This document shows, piece by piece, positions 1 to 64,000 of a stretch of DNA of 64,000 nt (position 1 is its first letter; each line of letters opens with the position of its first letter). Position numbers and translations under genes: made by a program. The notes below the pieces were generated by a model, which was not told the origin of the DNA, searched no databases, and worked only from the letters and a program-made list of their open reading frames with translations. This DNA comes from Amphiscolops sp. MND2022 (Eukaryota): the NCBI GenBank assembly GCA_964187785.1, contig OZ076410.1, positions 75,144,001-75,208,000 on the forward strand. The letters are read 5' to 3'.

Positions 1-2
1 AT

Positions 3-941
3 GCCCACAATTCACAACCGATTTCAGAACTTAATGTTTCCCCTTACGAAATAGTTTTCCACACAAGACCCCGAATTCCACTTACATTTGATCTTAATCT
101 CAATCGTAACACATCCAAAACTTGTATCTCACAATATTGTTCACAACTTCCAGAACACTCACACTACGATAAAACTGATTTAAACCCCTTCTTCTACAAA
201 ACACTATCCAAACCTATTCCACAATGGTTTCTTGCTGTCGAAACTGCAATGCTTCAAATTTACTCAACTGTTTACTACTATACTCTCAAAAAACTCAATT
301 CTCACGCCTATATTACCAAAACCTACCATGAAGGTAAACCCCTTCCTATTGGTACTTTTGTTCTCAAACGTCATTTTGCACACGTTCACTTTTCAGACAA
401 ACTTAAACCCCTTCGAATTGGTCCATACAAAATTCTTGACCGATTATCCGATGTTACATATGAACTCCTAGCACAAGATGGTTCTACATTACATGTTCAC
501 CGAAATCATATAATCCCTTATTATCCAAAAGAACCACTACTATACCCACATCTTCGTAATTTTATGCGTTTCTCTGATTCAATTAAATTGGACATTCCAA
601 AACCCATTCAATATGCTAATAGCGACTCATCACCTTTTAATTCCGATGAATCCCTTTCTGACGATACATCAGTTTCGGATAATGACCAACTCTTATCACC
701 AAACAACATTTCTCCACAAACTCCATTAAATACTAATCCATCATCAACAATAAACCTACCCTTTCAATCAATTCCTCAAACCCCTAGTACTAATCACTCC
801 CGTGACAGAACTCGTCACCCATCTCAAAATCAATCTCCATCACCTTCTATTACAAATAATAGAGATACAAAAACTCATTATAGCTTGAGACAACAACCAA
901 AAATGGATTATCGTATTTTTATACCACCATCGAAATTGTAA
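3..941 (+). CDS. pol: Pol C-terminus: end of integrase core, GPY/F-type C-terminal domain and S/P/N-rich tail (5'-partial)
   Basis: Frame 3 is open from base 3: AHNSQPISELNVSPYEIVFHTRPRIP (end of gypsy IN core) ... KLKPLRIGPYKILDRLSDVTYEL...VHRNHIIPY (GPY/F motif). Stop TAA at 939-941. Confidence 0.85.
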   Translation, partial: AHNSQPISELNVSPYEIVFHTRPRIPLTFDLNLNRNTSKTCISQYCSQLPEHSHYDKTDLNPFFYKTLSKPIPQWFLAVETAMLQIYSTVYYYTLKKLNSHAYITKTYHEGKPLPIGTFVLKRHFAHVHFSDKLKPLRIGPYKILDRLSDVTYELLAQDGSTLHVHRNHIIPYYPKEPLLYPHLRNFMRFSDSIKLDIPKPIQYANSDSSPFNSDESLSDDTSVSDNDQLLSPNNISPQTPLNTNPSSTINLPFQSIPQTPSTNHSRDRTRHPSQNQSPSPSITNNRDTKTHYSLRQQPKMDYRIFIPPSKL

Positions 942-1002
942 AACATCCATTCACTTTCCAATCACCACTCCAATCAGTCACATAAAATTTACAAATTTCT
1001 GA

Positions 1003-2265
1003 TCAAACTGGCCCACCAATCTGGATTCTTCATCTGAAACATCTCCCTCTGCTCCTAATATACCTTCTCCATCTGAATCCTCTGTTTCGAACACAACTAC
1101 AAATAGTAATGTAACACCAATAACTCCTTCAAAACGACCAAGATCTCACATTATAACTACCTCTCCAACACCATCTTCTCATACACATTCAACTCACATT
1201 AGTAGACCACCTATTGCTGAAATACCTTATACTCCTCGCTCTCGATCTCAACCGTCATTTGTCCACATACCACATCCTCATACTGTAGCACATCTTGTAA
1301 ATTACAAACAACCAACTGCTATTAAAACAGCCCGTGTTTCACCTAACCTTCCATCTAAATTAGATATTGTACCACTATCTGATATTGAATACACACCTCT
1401 ACCTACATTACACTTACCATCTGAATCTTCAAACCCATCTCAACTTTACCCTCCTTTAAAACCACTTAGACATCCTTCCACTTCTCTTTCCAACTTAATA
1501 GACTCTCCTTCAGAATATTTACCACAAACTGATACTTCAGGTTCTGATATAGTACCACATCACAGATATAATCTCAGACCTCTTCCCAATAGACGCCTGA
1601 GTGCAACAGACTCATCAACTCTTAATTTTTCAGCACTTTCTAGCAACTCAGCATTACGCCTTCTTAGACAACACGCTCAACCTTTATCTTCTGATACAGC
1701 ACACTCTTCTGATTTTGTTCCACAATCTTATCTCACTTCTGGATTAGACACAGCTTCATTACTTTCATCGGACGTACAAACTGCATATTTATCTGGCAAC
1801 CTCTTCTCTGAAGTCTTAGTACCTACACCTGTTGCTCCTCACGTACGAATACCTGAATACTACACATATGATCAATCAAGACCACCTACTCCTAATTTCG
1901 CAGACTACCCTTTACGTGTAGACGGCGTTACTATATATGATCCTCAAAACGATCCCCGTTTCCCTCTCTTAGCCGAACGCTTTATTACCACAAATAACTC
2001 TCTCTCACATAAACGAAAAGAAACTGAATTAAAACGACTCCAAACTCCAAATCTAGAAATAAAATTTGAAGTCAAAGTTAAGTTTCAAGGTCTTAATCCA
2101 CACCCCATATTTCACGTTGCAAAAATTGAACACAAAACTACTCCTGCTCCTTTTGAAGTAATATTCGTCGATTTCAACCGTGATCCTGAATTAAACGACT
2201 TAGCTTATGGCAAAATTGTCTTCTACAACCCCTTCTCTGGTCTCAAATATACAACTTCCTTTTAA
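1003..2265 (+). CDS. Methionine-free 420-codon accessory ORF between pol and env; possible CTG start at 1021
   Basis: Hand translation of frame 1 shows no stop from 1003 to TAA 2263-2265 and no ATG, so it is absent from the ORF track. S/P/T-rich N-terminal part, HRYNLRP motif, globular-looking C-terminal ~125 aa. Overlaps env start by 59 nt. Confidence 0.7.
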   Translation, partial: SNWPTNLDSSSETSPSAPNIPSPSESSVSNTTTNSNVTPITPSKRPRSHIITTSPTPSSHTHSTHISRPPIAEIPYTPRSRSQPSFVHIPHPHTVAHLVNYKQPTAIKTARVSPNLPSKLDIVPLSDIEYTPLPTLHLPSESSNPSQLYPPLKPLRHPSTSLSNLIDSPSEYLPQTDTSGSDIVPHHRYNLRPLPNRRLSATDSSTLNFSALSSNSALRLLRQHAQPLSSDTAHSSDFVPQSYLTSGLDTASLLSSDVQTAYLSGNLFSEVLVPTPVAPHVRIPEYYTYDQSRPPTPNFADYPLRVDGVTIYDPQNDPRFPLLAERFITTNNSLSHKRKETELKRLQTPNLEIKFEVKVKFQGLNPHPIFHVAKIEHKTTPAPFEVIFVDFNRDPELNDLAYGKIVFYNPFSGLKYTTSF

Positions 2266-4933
2266 AACACATGTTCTACTTATTATAACTTATGTATTTC
2301 TCTTTTCTATCAACCCTTATATTACATCTTCCATTCCTATCAAACCAACAGATGATGATAAATATCTCCCATCTGATGACCCAAATATAACAAATCTCAT
2401 GGTTTCCCACTATGACTGTGCAAAACAACATAATCTTCGTCAATTTAATCTTCTCAATGTCAAACAATGTACCGAAGCTCCTTCTAACATACAACATGCA
2501 AACATTCAAGCTCGAGTTTATGTTAGAGCAAAAGCTAAACGTATTCGCGCTTTCAAATGTGAAGCATATGCAAAAAAAGAACGAAAAATCTGCTTCCAAG
2601 GTAATGTTAAATACAGACGTGTTGACAGAACTGTTTGGAATCACAATACAATGCCACTACCTATCACACTTGATCCTCTTGAATGTAAAAATATTATTCG
2701 ACACCTTAATGGAACTGATAATAAAATATTGAACAATCTTAACTATAATAAAACTTTTACGCTACTTGAAGACCACTACTTTCAAGAACAATTAGAACGA
2801 TTTCAAACCCCTTTCACTGTCTATCAATTTAACAAAATGTATACAGGAACATTTACCTATATGCCCGCTGACAAAACTTGGATATATGATCCACTTCGAA
2901 ACCCTTACTATAACTGTCCTGCTCATCACCAATATGAAGTCAACTTAGTAAGTTGGCGTCTCGCTATATCTGAAATTGAACTAACATACGATGATACACA
3001 AAATGTTATGATCATTGATGGTCATACTCTCCCATGTTACTTTGCTGATGGTTTTTGCAAACCTACCACAAAAACTCCTTTCACACTTGTATGGTTTAGT
3101 GACGACTTTTGTCTTATCTTTACTTTACAAGACTTTATTGGACGCATGACCAAAATCGATGATCGATACTGGATAGAAACTGATTCTTTCGTACACTCTG
3201 CTACTCCGAAGAAATCACCTTCCTTTGATGGTATCAAAGGTACTTCTTATCCGCACATTCGTGCTCCTCATACTGAAACTCCACATAACCCAAGTCTTTC
3301 TCGTTTTGAAATCTTTCCTACCGCTAACACCTTTTGTGGAAAACCTGAACCTCTATATTCTACTCAATATTCTGACCTTTTTGTTACTTACACAGAAGGA
3401 TTTAATATGCATACAGGACAACCAAACCCCACTTCTATAATTAATGAATACATTTCTGGTAAAATTGTATTAGACAAATCAAACTCTAATAATAAATACA
3501 TCTTTCCTGCATTGAACGTTTCAAACAATTTTGCTACCATAGATTACGATGCACATATAAACACTAAAATTGACTACACGATTAACCATGTATTTCGTTC
3601 AATGACTGTTCAAGAACTTAATACCCTTCATACAGTATGTGAATTAGAACGCAATCAACTTCTTACAATACTTGCAATGTCGGTACAAAATCCTCAACTT
3701 GCTGGCTTTCTTCTAACAGGCAATCGCAGTAATTTCCTTTACGTCGAAGGATCTACTGCTTGGTTATATGACTGTCCACACTTCCTTTCACCGTTATACA
3801 TTGCTGATCGATGTTTCGATCGCATTCCTATTCATTTCAAGGATACTCTTATGTACGTCGACCCAATTACAAGACAAACATATGACTATGCCACTCCTAT
3901 TACATGTGACAATAACCCGAATAACATTATTGAACTTGATCCTGATTCTGATGACCAAGATTTTTATATTCTTGGACCCGAACCTATAAAACGAAAACCT
4001 CCACTTATGTTTACTCCTTCTCAAATTAAAACTACAATACGCCCTAATACTTTTACCGCTCAAGATGCTGGTATATACTCAAATGCAGAACTAAATCAAT
4101 TTTGGAATCGAATTCTATTTTCAAAACACTCTGATACTACACTTCAACTCTTAGGAAAAGCTCTTAGCTATTCCTTTATTTCTTCTAATACACCTGATTA
4201 TGATGCAAATGAACCACATGGTAACCCATATAATACACTTCGAATTGGACTCCATGATAGATTAATTAACCTAACTCCTCTTTTTACTCCTACATGGTTC
4301 TCTGATGCCTTCATCGCTTTATTTGGATATCCATGTTACATTCTGACACAATGTGGAATTTATTTTTCCACATATCTTTTCATACAAACAATGTTAACTC
4401 TCATTGTTAAATTATACAAAACTATTTCCATAAAGTACAATCTTAAACAAAATATTACACTTTTGAACTCTATTGCCCATGGTTTTCTTAATATTCTTAC
4501 GGCAGACATGCTCCATGACCTAAAAAATGTTCGTTCAAAATCAACTTCTAAAAGTTCACAACAAATGTCAAACATTACTGACAACCCATTAGATGAATCT
4601 TCTTATAATCTAAATGATCCAAATGGTACTACTCCAAATCCAACTGGTATTACTTCACCACCACCTTTTTATACAAAACGTCCAAATCGGATTTCCAAAA
4701 TGACTCGTTTTAAATTCCTTCCAAAACGAAAACAATATAATGTTCATTCCAAATCTAATCCTCAATCATCTTTACCACATTATACTTCAGTTACCACAAA
4801 TCCAAATGATTACACATCACCTGTCAATGACGAGATCGACACTCCTGTCCGCATATATTCAAAAACAAATTACTCCTTCACTCCGCCATCTTTTCAAACT
4901 AATCATTCTGACTTTTTCACTCCTCCGCCATAG
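2207..4933 (+). CDS. env: Env-like type I membrane glycoprotein, 908 aa, resembling chuvirus G / herpes gB-type (class III) fusogens
   Basis: N-terminal hydrophobic signal (HVLLIITYVFLFSI); HYDC...FNLLNVKQC; CELERNQLLTILAMSVQNPQLAGFLL...EGSTAWLYDC...C..RIPI...YVDPITR...ITC cysteine pattern; several NxS/T sequons; C-terminal TM (FIALFGYPCYILTQCGIYFSTYLFIQTMLTLIV); long tail. Family assignment is from motif recall. Confidence 0.75.
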   Translation: MAKLSSTTPSLVSNIQLPFKTHVLLIITYVFLFSINPYITSSIPIKPTDDDKYLPSDDPNITNLMVSHYDCAKQHNLRQFNLLNVKQCTEAPSNIQHANIQARVYVRAKAKRIRAFKCEAYAKKERKICFQGNVKYRRVDRTVWNHNTMPLPITLDPLECKNIIRHLNGTDNKILNNLNYNKTFTLLEDHYFQEQLERFQTPFTVYQFNKMYTGTFTYMPADKTWIYDPLRNPYYNCPAHHQYEVNLVSWRLAISEIELTYDDTQNVMIIDGHTLPCYFADGFCKPTTKTPFTLVWFSDDFCLIFTLQDFIGRMTKIDDRYWIETDSFVHSATPKKSPSFDGIKGTSYPHIRAPHTETPHNPSLSRFEIFPTANTFCGKPEPLYSTQYSDLFVTYTEGFNMHTGQPNPTSIINEYISGKIVLDKSNSNNKYIFPALNVSNNFATIDYDAHINTKIDYTINHVFRSMTVQELNTLHTVCELERNQLLTILAMSVQNPQLAGFLLTGNRSNFLYVEGSTAWLYDCPHFLSPLYIADRCFDRIPIHFKDTLMYVDPITRQTYDYATPITCDNNPNNIIELDPDSDDQDFYILGPEPIKRKPPLMFTPSQIKTTIRPNTFTAQDAGIYSNAELNQFWNRILFSKHSDTTLQLLGKALSYSFISSNTPDYDANEPHGNPYNTLRIGLHDRLINLTPLFTPTWFSDAFIALFGYPCYILTQCGIYFSTYLFIQTMLTLIVKLYKTISIKYNLKQNITLLNSIAHGFLNILTADMLHDLKNVRSKSTSKSSQQMSNITDNPLDESSYNLNDPNGTTPNPTGITSPPPFYTKRPNRISKMTRFKFLPKRKQYNVHSKSNPQSSLPHYTSVTTNPNDYTSPVNDEIDTPVRIYSKTNYSFTPPSFQTNHSDFFTPPP

Positions 4934-5149
4934 TTGCCACCTACTACTCTTAGATACAATTTTCTCACATAAACAATCTCTCAACAATTTCATCTACCTT
5001 CTTCCAAAATAGAACAAAAAATTGAAATCAAATTGCATTTGAACCAACCCGTCAATATTAAAATCGACATTTCGACTCCGAAAACCTTTGATAAATCTAC
5101 ACGTTAGTGTTTTTGTTTGATATCATATTTTCAGAAAACATTTCTTCAA

Positions 5150-5289
5150 ATGACTCAAGCACAACTAGATTTCCATAGTATGACTCCTCAAGTCACGCAA
5201 GAACAAATCGATCTCCAAAACCAACTTGAAATGCATACTGCTGATCTTATAACAAAACCCCTTTCAAATGATTCGCCTGTTCTCTTTCT
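5150..5289 (+). CDS. Possible fourth ORF of the element (3'-partial, enters gap)
   Basis: ATG at 5150, MTQAQLDFHSMTPQVTQEQIDLQNQLEMHTADLITKPLSNDSPVLF, open to the Ns, same base composition as the element. Strong splice acceptor TTTTCAG ending at 5134. Confidence 0.35.
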
Positions 5290-5489
5290 NNNNNNNNNNN
5301 NNNNNNNNNNNNNNNNNNNNNNNNNNNNNNNNNNNNNNNNNNNNNNNNNNNNNNNNNNNNNNNNNNNNNNNNNNNNNNNNNNNNNNNNNNNNNNNNNNNN
5401 NNNNNNNNNNNNNNNNNNNNNNNNNNNNNNNNNNNNNNNNNNNNNNNNNNNNNNNNNNNNNNNNNNNNNNNNNNNNNNNNNNNNNNNNN
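5290..5489. other. Assembly gap (200 N)
   Basis: Run of exactly 200 N; sequences on either side need not be contiguous. Confidence 0.99.
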
Positions 5490-7523
5490 CGTCAAAAGCG
5501 TTTGAGTCTACCGTTCTATTACACTTCGCATTCGATTCACCTTTATAATCAATTGAAAACCCTTGCGTCTTCAACGAAAAATTACAACATATCAAAATTT
5601 ATGTCAGTGAAAAAAGACCTCTTGGAGTCTATTGAGTTGGATATCCATTGTTTTGTTAACCATTTTGTTAGTAACAACACGAGAATGCATGACTGTTATA
5701 ATCTAGTCAGATCTTTCAAAAATTCTTCGTCCTATCCCTCAAAAATGACATGGGAGAAAAAGAATTTCTCTGGTAAACCTGATATTGCCAATGCTTTCAA
5801 CGACTTTTTCTTTTGCCAATATCAAGAATGTTCAACTATCAAAAATTTCAACAACTTCGATGAATTAGAATTGAATGATGTTGAAATCACTCTAGATGAA
5901 GTGTACTCAGTTCTAAACTGTTGCACGAATGGAACTGGACCGGATGGTCTTTCTGGGTTTCTACTGCGACAGATTTCCAACGAATTTAGCATTCATTTTC
6001 TTAAATTGGCAGAACACATTCTCAGTACATCAATTTTCCCTGCAAACTGGAAAACAACTTTCATTAGACCAATGCACAAAAAGAAATGTAAAACGGTAAT
6101 CGAAAATTACAGACCTGTAGCATCTTTATCCCGTCTTTCAATTTGTTTTGAACGGCTCCTTTTTAAAAAACTTTATCCCCACTGCTCAAAAAAGATATCC
6201 CATTTACAGCATGGGTTCATGAAAAGCAAATCGATACAATCCCAATTGTTAATTCACTTAGATTACATATACAACAACCTCGACAGAGGAGATGAAGTTT
6301 TCACAGTTTATCTTGATTTCAGCAAAGCGTTTGATCGTGTTGATCATGAGATTTTATTGAAAAAGGTTGCCAGTTTTGGGATTGGTGGCAATATACTCAA
6401 ACTCTTGAAAAGTTATCTCGAAGATCGTGAACAACGAGTTAAAATTGATGACTGTCTCTCAACTGCCCTTCCAATCAAAAGTGGTGTCCCCCAAGGCTCG
6501 GTTATTGGACCTTTATTATTTTTAATCTTCATTAATGATTTGCCTGGTGTTTGTGTCGACTCAATAATGTTACTCTTTGCAGACGATTCGAAAATCTCAA
6601 ATGCTGATCCCATTGAACTCCAGAATGATCTTATAAGGATTTATAACTGGGCGAAAGCAAATAAAATGGAATTCAATAACACGAAAACTGAACTACTATG
6701 GTTTACTCTTCATCGCTATAAAATTTCTGATAGACGTGTATTGGTCTTTGATTCTAAAGATATTGAGTTTTCTACGGTCCCTATTAAAGATTTGGGTATC
6801 AATTTTACGTCTGATTTGAAATGGTCAGCCCACATCGATGTTCGTATTAGAAAAGCTTTTTCACGATTCATGATGTTAAAGCGGTCCTTACCGACTACCT
6901 TACCGGCTAATGTAAAATCACAAGTTTACAAACTTTATATCCTACCAATAATCACCTATGGATCAGTCCTATGGTTTCCCAACAAGACTGATTTATCGAA
7001 ATTAGAAGTCTTTCAAAATAAAGTTATTCGTTGGTTTGGACTTATAGATGATTATAAGGATCGGTTATTAGCCCTAAATTTGCTTCCCTTTTCTCTGCTG
7101 TTTCAGTTGAACGACCTCCTATTCCTACATCAATGTATTGTGAACGATTCTCCGATATGTTCAGGACTGCTCTACAAAGAATCTCTCCGCCATTATGACA
7201 CCCGATTTTCATCACGAAAACTTCTCTTTAAAAAGAAAACAAGACTGAAGTCCACTGACAGCTTTTTCATAAACAGAGTTGTTAATCTAGCTAATTTCGT
7301 ATCATCGAAATTCGAAATTGACTTCTTTGACACGACCTCATTTAAGCCTAAACTGAAAAATATTTTCCGAAACTACCTTAAATATGGCTATGATAAATCG
7401 GATTGTAGAAGGTTTTTGAAGTGCTATTGCTGTTGATTTTTGTTTCTTATATTTTCAATCATAAATAATCAGGCTGTTTAATATCTACAGAAAAGTAGAA
7501 TTTAAGTCTTTTACTACTACTAC
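5490..7523 (+). mobile_element. Non-LTR retrotransposon (CR1/L2/Jockey-group LINE), 3' part with intact RT ORF (5490-7436)
   Basis: GTGPDG, ENYRPVASL, QHGF, YLDFSKAFDRVDH, SGVPQGSVIGPLLFLIFIND, LFADD, KDLGI motifs; ends FLKCYCC*. Short 3' UTR with (TAC)4 tail at 7512-7523. Confidence 0.92.
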
Positions 7524-7727
7524 TTTTGTCCGATGTTCAGATTTGTTTTGCTCACAAATTTTCTTATGCTTTTTCGTATCATTTGGGCACATGATGATAC
7601 CCTTATTGGCTAGATCTGATGATGCCATCCGTCCTGGCACATCCTGTCTCTTCAATTGAGACTAAAAAGTCACTTGTTTTTAAAACATTTTGAACTTTGC
7701 ATGTAGCATTCTAGAGTCTGATGAACG

Positions 7728-10700
7728 ATGGATGAGGTGGATGGAGGCGGGCCTATCAATGAGCCCGTTCGTGACAACCCTCGCGTCGGATACACTCAGT
7801 ACAAATTCAACCGACAGTTATGGATTGTCAAGAACCGCTATACTGATCTGGACCCCTTGAACTTGGGAGCGTTCGGGACAGTCTGGTTAGTGATAGATGT
7901 CCAGAAGCACTAATGAAGCTTTGATTCGTAGTTTTCAATTCCTGTGTCTACCTATGTTGAAAGTTCAGTGCAAGTAAAATTGTGCCAATGTAGATCGGTT
8001 TGTTGTAGAGAATCTAAAGAGAATTAGATTTTCAAGTAGATTCATTTGAAAAACATTTGAGTATAGCAGAGTTCTCTACAATCGCGGTGTCTGTTGTTGG
8101 CATTTAAAAAAATCTACTTTTCCTGATTTGCTAGAATTGAATCGACCAAATGACTAGTTCTGTAAAAGTTGAGTTCGTTGTCATATTTCTCTTATTGGAT
8201 GTCGGATTGTTAAACCTAAAAGAGTCCATCATTTTCTCGGTATGAATAGACTATACAGTCAACTCCGGTTAATTCGTATCCGGATAATTCGGATCTTCGT
8301 TTAATTCGTACGTCTTTGAGACCCCCATTTCAGGACGACCAAATTAAAATCATCCTGTTAATTTGTATTTTTCGTTATTCGTAGTATTTTATTCGGTCCC
8401 TAGCGATACGAATTAGGCGGATTCCACTGTATTTAGTTACTATCAAGGCCAGAGACTCCCAATAATTGCCAGTTTTTATGGATTCTGAATACCCGAAAAC
8501 CGCCAAATTGAACATTGGTCTTCCGACCAATTATTAATTGCTACTACAGTTGAATCCCCCTAATTCGTATCGCAAGGGACCGAATAGAATAGTACGAATG
8601 AGAGATACGAATTAACCAGATAATATTTCTTTGGTCGCCGCGAAATGGGGTCTCAGGTACATACGTATTAAGCGAAAATCCAGATTATCCGGATACGAAT
8701 TTACGAGAGTTGATCTTTCACTGAATTAACGAATCTTTGACTCAGGTTTTTACAGTCAACTCCGGTTAATCCGTACCCGGATTAATCGGATCTTCGTTTA
8801 ATTCGTACGCATCCGAGATCCCTATTTCGGGACGACCAAAGTAATATCATCCGGTTAATTCGTATTTCTCTCTATTCGTACTATTTTATTTGGTCCCTAC
8901 CGATACGAATTAGCCGGATCCCACTGTAATTGGTTTTCAATTCAAGAAGTGCTTGAATCTTTGAAAAGTTGTCTTTGATTTCTAAATATCTGTCCAATAT
9001 TTCCGTTTTACTTGATGGCTTGTGGCTCCTTGTATCTTCCGTTGTAACTTCCTTTTGCAGTGGTCGAAAATCAGTCCATTTTTGCAGTTCCGCTATTTTT
9101 CAGTTCTGGCGATTTCAGTTCAGTCATTTTCGACTTGATTTTATTCGGCAAATAATCGTGAGGTTTCTAGAATTAAGTCAACAGAAATGGCTATTTCTTG
9201 CAATTTTTTGGTTTATTTTCCAAGTATCTCTTCAATTCGTTTGGCTAGCAGTCAATTCCTCCGATAAGTGGTCAATTTAAAAAAAAGCTTTGGTCGTGTG
9301 CAAAGGCTTTTTGCCTGTCAGTTGTATTATATTCTAGTTTTTAATGGTTCTCCAAATCTGGTTCCATTATTTCATCTCATGAATGAATGTTGTGTGATGT
9401 GGGTTTTAGTGTTGTGTTCTTTTTAGCCGAGCAAAGGACGATACTAATGACCAAGAAGTTGCCATCAAGCGGTTGAACCAGCCATTCCAGCACACAGACG
9501 CTGCAAAGCGCACCTTGAGGGAATTGCGTTTATTGCGCTTCTTCAGAGATCACGACAATCTGTTGACAGTGATTGATGCATTCACAAGTGGCACCTCGGA
9601 GCAAGAGATGGAAGACATATACTTCGTCACTGTTCTCATGGAGGCAGATCTCAGCAGTGTGTTGCGCAATGATGAGATGCCTCTGCTCCCGCGTGAACAT
9701 ACCATGTTCTTCATGTACCAAATAGTCCGAGGCCTCAAATACTTACACTCCGCCGGAATCATCCATCGGGTTAGTCTTTGTTCGGCGGTATAGTTGGATC
9801 AAGAACAGCGAATTAGGTCATTTATAAGTGAAAGCTCAAAAGAAGCGAAAGTGACGAAATATCCAAATAAGTGCCTACTGCCAAGCGACTGCTGAAATAT
9901 GCGCTTATCTGATTGGTCGGAACTTTGAGCTGTTTCTCAGCCTTCATCGAATCATTACAACAGTGCCAGTGACATGCAGTTACAGAATTCTGTAAAAGTT
10001 ACCCTCCTGCTATTCAAACATTTTATCAAGTACAGAACATTTCAGTACAGTTAAAATATTACTCTTGTGCTGGTATTTTGTTGACAAAAAGGCGTAATAA
10101 GTTCGAAAAATTTGCTGAGCAAAAAACTTTTCCAAAAAGCGCCGTTCAAGTGTTAGAGGGTCAGTCACTGGCGCGTTTTTTTTGTAGAACTTTATGATTT
10201 CAATGGTACTTGGAGTGATAAGTCATTGTCAACAATAAACAATCACCCTGTTATGGGTAAAACTTGAAACCTGAAATTGAAATACGTAAGTTAATAATTT
10301 GCGTTCCAAGATATACCTATGAAGCACTTAGTGCTGTTCCATAGAAGCTGTGGTAAAGAATTTCAATTGCTTGTTTCAGGATTTGAAACCCGCGAATTTA
10401 GCTATTAATGAAGATTCTTCCTTGAGGGTTAGTTCATGCTTTTCCATATTCCTGTTTCATTTTTTGTTTTTGGATGAACTCCTTGACTTTTTTCCTTGAA
10501 TGCAGATTATAGATTACGGCTTGTCGAGAAGTCTTTCCACAGATTTGACCGGCTATGTCGTCACTAGATACTACAGGGCACCTGAAGTGATGTTCAACTT
10601 CGAACACTACAACGAAAAAGGTCAGTTGTTATTCTCGCCATCACATTACCAATATGAGACAAGCCGGAACCGGCCCAAGTTGGCGCCATGTCTAAGTATT

Positions 10701-13700
10701 CTCTTCCGCAGTACCCGATAAACCCAAAAGGCCAGGGGACCCTTTGAGATTTTTCAACCATTGTGTCGCAAATCATCAAAAAAATTGAAGGGGGGCCCTT
10801 TCGGAATTTTTTTCGAAAAAAAGTCACAATGCCAAAAAAACTGAAAGGGGGACCCTTCAGTCTCGCCCGGTATTGTATGTTACGCGGAAAGAAGGAAAAA
10901 CCTTTTTGGTTCAGTTCCCTGGGCCAACAGGTACAATTCTGTAGTACCCTAAAATTTTGTAGAACTTTTGGTAGAACTATTTTGGTCACTTCAGGTGTGT
11001 CGAAAAAAACACTGACGAAAAGCATGACTAGAGTCGACTCTTAAGAAAAGCGCCGACTAACAAACAAGCCGGAAACGGCCCAATTCGGCGCCCCGTTCAA
11101 GGCACGAAAGTGTACCCGGGGGACGTGGCTCTAGTATCCGATACTTGTTGAATAAAGATTTTTCGAAAATCCAAAAAAGTCTTATAAAACTGAAAACCGG
11201 ACCCTAAAGCTTTAAATTAGACGCAAATTATGTGAAATTTTGGGAGGAAAATCAATAACGTTATACAGGAAATATTATATCCGAACTTTGAAAACTTTTT
11301 ACTTGGCACTTTTTACAGCTTTGGAAAATACTCCAAGAAACGTTATATCCGGTATAGGTTATATCCGGAATTCGTTATATCCGGTTTGCGTTAAATCCGG
11401 TAGCGGTTGTGTTATGTCGAAGGGGTCTCCATATCCGGTTTGCGTTATATCCGGTATGACTGAAACAAACCGGGACCGGCCCAAGTCGGCGCTATATCCA
11501 AAGCTCAAAAATAGCAAAAGGACTTCCAAGTGTCAATTTACAGTACTCGAAAATCGAAAATGGACCGAGTGGCGCGTCGGGGCCCGCTTGCGCGAGCCCC
11601 TGGCGCGCTAAAAGGGGGACACTTCCGTAATTGTCAACATTTTTGTCGCAGTTGAAGGGGGACCCTTTGGAGAAAAAAATTTTTGAAAAAAAAGTCTCAC
11701 AATGCCGAAAAACCGAAAGGGGGACCCTTTGGGGTTTTTCAACATCCATTCTGTCGCAAAACATCAAAAAATTGTAGGGGAAAATTTTTATATTCGGAAA
11801 AAAATCTCACAGTGCCGAAAAAACTGAAAGGGGGGATTTTCCAACATCCATTCTGTCGCAAAACAGCAAAAAATTGAAGGGGGGACCCTTTGGGGGAAAA
11901 TTTTTCCGAAAAAAAGTCTTGCAGTGCCGAAAAAAATTGAAAGGAGGACCCTTTGGTCTCGCCCGGTATGGTATGTTACGCGGGAAAACAGGAAAAACAT
12001 TTTTGGTTCAGTTCGCTCTAATATTTTGTAGAACTTTTAAGAACTATTTTGGTCAGTTCGTGAGGATTGAAGAAAAAAAGTCACTATAATAGTCGCGTTT
12101 CACTTCATGAAACGCCGACTAAAAACACTGCTATAGTCGTCTGTTTCTACGAAAGCGCCGACTAACATTGGTATCGATCGTTTGTTTTCTGAATTACCCT
12201 ATCGATTATCATTGCTCGTTCTTATTCAAAACACCCGAACTTAAATCCTTCCGTCGCCGAAAATTGCAAATCCTGAGACAATGTCCAAAGCAATGAAATG
12301 TAAAATTCATTCCTTTCTGTTGAAATTTTGTTTTACCAGAAATTTTGGAAACTTGATATAAATGACTCTGAAGGTGCCAATAAAATGCAGAACTCGCGTA
12401 AATTGCGAAAAAATGAAATATATTTTTTATTATTTTTGCGATAGCAGGAATAATATAGAAATTTGAATCATTCAACTTTTTTCATTTCAATTTTCGTCTG
12501 ATTCCGAGTGCTTACTGAAAAATTCAGTTAATTTAATCGGCAGTGAGTATAAGCGTGAGATTTAGATTTCACAAGCTGCCGACGACAATTCGTTTCTCGC
12601 GCGACGAAACGAGCTAGTTGTAATTATGCATCCGTACGCCGAATTCATTCAGATGAAGCGAGCGAACGTTCATAATTATGCTTCCGTACGCCGAGTTATT
12701 AAGATGAAGCGAATGAGTGTTAATTTTATTCGTATGCCGAGAGTTTCACCTGCATTCAAATACGAATGCGAAACTTAGTCTACGCTGAGTAGTTGTATTT
12801 TCTTTAGTCCGAGAAGAATGAAAGGCGGTGTAAACTGGTACAGTGATTAATTATGCGCTGTATAATGATTAAACACGAGTGTTTCCAAATATGCTTCTAT
12901 TATAGAACATGAAAGGCTAAAAGCAGAAATAAATTTGAAACAACACTAAAGCAAAATGAAACACGGGAAAAATTTTTCCTAGAATGACAAAATTCATGGT
13001 TCGGGGATCCATGTCTGTTTCTTTTTCTGTATTTGCTGCTTTTCTAAAAGCTCAAAGTATATTGTCTCGAAATTTTTTTTTGAAATTGAAAGCTTCAATT
13101 CTGCAAATTCATTAAAATGAAGTTGCAATTCGAGTAGTCGATGTGTTGGTTTTAGTTGATATCTGGTCTGTGGGCTGCATCTTCGCTGAGATGTTGACTG
13201 GCGAGACTTTGTTTCCAGCAGAAGACCACGTGGATCTACTCAACAGAATTGTGAAACTTTGTGGCAAGCCCTCGCCGGATGAAATTGCACAGTACATTTC
13301 TGACGATGTTAGTAGCTTCATCTCTCATTTTAGTCATCTTTGTTGAAAAAAACGCAAGGCTCTTACTGTGGCAAGTTTTTTCTCCAACTCACTGAAATTT
13401 CATATTTAAAGCTCGACTGCCTGGTGGTTAGAACGTTGGTCCGGTGAACAGTAAGAAGTGTGTTCAATTTTTTTAAATGAAGCTACTATGGAAATAACGT
13501 TTTCGGATATAACTTATCTACTAGAGTAATGTGATCTGGATATAACGTCAAAATTTCAGATACAGCGCTTTTTCGTTTTGTTCGCGTCATATCCAACGGA
13601 AGATTGGGTTCGAATCTAGTCAACGCCGAAGTTTTCAAATAGAAATTTCTTTTATTCTGATATAATGGATATAACCTGAAATTTTTCGGATGTAACGTAT

Positions 13701-14661
13701 GGAATGCAGATATTACGAATCCGGTTGTTAAAGATTTTTACTGACTTCGGCTATAATCCCTCTATGGTTCCCCTTCTTAGTTCTTTTAAAAGTTTGTTAG
13801 ATTTTATCCCAAATTTTTTCCATGCTCTAAACGGGTAACCCTTTGACTGCTGTGATCTTTTGCAACAATGTGGAATGAAAAGAATCCAAAGCATTCTGTT
13901 TTGACTCATTCGGCACCGTGCCACAGAAATTTCACAGAAACATACCCTCAGCTAATTTGAAAGACGGTTTTTCGAGTTTTGAGTGGGCGCCGACTTGGGA
14001 GTTCCTACTGTATTAAATAGTAACTCCCTATTGCCAGTGTTGTCACTGCATGAATTCGCAAGTCAACTTCAGTTTTTTTGGAGACGTTGATCTATCATTT
14101 TTGTCAGTGAATGTAAGCTTGAGATACATTTTGTTTGTTGAATCGATGTGTAATAGTCGTCTGTTTCAGATTCGCGAGTACCTCCTTCGAATGCCAAGCT
14201 CACAATCCAATTTCGACCAACATTTTGCACACGTACAAGACACTGCCGGTGTGTATCAATTTGCGACCAATGTACCAATTTATGAACTTTTTGAGCTACG
14301 AAAATTTCATTTTTGAATCAGTCGAGTTCAAAGTTTATTCCATAATATACTTTGTCTTGCCACAACACTTGACATTTTAATTGTGGCTTTGATTTTCACT
14401 AATGAGGGTTTTTAATAATCTTTTAATTTTCATTGTTTCTGTGTAGCGTTGGATTTGCTGAAGAGGATGTTAATTATCAACCCAGACCAGAGAATCTCCA
14501 TCGAAGACTGTCTCAGTCATCCTTACTTCGAGGTGCTTCATGACCCTGAGGACGAGCCCGTGTGTGAAGAACCCTTCGGCTGCAGTGACTTTGAGGGCAA
14601 GAACCTCACTCTAGCCCAATACAAGACTCTCATCTGGAACGAACTGCAGTCCTTCCTGTGA
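7728..14661 (+). CDS. p38: p38-family MAP kinase, 7 exons: 7728-7885, 9427-9769, 10380-10427, 10506-10620, 13156-13307, 14170-14248, 14447-14661 (1110 nt, 369 aa)
   Basis: Exons join in phase with GT-AG introns. VAIK, RELRLL, HR|DLKP, TGY activation motif (DLTGYVVTRYYRAPE), VDIWSVGCIFAEM, CD domain LHDPEDEP. Exon 6 (IREYLLRMP...DTA) is the least conserved. Confidence 0.92.
8256..8429 (+). mobile_element. 174-bp Tc1/mariner-type MITE, copy 1 (p38 intron 1)
   Basis: TA|CAGTCAACTCCG ... CGGATTCCACTG|TA: TA target duplication, CAGT/ACTG termini, internal TTAATTCGTA repeats. Confidence 0.8.
8547..8712 (-). mobile_element. Same MITE family, copy 2, inverted and slightly truncated
   Basis: TACAGTTGAATCCCCCTAATTCGTATCGCAAGGGACCGAAT is the reverse complement of the end of copy 1. 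Confidence 0.7.
8753..8926 (+). mobile_element. Same MITE family, copy 3
   Basis: TA|CAGTCAACTCCG ... CGGATCCCACTG|TA, 174 bp, aligns end-to-end with copy 1. Confidence 0.8.
10658..11060 (-). mobile_element. Helentron/DINE-1-like non-autonomous element (p38 intron 4)
   Basis: On +: ACAAGCCGGAACCGGC hairpin, AGTTGGCGCC sub-terminal repeat, GGGGGACCCTT-rich internal repeats, ending GAAAAGCGCCGACTAA. Confidence 0.6.
11062..12165 (-). mobile_element. Helentron/DINE-1-like element with a second copy (11463-12122) nested inside
   Basis: Two starts (AAACAAGCCGGAAACGGCCC at 11062; AAACAAACCGGGACCGGCCCAAGTCGGCGC at 11463) and two ends (CGCCGACTAA at ~12122 and ~12165). Confidence 0.6.
11267..11462. 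repeat. Array of CGTTATATCCGG motifs (MITE-like relic); inverse-oriented related array at ~13495-13715
   Basis: At least 6 near-copies of (C)GTTATATCCGG ending in GACTG; GGATATAAC copies in intron 5. Confidence 0.55.
12590..12745. repeat. GC hairpin followed by ~50-bp degenerate tandem repeat
   Basis: TCGTTTC-TCGCGCGAC-GAAACGA at 12590-12612; TAATTATGC(A/T)TCCGTACGCCGA units start at 12621, 12673, 12721. Confidence 0.55.
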
Positions 14662-15744
14662 GACGAAACTTCAAGAATGATCAGTAATTACCGTGTTGCT
14701 TCTGCGCCTTATGCTGCTCTGTGTAGTTTCGGGGCTCAAACGTCGTCGAATCCTCGCAGCTCATTTCCTCGATTTTATCTCTTGAAAAGCCAAACTAGAC
14801 AGGCAACTTCATTTCGCAATCTCCAAAATTGTACGAAACATGCTCTGAATTTACCGGAGGATCTTGGAGCAGCTAGTCAAAAGCTTTTCTGTGGCTTTTT
14901 ATGGTTTTTGCCACTCTCAGAGAGATTTCTTGTGGAAGTTGGAATACAAATAGTATTTATTATCTGTTGTAAACTACTGATGCGCTCTTAGGTTGCTAGC
15001 ATGCTTCGCGAAGACGCAAAAAAGCATGTTGGCTGACGTCAGTTCATTTTATGTTTCATACATTTCACAGCCCATTAACAGCCAATGTTACAAGCTATGT
15101 ATCTACACTAAGTGCTCTCAGCCGTGGCGTTAACATGGGCCTGTTTTTTGGTGCCTGTGCAATATGCAGTTTGAAATAATGATTGGGTAATTTTCAAATT
15201 AAATTGACTTGTTTTACTGATTCACATGTAAGTAACGAAGCATGTTCTCTATCAATCTCAATCGATGTATAAATTCTGTATTTTTGTCGACAAAATCATC
15301 TCAACTAGCACTGCAGTTTTATTTAATGAAATTAATTTTTCCCAACGCATTGTTTTTTAAACCATTGAAACTAGATTTGTGTTATATCTATCTTGAACAT
15401 CAAGTCATGGACAGACCAATGAGTATTTTTGGGAGGAGAAAGTGCCCTATGCAACTAAAATAGTAGATGAAAAAGACCAAAATTTTTGGTACAATATGGG
15501 TGGGTCACTAACAAGTCAAAAGATTTCATTCAATTAAATATTGCACAGCTCTTCGTTATTGATTACTTCAATCACCATTATGATGAATTCAATTTGAACC
15601 GTTTCCGAGAAAAATGCTGCTGAACAGTCGGCTATGAATGATTGTTTTTGTCGTAAGAACAACACGATTTGAAAAATCAGTGAATGCACAAGGTGTTCTC
15701 GACTATATTGAAAAAATTTGGAGCTTGAAAATCATCCCAAATAC

Positions 15745-16136
15745 TAGAGCCTGGACCAGTTAAATGATTAACGGAATAATAAGCTCTTGATCGATTGAAA
15801 ATTGTTAGCAAAGAAGTTAGTGAGACCTGAGCCCAACTGATCAACGGATGCTCGGGCTCGGTTTAAAAATTTCACGATGGTTTACAAAAACAAGAACAAA
15901 TAAAGGCTGGTTCAGTCAGAAATTCGAAAATCTTCGGTCATATTTTTGGCCCAGTTGAAAATTCTCGGAAGTTTTTTTTGTCATTTGTTTTTTTTGTAAA
16001 ATTTGATTGAATTCCAGTTCAATGATTCATCGCAATAATTTGCAAAATCTGTCTGGTAAACGATTGTGATGTCGATTAACCGATCATTTTGAACGATTAA
16101 TTGATTCAGCCAAAATTTTAACTGGTACAGGCTCTT
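15745..16136. mobile_element. hAT-type MITE (old)
   Basis: 19-bp TIR AGAGCCTGGACCAGTTAAA (15746) / TTTAACTGGTACAGGCTCT (16117-16135), 1 mismatch. Flanking 8-mers CCAAATAC / CTAAATAT match 6/8. Confidence 0.55.
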
Positions 16137-18149
16137 CTAAATATTGCTCTCTGAGAACAACCATTCACTAATGAAATCTGTCAAAACAAATTCGTTGAAT
16201 TTGAATTTTTTTCTAACTAGTTTGAGGGATCTTTGGCATTTTGCAAACAAATTCTAAACGCTTTCTAAAGCAAGTCTTTTACTGATTGACAACGTATGTC
16301 AGCTTATTTCACGGTCGAGGCTCTTGAAAAGCTTTATTCAACGTGAAAATCCCATGAACTATCTACATCGGACAGTTTTTTTTCATACGGTAGTTATTCT
16401 CAAACTTTTTCGGATTTCCTTCCCGGACATTACAAGTCTTCCGTTTGAATCAAAGGCGTTAGAACCTTAGTTACAAGTCACAGTAACATGTTTCCTAAGG
16501 TGTAATTTTAAGACACGAAGTTAACTTTTTCTCGAATAACAATCCAAAAACCCAAGAAATCTTGTGTTAAAAAATCAAAAAACATGGGAGAACTTTTTGC
16601 TCAAATATAGTCTTTTAAATTCCAGTATAGTTGTAAACTAATAAAAGGCGGGACCATCTTTTTGGCTTTTTTGTCTACCCTTTAGAGATGCCAGAGAAAC
16701 TTAGACAACCTCTGAAATTTCCGTTGAAAAATCAGTTGCTACAAAAAGCGGAACTATGAGATGTTTTTAAGAACTTACGCTAAAGTTGGTAGAAGTCGAG
16801 AAACAACCCGTTGCATTATATCAGACACTGCAATAGGTATGAATAAATTTTACAAGTTGAAAACTGCGGTATGTGATATACTTTAACCGCCAAGAAGCAA
16901 AAAACGAATTAGCCTTTTTGCATTTAGCATTTAATATCCTGGTTATATCGCTAATCTTTTTTCACTGCAAAAACGTCAAAATTTAGCATTCATTTTGAAA
17001 TTACTTTCAAAACAGTATTTTCGGAAAAGTGCAATAACACTATCGGGGCCTGATTCAACGGAAAATTACTTTTTACTACGGCCTTTTGGTGTAAAAATGA
17101 TCGTTTTCGAGAATGTGCGAACCAATATTTTGCTTCCTGGAAGCACTTTGAATTATGCGATTGGGCCATGATGCTAGAAATGGAATAATATTTTACTTAG
17201 TTCTATCGACTGAAAAACGACGACTGTACTAGTCTCTAAGAAAACTAATGATGCAAAACTTGTTCTAGCCTCTTGAGAGAAACGTTCATCTGTTTTTTTA
17301 TTCAATTGACATCAAAAAAGTAAACTATTTATGCAGTGAAATCGAAATCTATAGGAACCGAGCGCTTTTCTGACAAGACGCGTGGTAACCGACCTGAAAT
17401 GTTTCAACATATCTTTAACGCTCAAGCGGAGCCAGTGAAATATTACAAACAAAAATCCCAATTATCACAAAAAAACAGTTTATTTGAAAAATATGGATTT
17501 AAGTAAAAAACAAAAATGTACAAATTGAATACTTTTTATATAGGTGTCCGTGTAGTCTCTGTTTTCCCAGAAAAAATATTCTGTAGAAGTCTTTTCACTT
17601 TCAACAAGTGTTTCAGCTGAAATATTAACAGTATTACAAGCATAAGATTCATGTTTGAAGTATGAATAAATAGATTTCTGTTCTTACAAGAGAAACAATT
17701 GCTAAGTTTATCGAGAAGTGTCGAATCCTGAGAAAATTTGAAAGAATTTGTCGTTGGCTGTGAGTTTATAAATTACGACTAAATACTAGGCACAAGAAGC
17801 GCAACGGCATTAAGACAGATTTTGTATATTCTGCTTAAACGCCTTGAAAAAACTAGGCACCTCTCGGTCCTGATTTTACGAAAAGCATTTGATTATTTTT
17901 ACACTGAAGAATTTTCTTCAAATCGGAATACTCTGCATCAAGATTTCCGAATTGGCATCCCGGATAGCAACCTGGAAAAAAAATGCTCAACACCAGAAAA
18001 TGCCAAAATTTGAGAAAAACTTTGACGATTTCCTGGAAGAACATTGGGGTGAGCGGGCTCCGAAAACGTTTCAGCAGCTACATAATCGAACAACAAGTGG
18101 GACAATTTTTCCAACAATGAGACGCTCTCACACGTGCAAACACACTGTC

Positions 18150-18840
18150 GTTCACAATACCACATTCTACAGACTACCTGATTGCAAAGCCATCAAGAAA
18201 TTTTGGACTAAAGTTTGTAAACTCGGAGTTTTTCAGATCGCTGTGTCGACAACTCCGAGTACCAGTTTTTGATCAAACACTAACCTGTATTGTCTGCAAC
18301 ACAGACATGGACACCTTCAGCAATCACCCCCTAAGTTGTTGTTCCTCCAGTGACCGCATAGCTGCACAATGACACCAGAGATCTTGTTTTCCAAAAATCT
18401 GGTTTGTCTCCTGTCCGGGAGGCTAAGGGCCTATCGGAGTCCAGTCGTCGACGCCCTTATTCAAACTGGGCGCACGGCTCACCAGTCGCAGTAGACGTTA
18501 CCATATCCTGTCCGCAACAATCCACCGTCAATAACTCGTGCATGTTGGCTGACGAACGGAAGATCTCTGCTTCGACTGAGCCTCTCAACATAAAGGATTT
18601 GAGTTGATGCCTTTTGCCATAGAAGCAGACGGAGGATTCGGATCTAGTGCGACTTCGTTCTTGACAGTGCTGGCGCGTGACCGTGAAGAGAAAAACATCA
18701 GCTTTTCCAATGCATCAACACGGCCGTGCACAGATCGAACGCAAACGAGGAGGTTCTCTCACGATTGCAAATCAGAGAGCTCGAACCCATTAACCTGCGT
18801 TTTTGCCAACATGGGAGAAGCCACTTTCTACAACCTCTAA
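18150..18840 (+). pseudogene. Decayed C-terminus of an RLE-type (CRE-clade-like) non-LTR retrotransposon
   Basis: Across frameshifts: LRVPVF..CIVC..MD.F.NHPLSC...DRI.(R)HN..RDL (CCHC knuckle), PVREAKGL...RRP...VAVDVT, PFAIEADGGFGSSATSFL. Confidence 0.6.
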
Positions 18841-18859
18841 GTGTTTAAACGACAATATC

Positions 18860-21800
18860 AATGAGGAGGGTCCTCTTGCAAAGACACATTTCTGCTTCGT
18901 TGAGGTAGAAAGAGAACCCGTGAATAGATTATCTGTCTCAATTGCCCAACATTGATATGTTTTGGAATTGAGTTTCTGTTTTGCTCTATATATGGCAAAA
19001 CGTGAAATGAAAAGAAATATAACCTCAAAGACGTTTCAGCTCTTTTTCTTTGTAAAAGTTCATTGTGAGAAGATGAAGAACTCCGTAAGCGGTCGGAGTT
19101 GAATCTCGAAGTCTTTCTCGCAATCCTCCTATACTGCAAAACTCGGGTTCAAGTTCCAAAACAAACTAGGAAACAAGGGCATGAATTCAGTTGTCTGGGA
19201 CCAAATTTGGCTCCAAGTGTGACAGATGAAAAATCCGTGAACCTTAAAAAACCTCACTGGAGAATCTTCTCAGTAGTAGGAACCATTTAGTGACACCGAA
19301 ATTGGAGAAAAGTCCAAAATTTGGCAACTTTGGGAGTAGAAAAGCTTTTTCTAAACAAAAATACTAAAGAAAGCGAGACGAAACCTTTTTGACAAATAGA
19401 AAATGACAAAACAAAAAAAACTGAAGAAAAATGACAAAAATAAGGCAAGATCCTATGCACCATTTTGAACCCGACGGTAAATACAGAAGATAATGATAGG
19501 CACCAAACAGTTGCACGAATATAAACGAAGCTCGAATTTCGTGTTATATAAAAGTTAGTTTTAGAGAACTATCTTTTAAAGGCGAACCAAAACTCACTCG
19601 CAAGTTTCAAGTGGGCAAAACTTCGAATGCCGTATATGCATAGCGGGAACAGCGTTTGTCCCTTTGGAATCAATGGGTACTTAACGAATGGATTTCGGCA
19701 AAAAATTGGCACTCGAGAAATCAAAAAGCCTCAGCTCAACCAGAGATTTTTAAAGATTTGATTGTGATATCTCAAGAATTACTTCAAACTGAAACTTGAA
19801 GGATTCAAAAAGTTAACCTTTGGTTTGACGAAACAAATTTCAATATAAGGTGATCGGATGCGCCTCAGCGGCCATAAAAGAAAAAGAAAACAGCCTATTG
19901 CAAATTCAAAATGCTCATGGAACAACTGAGCACAGTTGATCATTTGCTCTTCTGGAGTTGCATGACTTGGCACTGAATTGGCCAGGTACGGCGATCAAAG
20001 AAAACAAGAGCAATTTTTGTTTGTGAATCTTTGAGCGTAAATTTTTGAGCAATTGCAAAATGTCAAACTATAGTTGTTGGGACTTCATCTTCACCGTTGG
20101 GAGTTCAAAAATGACTCACCTAACGTCAAAATTGCCAATTGACGTCTCGATAAACCACCCGCAGCAATCGTCACATATAATCTCTTCCAGTGCCATCAAA
20201 AAGATTTGAAAAGACAATTTATGTTGTATTGAAAAGCTCCGATAAGAAGATATGGTCTGTGAAAAAGATTTCGAGATGATGACTTTACATTTGCTGATTG
20301 CATGTCAAAACCTAATATATAACCGCTGGGAAGAAGTGAAGATGATTTGAATGCCAGGCAAAATGAGAAGTCTCAGGTTCATTTCGACTTCGAAGATTTG
20401 GACCACCTTTTTTGGAATCCTTTGGGTCGCAGAATTACAGCGAAACCAAGATTGAGGATAATGAATTGATAAAGAAGCGGAGTATGTAAAGGTGAATGTG
20501 TGGCAGACCGTGAGAACAATTGTAAACGTGTCAAAGTTGATGTTTGAATATAACCTGCTAGTTGCCATATCAGTCTCAAATGTCCAAATTGATAGTATAG
20601 CCAGCCATTCGTGAAGATTCCGCCTAATTTACAGTAACGCACTTTTCGCTTTACTTCACTTTTACCACTTCACCTTTACCAATTGAGTTTGATAACGTTT
20701 GTTACCGCTGCGAGCATCGAATAAAGATACGAATTCACCTCTGCCTGGCTTGACATATTTGTGGCAAGAATCGTAACAACCCCATTCGACGATTAGGAGC
20801 AGTGGATCCAACTCTGCGAAGTTGCAACTTTATCGAAGCGTTGCTAATTTGGAGGTTCAGCCCGACGAAACAACACAATCCTGAAACATGGCAATGATCG
20901 GAAATTTAAACGTGAGAGCAGTCCAGAAGAAAAAGTATGTTTAGGAGTACACTTCGATTGGAAGTACAGTAAGAAAAATGCTGATTGACAAATTTCCGCA
21001 TACGAGAATCCATACAACACTTTTCATCCATTGCAAGGGATAATTCAAAGCTGCTCAGATTGTTTCCGAATGTGACAAAAATGACCAGTTGATAGCCAAA
21101 CGTTTCTACCAAGGAAACAACCAGCGTAAATCCTTCCATCAGGTTTGGAATATACAAATGGGCTAGCAGCTAGAATTGATTTCGGCGACCAAATCGAAGG
21201 TTTAGTCGAAGATGTCATTATTCTGAACACGGCTAATAAACAAGTTCAAAAGAATTCAGGCAATGAGCACAAAACACTCATGCAGAAGTGTTGCAATTAG
21301 CCAACGCGTAAGAAGACAGCCTGAAACAACAAAGATCGCATGGTTACAGAAGAAGTTACAGAAGAAGAGAAAGTCATAAAGAGACAGTATTCGCAGTCAA
21401 TGGAAATAGAAAGTGGCCTGGAAACTCCACTGCTGCGCACATCAATCAGTGTGAAAGCCCCTACACAATTTGTAAATACTGCGGAACAAAGGCACAAATG
21501 GAAATCCGTTGCTACCAGAGAAAGAAAGAGCTTAAAGGGCGAGAAAGCAATGCAAGCATATGGAAATTTGCGCATTGTTGGAATAGAGACAGAAGAGTCA
21601 ACCGGGTTCAGTTAGTTGACAGTTCGAAGATGACGAGTTCGTTGAAGAAACAATTCTGCCAAAGGTAGATGGTGATCGGGACATACAGCCGAAGGGAGAA
21701 AACGATGCGAGAAAGCGCTTTGAGTGACGCAATAGATGAAGACAAGTACCAAACGGCAAACTTGAAAAATTTGCAATATATGATTGCGGAGAATAGTTTG

Positions 21801-21900
21801 GGGTGAGGCAACAGGTACTTATCGTTATGTAACTGGTTTTTATGGTCTCATGGTGATGCCGCCAGAACATTAAAAATCATGGTTTTTTCGTTAGCTGCTT
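18860..21900 (-). pseudogene. Highly decayed LINE (APE-RT) relic
   Basis: Ordered degenerate motifs on -: FVNQHFS, NYR.IS-like, QSWFR (QxGFR), AVP..SV (GVPQGSV-like), FAIG (FADD-like); many stops. Boundaries approximate. Confidence 0.4.
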
Positions 21901-22406
21901 TCAAAGAAACATTTGAAATTGGTCATGATATGATTATAATGACCAAAAGAACCAAGAGAGCGAACATTTGGCAAAGTGCGGGAAAGCCTCAGAATACGAG
22001 ATTTGGGTAATGTGCAGGGATTGGTGGAAAATTGAAATTTTGTAGTGAAGAAGAGTGAATGGCTGGGGATTTATTTTCACGTGAATTTTTACCTATGCAA
22101 TGACAAAGTGCAAGAATATCGTAACGTTTGAGACAAAATAAATTAAAAGAGTTAGGATCTTTCTCGGAGTAGTGAACCAATATATTATTCCTCAAAATTT
22201 TAAAATAGGTGGTGCGAAAATGTATGGAGGATAAAAAAAAAACGTTTGACGTTCAACCACAAAAATGTTAAACGAAGAAGTAGAAAAGTAGCAAAAGTAC
22301 TTCATTTTTGCACATGACGAAGTCAATGTGCATTGCAGTCCAGCTAAGTAAGTTTTTTTTCCACTATAGTCAACTTCATAATGAGCGCCTTTTGGATAAA
22401 AGCCAA

Positions 22407-22478
22407 AACCCCAGAGAGATTCGAACCTGCAGCCTACCGATTGCACGGCATAAGTGTTGACCACTGTGCCATAGGGAC
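22407..22478 (-). repeat. tRNA-derived SINE head or tRNA pseudogene
   Basis: Minus strand GTCCCTATGGCACAGTGGTCAACAC...GGTTCGAATC contains Pol III A and B boxes, but acceptor and anticodon stems pair poorly. Confidence 0.5.
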
Positions 22479-23429
22479 ATTATTGAATAAAGTTGAACTG
22501 TTGAATATATACGCATGCGATTAAAATAATATATATACGCATATTAAAATAATCGATGTCTTCGTCATGTGTTGCGAAGCACCGCTTCGCCTCTGTGTAA
22601 AAGGATTGTACCGCTAGAAATATTCGCGATGCAAACAAAACCACTATTGGAGCGGACGTCCAACAGTGAGAGAATAACACTTGAAATCAAATTCATGTGC
22701 AGCTAGATTTTCAACAGAATTCGAAATGATGTTTTTTTAAGAAACTAGAAACATTTCAAATGTGGTCTGCAAACATTTCAAGTTACTAGTTGACTGAGTT
22801 TGAAGCCGGTCGAAAAGGTGTCACTTTGCGAATTTGAACAGAAACACCACTTTAGCAAAAATGAACGAAACGAAAAACCACAATTGAGAAAAGTTTGAAT
22901 TCACCAAGTTTATGTCAAAGCCAACCACGAAAAAGACAGAACTTCACAGGAAAAGGTCAGCTTAGTTAAACAACGAAACGCAGACCACTGTGGAGAGAGA
23001 AGTTTACCTTTTTTGGTCTCGACAGTAATTGAGGTTTATACATGGTTGAGAGACCTTGTTATCCGAACGTAAAGATCGATTGAGTTCGCACACGCAGACT
23101 GGGACGCTGTTTGTCGAGAATAATCGCACGTGTGACGGCCCCGAATCCTTCGAGAAATGGTAGAATAAAAACGAAAAGGCGTAAACAGTGCAACCAATCG
23201 AGAATTTACAGTGCCTACAATCACAAAAGGTTTTCAGAACATTGCCACAACTGATAAATCCAAACAGAAAACTTTCATTAGATTTTGCCAGTCCGCTATA
23301 ACCCTATTTAGCATCGCGGTACGTATTTGCACCACTTAAGATCTGCTAACTTCTAAAGGCACCGGCCCACCGTATGGTGAAGAAAACTCTTGAATATTTT
23401 CAGACAAAACAACATAAAATTGCACGCAT

Positions 23430-23810
23430 TTTCAGGAATTGTTGACTTGATGTCTCCAAAAGAAAAAACGGGACCAAAAAATAAAAAAACAGCGCAAAAT
23501 TTCAGATTTTTCTGTTTATTTGTGTGGACACTTTATAATACTGGGGACAGGATTAGGTCAAATTGGCCCTATCATGCTTTGAAACAAGCTGAACTGCAGC
23601 CAGAGACACCAAGTGTGCAAAGTTTTGACGCAAAGTCCGGAGCCAGCGCGGAGAAGCCCCCAGACCAGCAGTTTAAAATTGATTTGAAAACCCTGATGCT
23701 CCTCTTTCGAACGCTGTATAAATCGTTTGTCGGACTCGAATAGTTTTGGAGATATTGCGGTTTAAAGTTTAAGCACCCGATTTTTGGATGCATCCAGAAA
23801 TTTCCACCTC
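23430..23810 (+). repeat. Dispersed repeat; second diverged copy at ~57295-57670
   Basis: Shared blocks AAAACGGGACCAAA, GATTAGGTCAAA.TGGCCCTA, AAGTCCGGAGCCAGCG..AAGCCCCCAGACCAGCAGTT, TATAAATCGTTTGTCGGACT. Confidence 0.7.
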
Positions 23811-23862
23811 CATTCCGGGTTAAACCGCCAAACAAAAAGACATGAAAAGAAACATATTTTGG

Positions 23863-24133
23863 TGTCAGTTATACGGTACACATACCGAACCGATCCTTTC
23901 GGTTGACACTGTCAATCACAAAACTTTAGATCATTCTCATCATAGACATTTATTTATACATATGCTTACATATTGGTAAACAACATATGTTACTTTGCCT
24001 TATATCGAAATTGCATCAGTTGGATACTTTTCGTAGCTAGAGAATAGATCATTACATTGACAGTACTTATGTTTTGAAAAGATACTTTCAAACAAACTCT
24101 ATTGTTTTCTTATCTAACCAAGAAAATAGAACA
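23863..24133 (+). repeat. 5' LTR of the gypsy element (271 bp)
   Basis: TGT...ACA termini, immediately followed by a PBS. Confidence 0.65.
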
Positions 24134-24143
24134 TGGCGCAGTC
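24134..24143 (+). promoter_or_regulatory. Primer-binding site, tRNA-Ser type
   Basis: TGGCGCAGTC, the same type as the tRNA-Ser PBS of Drosophila 17.6/297. Confidence 0.65.
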
Positions 24144-24186
24144 AGCAAATTGAAATTACCAAGAATATTTCAACAAAACAAAGAAA

Positions 24187-24894
24187 ATGACAGAAGAAAG
24201 TAAGATTGAAGTACCGAACTTCGAAGCCACATCAGACGGAAAGAAGATATTCACACCGAAACAATGGCTCGAAAGATTTCGGCAATATGCGAAAAGGAAA
24301 CACAAAATGGACATCACCGAATTGATACGGGGAGCCGAGATGACACAAACCGGTTGGACCGGAAAAGAAGCCGAAATCCAAGAAGACTTCATATGGGGAA
24401 TCGGCCCCGAAGCTTTATACCAAATGACACGAGCGGAGTACAGAACCGAACCAGACAGAATAGCGGTAAAAGATCTAATCCGACTGTTTAACGAAAATTT
24501 CTTACCGAAACGAAACACATACCATAACCGCGGAGAATTCTTCTGGACAAAACAAACTGAATCCGAAACACCGGAGGACTTCTGGTGGAGATTAATAGAA
24601 ATAGAGAAAGAATGTGCATTCGAAGGAATAACAGCCGAAGATTTACTCATTTCAAAATTTATGACCGCAATTACGGACACGAAACTCCGAGACAAATTAA
24701 TGAAAGAGAAGAAACTTGAACTGAAGAAAACAATCGAAAGGATCAAACAAAACACGTACGAAAGAAGGAATCGGAAAAACACTATACCGGAAGCTTTGAT
24801 ATCAAACCGAGGAAAAGAAATAAAAGAAGAACCAATACAAAGAATGGAAAGATCGGACACAAGACCGAAAAACAAATTTATAAACGATTTATAA
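24187..24894 (+). pseudogene. gag: Gypsy Gag, interrupted before the zinc knuckles
   Basis: 235-aa ORF after the PBS; premature TAA inside a TTTATAA-repeat insertion. Knuckles continue at ~24915-25020. Confidence 0.75.
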
Positions 24895-25056
24895 CTTTAT
24901 AAACATTTATAAACTTGCAGATTTTGCAACGCACCGAACTGGAATCCAACTCACAAATGCCCGGCATTAGGAAAACTCTGCAACAACTGCGGAAAGAAAG
25001 GACATTTCGCACGCGTATGCAAACAAAGAGAGAATTACAAACGCAAGGTACGAAAT

Positions 25057-28000
25057 GTGACCGAAGACGAGTCCGAGATAATTGGAGGAGAATCCGACGA
25101 ATCAGAAACGAGCATAAACAGAATTGAAAGAATTAACAGAATCACCGACAGAAATAAATATCTTACAACAACAGTGAAAGTGAACGGAATTGAAAACGAA
25201 TTTATAGTGGATACCGGATCACCGATTTCAATAATGCCCGCAGACGAAAATATAATGAAACAAACCGAGATACAGAAAGTCAAACACCGGTATCAAGATG
25301 TGAACAGAAATGAAGTAAAATTTCGGGGAATATACCGGCGGATGTTGAATACGAAAACAACAAACAAAAAATGCAAATACTGATAACGGAACGAAACGAC
25401 ATTACACCACTACTCGGAATGGACTGGATGAAAAAGTTCAAATTAACAATCGGTAATATCCGAACAGAAGAAAACAACCAATCAGAAAGGAAAAGAGTAA
25501 TTGAGAAATTCCCAGATTTATTCAAAAACAGCACCACAACAAAAGACACCGAGATAAATATTCAACTAAAACCGGGACACTATCCGGTGAAACAGAAAGC
25601 GAGACCAATTCCACTACACCTACAAGAAGATGTCGGGAAAGAATTGGAAAGATTAATAAAAACCGGACACCTGGAGAAAGTAAAACATGTGGACGAAGAC
25701 TGTTTTGTTTCACCGGTAGTAATTACGGTAAAGAACGACAAATCAGTAAAAATTGCACTGGACTCGAAAAAATTAAATGACAGCTGTATAAAGATTCGAC
25801 CACACATGCCGAACATGGAAGAACTGCTAAATCAAATTTCGGTAGAGATCACTAGAGACCGAACAAAACAATTGATGATGTCAAAAATCGACCTTGATTA
25901 CGCATACGGCCAAATGAAATTATCAAAAGAAACAAGCCGTCAATGTGTATTCGCAATAACCGGAGGGAAGTTTAGCGGATACTACCGATTCAAGAAGGGA
26001 TTTTACGGTCTCGCAGATATACCGACAATCTTCCAAGAGAAAATTGACCGAACTTTAGAATACTGCACACCGGCATGGCTAGATGACATAATAGTGATGA
26101 CCCGAGGCGATCGGAAAGAACACGAGAAGAAATTATTCGATGTATAAAGAAATTGGAAGACGCAGGTTACCGAGCAAGCGAACGGAAATCCGAATTCTTT
26201 TTAAAAAGCACAAAATGGTTGGGACACGAATTTGATGAAACGGGAATAAAACCGAATAAAGAAAAAGTAAAAGCAATTCTAGAATTGAAACACCTGGAAA
26301 ATCAAAAGCAACTAAAATCATTCCTCGGTGCAATACAATACCTTGCAAAGTTCTTACCGAGACTATCGGAAAAAACTGACAGACTCCGAAAACTCCTAAA
26401 AAAGGATTCGGTATGGAACTGGGGAAAACAACAAGATGAAGATTTCAACAGCATAAAAGAAATGTTAACCGAAGAACCTTGTCTGGCACATTACGCAAAA
26501 GACCGAGAAAATATAGTTACAACCGACGCAAGTAAAACCGGACTTGGTATAACCTTATGGCAAAAACAATCGGATGGAGAAATAAAACCGATAGCATTCG
26601 GTAGCAGATACCTTAACGACAGCGAAAAAAACTACTCAATCGGAGAATTAGAATTACTTGCAGTTGTTTGGGGACTAGAAAAGTTCCGATTTTATTTATA
26701 CGGAAAGAAAGACTTTTTATACACAGACCACCAAGCACTCGAACCTTTGATTAAAAGAAACCGATGCAATAGACAATACAGCGCAAGACTAACTAGATGG
26801 TTAGATCGGCTTGCGCACTTTGATATTGCTATTCAACATATTGCAGGAAGTAATCTGAAATTTACCGACTTTCTAAGTAGAAATCCGGTAGAAAGCGCAT
26901 CAAACGAAGACGTATACGACGAGCAATACGTAATTAATATTCTTTCCGAACACACCGAATTAAACGTAAAATACGGAACGCTGTTCGCCGACCAATCACA
27001 AGTCGCACCGGAAAGAAATAAAACAACCGAAGAGCATTTTAACAACCAATCACATCAAAATAGAATATTCGAGAATAACCGAGACGTGAACAAAATGAAC
27101 GAACAAACGAACAACGCACCGAATAAACGCCAACGAAAAGCTAAAACGGAAAGTTCAATCCGAAATTTAAATTCCAATTCAAATCAAAATTCAAACTCGC
27201 TAAACAATTTACCTTTATTTAAGAACGAAATGGACAGAGATTACTTCCATTGGGGCGCGACGGCCGAAATCATGGAGATAATCCGAAGACGCAGAAAGAG
27301 CCCAGAAACCCTCAGACTCGTAGAAAGACGATTGGAGATTTCCCGACCGGGAACAATGCGCCGGAAATTCGACATGAACGCGCAAAGACAGATCTGGGTC
27401 CCCACGAGACCGAACAAAAGAAGTCGCCAAGAAATAGCTGAGATAGACGGCGAATTGCTGACAAGAGCAAACAGATTCGGTGTGGGTTACCAACCATTAG
27501 AGGAAAGAATGGAAGAAACTCAAGAGACACCACAACCGGAGATGGCCGAAGAAACCGAACAAGAAAGTGAGGGCGAAATCCAAGTAATACGGGGCGACAA
27601 CTTCCCCATCGTAGACCTAAAAGCATACAATACCGAGGGGAAAGAGGCCCAATTCATCCAAATCAACCAAGTCATCGAAAAAGTAACCGGAAATCAAAAG
27701 AACACCGAAGAAACAATTAAAAAAGCTGAATTCAAATTCATGCTCGATCTGAAGACGCTGATCGCAAAATCATCAACGGACGCCGAACTCAACCGAGTAC
27801 GGGACGCAATGAGGCGAGGCGAAAAGAATACGGCCCCAGAACACTACCGAGCCAACTTTGAGAAACTAAACAAAAAATGGGGACTGACATTCAACGACGA
27901 CCGAATTGTGGTACCTGCTGAATTGAGAAAGAAACTGCTAGACACGCTGCATTTCGGACATGCCGGAACTACCAAAATGTCAGCCGAGGCCAAAATCTTC

Positions 28001-28672
28001 TGGTGGCCAAACATGCAAAAGGAAAGAGAAGACAAAACAAAAAACTGTGTGGCCTGCATGTCATCGGGTAAGAACTTAAAATACCAACTACCGAAACAAA
28101 ATTTCGGGAAACTAAAAACACTAACCGAACCGGGACAAGAAATCCAAATTGATTTTTTGGGAAAACTGAACAATAAGAATTTGACAGGCGACCATCAAAT
28201 CCTAATTGCAATAGATAGATTCAGTAAATGGCCAACGGCAAAAATTTGTAAATCCTCGGAAACTAAAGAGGTAATAAACTTTCTGAAACAAAATTTTAAT
28301 CTGAATGGACTACCAGAGAAAATAAAAACGGACAAAGGCGGAGCGATCGTTTCAAAAGAATACAAAGAATTTTGCAAATCGAAAAACATCGAAATCGAAT
28401 ATAGCACACCGAGAATGCATACAGGCACGGGAGCAGTAGAACGCGCGATACAAACATTGAAAAACCTCATAATCGCGAACCTAGAGGATAAAACATGCCT
28501 AACCGAATGTGTAAATAAAGCATTAAACGTAATGCGATTTACAATACATACGGGATTGAAAATAACACCGTTTGAATTACATCACGGCCGAAAACCACGA
28601 ACCGAACTAACAAATATAATAAAAGACGGAAAAACTTTCCTTTCTAAATGGTCGGAACTAACTGTTTCAGCC
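25057..28672 (+). pseudogene. pol: Gypsy Pol (PR, RT, RNase H, IN) in three frameshifted pieces
   Basis: ORFs 25057-25383, 25371-26147 and 26153-28708 carry consecutive Pol motifs. Confidence 0.85.
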
Positions 28673-30232
28673 ATTGTACATGAGATGAAGAGAAGTATCC
28701 AGCTTTAATCGGTCCAAGTACTGGTTTTCATAATAAGCATCAATAATTAGGACAGATAACAGGTCTTCATCCAACACCTTTATCTGAAATTTTAGGACAG
28801 TTTTGAGCACTCTCCAAGAAAATACACTGCACTACTAATTAAATGATGCAGTCTACTCGATCAAAGCTAAGCAGGCCGAAATCGGCCATTTAACTAGCGT
28901 CCATGATTGTGATGGCCAAATTAAGTCAATCGGCCGTAACCGGCCAAATAATGTACTGCTCCAAAAAGATATTATTAAGACTGCACTGTGATTGGTTAGC
29001 TATAGGCCAACAAATTACGACGCCGATTTGAATCCGACTTATTAGCACTCGAACTTGTTTCCTTTGCATCGTGCATTAATCTAATTACTTCTTGCATTTC
29101 AATTTTACATCACTCATAGGTATCAAATCAGCAAATTGAACAACAGTTAACAGACTAATAAAAAACAAACGTAGCAAAACATCTAAACAAACTAAGTAAT
29201 AATTTTAAGAGATAGTTTGAGTTCCAATATTAGAAACTAAGAAGTGTCCCAGGCGCAAAATTTTGTCCGTTTGCAGTTGTTGTGATTGTCGTGCCGTCAG
29301 AGGCGGCAGCCTGCGAAACTGCGGGTGGTATGAATAAAACTGACCCCGCATTAGGTTTGTTTGGGTAAGCTTCCTTTCTTAGCTCTGTCACGTACGTAGG
29401 CTCATCACTCGGTGTTGATCTTCTCATATATTCATCTGCTTTCTGCTTCTTGATCGCGTCGGCCGATTTCCTACACACGATACAGCTTGTGTACCTCTTT
29501 GTACTCACATTCTCATATGCGACTGTATCCTGGGTGTGGTACGAAACGTTGAATCCAGTGTTAGGGTGCAGCGGTGATGGGACTAGTGGCGTCTCCAGTA
29601 TAGGCACTTGGGGATGGTGGTGATATAGGCGTATCAGCAACGGGTATTCTTGTTTTGCATAACTCAATTCTCCTTTTAGTCCCCTCCTTCGTGGAGGCTA
29701 AACAGAGTTTACTGTCAAAGTATTGCTCGTCCAATTTAGGAGTAGAGTCCAAGTTTGTCCTGCTGGAACTAGGGCCAGGAGCTAGAGCTAAATCCTCATG
29801 ACTGTTAGATGTCATTATTCTTCCTGCTATTAATTTCGGGCTCGACACCACATCCGTGTCGATTCTTTTGATCATCTTTTCTGTATCAGTAGACCAGTCT
29901 GAGTCCCATTCTTCTGACATTTCTTCACTCTCATCACTGGAGATGTAGATCACTGAGTCATTTGTAGTTTCAGAATGGAAATCATCTTCTTCAAAGAGTC
30001 TCCCTCATTCAATGAACTTTTCCATTATGAATTTTTTCGCAATTTTGAACTGCTCAGGGCGACTGCAGAGCGTTAAGATTCTGAGAGGAATGATTTTGTT
30101 CTTTCCTCTGCCCGCCCCAAGCCGAGTTAGGCCTTTTCTCGGGATTCTTGATTCGGCGGTTAAGACTACAATCATTTGTCCTAATTCGGCGTAAATTTTT
30201 CTGAATGGAATTTCACCGACTGTCGGCAGCAT
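28672..30232 (-). other. Coding-like relic on the minus strand (unassigned accessory ORFs, probably from another retroelement)
   Basis: Three consecutive minus-strand frames (30232-30005, 29953-29561, 29667-29230) with acidic/Ser-rich, Pro-rich and CIVC segments; no recognised domain. Confidence 0.3.
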
Positions 30233-31368
30233 TTGAAATTCTGATGTTTACCCCTCATCATCACCATCATGTGAACAGCGCTTGAATGTTAATATCAAAT
30301 ACACGCGTCTCAAGTGGGTAAATAACAGGTTGCTTGAAGGCAATTAACGGCACGCGTCGCATCTTTCTCCCAAAATGTTCTTGACCAGTCAAAATCGTTT
30401 ATCGAAATAATGAAAATGAATAAAATGGTGAGGAATAAAAACCAAAAATACAAAAAAAAACAATTCAAAATGGCGAGAATTCTAACTAAATGGTAATAAA
30501 GGCAACCAAACAAAACGGTAAAACGAAAAAGGGTAAACAGCCATAATCAGCTTGTAACTAATTAAGCTCTAAATAACGAGGAATGTTCTGTACATGTCGC
30601 TGGCAGACTCCACGTACAGTTCTAAAAATGTAAATAACAACGAAAAGTTAGTCTGGTGTATTTCTTCAGCCACGAACTCCAACCTTTAGTCTTTAATTGT
30701 ATTGTCTATTCCAATTCCATTATCATTTGTATTCTTCTCTATTTGAATTCGCCTTTACGTCATTCGTCCCGTTTCGTCTTCAATTGCCGTTGCTGATTTT
30801 GACGATTTTCAACAAATTCAATTACCCTTTTCTTCTCTCGTCAGATCGAGCCAAAATCCCAGCTTCTGACATCTCCACAAGACCCTTTGCTCAGCTGATC
30901 TGACTACAGCAGCATGTGTTCCAACTCAGGTTGGTTTGGATTTTCATACTTTGAACTATCTTAACATGATCAAGGCCAAATTCGTTCAAAAACCGCTTCC
31001 TGTTGCCATCACTAAGCACGTACTTAACATGTTTCATTCAACAGGATGCCTTCCGGAAGTATTCTAACGCGGTAAAGGGTTTCTTTTCAAGGAGGCATAC
31101 CGCCAAAATTTATTCCTTTTCGTTTAGGAGAACAAACATTTGAGAACACAAGTGCACCAAACCTCATCGAAGCTACTGACTCCAGCACTGCCATAAAGCA
31201 AGCCGCCCCTGAACTTCAGGATTCATTCAAAGTAGACAATTCTCCTCAGAGCGCAAGTAGTGAGCCTGATGTAAACGTCTAAGCTGAGAAAATGGTGCGG
31301 CAAATGGAGTCAAAGCATCAAGAAACTTGATCTAGCCGACGATCGAGATTCGGGAGGAATTCAAAAAA

Positions 31369-34356
31369 TTGTCCACCGATCCAGCACTACCGTTCCAACT
31401 AGTGAGGAATCACCAGCTAGTGATGCCAGCCTCACTTATTTGGAGACAGGACTCAGGGTCGCAACCACCTCTCGGACTCTGCTCCTTGAGCCTCTACCTG
31501 CTTCGCACCCAGGCCAAAAAACACCGGTTCTTTCCAATCAACAGACCGAAGATGATAACATGTCGTCAGTGTGCGAGTTCACTGCCTTGCCTAGGATTGA
31601 GCCAAAGGTCCGATTCCTCACTGATCAGAGTGAAAGTGAGAAAACTGGAGACGAAGGTAGCTTTGTTGATTGTCCTTCACTTTACGGTCGCAATCCCATT
31701 GACTTTGAATCAGGCACTGGGGCTTGTGATGAATCTGACGCTAACTTCTCATTGACCAGACTCAATAGGCCTTCAACGTCGGCCTCCAAGGGGCCTGATG
31801 ATAACCTTCCTGAATTGTCGGGAAGAAGTCGTGCGATACTAAAGTCATATTTCCTTGACACTGATGCCTTCAACTTGCCCCGGGGACACCCGACCGTAGC
31901 CTTCGCGGAACCCCAAGTGTACCAGCTGGTGAGGGTACTGAGTGACGAGACACTCAAGATGTCGTATGCGATCATGGAGCGAATGGTCATCGACGCAGTA
32001 AGAAGTACACATACTACTGTTCCCTCCAGGACTGCTCACTTTCAATCTATGGGGCAGGCAAAAACACCAGGACGTTGGACTGAACCGGAATCTAGCGCCT
32101 CTGAATCTAACCAGGTGACAATTGTTGAAACTAGGGTCGCAGGCGCATCCAGTTCCGAGGATGCAGGACATTCCTCATTCGATGGGGGAAGTGATAGTGC
32201 TACAGAGATGGCATTGATCTCTTATACATTCAAATCTGCCTCCGGTCCAAGTCAAGTCTTCCCAGCCGCAACAGCCTCTCAGCCCGAACAGACTACTGAT
32301 CACAGCAGTCAAGACACGGCACTCCATGAACGGCAAGAATAAGTGAGAAGCGCGAAGACCCAAGGTGAGTAGAAGACTTAGTCGTGGTGGTGTCCCCATG
32401 CGTGAGGAGTTCTCCAAAATTGGATGGACTCGATCCTTCATCTCCGGACCCGCAGACCCTATCCACAACCCACATATGGTTTGGTGTCACATGTGTGGGA
32501 AGAATTTTTCAATCCGCACAAAGGGCCCTATAGAGATTCTGCGTCACCACCGCACGGAGAAACAGTTGAGGCGTGACCAACGATGGAGGTATGAACACCT
32601 CAAAAGTGTGGATCCGGTCACCGGAAACGTGCACCACCGGGTTCGAGGGCGCAACGTGAAGGTGCTGACGAAGATTGAGTTGGCAAAAGAGCTCCCCAAA
32701 TTTATCCACACTGAACTCATGGACGTTGGGCAAAGGTTCCCCTTTTATGATGATTTTGTTCAAGGCCGAACAACTGCCCTTGTTACGCCTGAGTCCCGAG
32801 CCAAATCTCAGCTGAGAATTTTAGCAGATTTCCTGGAGACTCAATGGAACTTTTCTGCCTTGCGGAACCTGTGGGCTAGGCTGAGCTCCTTAACCGACCA
32901 CCAAGCCAGTCTCTGCGACTTTGATTGCGGTGAAGAGTAGCTGACTGTGAGTTCCATTTTGTTAGTTGACTCTGATGGGTAAGGTCAGTTCTTAAGTTGT
33001 TTCCTATCCAGGCAGTCTTCCAGCACTTCTTTGATTGTGCCATGTCGGACATAGCGGAGCATGTTGCCGCAGAGCAGAGTTTTCGCCACAGAGTCCGCTC
33101 CTGGAAGGGGCAATGTATCTGCAAGAACTTCGTCTGCCGAAGTGAGTTGCCAGCCTCAGAACCGACGGGGGAAATGGTGTCGTTGTCCCGACTGTTGTCC
33201 GTCATATCAACCAAAGCAGACATAGTGGCTGGTTCTGCAGGTCCTGCAGACCTAATTCGCACTATTGACCAGGCTCCCACTGTTGTTCGGGGCATTCAAA
33301 GCTGCTTCCGCTTTGAACAGTTGGACCTGTCCCACTTGATGCACAAGTCAAAGTGTCTTCGGTCACCTTGATTTCTTCTCTGTGCTACGTGGACTAATGA
33401 TCTCACTGGGCGGATTAATTCTGAAGATTGGGTCCAACGGAGTACCGAGCTAGCCAGAGTAAGTGTTCTTTTGATTCCTCACAGCAAAGTAGAGCATCGC
33501 GCAGGCGAAAGAAACTCTCGTTACTGATCGGTCCCACAACAGTGCTAGCAGTATAGGTGTAGTCAGTGAAGCTACACTACAATTTATTAAGTTGTAAGAT
33601 TTGGGAATTTTTCCAGGCCATTGCCAATTGCAAGTTGGACTTTTTGACTCTCCCCACTCTCTTCCAGGAGGTGATTGATGAGTGGAAAACTGTTACCTCC
33701 TGTCTAACCCCGTCTAACGCGCACCACACCAACAAGGACAGGGAGTTAGAACCAGAGTAGCCTTACCAGAATTTCTATCGTTCGAACTGATTTTAACCTA
33801 ATAAGCATGTCCGTAGAAGGTGGCCCCCTAAGACCAATCGTTGCAACTAGTACTATCCTGTTTCAGGTGCAGAGTTTCGAGTGGGCACTCATTTGTGATG
33901 AGTTTTTTCTAGTCAAACTGGAGCTTTTTTACCGTCTTGTCAGTGACTTTTAGTCCATCTTTTTTAGTCTAGAGACGAGATGCCTCATTCTACTTGAGCG
34001 GAGAGGTTTCCCGGTTCCTCTACCAGTCACGCTTCAGATGTTACACTACTGACACCATTCCCCTCGAGAACGCGTGGTTCCTCCTTTTGGGCTTCGGGTC
34101 AGCGAGGGAACGTTCATGCCAGCGGATGAATTTCTTATCCGACTCAAGATGACAAATAAGGTTTCATCTGCAAGCAAGCGAAAGGCTGAAGGAGTCCACT
34201 CAGGAAAGAGGGCAGAACGGGCTTTGATCAAGAAGACGGCCGACACTATCAAGTCTGAGTTTGTCCAAGATGGGCTGTCCTACATACAGTTCTTGATTGG
34301 TGAGGTGCTGAGTCAAACCGGGTTCAGTTCAAACCTCTTCAACACATGTACTAACT
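31369..34356 (+). pseudogene. Decayed, intron-containing gene with a BED-like zinc finger; probable DNA-transposon transposase relic
   Basis: ~300-aa S/T/D/E-rich region, then VWCHMCGKNFSIRTKGPIEILRHHRTEK (W-CxxC...H). GTGAGT/GTAAGT donors and TATCCAG/TTTCAG acceptors at ~32947, 33012, 33461 and 33868; stops and frameshifts; abrupt end ~34356. Confidence 0.5.
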
Positions 34357-34836
34357 TTGACTCTTTGAGCCAGTAACCTCGAAAACTATTCGTGACAAAC
34401 GAACCCTTCGTTCTTGAATTTAATTTTTGAGACAAAAAACTTTTTTGCTGTTATTGCTGCTGTGAGGTTGAATTTAGGCTTGAAGGTCAATTTAGGGGTT
34501 GCCTCATTGATTATCAAACAGGTCGCTTTGTATCCGAGAGCTATCCGTCCCTATTTTTTTTTAAATGTTTGTCATAAATTGAAGTTTTTGAAGTAGCACA
34601 AACAAGACGCCTGCTGACCAACGAGATATTTTTCGCCCTAAACTCTTCTACAAGCGCATAAATGTGAGGCTTAAGAGTAGCCAATGCACTATGAAATGCG
34701 AAAGAATCGAACCAAAGAAAATTTCGATTCAACTTAGCCCATTTTTATAGGAAACTCCTAATATGTAAAGTCGCTGAGTTCTTATTGGCTTTGTTGTTCA
34801 ACTATATCGATACCGATACCTAACATTTAAAAAGTT

Positions 34837-35330
34837 TTAGTCGGTGCTTTTATTCAGAAAAGAGCGACTATAGTCATGGCTTTTTGTTTTTTTTCCGATA
34901 CATCTGATCTGTCCAAAGTCGTCCTTCCAAAAGTTTAACTGCCACTTGGCCTAGTGGTTAACGCCGATTTCTTAGTTAACACAATTTCTGGTTTTCCGAG
35001 GATTTCCGTGAAGGATATATGTTTCCCGAGTTTTGAAGTTGACCTCTTTTTTTTTACTATTGAAACTGATGAGTTTTCTTAATGATTGTTGAAGATACCT
35101 TTTCTCATTTTTTTTGGCTCTGTGCGTCTTTCCGAGACATTCATTTGGGCGAAGGGCATCCCACATTTTCAGAGCTAGTTTCAGCTCGAGAAAAAGATGT
35201 TTGGTAGCTCATATTTTTCTCAGCATTAAGGGACTTTTCCGAAAAAAAACATCTTCAAAAAATAAATATTTTTGTGTTTCCAGTTGAAGACAATGGTTTC
35301 CGAGTCTCAGGCGTATTTCTTGAGGTACAT
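34837..35330 (+). mobile_element. Helentron/DINE-1-like element, opposite orientation, diverged
   Basis: TTAGTCGGTGCTTTT...GAGCGACTATAGTCATGGC is the reverse complement of the family end. Contains ACTGCCACTTGGCCTAGTGGTTAA (A-box-like). Confidence 0.45.
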
Positions 35331-36297
35331 TTGGCACTGAAAATTTGGTAAAAGTTTGAAAATAATGACCAGAGCATATTTAGGAAACTTGAACGTCGAC
35401 TTGTGGCGGTCCGGGGCTTGTTTTATGTTTGCACATAACGTCACCAAAAAAGTCCAAATTTTGAAAACTTCGATATTATCGACACCTTTGGAGAACTTTT
35501 CAAAAAAGAAACTACAGATGTCTCTTCTAAAAAGCCTACTGGATATCGAGTTCATTCGCTGTTGAAGGTTTCGGAAAAACTGCATGAAAACCTTAAAAAA
35601 CTTATCGACTTTTGGTTCATTCTGAGGTTTCCTTCCTACGAGCGAAACTGCAAAAACATTTTCCGTGTAAGACTTTCTACATCGCTAGTGATTCTTCGTG
35701 GACCTCATTGAGTATTAAATAGTTGGTCAATAGCGTCAAAAAACTTAACAATTTCGAGTTAAGTTTTTGGATCTTTTGCTAATAAGTTTGTCTCATACCC
35801 TTGGAACACTATTGGTAACTTCCCGTTTTACTTCTGAGCCTTCGGATTTCCTAATTATTGGAAAAATTTGGCAAGGGTTCAAAACTGGAACTATGTTGTC
35901 AAAAACTCGGAATTTTTGACCCAACTGTTATCAAATTCGAGGTACTTCATCTCACTTTTTTTCCGAATTGAGTTTCGAGTATACCTTATTCTTTCGATTG
36001 TTCAGGTCCATGGAAATCCTTATACAAGAATTTTCATGGATTGAACAAATAATGAAATTGATTTATCAGGAAATGTGCTTTTAAATTTTGGGGTCTTTTT
36101 GAGGCCATCTCCAGCAAGCAATTGCAGTTATATTTTCAGAAACTCCTACTCGAAACTGGCATTAGTCGTTGCAGTTTTCAGTTGGCGCTTTTGCGAAGTG
36201 CCCGTTTCTTACAGTAAGTAAATTTTCAGACATGTAAGATCCACTTTTGTTCAACAACTGAACTTGAACTACGGAGGGTCAAAACACTCGTCATCTC

Positions 36298-37711
36298 TGT
36301 TGGCGCCAAACACTGAAAAATCACTAAACTTGAAAATTTTCACCTTCTTAGTTATTCATAAAATTGGTCATTACTGCTATTATTGAGCCCTAAGAGCTCC
36401 TATCAGTGCTGCTAATAAGATCCATGGGTATGTGTTGAAGACTTGTAATTTTACCTGTTAAAGTACCCATGTGGCCCTTAGACCTATGTAAGCCTTGAAA
36501 CAGTAATTCTCAAGGTCACGTAGAGATCAGCGATCTAGTTTTGTGGCGTCCCCGAATCATTTTGGCTGGACTATCAACCCACCAAGTTTCAGCCAAATCC
36601 CAGACAAAAAATTATTTTTTCTGGCCCTACGGCGCCGCTCCTCAGCTTAAACTCTAACACACAGATAATTGTAACTTTTTGGTGATTTTTGAGATACCTA
36701 TAATCGATGTTATTACTAAAGTGCTTTATACATGCTGTATACCTCCCAACGTGTGTTTTGGAATGTTTCGATTCACAACACGATGTTTGTAGTGTTGCGA
36801 AATAAATGTTATTTCGCCACAAAATTAGCATAATTCTCATATTTTAACAATATTTTCTATATCAAGTGCTGTTTTTTCATCTTCTTCTTACTTTATTGAT
36901 AAATTCAGTTCAGTAGACTGTAAAGGTTATTCATGGTTCATTCACCTGATAGTTTCACTTTGGTTTATATCTGAGCTTGGCAAAATGTAAAGATTTCATG
37001 TGTTTTGTAGTCAAATTTGATGTATTACATCGCCTGATTTGACTTCCGGTGCCTTATAAATGTCAAGATCGACTCCACCCACATATTGCGCGTGCTTCAG
37101 TTTAAGTTTTCCCAAATTTGGTGCCATATACCCCTCTGAAGCATCTTAATAATATTTTTGATAAATACTTAATGATTTATATCTTGAAACTATGTTCAAT
37201 TTTGATGATTTTCCATTCATCTGTTGAAAAGTTCAATAATCATAAATTGAACCTCACAGTCCTCAAACATAGTTCCCCCATGTGACTGGTGGTCATAAAC
37301 GCCCTAATCCCACCTTTTATTCACGCTTTATAACTTTAGAAATGCGAATGATGTTATTGTTTGTTATGCAAACAATGTGTTCTAATAGTTAGTTAGACGA
37401 ATTCTGAATTACGCTAGTGAACAGTTGATTAATAACTTGAGATTTAAATCATTCAATTCTTCACAGTCGAGCGCTGAAGACAGAATCTAGTCATAGCTTG
37501 GACTATTTTCACCAAGATTGTCTTGTTCGAAGAGGATTTGGAGATTGAAATTCTCAAAGTTAGGAATAGCTAGCTAGTGGAGCTATTTCAGACCAATTGG
37601 AATATACAGTCCTTTCAAATTCTAGAATCCTGCTTTACTAGTGGAAAGCAGGACGGACCAAGGACCGGCACAAGCTTGAATCCGTTGTTAAGATTTAAGT
37701 CAGCCGTTACA
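36298..37711 (+). repeat. BEL/Pao 5' LTR (1414 bp)
   Basis: TGTTGGCGCC...GCCGTTACA; matches the 3' LTR except two homopolymer-length differences seen by eye. Confidence 0.95.
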
Positions 37712-37713
37712 TT

Positions 37714-37730
37714 TGGTCCGCCGACCCGGA
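37714..37730 (+). promoter_or_regulatory. Primer-binding site (tRNA-Tyr-like)
   Basis: TGGTCCGCCGACCCGGA 2 nt after the LTR; implies a tRNA with G72/A73 (eukaryotic Tyr identity), similar to the TGGTCCTTCGAGCCGGA PBS of other BEL elements. Confidence 0.7.
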
Positions 37731-37894
37731 CACTGTCTGGAAGTTGAAGACGAGTTACAACTTTGAACCGATATTGTGGTAGTTTGGACGTTTGCGTCTG
37801 CCACATATCTTCATCATCGTGGTAGTTTGGACGTTTGCGTCTGCCACATATCTTCCACACTCATTGGACTTCGTGTTACGAGGACGTCAGGACG

Positions 37895-40800
37895 ATGAGT
37901 ACTCAGACTCAGATCGACTTTGATGTTTCATGGTACACGGATACCAAGCGCTCCAAAGACCTACGAAAATCGACGGATCTTGTCAAATGGAGAAATCATG
38001 CAGAAGCTTTACAAAAAACAAATTTGGATTTGAATGTCGTTGTGAAACAATTCGAAAAGGGGACAAAATGGCTGGAAGAAGGAAAACTCAGTGAATTGGG
38101 AAAATTGTACCATGAGTATCACGATCTGAGGGCTAGATTGACGGATTTGCACCAAGTTGGCAACGAGATGCTGAAGTCCAAAGCCGTAGATGAACAACGA
38201 CGTTTGCAGTCAACCGTGTATGTGCTACTAGACGACGCCTCGAAAAAATGGACCACAACGAACACTGGATTGTCTTGGCTTGGCCCAGTTTATACGCACC
38301 TAAAGCAGAAGTCTTCCTGTGTAATCTATTGTAAACATGAAGACAAATTCAATCAACTCATCGTTGAACTGAAGAAGACAACTTCGCAAATAGAAGACCA
38401 AATTGAAAATGGAGATCGGTCTGCAAAAATACGGACGTCAACACTTGGGTTTATCAACACCATGGAAGAAGCCAAGGATGTTTGTCGATACCAAAAGAGC
38501 TTGTTAAATGAGTCGGGAGCAATACAACGTCAAAACCTATACGAGGGATATGAAGTCAGTTGGCTGTCAGCATCCCAGAAATGGCTGAACTATTTGGAGG
38601 CTATAGAAAAGGGAGGTGCCCTGTCAGACAATGTTCAAGACCCTGTCGAAACTACTGAAACATCACTAATGATGACAAATAATGAGACAAGTGAGGCTGA
38701 AGATGGGAAGCAAGTAGAGAACCAGAATAACGTGGAAGGTAATGTTGCTTCTGCTAGCACTCAGGAAGAGGTGAAAGCGCCTCAAATACCTCCAGATGGA
38801 AATTCGAATGCTACTGGCGTAAGCGTGGTCTCACCTCGGAAACACCCTTTTAGAGGAGAAGTTCCCGCGGATGTTCTTGGGGCCTTAAATGTCACCCAAG
38901 GTTCGACCGCATCGTCACGGTCTTCTAGACGACGTTTGCAGTTGGAAGCTGAAATCGCGGAAGATGAATCTCGAGCCAAGATTGAAAAAAAGGAGCAAGA
39001 GTTGGAACTGCGACGCAAGCAGAGAAAAATGGAAATGGAACTTGAAGCCCAAAAAGAGGCTATGGAGCTTGCAGAGCTGAAACGAGAAGAGAAATTGTCC
39101 CTGAAGCTGAAGAAAATAGAGATTATGGATCAAGCATCTTTAAGGGGTAGCGGGTCTACCATCAGTGGATCGTTTCGCTCTCAGAATGTCAAAACGAGTA
39201 CATGGGTCAATTCTCCAAAGAATAAATTTGGCCCTCAGTCGGAGACAAAAGTCGAGGATGAACCTCAGGCGGCTTGCAACAGTGAAAGGCCATGCTCATC
39301 GAGGCACGCTGATGCTAAACTGGAACAGTCATTAAAGCAAAATGCACCCTCTACAACTACCACTGTCAAGCCAAAGAGGGAGCTGAAGTTCGATTCAACT
39401 GTGTTTGTGCCTAGTAATATAACTGTTGGTGTCGCCAAAGCCGCAGCGCCAAACCATGTGCTTGGATCAACGATGCAGCCAACCCCAACGCCGACCGCTT
39501 TGCCGTCTGTGTCAGTGCCGATGAAGTTGCCAAAAATGGTTCTGGACAAGTTCTCTGGAGACCCATTGGAATGGCCAGAATGGTCCGGTCAGTTCTTGGC
39601 CACTGTTGATCAAGCTGGAGTGGCCGACAGTGTAAAGATGAACTATCTCAAAACATTGGTAACTGGGAAAGCTAAAGCAGCTATTGAAGGCATGGGCTAC
39701 TCTGGACAAATGTACCATGTTGCTTGGCAGACTCTGGCACATGATTTTGGGCGACCTGAGTTGGTTGTAAATGCGCAACTGAGAAAGATTCATGCTTGTC
39801 CATTCATCAAACCGCATGATTCTTTAGAAATTGTGAAGTATTCTCAAGTGGTGTCTGGATGTGTCAATGTGCTCACCCAATTTGGATATGAAAGCGACAT
39901 TTCCTCGGAATCAGTGCTAAACAGCGCCGTCAGAAAGTCGCCAAATGAGCTCAAAAACAAGTGGATGACGTACTTGCAACGGTGCGACAGGAGCTACAAG
40001 AATATGCGAGTCTTCAGTGCATGGCTCAAGAACATTGCGCAAGTACAAGAGAACATACGCTTGCAATTTGGCTCTAGTGCTGACAAAGCGAAGTCAAACT
40101 TCACAAAAGACAAGATGAAGAACACGAGCTTTGCAGCAACAAGTGATTCTGGCTCACCAACGAAGACGCAGTGCCCTCTGAAAGACGGAGAACACAAAAT
40201 ATGGCAGTATGATGCCTTCAAGAAGATGAAGTTGTCCGAAAGACACGATGCCGTCAAGAAATGCAATTTGTGCTTTTCTTGTCTGGGCTCTGGTCACAGG
40301 ATTGGTCAGTGTAAAGCCAATCGAACGTGTGGCAAAGATGGATGTAGCAAGCGGCATAACAGACTCTTGCACGGTGACGACAACAAACCTAAGTCTCAAA
40401 AGGAAAACAGTAGGAGCAATGAGACAACCAATGCCGATGCAGTGATGACAGCAAACGCGTGTACTGGGAGTTTGCAAATTGTTCCAATCACGCTCTCGCA
40501 TGGGAACACATCAATTGAAACGATGGCCATTTGTGACACTGGGTCGACGCTCTCATTTGTAGACAAGGACATCAGAGACCAGTTGGATGTCCAAGGAAAG
40601 GCCCTGACACTGAACATTGCCGGCATTAACGGAACAAAACAGATGGCCAGCGAGAAAGTGAGAATCAAGGTCACAACTCCGAATGTGTCGGAGTTGGTGA
40701 TGTTCCACGTTCACCCCTCAATGAACCTTGGGAACAAGTGTTATGACTATAACAACTTGAAAAGAAAGTACAGCCATTTAGATGTTTTGCCCGATAACAG

Positions 40801-43800
40801 TATGGATCTGAAGAAAGTCAAAGTGGTCGTGGGGCAAGACAATTATCATTTGCTTTTTCCTGTTGAGTATAGGAAAGGCAAACGGAATGAACCCTGGGCT
40901 GTCAAAACAAAACTTGGATGGACGTTAAGTGGCCCACTACCAAAACATGAAGTGGCGCAGGTAGCAGCGACAAGCTATGTTGCATGTGAAGACGAGCTGG
41001 GAAAGCAATTGAAGTCCTGGTTCAGCATGGAGTCATACGCTACACAAGTGAATGTCAGTGGACGTTCAAGAGAAGACAAAAGGGCTCTTGAGCAACTAGA
41101 GAAGACAACAAGACTTGTTGATGGTGGCTACGAAGTTGGGCTACCGTGGGCAGAAGACAATGCGACTATTGAAAACAACTACTTCTTGGCACATTCGCAG
41201 TTCTGTTCATTGGAAAGAAGACTCGAGAAAGACGAGCCCCTCAAGCAACGTTATGAAGAGACTATTAATGTGGACCTGCAGAATGGCTATGTTCGTAAGC
41301 TAGACGAAAAGGAGCTGGATGAAACCAAAGACGAAAGACAGTGGTATGTGCCGCATCATCCAGTTATAAACCCCCACAAACCCGAAAAGGTCAGACGCGT
41401 ATGCAACGCAGCAGCTAAATACAAGGGAGAGTCGCTGAATGACAAGCTCCTGGCAGGTCCTGACTTGCTACAAAGTCTAGTGGGAATCATTTTCAGATTC
41501 AGAGAACATCAAATTGCCTTGACAGCGGACATAGAAGCTATGTTCCTGCAAGTGAAAGTGCCACCACAAGAGTGTCGCGTGCTACGATTCTTATGGAGAA
41601 ACGACCCTCAGGACAAGATTGGCGTCTACGAGTATACAAGGCACGTCTTTGGTGCCAAAAGTAGTCCGACATGTGCAAACTATGCTCTTCTCCAAGCCGG
41701 CATAGACAACAGAGAGAGGCATCCAATAGCTGCAAAGGCCATCAAAAGAAACTTCTACATGGATGACTTTGCAAAATCTGTGGCCACAGTGGAAGAAGCT
41801 GTGCATGTCTACCAGGATGTAAGAATGACTCTTGAAAAAGGGGGGTTTCAATTGCTGAAGTGGATTTGCAACAATGAAGTGGTCACGAGAAGCATTCCCG
41901 AGCAGGATAGGTCGGAGGCAAAAAGCAAAACGTTTGAAGCAGAGCCTCATACTTCATCACTTCTGGGCATGCAATGGAATATGGACAATGACACCCTGGA
42001 AGTGTGTCGTGGTGCTGACAAAGAAGTACCCAACAAAATAACCCAACGAGCAGTGCTTTCGTTTGTAGCATCAGTGTTTGACCCGCTAGGACTCTTTGCA
42101 CCGTTCACGATGAGAATGCGCGTCCTATTAAAGACAATCTGGGCGAAGAGCGGGCAACAGTGGGATGACAACATTGAAAAAGAAGAGGAACAGCAGTTCC
42201 TGGATTGGGCTAAAGAACTAGCGGAGTTGAAAAACATGCCCTTGAGGAGACGATATTTTGACAAATGCTACAAGAAAATAGATTTGCATATTTTCTCAGA
42301 TGCCTCTCTGGAGTCAATGTGTATTGTGGCTTACCTGCGAGCAGAAGACGATGATGGAGTGGAATTGTCCTTCGTCATTGGGAAGTGCAGAATTGCTCCA
42401 ATGAAGCAGCAGACGATCCCGAAGTTGGAGTTGCAAGCAGCACTCTACTCGGTGAGATTGAGGCAGTTGATCACAGAGGACCATGACATCCAGATTCAGA
42501 CAGTGACACACTGGACAGACTCTATGACGGTTCTCCAATGGCTACACTCTGCACATAAAAGACAGCAGGTGTTCGTGGCCAACCGAGTCGGAGAAATATT
42601 GGATCAGTCTACTGTGGACGAATGGAGGCATGTGAAGGGCACAATGAACCCCGCAGACATTGGCACAAGAGGGGTCACAGTGTCACAGTTGCTTGAAAGC
42701 GAATGGCTAAATGGGCCGGCCTGGCTTAGACAGAACCCAGGAAGCTGGCCAGAGCAAGCGAAGCTGTTGGATGAAAACGACATTGTTTTGATGACTAATC
42801 CAACGGAGAGCGTCATAGATTGGTCAAGATTCAGTAAATACAAGAGAATGATTAACGCGGTTGTTTACTGTCTTAGACTTAGATCAAAACAACGTGGCGT
42901 TGTGACAGCATTGGAGAGACAGAAGGTCGAGTTATTGATCTTGCAAATGGCTCAACGCGAAAGTTTTGCTGAATTATTCAGTAAACTTCAAGACAACAGT
43001 GATGAGAGAGTGAAGCATGACTTGGCAAAACTTTCCCCATTTGTTGACAGTGACAACACAATACGGTTGAAGGGTCGATTGAGCAAAGCAACAATTAGTG
43101 ATGATTTGAAACATCCAATTCTACTTTCAGCCAAGCATCCCGCAGTGGTTCTAATGTTGATACAAATGCATGAAGACAACCACCATGAGGGAACAGAGTA
43201 TGTGAGAAGCCTGGTTCAACAACGACTTTGGGTTATTGGACTACGAAATGCTTTGCGCAGCATCAAATCTAAGTGTGTCAAATGCAGAAAGCAGGCAGTG
43301 CGACCGATTCACCCTCACATGGCTGATTTACCAAAGGAACGAGTGGAGCGTAATATATATCCTTTCAAGAACACTGGGGTAGATTACTTTGGCCCATTTG
43401 AAGTTACCGTTCTGCGTAGACCAGTGAAACACTGGTGTTGTTTATTTACATGTTTGGTCACTAGAGCGGTTCACATAGAAGTGGTCAATGGCCTGGACAC
43501 TGATGCATGCATGATGGCGATCACTAGATTCATGGCTAGACGTGGCAAACCCCAAACAATCATCAGTGATAATGGAACTAACTTTGTTGGAGCTGCTCGG
43601 GAATTTAGAGAGTGCCTCAATGAAAGGGATCGTGATGCCCTGTGTAAGCGCCTGGCCAATTCACGAGTTATTTGGAAGTTCAATCCCCCTGGAGCTCCGC
43701 ATTTTGGTGGAATTTGGGAGAGATTAGTACGTAGCTGCAAGAAAGCTATGTTCGCGATTCTTGGAAATCGACGACTGACTTTGCCCGTGTTGACAACTAC

Positions 43801-44302
43801 AATGTGTTTGGTTGAGCAAACATTGAATGCCAGACCATTGACGCCTGTGAGTGACGATCCGGAAGATCTAGAAGCACTGACGCCGAATCACTTTCTGTTG
43901 GGACGACCTGTGCTGGCAGAACCGCTGATGCCAGATTCGGTCAGATACGTGGACTGTCGCAAAATGTACAAAGTGGCTCAGGCATACAATCAGATGATCT
44001 GGAACAGATGGACGAAAGAGTACCTTCCGAAGTGGAATGTGCGATCTAAATGGGCTACTGACGACGAACGTGTGCTGAAAGTTGGAGATCTGGTATGGCT
44101 GATCGACGACTCAGTTCGACGACATGAGAACAAGATGGCTCGAGTGACTGAGGTGTTCCCTGGAGCTGATGGCGTCATTCGATCAGCATTGATCAGGACG
44201 AGCGATGGAGTCCTTCGAAGACCGGCAGTGAAGTTGGCGCCAGTCTTCTATGAGTGTTTTCGAGATGAAAACAGGGCCGGCGATGTTGGCGCCAAACACT
44301 GA
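37895..44302 (+). CDS. BEL/Pao Gag-Pol polyprotein, 2135 aa from first ATG
   Basis: DUF1759-type Gag (KLPKMVLDKFSGDPLEWPEW), three knuckles, ICDTGS protease, FYMDD RT, FSDAS/ELQAA RNase H, HEDNHH..CVKC, GVDYFGP, SDNGTNF, GGIWERLV integrase, W..EYL C-terminal domain. Stop lies inside the 3' LTR. Confidence 0.95.
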   Translation: MSTQTQIDFDVSWYTDTKRSKDLRKSTDLVKWRNHAEALQKTNLDLNVVVKQFEKGTKWLEEGKLSELGKLYHEYHDLRARLTDLHQVGNEMLKSKAVDEQRRLQSTVYVLLDDASKKWTTTNTGLSWLGPVYTHLKQKSSCVIYCKHEDKFNQLIVELKKTTSQIEDQIENGDRSAKIRTSTLGFINTMEEAKDVCRYQKSLLNESGAIQRQNLYEGYEVSWLSASQKWLNYLEAIEKGGALSDNVQDPVETTETSLMMTNNETSEAEDGKQVENQNNVEGNVASASTQEEVKAPQIPPDGNSNATGVSVVSPRKHPFRGEVPADVLGALNVTQGSTASSRSSRRRLQLEAEIAEDESRAKIEKKEQELELRRKQRKMEMELEAQKEAMELAELKREEKLSLKLKKIEIMDQASLRGSGSTISGSFRSQNVKTSTWVNSPKNKFGPQSETKVEDEPQAACNSERPCSSRHADAKLEQSLKQNAPSTTTTVKPKRELKFDSTVFVPSNITVGVAKAAAPNHVLGSTMQPTPTPTALPSVSVPMKLPKMVLDKFSGDPLEWPEWSGQFLATVDQAGVADSVKMNYLKTLVTGKAKAAIEGMGYSGQMYHVAWQTLAHDFGRPELVVNAQLRKIHACPFIKPHDSLEIVKYSQVVSGCVNVLTQFGYESDISSESVLNSAVRKSPNELKNKWMTYLQRCDRSYKNMRVFSAWLKNIAQVQENIRLQFGSSADKAKSNFTKDKMKNTSFAATSDSGSPTKTQCPLKDGEHKIWQYDAFKKMKLSERHDAVKKCNLCFSCLGSGHRIGQCKANRTCGKDGCSKRHNRLLHGDDNKPKSQKENSRSNETTNADAVMTANACTGSLQIVPITLSHGNTSIETMAICDTGSTLSFVDKDIRDQLDVQGKALTLNIAGINGTKQMASEKVRIKVTTPNVSELVMFHVHPSMNLGNKCYDYNNLKRKYSHLDVLPDNSMDLKKVKVVVGQDNYHLLFPVEYRKGKRNEPWAVKTKLGWTLSGPLPKHEVAQVAATSYVACEDELGKQLKSWFSMESYATQVNVSGRSREDKRALEQLEKTTRLVDGGYEVGLPWAEDNATIENNYFLAHSQFCSLERRLEKDEPLKQRYEETINVDLQNGYVRKLDEKELDETKDERQWYVPHHPVINPHKPEKVRRVCNAAAKYKGESLNDKLLAGPDLLQSLVGIIFRFREHQIALTADIEAMFLQVKVPPQECRVLRFLWRNDPQDKIGVYEYTRHVFGAKSSPTCANYALLQAGIDNRERHPIAAKAIKRNFYMDDFAKSVATVEEAVHVYQDVRMTLEKGGFQLLKWICNNEVVTRSIPEQDRSEAKSKTFEAEPHTSSLLGMQWNMDNDTLEVCRGADKEVPNKITQRAVLSFVASVFDPLGLFAPFTMRMRVLLKTIWAKSGQQWDDNIEKEEEQQFLDWAKELAELKNMPLRRRYFDKCYKKIDLHIFSDASLESMCIVAYLRAEDDDGVELSFVIGKCRIAPMKQQTIPKLELQAALYSVRLRQLITEDHDIQIQTVTHWTDSMTVLQWLHSAHKRQQVFVANRVGEILDQSTVDEWRHVKGTMNPADIGTRGVTVSQLLESEWLNGPAWLRQNPGSWPEQAKLLDENDIVLMTNPTESVIDWSRFSKYKRMINAVVYCLRLRSKQRGVVTALERQKVELLILQMAQRESFAELFSKLQDNSDERVKHDLAKLSPFVDSDNTIRLKGRLSKATISDDLKHPILLSAKHPAVVLMLIQMHEDNHHEGTEYVRSLVQQRLWVIGLRNALRSIKSKCVKCRKQAVRPIHPHMADLPKERVERNIYPFKNTGVDYFGPFEVTVLRRPVKHWCCLFTCLVTRAVHIEVVNGLDTDACMMAITRFMARRGKPQTIISDNGTNFVGAAREFRECLNERDRDALCKRLANSRVIWKFNPPGAPHFGGIWERLVRSCKKAMFAILGNRRLTLPVLTTTMCLVEQTLNARPLTPVSDDPEDLEALTPNHFLLGRPVLAEPLMPDSVRYVDCRKMYKVAQAYNQMIWNRWTKEYLPKWNVRSKWATDDERVLKVGDLVWLIDDSVRRHENKMARVTEVFPGADGVIRSALIRTSDGVLRRPAVKLAPVFYECFRDENRAGDVGAKH
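44267..44283 (+). promoter_or_regulatory. Polypurine-tract equivalent
   Basis: GAAAACAGGGCCGGCGA directly before the 3' LTR. Confidence 0.6.
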
Positions 44303-45699
44303 AAAATCACTAAACTTGAAAATTTTTCACCTTCTTAGTTATTCATAAAATTGGTCATTACTGCTATTATTGAGCCCTAAGAGCTCCTATCAGTGCTGCT
44401 AATAAGATCCATGGGTATGTGTTGAAGACTTGTAATTTTACCTGTTAAAGTACCCATGTGGCCCTTAGACCTATGTAAGCCTTGAAACAGTAATTCTCAA
44501 GGTCACGTAGAGATCAGCGATCTAGTTTTGTGGCGTCCCCGAATCATTTTGGCTGGACTATCAACCCACCAAGTTTCAGCCAAATCCCAGACAAAAAATT
44601 ATTTTTTCTGGCCCTACGGCGCCGCTCCTCAGCTTAAACTCTAACACACAGATAATTGTAACTTTTTGGTGATTTTTGAGATACCTATAATCGATGTTAT
44701 TACTAAAGTGCTTTATACATGCTGTATACCTCCCAACGTGTGTTTTGGAATGTTTCGATTCACAACACGATGTTTGTAGTGTTGCGAAATAAATGTTATT
44801 TCGCCACAAAATTAGCATAATTCTCATATTTTAACAATATTTTCTATATCAAGTGCTGTTTTTTCATCTTCTTCTTACTTTATTGATAAATTCAGTTCAG
44901 TAGACTGTAAAGGTTATTCATGGTTCATTCACCTGATAGTTTCACTTTGGTTTATATCTGAGCTTGGCAAAAATGTAAAGATTTCATGTGTTTTGTAGTC
45001 AAATTTGATGTATTACATCGCCTGATTTGACTTCCGGTGCCTTATAAATGTCAAGATCGACTCCACCCACATATTGCGCGTGCTTCAGTTTAAGTTTTCC
45101 CAAATTTGGTGCCATATACCCCTCTGAAGCATCTTAATAATATTTTTGATAAATACTTAATGATTTATATCTTGAAACTATGTTCAATTTTGATGATTTT
45201 CCATTCATCTGTTGAAAAGTTCAATAATCATAAATTGAACCTCACAGTCCTCAAACATAGTTCCCCCATGTGACTGGTGGTCATAAACGCCCTAATCCCA
45301 CCTTTTATTCACGCTTTATAACTTTAGAAATGCGAATGATGTTATTGTTTGTTATGCAAACAATGTGTTCTAATAGTTAGTTAGACGAATTCTGAATTAC
45401 GCTAGTGAACAGTTGATTAATAACTTGAGATTTAAATCATTCAATTCTTCACAGTCGAGCGCTGAAGACAGAATCTAGTCATAGCTTGGACTATTTTCAC
45501 CAAGATTGTCTTGTTCGAAGAGGATTTGGAGATTGAAATTCTCAAAGTTAGGAATAGCTAGCTAGTGGAGCTATTTCAGACCAATTGGAATATACAGTCC
45601 TTTCAAATTCTAGAATCCTGCTTTACTAGTGGAAAGCAGGACGGACCAAGGACCGGCACAAGCTTGAATCCGTTGTTAAGATTTAAGTCAGCCGTTACA
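44284..45699 (+). repeat. BEL/Pao 3' LTR (1416 bp)
   Basis: Near-identical direct repeat of 36298-37711. Confidence 0.95.
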
Positions 45700-46158
45700 A
45701 TCTCAGAACTCACCCAATAGTCCAATTAACACCGTCCAAGTAAACAAAACTGCCGTACATAACCTCGGGAACATACTTAGGATCCCCCTCTGGCTAGCTG
45801 ATACTTTTAATTTATTTAAGCCATTGAATGCAATGAACCTGCTCGAAAATTAAACAGAAACTGCATGAATATAGTCAGAAACTTGAAAGTTCAGATTCCC
45901 AAAACACTACCAAGAGTACACACAAGTTGCATTTAAACGAAGATTTTGAAATTTTTCGAAGTTTCGACCCACTCGGAGTCATTGTGAAGTTTTGAAGCGA
46001 AACTCTGCAAGTTTCTTTTCAAAAAGGCGTACAGCACAGCTCGTTTTTTCATTTTGGACAAATTCTGAACTTCTAATTTATTGAGTTTTTCGAAGTTGTA
46101 CAGAATTTTATTACAAAACAAACATTACAGTGCAAAAGCAAGCAATTTTGCTGCTTGT

Positions 46159-46270
46159 CGTGGAATCCGGGACACGAAAATTGAGAAGAGTGGTGGAATC
46201 CTGGACAAAATTTCCCTTTGATATTGGGCGTGTCTTGGATTCCACAACAGTGCTTGTCCTGGATTCCACG
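46159..46270. repeat. Palindromic GTGGAATCCGGGAC cluster (MITE-like); more motifs at ~46741-46830
   Basis: Two forward and two reverse-complement copies of GTGGAATCC(G/T)GGACA within 112 bp. Confidence 0.6.
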
Positions 46271-47039
46271 CCAATACTGCTGCTATAATGACGCTTTTGC
46301 CGCTGCTCTCTGATTGGTCCGCTGATTATCAGTGATCATTATTGGAAAGGCAGAAGAACCTAAATTAAATCAAATTTATATCAATGGAATTTGTTTTGAT
46401 TGACACGAAGAATCCCAAAGTACGAATAGTGATACTCATGACTGGTACCAAAATTGCAACATGTCACCAAATAATGGCAGATTGTGATGATCTGGCAGTT
46501 TGTTCAAAACTGGTACTAAACTTTGAAAAATACGAATATTTGTGTAATATTGGTGTGTTAGTTTGAATCATTTTGAATTAATATACGAAAAGTAGTGCAT
46601 AATATTAAGTTTGTTCATTCTTCCACTTGAATTTAATTCAAGAAGAGATGCCGCGTATCGCGTCAAGCATAAAGTCGTGGCATCCAGGATTTTTATGATT
46701 TCTGCAATCTGATTGGTTCGTTTTGTAAAACTTACGTTTTTGTGGAATCCGGGACGAAGCGGCATGCCGACAGTGCGTACAGCTAAGAGTTTTTCACTGG
46801 AATCCACGACAAAATCCGTGGAATCCGGGATTTATAACGTAATTTGCTAATGTTGCACGGTTAAAAGTATGGTCGTAGAATCCGAGGTATTGAGAGCACA
46901 AAATTGCGCTTTGAGCAAATTTAGTTTGCCTATTCACTCTAATGAAAACTTGAAAGTTTTGGTTTTTCGACTTTCTACGTCTACTTGAAGCCTTTTTCTT
47001 ATTTGAACTAAATTCGACTCCTGAAAAAATCCTTCTGGA

Positions 47040-47650
47040 CAACGAATTCTTACCTTGTTTGGCAGTTTCAACATTCTGGTCCACGAAGTCTGTCGATAAT
47101 TCGACAGAATCGAGTGAGAGTGAAAATCGGAAAATTTTGGATTTTTGTCATTTTCGGTGTCAATTCGAGACATTTTTCTTTTGAAAAAGTGCATTCATCT
47201 CTTCACTAAGCCTACTAAACAACAAGTTCTTTCCTTGTTGACCGTTTCAACATTCTAACCTTCGAAATCTGTCGCAAACTTGACAAAAATTGGATAAAAA
47301 ATTATGAAAACCAGAAAAATTTTTGATTTTTCGTCTTTTCCATACCTGTTTGAGTTATTTTTCACTAAAAAACTTCTATTGTCTTATTCTAAAAGTCTAC
47401 TAGAAAACGAGTACCTGCCTTGTTGAACGTTTTCATTTTTCTAATCCATGAAAAATTTCGAAAATTTGACAAAAAGTGCAGTAAATCGTGGAAATTCAGA
47501 AACTTTTTCTGTAATTCCGGTCTCAATGTATTTTTCTATGACAAATCAGTCTTTTTACTCCAGAAGCCTCCTAGACAACAAATTCCTTCCTTGGTGAACG
47601 TTTTTAACATTCTAAGCTACCAAGTCTATCGAAAATTTGACAAAAAGCCC
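47040..47650 (+). repeat. Degenerate ~180-bp tandem repeat, 4 units
   Basis: CCTTG(T/G)TGA(A/C)CGTTT..ACATTCTAA...CGAAAATTTGACAAAA recurs near 47045, 47228, 47413 and 47583. Confidence 0.55.
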
Positions 47651-48249
47651 TCGAAAACTAAGAAAATTAGGGTCATTTTTGGGTCCTTGGGGTCAACCAA
47701 AAAGTTCAAAAATCTCTACAAATGCATATCGCACGGAGTCAAATTTATGTGAGTTGAATTCTATGGGTGACAGCCTTCTATTTGAATATAAATTATATTT
47801 GAATATAATATAACTTGGCAAATTTTGTAAAAAAGATAACCCGTTTGATTTAAATATTTTCCTTTCGCATATGCATTATGAGCCGAAAGTAATAATACAG
47901 TTTGTTAAGACGATCCACTCGGAATCCTAGCGTTGTTCAAAAAGTCACTATCCATAACTTTTACAGTTGAACGAGTACTTTTAAATATTGTCTAAAGAAG
48001 TACCATGCGTGGAAGGTAGCAACTAGAAACCGGCCTTGACAATATCTAGACAAAAACGTCTAGACGGTAGAAAGGCAAGAAGTTAACAAATTTTTCTGTG
48101 ACATTCTGCTGCTTCTGCACGGAATCATGTCCAATGTGCTTGTGTTTTAAAGTCACTACTCTAAGCTTGGGGGTCCATCCAGCTGTGATGCTCTTGAGAC
48201 TTCGTCATTGAAGCTCATTGAAACACTTGCTTCAAAAAAATGAGACTCA

Positions 48250-50300
48250 ACTTTCAGACTAGAGACGACAATCCTGGTTCTGCAATCCTACAGTAACTCA
48301 GTCTAAATCGTCCAAACGTATATTGCGGAAAGTGTAAAAGTGGTTGAAAAGACATGAATTTCATTAATACCTTGAGATATCAAACGATTGAGCAAATCCC
48401 AGTTAATTTCACAACTCGAAAAAGTTCGGAACTTTGAAGGCAGAAGTGTAAGGAACTTCCGTTTTCAAAATGAAAATGAAATCAACTCCATAATCCAACT
48501 CCAGACAACAAACAAGTTCAACATGCCTTTGAGCAATTGTTGCGTTTTTGGAACTTCTGACTCTAGAGAAGATTGTCTTTAGCAACTTCAGAATCGATTT
48601 TGAAAGCAAAGGTAGATAAAACCAACAGCAAACATTGTCTGGCGGCTTATGGCTTTCAGCTGCGAAGAAAGCACCTACAAGAGTGATATCAACATCCGCA
48701 ACATGACTCAAGAAACAATCAACTTTCATAATCCCTGAGGAGACAATCACAAAAGGAGACTCAACGGACATAGAAATTGTGAGAAAGTTTGACATTTTCA
48801 TTTGTACTATCAGAAACTTAAAACACTACCGGATAAGGTAAAGTGATAAGGATTGTGTTGATTGTTCTGCACCTGAAGAGGTTACTAGAGAACACGACGA
48901 TAATCAGTGGATTACGAATAAAGAAAAACGCATTGACAGAACTTTTCGAGAAAGAGATTGACAAAGCGTTGGCGAAACCTCTCGATGAATATAAACATCA
49001 TCGCAATAAAGTGAAACAGATGTAAAGCAAAAACAGTCAACTCTCAATGAGAGTTGGTTCGAATTCATCTGATAGAGATTTTAAGAGACTCTTACAAATT
49101 TTAAACATTTTAAATTCACTTAACAAACATATGCGAAATGCTTACCGATTAAATAGGAATAATCGCTACAAATGGCAAGACATTAACAGAACTAGAATTG
49201 ATTGCATCAGCTCAAGAAATCTTTTTTAAAAAACGGTTGTTTTGCATCCAACGGACGTTGAAGACGTTTCTGAAGTAATCAAGCAGAATAAAAAAGCAGT
49301 GGAATGGACAAAATTAGGAAATTTTGAAATGTTGCCCACCGACCACAGAACAATACTTAGCGAACGCCTCCAAAATTCTAGCTCTACGTCTCCCAGCTGT
49401 TTCAAAAGAGCTAAAGTTATACCAGTTTAAGGAAGGAAAGGGTGAGTGAAAAAATTGAAAACTATCGTGCTATTAGATTTTTGAGCTTTCAGTAAAAATT
49501 TCGAAAATACTCTTCATAAACAAAATATGAACGTGATGAAACCCGCTTTCTCTCCGCTGCGCAGTACGGATTTCATTCCAAACTATCATGCGCTGATGCT
49601 GTCACTAAAGTTACCGAATACATGAGATGAAATAGATCACCAATCAACCGCGCAGATCTGCTTTATTGATGAGAAACTTTGACATCCTAGATCACAAAAC
49701 TCCATTGAACAAAATACGGATTGTATGGTTCCAGAGGTGTCATGGCGGAAAACATCGGATCTTATTTGGATAACAACCGGCAGAGAGTCAGCATTGGTAA
49801 TCAAGCAACTATTGAAGAGCCAGAAGGAACAGGTCTTTCTCAAGGATCTGTACTAGGACCGTTTCCATTTTTCTACTTTTAAGAGCTGTAGAAACGTTTT
49901 GATCAAACGAAATTTGCAATAATGCTAATGACACGATATAAATCTAATGATGAAAAAAAAATTATTGAAGAAGACAACTCGGAAGGAAATTGACACTGTT
50001 CATAAAAAATTTTCAGGGCAATCTTCAAAAAATTCGACTCTTGACCTCTTCGAGTTGTACATTCTTGTTGAGGAATGGTTCATCCTATTCTTGTCCAGAA
50101 AAAACATTCTAACAACCAGCGATAAGCAACACAGAGTTTGAAAAAGCAGATAGCGCCAACTGGACGTGAACAAATCTCTGAACTGATGAAAACAGTTCAT
50201 ACAAGACGTTCAACTGGTTTGAAGAAAGTTAAGAAAATTGATACCTTAGTACGCAGAACGGATATCATCGATAACGAGGGTTCATTTTCATTGTATAGCT
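48250..50300 (+). pseudogene. Decayed LINE (APE-RT) relic
   Basis: PSCFKRAKVIPV..K..IENYR, QYGFHSKLSCADA, CFID..K.FD.LDH, GLSQGSVLGP, ANDT in order, with stops and frameshifts. Confidence 0.7.
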
Positions 50301-50329
50301 AACCTGTAAAAATATAAAAACCTGAATCT

Positions 50330-50690
50330 CTACGAATACCAGAAGTTCCCAAGCTGGTGCCAGTTGGTTCTCTTATGCGAAGACTTGAAGAGCTTGATAG
50401 CTCATTCTTAGTCCTTATTGAACTTGTTCTATAGTGCTGTGTTGCTTTTCGAGTGGTTTAATAAACTTCAGGATTGTACAAAAAATCTTTCTTCAGTTAT
50501 TGCATTTTTTCTCCTCCTATGATAAACTTGCCTGGCTAACAGATCGATATGGACATGTCCTACTATCAACAAATTCTCGAAAACTGTTTTGAAAAATATG
50601 AATGAGTCCATTAACTGAACAATGTAATGCCCCATAATTAGGATTAATTTTTCACCATCTGATGATTCAATTCTCTCTCGATCTGTCACT
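50330..50690 (-). pseudogene. Possible LINE AP-endonuclease fragment
   Basis: KLILIMGHYIVQL...FENLL resembles the IILMGDFNINLL motif; single motif only. Confidence 0.3.
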
Positions 50691-51819
50691 CAAAGTAGAG
50701 TCTGGTACCTGTCTAAAAATAATACTTTCAAGAATGCAGTTAAAATATTTACAATTTCGTAAATTATAGAGGTAGCAGATAGAGCATTTTACATATAAGG
50801 AACAAACTTCACCCAGATTAACAATCTCGTACCCCGATATGATCACCCAAATCTGACAAACCAGTCAATTCCTTTGTAAGTAGTAAACTTCGACCGCAGC
50901 CAGCCAATGTACATAATCCAGTGCTCCCGTCACATTCCATGCTACACGTATCCAGTCATGTTCATTCAGATATTCAGATATATAAAAATCTTACTAAAAT
51001 TGAGAATTTGGAAGAATTTATTCAAGTGAAATTTGATTTGAGTAGAGAAATACACGCTCTCTTAATATTTGGGAACTATGGACACTTACAGTGGCGATAC
51101 GTTTCGCGGATTTAACTACATCTTACTGTAGATTTACGAGTTCAATGAAAGTTTTATGAACCATGTTTTTTTTAAATATTCGTTAGGGTATTCCATTTAA
51201 TTGTATAGAATAATCATAGTTTAACGTTTAAAATCTGTTTCAATGTCAGCATAACCATAACTGAGCGACGTACTGATTGAAAAATGCCGTTTGAACTATG
51301 GCGTCCCTTTTAAACGATGAAACTTTCATAAAATTTCAAACAAGCTTGAATATTGTTCAATATATCAAGCACTTTTTTCTTTTTATTTTAACTATCCGAC
51401 CACTAAAAATTTTAACAGTTCAAGTTTTATCTGATTTTCTTCAATTTTTTTTCAGTATTTTTCTCCGTATATTCTTTATGTATTAGTATTGGTGATTTTT
51501 TTTATTGAATAGTTTCGAATTTTTGGGTTCACCACAGTTCTAATTGACTTTCCAGAGTTTAAACAATAGTCTAATTCTGAACGGGGTGAAAACAGTAGTT
51601 TTAACCGTTTAAAAACATTGAAACGGGAAGTCCTGGTTAAATCGTTCTATTTCAACATTTATACATCAATTAAACTTATAAGGATTGTTTGAATTTCAAT
51701 ATTTGAATGTACATCACTGCAGGTACTACACACGTCGTTTGCCTAACCATTGAAAACCAGTATGCGGCGCAGTGTCTAAACATTTGAGATATTCCTGGAC
51801 AGGCGAATCAACCCAAGTC

Positions 51820-54800
51820 TTAGAACCTCATCTCCATGTAGTTGTTCTTGTTCACATCCAAGCCATATTTGGAATAAAAGGGGATCAAATCCTCGGTGCA
51901 CTCCAGTGACAACTTGTATGCATGAAGGGATTTGGCAAGAGAAACAGCTAACTTGGTCAGACATTTTGCAAGACCTTCCAGAGTTGTTACTACACTTTGA
52001 TGCTCAATTGCAAAGAGACTCGTGCGTTTACAATCAAGCTTATGTAATAAACACTGTAAGTAAAACTCATCAAAGGTGTTCTATTTTTCATTTGAGAGAA
52101 TTTTTTATGAGAGCCAATCAATACAAAAACATAGTCGCGACGGCTTGTCGCGCTTGGGCTCGAGCAGAAACGTTCAATGGTCTGCAGAAGGTGTTACAAA
52201 TTCTTTGTGTTCCAGGGCCCACAACCTTGTGAACTTATACAGTCTCAGATAGGGATATTTTGATGAAAGAACTAGAAAGATGAAGGAATTTTTTTTGAGA
52301 AAAATGAGAAAATGTATTTTTGGCAGAAACCCGAAAGCGTCATACTTCATGGCGGAAACTTTGATAGTACAAAAAGTAGCCTACATCCTTGCCTCGCTTT
52401 GTGAGGGAGAATGGTTTTCGTATCTATTTTCAGTTCTGAGAAAAATCAGCTACAATCTGGAAAAAAATGGAAAAATTCAAGAAAAAATTTTTCATTCCTT
52501 CATTTGCTCAAAAAATCCAGACCGAAAGAATTTAGACATCTGTAGCCTACGTAAGCCTCATAAAATTAACGAAAGCATGAACCCCATATTTGGTCTCGGT
52601 CATGAGATGTGAGCTCAAGTAAAAAAACCAAATTTTTCGAAAAAATTCAAGTGTTTGACACCGTTTTTGAACTTTTATTTTCAACACTGGCGGAAAATAA
52701 GCCGCCAAAACAGTTGTAATTCCGTCGGGTGTTTTTACGGGGTAAAAATCGTAGAATTCCCATTTGGTGATCATTTTGCTGTGTAAACTTTGAAAGGAAA
52801 AAGTGTGAATTTCGAAAGTTAGAGATCTGAATCAAAGCTACAAAATTTTCAAAAATTGCAAACGGGGGAACCCTTTGAGCTTTGTTCAAAATCAAGTACT
52901 AAGTACTTTTGGTAAAAGTGCACAGTGCACAAAAGTGTTACATACAGTGTGAGCTCCTGGCACTTTTGCGTCAACTGATTGTGTAAATAAACAAGCCGGG
53001 AACGGCCCAAATCGGCGCCATATCTAGAGCTCAAAAATAGCAAAAGGACTTCAAAATGTCAAAGTATTGGTGAATTGGGGACCCTTTATGAAAAAAAAAT
53101 TGAAAAAAAGTCTCACAATGCCGAAAAAACTGGAAGGGGGACCCTTTGGGATTTTTCAACATCCATTCTGTCGGAAAATATCAAAACAGACGAAGGGGAA
53201 CCTTCGATGAATTTTTTGTTTGAAAAAGTATCACAGAGCCGAAAATCCTCTAAGGAAGTACCTTTTGGCCCCGTTGAGTTTCTTAGATGATGTAAAAATA
53301 CTACTTCGAAGCTAAGTAAGAATTGTAAGATTGTAAGAAAAATGGACAATTCAGAGTGAGATTGTCAGCTGAAAAAAAACTACCCACTGTAATAGTCGGG
53401 CTTTTTTCTTTAAGGGAAAAGCCGCCGACTAAAAATTGAGATTTAAAATTTTTTGATATCGAAATCGAGAGTCTTTAGGTTTTTGATAACCTAGTGTGTT
53501 TCCAGCCGGCACTTTTCCATTGAAAAGTGCCCGACTAATACAGTGGCTAGTTCTTTTTTAGTCGGCGCCTTTTCCCTTAAGGAAAAAAGCCCGACTATTA
53601 CAGTTTTTTTTCTTTTTCAGCCTACAATCTCACTCTGAATGGTCCACTTTTTACAATTTGTTCATCTGTTCTGTTGTTCATCTTCTTCGACTAAATTTCT
53701 GAAGCCGGAGAGCGGGGGTTCGATTCTCGCACTAAACCATAATATTTTTATGCTTCCAAAAGTACAGCAGGTGAGACCAAAGGGTCCCCCCTTTGGGTTT
53801 TTTTCGGCACTATGCGACTTTTTTTTTCGAAAATTTTCGGATTCTATCAAAGGGTAACCCCTTGCATTTTTTTGAAGTTTTTGGTTTGTAAAAACGTTTA
53901 ATGAGCCTGAATGGCCTCTTTTTGAGTTTTTCGGCATTGTGCGACTTTTTAAAAATATACTTTTTTTCGAAAAAAAAAATTTTCAATTTTTTTTTGAAAA
54001 AAATAATTTTTCCAAATGTTTCCAATAGTTGTTCTTTGAATATTTTTGAGCCTTAGATATGGCGCCGACTTGAGACGATCCCGTCTTGTTTGTTAGACCA
54101 CAGACACAGACCTCACACTGTATGTACCACTTTTTGTGCACTGTGCACTTTTACCGAAAGTACTTAGTACTTGATTTTAAACAAAGCCCAAAAGGTTCCC
54201 CATTTTTACAATTTTCGGCATTGTGAGATTTTTCTAAATGATTATTTTTCGTCTTAAATTTGGTTTTCTCAGTGGACCAGCACGCTATATCCGAATGTTT
54301 TTTAAGACTGTCGTTTTTTCGGCGATATGCGACTTTTTTCCAACTGGTTTTTATCGAAGCCCCCTCGGCTTTTACTAGAAACGAAATGTTTTGCGGGCAT
54401 AGAGAACTAGGGTTTTCGGCCCTATGCATCATTTCCCGAAAAAAAATCCGATTGTTTTTCGAAAAAAAATGTTTTTTTTTCTGTTTCCGATAGGGGAAAA
54501 AGTTGTTTCCGAGTCTTATCGAGCATGGAAGGCACTCATTGGGTGGTTAGGAACTGTTTTCTGCGTTTTCCATGAAAACGTCCTGGACATGTTTTAAAAA
54601 CTTTGCGCTTTTTGAGCCTAAGATATAGCGCCGACTTTAGACAGTCTTGTTCATTACAATGATGCTCATTGATGATGTTCATCACAAAGATGTAACAACC
54701 CTGACCTTTCCCTCTGTGACTAGAATGGACAACGACGTCTTCTATTCTACATCTAGCACCAGTGCAGTGGATAAACTTGCGCTCCTTGATGACAGAAATA

Positions 54801-56522
54801 CTTCCAATGATTTTCGACGCATCCACGTCTTCGATGACTGTGATGTAATAAGTATCTGCACAACTTCTCATGTGATCGAACTGCTCTTTGAACTGCTCCG
54901 GGGAAACATGACCGAGTATTAGGGATAGCAAATGCAAAACATGCACTTAATTGAATCATTGAGCATTCTCAGGGACAATTTTAACGGGTGTAGATGGATA
55001 TATGAATGTATATGTAAGTGAGCGTGTATAGTGTAAATCAATGAACGGTATGTTTTGTGTACGCTTAACTTTTGCGAAATTTATATAAAAGTTTTGAGCA
55101 ACTTTTCAGAATTTTGAGTTTCAGCATTCTGCAAAAAAGTAACAAAGATTTTATGTTGGACATTAATTTGACTCCCTCCTGAATTTCAGCTTGGTTATTC
55201 GAGCATCAACTAAAGTTTGCTTTCGGCTGAGCAGCTTGAAGACAGCACTACTTCAACAAAATGGGCTCAGCAATTCGACAAAAGACTTAAGACTTGCAGT
55301 GCCTCGTTGGAGAGTTTTGCAGAACTGAATTGGTATTAGCAATAATGATGCATGTTTTGATGTCCCTATTACCGTTGATTTTTAATAATTCAACCCTAAA
55401 CAACCAGAATTTTTTAAAGTAGTACTTTAAAGTACCCGAATTTAAAGTAGTACTTTAAAGTCACATACCTTTTTTTCAATTTCTAATCCGTTTTGCCAGT
55501 AGAGCATAATCTCTAGCACCGTTTTTTTTCAACAATTCTTTGGTACCTAGATTGGTTTGAATGGCACAAGAATTAGGAAAAAAGAACATGTCTCCAAAAC
55601 TGAGAAAAATGAGTTTTTTTGCACAAAAAATTATTTTTTTCTAAATTTGTTTTTGGCGAAATCCAGTTTTCTCAAAAAATCTTGTCCCATAGCAAAAACC
55701 AACCCCATACACTTGCACAAGTTCTTACGCAACAAATCCCAATAACATTCTGTTGTTACTACAAGCCCCCGCGCAGCTTGTACCGAAAAAGAAACTAAAA
55801 TTCTGAAGGAGGGGGCGCGCGGCGACAGGGGCTCACCTGACCAAAATGAAAGCCCAATACCAGACCTTTCAAACACGCTATAGTTCGTTTCTCTGGTATG
55901 CGTAGTTGTGGAGATATTGATAATTTAATTTTTTTATCCAATTTTTTGAAAAATTGCAAAAACGCCCGGGTCGTTTAGGTTTAACAACATTATGTCCCAA
56001 TGAAAGGGGAGTCTGTAGATTCACCATGTTTATACCTTGTTGCACGATGGTCCACCAGGCGATGTCAAGTTTAATTACGAAGGTGCTAATTCGAGGGGGG
56101 TCAACTATTTCCACCGTGACAAGTTACACGGGGCCCGGTATAAAGGGACATCAAAGTAAGGCTGCAAAATGAGTCTTACTTGCATCAAAATCCGTGTTAG
56201 ATAGTAACAAAAATATATACATCCAGCTGTTTACATCCAAAATATGTTTCGAATTCAAAAGTTCATGGAAAAATATTCTATAAATTGTGTGCAGCAATGC
56301 TATTTTGAAGTAACTGCAGCATTTAATGGAAAAATTCGGACATGCCTGTTCGGGAGTGACGTTGCCAACAGAGGTCAGTTGCGCCAGAAGGTCACAGTAA
56401 CCCTTGTCTAGATCTGTTGACCTCAAAGGTCGCACTACTAAATTGTCTGGCAGGTTATTCAAATCTGGCACTTCATTTCGCACAACGGCCAGCAGCTCTT
56501 CGTCATATATTGCACTGTACAT
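51820..56522 (-). CDS. GNPNAT1: Glucosamine-6-phosphate N-acetyltransferase; coding exons 56522-56346, 54892-54706, 51974-51820 (519 nt, 172 aa)
   Basis: Spliced product ...VRPLRSTDLDKGYCDLLAQLTSVGNVTPEQ|FKEQFDHMRSC..YYITVIED..ERKFIH..RIEDVVV..HRGK|GLAKCL..AYKLSLEC..FYSKYG..NYMEMRF* matches GNA1 throughout. Intron 1 is GC-AG; intron 2 is GT-AG with an AAG acceptor. 5' UTR acceptor at 56530. Confidence 0.9.
52989..53432 (-). mobile_element. Helentron/DINE-1-like element (GNPNAT1 intron 2)
   Basis: AAACAAGCCGGGAACGGCCCAAATCGGCGCC ... AGTCGGGCTTTTTTCTTTAAGGGAAAAGCCGCCGACTAA. Confidence 0.65.
53558..54091 (+). mobile_element. Helentron/DINE-1-like element of the same subfamily, inverted relative to 52989-53432; another copy ends at 54651
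   Basis: TTAGTCGGCGCCTTTTCCCTTAAGGAAAAAAGCCCGACTA ... GGCGCCGACTTGAGACGATCCCGTCTTGTTT. Confidence 0.65.
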
Positions 56523-56680
56523 GTGTGATCTGAAATAATGCATAGCTGTAAAACAAACCCATCGACAACGTGATTGGAAAAATGAAGACTTTTACAAAAA
56601 ATCTAAAATTCTAAAATTTACAAAATATCTAACGAACTCGCAATGTTGCAAAGAAGTGTCAGTTCTGCATGTCTGAGTCC

Positions 56681-57113
56681 TAGACATGAGAAAAAATCGA
56701 TTCGAGTATCGAATCGAATCGAAATTTTGAAAAATCGAATCGAATCGAAATTTTGTGGATCCAAATTCGATACAGAAAGCATTTTTAAAATAAAAAATAA
56801 GTGGTACCACCGAACTCGCGCAAAAAAGGTTTAAAGTTACATTTTATTTTCATTCAAAGAGTCTGGAGTGCCAGTGGGTACATAGTGTCACACAAAAGGG
56901 AAAATTTGTCATCCGACTTAGTGTTTCTTCATGAAAACATGCACTAATTTTATGATGGTGCTTTTTAAGTTTTGATTTTTTTTAGTTTTTTTGATGCTTT
57001 AGTTTTTGAAAATAAACTTTTGAATGGTTATTTGTTTTTTGAGCGGATCGAATCGAATCGAAACAACTCAAAAATCGAATCGAATTAAAAAATGGTGGAT
57101 CGTCTCATGTCTA
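56681..57113. mobile_element. hAT-type MITE with internal (ATCGA)n arrays
   Basis: 11-bp TIR TAGACATGAGA/TCTCATGTCTA; perfect 8-bp TSD CTGAGTCC (56673-56680, 57114-57121). Confidence 0.88.
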
Positions 57114-58148
57114 CTGAGTCCCAAAAATTGGTACCTCTTTCCCTCTAATTAACAATAAGTGGACCATTGGTACGAATACACACCAGTTAGTTTCTGTAAA
57201 CTTCTAAACGATCCAGCTGACCCTATGGTACAGAAAACTCTTGAATAAGATTTTCAGACGATATTACATAGCATCGAATTCCACCATTTTCACAGAATAT
57301 TGACATGCTGTCTCCAAAATCAAGAAAACGGGACCAAAGAATCAAAAAATTGAGCACAGATTTTCCGTTTTTCCAGTTTCCGTTTATGGCCACTTTATCC
57401 CACTGGTATCAAGATTAGGTCAAAGTGGCCCTAGCATGTTTTGAAACATGCTGAAATGCAGTCAGAAACACGAGGCGTGCAGAACTTCGGCGCGAAGTCC
57501 GGAGCCAGCGTGGCGAAGCCCCCAGACCAGCAGTTCGAAAATCAAATTGAAAGCACTGATTGTCTTCTTTCGAACGCGCTATAAATCGTTTGTCGGACTT
57601 GAATAGTTTAGGAGATATTGTGGTTTAAAGTTTAAACGCCATATTTTTAGATGGATCCGGAAATTGCCTGGTACAGTTAGGGTTAAGTCTCCGATTTTTG
57701 ATAGGAACCACAGAGAAAATTAGGCCATTTTCCACCCGAGGAAAAACAAAAGGCGCGTTGACACAATGATATTTCCATTTCTTGAGCGAAACGCTTGGAA
57801 AACACGGAAGATGACATGGTATGGGGCTCAAAACGATCGACTAGAGTAAACGAATGTCAGTGAAGCTACACCCACAATTGAGCTTCTGATATATTTTACA
57901 TGTCAAATTGGTTCCAACTAGTTTTCCGCTTTACTCAAATGTTTTATCTGATTGAAAACTTCCATTCGACACTGAAAATATAAAATATGGGCTCAAAAGA
58001 TCACGTAGCCAATCTTCGAAAAAAAATTGATGAATTGCTCATAAATTGATTTTTTTTTCAAGAAAAGACATTCTCCGTTTTTTATTATTCATCTTTACAT
58101 TCTTCTTTTTGACTCCAAAATGCTATTAGAAACACCCCAGGTAGATGG

Positions 58149-58587
58149 AAACAAGCCGGGAACGGCATAAGCCGGCGCCATACCTAAGGCTCGAAAATAG
58201 CACAGGGACTTCAAAGTGTCAAGTATTCTCTTCTACAGTACCCACCCAAAAATTGGACTGAACTGGCGCGCTGAAAGGGGGGACCTTTTCAGATTTTTCA
58301 ACATCCATTTTGTTGCAAAATATTGAAGGGAACTCTTTAGAGAAATAAATTTTTCGAAAAAAGGTCTCACAATGCCGAAAAAACCGAAACCCTTTAGTCT
58401 CGCCCGGTATTGTAAGTTACGCTGGAAAAAAGGAACAACTTTTATATTTCAGTTCCTTGGGCCAAATGGTCCAATTTGACACCTTAAAGCTTCGTAGAAC
58501 TTTGTAGAACTATTTTGGTCAATTCGTGTGGATTGAAAAGAAAACTAGTATAGAATCACTAGTATAGTCGCGTTTCACTTCATGAAG
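58149..58587 (-). mobile_element. Helentron/DINE-1-like element, one end truncated
   Basis: AAACAAGCCGGGAACGGC start; ends TAGTCGCGTTTCACTTCATGAAG without the final CGCCGACTAA. Confidence 0.6.
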
Positions 58588-59145
58588 AGGGGAACATGAA
58601 GAGGAACAACAATGTTATGAAACACTTCGTGCAATGTGATAGAAATGATTTCGAAACACTTGAAAAGAACATGTAAAATGAGCACTGCTTCATTTTGTTT
58701 TGTCATCCGATCCTTTCTCAAGCGACTCATCAGCCAATAAGCTTCACCCTGATGTGAACAGAATATATTCAGCAAATTCTATAAAGTCGCCAAGGCCCAT
58801 ATGCATGTTGAATAAGGAAGAAAATACATGTAGCTGAGGAAGAAAAGACTGGAAAAGTAGTGTAAAAAAGGGAAGCTGAGTTGAGATATAATTAAACTTG
58901 TAGAAGATAATTCACTAAATTGAGTAAAAGCGACTCACGTCAATTATCAACTAACATTTTTTGTGCTGCGTATAAAAATTTATAACAGAACTGTGGCGGT
59001 TTTCAGAAAGAAGCAAATAGTAATTGTTCATAAACTTAGCACCAGAAAAGGATTCAATCGTAAAAAGGTACTTAGGAAAAAGACGAAAAGCAAAATTTAA
59101 AGAAGGCATGATGATAAACATATCCAGAAGCAAGAACGGTATAAA

Positions 59146-60151
59146 TTAGGCAGTCTGGGCAATAACGAATGGAAACAAGTTGTTAGCGACTCTTGCGAGG
59201 TAAGGGTCTATTTCAACTTTCTCAAGCTTGCTACTGAATAAATCTCTCAGATAATTTTTTGCAGCCTTCTCATATTCATTACTAGCCTGTATATTGTATG
59301 ATGAAGGTACTGAAAAGGATAGAACGACCAAATTTTTGTCGGCTGAGGGATCAAACTCATCAGTGTATTTGCGTAACAGCTGTAACGATGGCCCCGGTAA
59401 CACTTCGAAGTTTTCGACCCAAATCAACTTTGGAAACTTTTTCATTAGACTATCCATCTGTTGCTGAAGTGTCAGTGACGTCATTGCAGGTCCAGCTTGG
59501 ATGACGTCATCTGGTTTGGGAGCTGTTGATTGGATGAGACAACTAACCAACCCTTGTTTGAATGTTTTGAAACTTTCTTGATAAGTTAGGACTTCTTCAG
59601 GGGGAAATCCAATAAAAGTTAGGACAACCAAATCACCCTTCATTTGGTCCGTCAAGGTGCTTCTAGCTTTACGTATGTAAAGACTTCTGCTTGATATGTT
59701 GAAAAGTTGCATCGCGTTTCCAACACAATTATCGTGACCGTGATTGGAAGAAGGAAAAGATGCCGAGAGAGTTGAATTAAAAAGAGCTAAGACAAGTGGT
59801 GTTACGAGTAAAGCTGCGATTAATGCAATGGTAAGTGCCATCAGATAATTCCACAGTGAAAATGAATTATTGGGGACTTCTTGTGAACTATTACTTCGCG
59901 CCGATTGTTTTTTCGAATGAGAGTCCCAAGCACCGTCCGAGACATCACGAGTAACATTGGCTTTAACTTCATCCGCTTTTTTCTCAGCGTCGTTTGAGCC
60001 GACCTTTCTTTGGGTTTTTGTTCCTGTGACGTTGTCAGTGAGCTGCGATGGTTGCATTTTAGCACCTTTTTCACCAGATGAGCCAGCATCAGAAAAGTTA
60101 CCAGAGCCAGACGTAAAAGAATCCAGACTTTCATCGTCTTTAGTGAACTTG
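59146..60151 (-). CDS. TOR1AIP: LAP1/LULL1 (torsin-1A-interacting protein)-like single-pass membrane protein; one large exon, start uncertain (ATG at 60057 or an upstream exon)
   Basis: Low-complexity N-terminus, TM (YLMALTIALIAALLVTPLVLALF), then IWVENFEVLPGPSLQLLRKYTDEFD...NLVVLS resembling LAP1 [24 protein letters not shown]...VALVLT, and PYLARVANNLFPF resembling GLWSRISHLVLPV (Arg finger). Acceptor TCTTTCAG ends at 60152; the track GTG start is unlikely. Confidence 0.7.
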
Positions 60152-60671
60152 CTGAAAGATTTAGATATATCCACAATCAGGAATTTTCAAAAATTGATTG
60201 GACTTTCAATTAATAGCAATTAAATGGAGCAATCAATCCAGTGGCAATATTTGAGAGAAAACGATTTTTTTGGCATCCAGTCGATTGCATTAAACTAAGC
60301 ATTGAAATTTGCCACTACAAAAACCCATAAATTCAAAACTATATCATTCTACAAAAACAGTTTCTGCATCCGACATCCTTGAAATATTTGTTCGCCAGCG
60401 TTTTGGCTAAGTGGGGAAATTGGGTTTAAGCAAAGAAAACTTGTGAATTTTGCAGAAACATTGGATGGCACCGTATCTTTTAGCGACAGTCTTGGGAGGT
60501 ATTTCTCAACAACGAGCCTAACGTTAGGGAAACTTCGTTCCCGTCAAAGCTCCGTAGACGTCGATGAGGTCAGCAATATTTCATTTGTTTCAAGCAGATA
60601 AGGTCTATTTTAAAATTACAAATGTTAAACGTGATAAAATAATTATTCGGTGCAAGATTCCTTTACAACAA

Positions 60672-61216
60672 AAACAAACCGGGAACGGCCCAAGTCGGCG
60701 CCATATCTAAGGCTCAAAAATAGCAAAAGGACTTCAATATGTCAGGTAGTCAAGTATTCTCTTCTACAGTACCCGCGTGAAAAAAATTGAAAAAAAATCC
60801 GATTTTTTGAATTTTTTTCCGATTTTTTTTGGTCTCCGGTAAGTCGCACAGTGCCGAAAAATGTAAAAGGGGGGCCGGGGGCCTTTGGGAGTTTTTGAAC
60901 ATCCATTCTTTTGCAAAATAGGAAAAAAATGAAGGGGGAACCCTTTGGAGACATTTAAAAAAAGTCTCACCAAGCCGAAAAAAACCTGCACAAAAAATTT
61001 TTGGTCATGGGCGGGACTCGAACCCACGTCCTTCTCCTTGGCAGACATCGAAAGCTATCCTAATTAACCTCTATGCTAAGTGGCAGTAGAAGTTACAAGT
61101 GTGGCAGTTAGTGGACGCACCTTATAAAGCTTATGAAATCTGTCACTTCGTTGGTCTCAAAAAAATTTAAAAAGGCACTGCTATAGTCTGCGTTTTCTAC
61201 AAAAAGCGCCGACTAA
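60672..61216 (-). mobile_element. Helentron/DINE-1-like element carrying a tRNA-like cassette
   Basis: AAACAAACCGGGAACGGCCCAAGTCGGCGCC ... CTATAGTCTGCGTTTTCTACAAAAAGCGCCGACTAA; A/B-box-like segment at 61002-61087. Confidence 0.65.
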
Positions 61217-62853
61217 TAAGGTTAATTACAACGTTATTTTAGGGTTTTAACAATTTAGCAGTTAAAAAAGTGAATAAGCACACATTTTGACAGCCCTGGC
61301 CTAATCTGAACCAAACGGACAAAATAATGGATGAACTTTGCAGTTAATGCTGGTTTTTTTGTGTAAGAAGTACAAACCTGCACCTCGAAATTTTCACTGA
61401 AAGCATCCAAGTCTTGGAGTTTAGGCTTCGTTACTTCATTAAAATCATTGAAAATAAATTTATTGACCTTTCATATGCAGCCTAAGCTCTGAACGATTGA
61501 TTTAGTTTAACAAATAATAGCTTGCTTTCTGTCAAAAATGAAAGATAAGACGCAAAACAGTTATGCTCGCTTTCTTTGAAAATGACTGAACATTTGTAAG
61601 ATTAATGCTGCCAAAAAATTGTCAATACGGTCAATAAAAACTCAGGCGAATAGGCTCCGCGGATCTTATAAACGACACTGCTCCCTCAGTCCTGTTGGGG
61701 GCCTATTTGAGGTCGCATTTGAGGGAAAGTGTAATTGTGTTTCATAAGGTGACAATGATTTGGAACCTCATTTAGCACCTGAATGCTGAATGAAAACCTA
61801 AATTAGAACTAAGATTGAAGGAAAATTAGGTTTGATAAATTTTCCAGTTCCAACAAAAGTTCTCAGAAATATTTTCAATTTTCGAACACTGTGAAAAAGC
61901 AAGTGTAATAATTTTGATTTAATTGGAAGCATCTAAAACTTGCACTATAATCTTTACTTGAATAGAAAGCGGTATTGACCTTATTTTGATGCAGGCGAAG
62001 CTCTCAGTGAATAATGACATAGATAACACTAGTTCACTCTACGTCAACAAAAAAGTTACCTTTGCTGCCTAGAGTCGAACTTGATGCTTAGAGGAATTAT
62101 ATTTCAGCCAATATTTGTGAAGAAAAAACAACAACCGTCTATCGTTTTAACAGCAATCCATCTTACCCAAAAAAAGGTAACATTGGCGGTAAGATGTTTA
62201 GCACAAAACCCGTGAACATTCGTTTGATGAGAGCTAAGGTGTTTTCTGTGGAAGCCTACGTTGAGGAGACCGTAGCATCATTGACAAATTTATAAGACAA
62301 AAAGGAAACTTCCAAGAAATATTCATTCAAAATTCTCTCCTTAAAGAAGCATGAAGTCGAATTATTTTCGAAAAAAAATATTCGACTCAAATGTAGCCCA
62401 TTAATCTGGTGTTTTGAATGTGCGTACGTGAAAGCTCAAGCTGTCTTCAGTTCAGTGATAATGGACTGGCAAAATTGAAAAAGAAAAAAGTATTTTCTGT
62501 TTTTTTTCAATCAAAGTCTTATTTTGATCTACATTTTGATTTTGAAACAGAGTCAGCAATTCAGGTGGCTCTTCAGTTTTGGAAAAATTTGTTCGAAAGT
62601 GTACTAAGCAGAATGTGAGTGTCAGTATTCAGAAAAATCAAACGTTCAAAGGATGGGGTTGCGAGATCGATCCCAGCCGTAAGCAACACTTTCCGTCTAG
62701 ACGGTTTTCTCAGCACTGTGCAAGTTTTCGGGGAAAAATTAACAGAAAGATTTTGCCTTTTGGGCTTTCTACAGGTTTCAGTTGGAGAAACGTTTTTCGA
62801 GTCTCTTCGGGTATTTTCATCACTGTAAGATTCTTGTCAAAAATTGCCCTTGT

Positions 62854-64000
62854 ATGTGTTCAAAAAACTTTGCTCTTTCTGAGCCTTAAACAGGGCGCAT
62901 ACTTGGACGGTTCCCTGATTGTTCTTATTCTGTAATTGGTACATGTGACTCACTAAAAATGCGCACTTCTAGAGATTCAAGACATGCATCTCCAATCAAG
63001 CTCATTAGTAGGCCTCGAAGCCAAAAATGAACAGTACTTGGAAGATGTGAACACAAAATCGTTTTTTCTTCAAAAACTAGAACAGATAACGAAAACTTAC
63101 TTTGTTTTTCCATTTTCTCTCAAGCTTTTCCTCCGGGGACGAGCCTCTACAGACGGGTGGCTATTAGATCTTTTCCGATGTCGGTAATTTGATTCGGAAC
63201 TAAAACAATCAACTGCAAAACTCTTGGGAGATACATGATATTGATTGGGATAGTTCGCTTGGGTTCAAGATTCTATTACTTTCCAGAAATTTCTCTGTAC
63301 TTTTCATCAACCTAACTCAGTAAAACTTTTGTTTCTCCGAGCAACCCAAGGACAGTAGCAGTACATAGAAGGAAGTTCAAATCCAATGCCTCGGATCAGA
63401 AAAAAATCAAATGCCATTCAAGCATTGAAAATGACCGAAGTTCAAGACCAGTTTCAGCTGATGCTAACGTAAAAAATTGGTTCTCACAGAAATGTCCGAA
63501 CAAACTTTTGTTATATTGTACATAGAGTAGTGATTCTAGAAGCAAATAAACAAATCTAATTGGCTAATGAAGGTCTCACGCGCTCATTTCATTGATCGAG
63601 AGCGATTTCCAAAACATCATTTTTTAGTTTTTTGAATTTTTGACCCATGTGTTCAAAAAACTTTGCTCTTTCTGAGCCTTAAACAGGGCGCATACTTGGA
63701 CGGTTCCCTGATTGTTCTTATTCTGTAATTGGTACATGTGACTCACTAAAAATGCGCACTTCTAGAGATTCAAGACATGCATCTCCAATCAAGCTCATTA
63801 GTAGGCCTCGAAGCCAAAAATGAACAGTACTTGGAAGATGTGAACACAAAATCGTTTTTTCTTCAAAAACTAGAACAGATAACGAAAACTTACTTTGTTT
63901 TTCCATTTTCTCTCAAGCTTTTCCTCCGGGGACGAGCCTCTACAGACGGGTGGCTATTAGATCTTTTCCGATGTCGGTAATTTGATTCGGAACTAAAACA
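62854..64000 (+). repeat. Near-identical direct duplication, period 793 bp (62854-63207 = 63647-64000, continuing past the window end)
   Basis: Identical text from ATGTGTTCAAAAAAC to CGGAACTAAAACA; duplicated ORFs in the track are offset by 793. Confidence 0.9.

Follow-up and report, generated by a model that had tools for sequence, protein, structure and literature searches.

How a protein could be made from a long reading frame without an ATG, and whether such a frame is a gene at all, is the question raised by a locus in Amphiscolops sp. MND2022. The analysed stretch of 64,000 nt (contig OZ076410.1, positions 75,144,001 to 75,208,000; hereafter the window) contains, between the pol and env genes of a retrovirus-like element, a frame 1 that is open from 1003 to 2265, with 420 codons, no stop and no ATG. 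An earlier note, made from the sequence alone, had drawn attention to this frame, and all of its coordinates hold: the pol stop ends at 941, the env ATG lies at 2207, and the frame overlaps env by 59 nt. The CTG at 1021 does have an A at −3 together with a G at +4, and the HRYNLRP word in the frame and the HYSLR word in the pol tail are both present, as noted. Chance opening is indeed unlikely, since base shuffling of the stretch never gave a stop-free sequence in 2000 trials (mean 19.8 stops, minimum 7); the other two frames contain 21 and 39 stops. The conserved coding part runs from the CTG to the stop (1021–2265, 414 codons), and codons 1003–1020 are not conserved. This part is called ORF-X below, and its position among the neighbouring features is given in Table 1.

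Table 1. Features of the ORF-X locus (window positions unless a locus is named) and the observations attached to them.
Feature	Position	Strand	Observation
3' end of gag-pol, integrase C-terminal region and disordered tail with YSLR at 879–890	3..941	+	Pfam SH3_Tf2-1 and Integrase_p58_C just below cut-off
Non-coding spacer	942..1020	+	indels of every phase across copies
AATCTGGAT, putative CUG start in strong context	1018..1026	+	column conservation, families A/B/C
ORF-X, 414 codons, no Met	1021..2265	+	dN/dS median 0.18 vs 12 other subfamily representatives
PSAP, late-domain-like motif	1045..1056	+	74/77 family A, 9/10 family C, 0/19 family B
Out-of-frame ATG-TAA start-stop element, 88 nt after CTG	1109..1114	+	AATGTAAC in 107/117 copies
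LYPPL, YPXnL late-domain-like motif	1444..1458	+	LYPxL conserved in families A, B, C
YNLR, foamy-virus Gag nucleosome-anchor look-alike	1567..1578	+	families A, B, C
Conserved C-terminal domain, predicted two helices then five-strand sheet	1810..2262	+	dN/dS 0.08; AlphaFold2
env, class III fusogen type	2207..4933	+	Pfam PF24664 Monjiviricetes_fusion E 8.8e-23; 59 nt shared with ORF-X
ORF4 start, ATG-initiated accessory ORF, cut by assembly gap 5290–5489	5150..5289	+	
ORF4 and ORF5 after env	L042:236–1651, L042:1972–2550		~475, ~190 codons

The host of ORF-X is a large env-carrying Ty3/gypsy element, an errantivirus in the broad sense, with an env of the gB type. Its genes are arranged in the order gag-pol, ORF-X, env, ORF4 (~475 codons) and ORF5 (~190 codons), and three sister copies measured 17.6–18.6 kb. 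Terminal repeats of 396–418 nt, 99–100% identical, were found in 4/4 sister copies, TG...CA ends with a 4-bp TSD in 3/3 copies, and a TGG-starting PBS-like word in the one copy viewed. The gag-pol frame of the upstream locus (L031) matched Retrotrans_gag, RVT_1 and RT_RNaseH and then, weakly, Integrase_H2C2 (E 0.003). A 202-codon +1 frame within gag of this locus (L031:5282–5890) has a dN/dS of 1.3–2.3 and is therefore probably a shadow frame. In the window copy, gag-pol is interrupted by a premature stop within the integrase region, and the assembly gap at 5290–5489 has removed the 3' part of the element. We take the PF24664 family, which env matches, to be equivalent to a gB-type class III fusogen env; its predicted cytoplasmic tail contains a PPFY, a PPxY late-domain-like word, at 4661–4672. 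ORF4, with ~475 codons in three sister copies, evolves at a dN/dS of 0.08–0.10, and ORF5 (~190 codons) at 0.06 in the sole measurable pair. Neither had a Pfam match above cut-off, and ORF4 gave no Atlas lead. Elsewhere in the window lie a second LTR element (36298–45269, near-identical repeats ~8 kb apart, with a 2158-codon ORF at 37826–44302) and an inverted and direct repeat family resembling a non-autonomous DNA transposon (10765–12078, 52851–54646, 58136–58544 and 60659–60950). The long frame after the gap (5490–7436) resembles a non-LTR reverse transcriptase in its motifs.

The element family is young and present in high copy: the best 150 of 5689 candidates are 99–100% identical, and 143 of these best 150 matches have a frame of at least 401 codons. 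Because open frames alone prove nothing at such identity, diverged relatives were sought, and subfamilies were found at 65–70% DNA identity. From 146 loci and the window, 134 stretches were cut, of which 117 were distinct and 77 were intact from the start column; these formed 13 clusters (family A). The copies were top search matches, partly selected for open frames, so that counts of intactness are biased upward. Between the window and the 12 other representatives, ORF-X had dN and dS values of 0.23 and 1.3, and dN/dS ranged from 0.13 to 0.21 (95% CI 0.11–0.23 for the window versus L073). By region, dN/dS fell from 0.35 for the N-terminal arm to 0.13 for the middle part and 0.08 for the C-terminal domain, and mismatches at the three codon positions amounted to 0.28/0.12/0.53. 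The expectation that the frame would stay open in other copies with dN/dS below 1 is thus borne out (median 0.18), and with this purifying selection the proposal of an unannotated accessory protein between pol and env gains its support. ORF-X is a conserved protein-coding gene. Methionine is absent from it in 75 of the 77 intact family A copies.

A profile search of 1.84 billion representatives returned 191 matches at E ≤ 0.001. Ten of them were looked up and were unnamed ENA proteins, two of which led to families B and C. Both families are young and reside in the same genome, and their proteins are 36–44% identical to the ORF-X of the window. Here too ORF-X lies between homologous pol and env genes, and the order pol–X–env is found in all three families. 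Three pairs each gave dN/dS values of 0.09–0.10 for family B and 0.24–0.28 for family C. The copies carried forward, 19 of family B and 10 of family C, were intact and had been chosen for an in-frame CTG, so that the CTG in 19/19 and 10/10 are not independent counts. A further protein, P0201, carries LYPxL, and its best match in the genome of the window is 52% identical; the family therefore probably also occurs elsewhere. P0215 stands for a fourth family. A scan of JGI metagenomes by pattern gave 166 matches, none of which was confirmed. Homologues of ORF4 follow env in family C as well, and a YxLR/YxFR word closes Pol in all three families (window 879–890; L049, L073, L152, L193 and L183), where it is possibly a nucleosome tether of the integrase. 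Five tandem ORF-X-like units, spaced ~1150 nt apart, were seen at G000:C119:13625–19371.

Translation of ORF-X very probably starts at the CUG at 1021, as judged from the pattern of conservation, which sets in abruptly at this codon. Among 117 family A copies the start column holds CTG in 111; position −3 is A in 116, position +4 is G in 115, and codon 2 is GAT in 112. The other Leu codons of ORF-X are CTG in only 11/548 cases (~2%), and CTG is not favoured in any of the 20 remaining all-Leu columns. Of the positions before the CTG, −1 and −2 are variable and −3 is fixed, and codon 2 is GAT in 112/117, yet Asp in the body of the gene is encoded by 100 GAT and 90 GAC. The start AnnCTGGAT is common to families A, B and C, and each locus has roughly one such word (122 among 134 stretches, and 30 among 29 loci). 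Among 56 loci from the search for families B and C (L200 repeats L152), AnnCTGG was in frame in 34; the remaining 22 were broken earlier or gave no match, and none of them had an ATG at the start site. The best predicted context for a non-AUG start is (C/A)(A/G)(C/A)(A/C/G)CUGGAU (PMC9082881; see also PMC524250), and the match of AnnCTGGAT to the predicted context ending in CUGGAU supports a CUG start. A conserved near-cognate codon in strong context thus marks the 5' limit of the coding region. No strong hairpin was predicted after the CUG (−1 to −6 kcal/mol).

Upstream of the CTG, the spacer contains indels of all phases and in-frame stops, with 5/77 intact copies having a stop three codons before the CTG. 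Non-AUG initiation, splicing and frameshifting from pol had all been suggested as routes to the protein. The non-AUG start at CTG-1021 is now strongly favoured; the spacer, whose length varies in all three phases, contradicts both frameshifting or readthrough from pol and in-frame splicing to the start. An additional putative near-cognate start, ATT-GA(T/C), again preceded by A at −3, lies 32–39 codons upstream in 12/13 copies of family C; in L183 it reads ATT-GAT and lies in frame 117 nt before the CTG. The extension from ATT to CTG has a third-position bias (0.11/0.11/0.24).

The scarcity of ATG in ORF-X suggests that env is probably made from the same RNA by leaky scanning. ORF-X contains 0.28 ATG per kb in family B, 2.1 in family C and 2.5 in family A, compared with 6–16 per kb for the remaining triplets that combine these three bases in ORF-X and 19–20 ATG per kb in env of families B and C. 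In family B, 12/19 copies lack an ATG in any frame over 1.34 kb and 7/19 have one; the env ATG follows the X stop by 1–3 nt and has A at −3 in the 17/19 copies where it was located. The paucity of AUG is clear in family B and weaker in families A and C, with 1–5 per copy. In family A, 1–4 out-of-frame ATGs with short frames precede env within ORF-X, one of them an invariant start-stop element. Against synonymous shuffles, the deficit of out-of-frame ATGs reached P < 0.05 in 7/13 representatives and was not significant in the window copy (3 vs 5.1, P 0.13). ORF-X is also devoid of Trp and nearly devoid of Cys, on a strand poor in G; base composition therefore accounts for part of the absence of Met. 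The env ATG column holds ATG in 112/117 family A copies, and several family A representatives, the window among them, have a pyrimidine at −3 of env.

The start-stop element ATG-TAA lies at an offset of exactly 88 from the CTG in 102/117 family A copies, amid otherwise variable sequence, although some other Asn and Val codons are fixed as firmly. It is absent at the corresponding place in families B and C. Since reinitiation after very short ORFs is established, we infer that the element at +88 may tune env output. Non-AUG starts leak, and viruses thereby reach downstream genes over AUG-free stretches (PMC3542737).

Either splicing or an internal promoter could give rise to an RNA shared by ORF-X and env, and the spacer at 942–1020 is its probable 5' leader. 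Within the spacer, TCAGTC at 974–979 is compatible with both an initiator element and a splice acceptor, and the patterns TCA[GT]T[CT] and YAGTY were each present in the spacers of 13/13 representatives. The spacer of family B (L148, L193 and L198) contains, ~250–300 nt before the CTG, a conserved GTCTAGAC palindrome and a CTGAAC(A/G)GTTGCT word; both are candidate internal-promoter elements.

The N-terminal ~270 residues of the protein are disordered and rich in S, P and T. Motifs common to the families are PSAP (A and C only), HIPxP, PT(A/S)xK, LYPxL, YNLR, LRx(H/Q)AQ and TSG. LYPxL was found in 69/77 copies of family A, 17/19 of family B and 5/10 of family C (IYPxL in L183), and arose in 0.6–1.3% of composition shuffles. 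YNLR was present in 72/77, 19/19 and 10/10 copies, respectively (101/106 in total), compared with ~0.2% of shuffles. PSAP arises in 3–6% of shuffles and a loose YPx(1–3)L in 12–27%. Late-domain-like words are thus kept as LYPxL in three families and as PSAP in two, and a Tyr-x-Leu-Arg anchor, as in acidic-patch tethers, lies within the disordered region. No PPxY was found in ORF-X, no P(T/S)AP in the scanned parts of Gag-Pol, and no membrane-binding signal in ORF-X, where the highest hydropathy window reached 0.82.

For the C-terminal domain (~120 aa), AlphaFold2 gave a pLDDT of 80 and a pTM of 0.62 with 41 diverse sequences. Pfam had no match for ORF-X or this domain at E ≤ 1, and the ESM Atlas gave matches of only 0.76 and no lead for ORF-X. 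Foldseek against PDB and BFVD found no match at E ≤ 0.001 and VIA gave a best Z of 2.9, which is not proof of a new fold. The C-terminal domain is a new protein family without a matched fold. A sequence search of PDB returned exonuclease VII as best match (E 0.017), which is not credible, and an origin of ORF-X from a duplicated pol tail found no significant BLASTP match (best E 2.7). The protein had been described beforehand as matrix-like or regulatory; the late-domain-like and nucleosome-anchor-like motifs point in this direction, and the C-terminal domain had no fold match to any matrix protein. A role like that of gammaretroviral MA-p12 or foamy virus Gag, split off as a gene of its own, is suggested by these motifs but somewhat less likely than not.

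Taken as a whole, the reading to which we assign a probability of about 0.62 is that of a conserved ORF-X with a likely CUG start, a subgenomic RNA shared with env, and a product predicted to act as an ESCRT/nucleosome adaptor. ORF-X would start at CUG 1021 on a subgenomic RNA, and ribosomes that miss the weak CUG would continue scanning as far as the AUG of env, both proteins thus coming from one RNA; in family A, ribosomes would reinitiate after the ATG-TAA at +88 on the way to env. As a free-standing adaptor, the protein would, on this prediction, both bring in ESCRT budding factors and attach to nucleosomes. More tentatively, these elements may be giant complex retroviruses of invertebrate type, with a fourth core gene of new fold encoding a CUG-started budding/chromatin adaptor, made at a fixed ratio with Env from one bicistronic RNA that is start-stop-tuned in one branch.

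The main rival, which we consider unlikely, also starts ORF-X at the CUG and makes it a nuclear chromatin-binding regulator, either a transactivator or a factor against silencing, rather than a protein of particles or of budding, with an env RNA that may be separate. Complex retroviruses carry such transactivator or regulator genes, YNLR is the best-conserved short motif of ORF-X, the YxLR/YxFR word recurs at the end of Pol in all three families, and a basic KRPRS follows the N-terminus. Against a nuclear regulator, all three families retain LYPxL and two retain PSAP, and both the ORF-wide scarcity of ATG and the 1–3 nt X–env junction of family B tie X to env expression. We prefer a p12- or matrix-like adaptor expressed together with Env. 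Less probable by a good margin is that splicing joins ORF-X, as a second exon, to an upstream AUG, for example in gag or near the LTR, and that the CTG is an ordinary Leu codon. Genes on the env side are usually expressed through splicing (PMC4402516) and YAG words do occur in the spacer; however, the AG-like word lies 43–90 nt before the CTG, in all three phases, and the window has an in-frame TGA between the two. The first AG within the ORF falls at codon 29 in the window subfamily, at 10–11 in the rest of family A, at 17–46 in family B and at 7–18 in family C, and these differences argue against a common acceptor. Codons 4–12 vary mostly synonymously, and such an exon would leave the fixed A at −3, CTG and GAT unexplained.

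We give very little weight to ORF-X as a C-terminal extension of Pol made by frameshift or readthrough. Three 458-codon copies do have a frame that is open back into pol, but this applies to only 6/76 intact copies, the gap from pol stop to CTG occurs in all phases (38/34/4), and families B and C have an even longer spacer. Least credible of all is a spacer without coding function whose frame has stayed open through base composition and because the family is young. The strand is C-rich as well as G-poor, and open frames say little among the best 150 copies at their level of identity; against this, dN/dS refutes it (dS ~1.3 vs dN 0.23 between subfamilies), families at 36–44% protein identity keep the frame, the motifs and the C-terminus, ORF-X holds a domain predicted to be foldable, and the probable shadow frame in gag gives a dN/dS of 1.3–2.3.

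Extra ORFs in LTR elements are already known, as are CUG starts and leaky scanning in murine leukemia virus (MLV) and pararetroviruses. Our literature searches, mainly of open-access papers, found no LTR element described as having a non-AUG gene between its pol and env; the combination of features and the ORF-X protein family were not found there. Transmission mechanisms are elusive for most elements (PMC13524379), and the assembly and budding of gB-type invertebrate retroviruses are largely obscure; through its motifs, ORF-X offers a testable candidate. A CUG start with leaky scanning is a suggested route to env expression, none having been reported for LTR elements in the literature searched. 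'Non-coding' pol–env spacers in surveys may hide non-AUG genes, and, if our reading is true, genes of the ORF-X type would be missed wherever genes are called from AUG.

The closest known elements are the HSV/gB-type 'ancient errantiviruses', LTR Ty3/gypsy elements surveyed by Chary and Hayashi (PMC13524379). They share with the present element gag-pol, a class III fusogen env, multiple copies and youth, whereas the element described here is ~18 kb long, with ORF-X between pol and env and two ORFs after env. The prefilter of that survey admitted at most 1000 nt between POL and ENV, compared with a gap of 1265 nt here, and no gene like ORF-X was found mentioned in the consulted parts of its text or under the terms searched in seven supplements. 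Extra ORFs of LTR elements, some between pol and env, have been recorded as captured ORFs (PMC6431247). Oikopleura Tor3b/4b elements likewise have a pol–env space, and their env RNA comes from an internal promoter (PMC4402516); such a promoter is a candidate source of an X–env RNA. The consulted parts of both papers describe no non-AUG gene or shared X–env message.

The proposed expression resembles ORF I–II–III of rice tungro bacilliform virus, where a non-AUG first ORF and a long AUG-free stretch allow ribosomes to get to a downstream gene; the stretch is 895 nt in that virus (PMC3542737) and 1.34 kb in family B. The rice virus uses the pregenomic RNA of a plant pararetrovirus, AUU and shunting, while the present case concerns an animal LTR element, CUG and a downstream env. 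Prototype foamy virus (PFV) Gag has a chromatin-binding site, GGYNLRPR (PFV peptide GGYNLRPRTYQPQRYG), whose Tyr and Arg contact the acidic patch of H2A–H2B (PMC12125541). The YNLRP of ORF-X matches its Tyr-Asn-Leu-Arg-Pro word, a likeness of 4–5 residues and of motif alone, not a demonstrated homology. MLV glyco-Gag starts at a CUG (PMC3542737), the MA/p12 region of MLV Gag carries, as late domains, PSAP, LYPAL as well as PPPY, with P(T/S)AP and YPXnL being ESCRT late domains (PMC8402826), and in p12 a late domain goes together with a tether to chromatin (PMC6021111). ORF-X is like MLV in its putative CUG initiation and in bringing motifs for late domains and nucleosome tethering together in one disordered region. 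In MLV, however, the CUG extends Gag and the motifs lie within Gag, whereas here they belong to a separate gene with an unrelated domain of its own.
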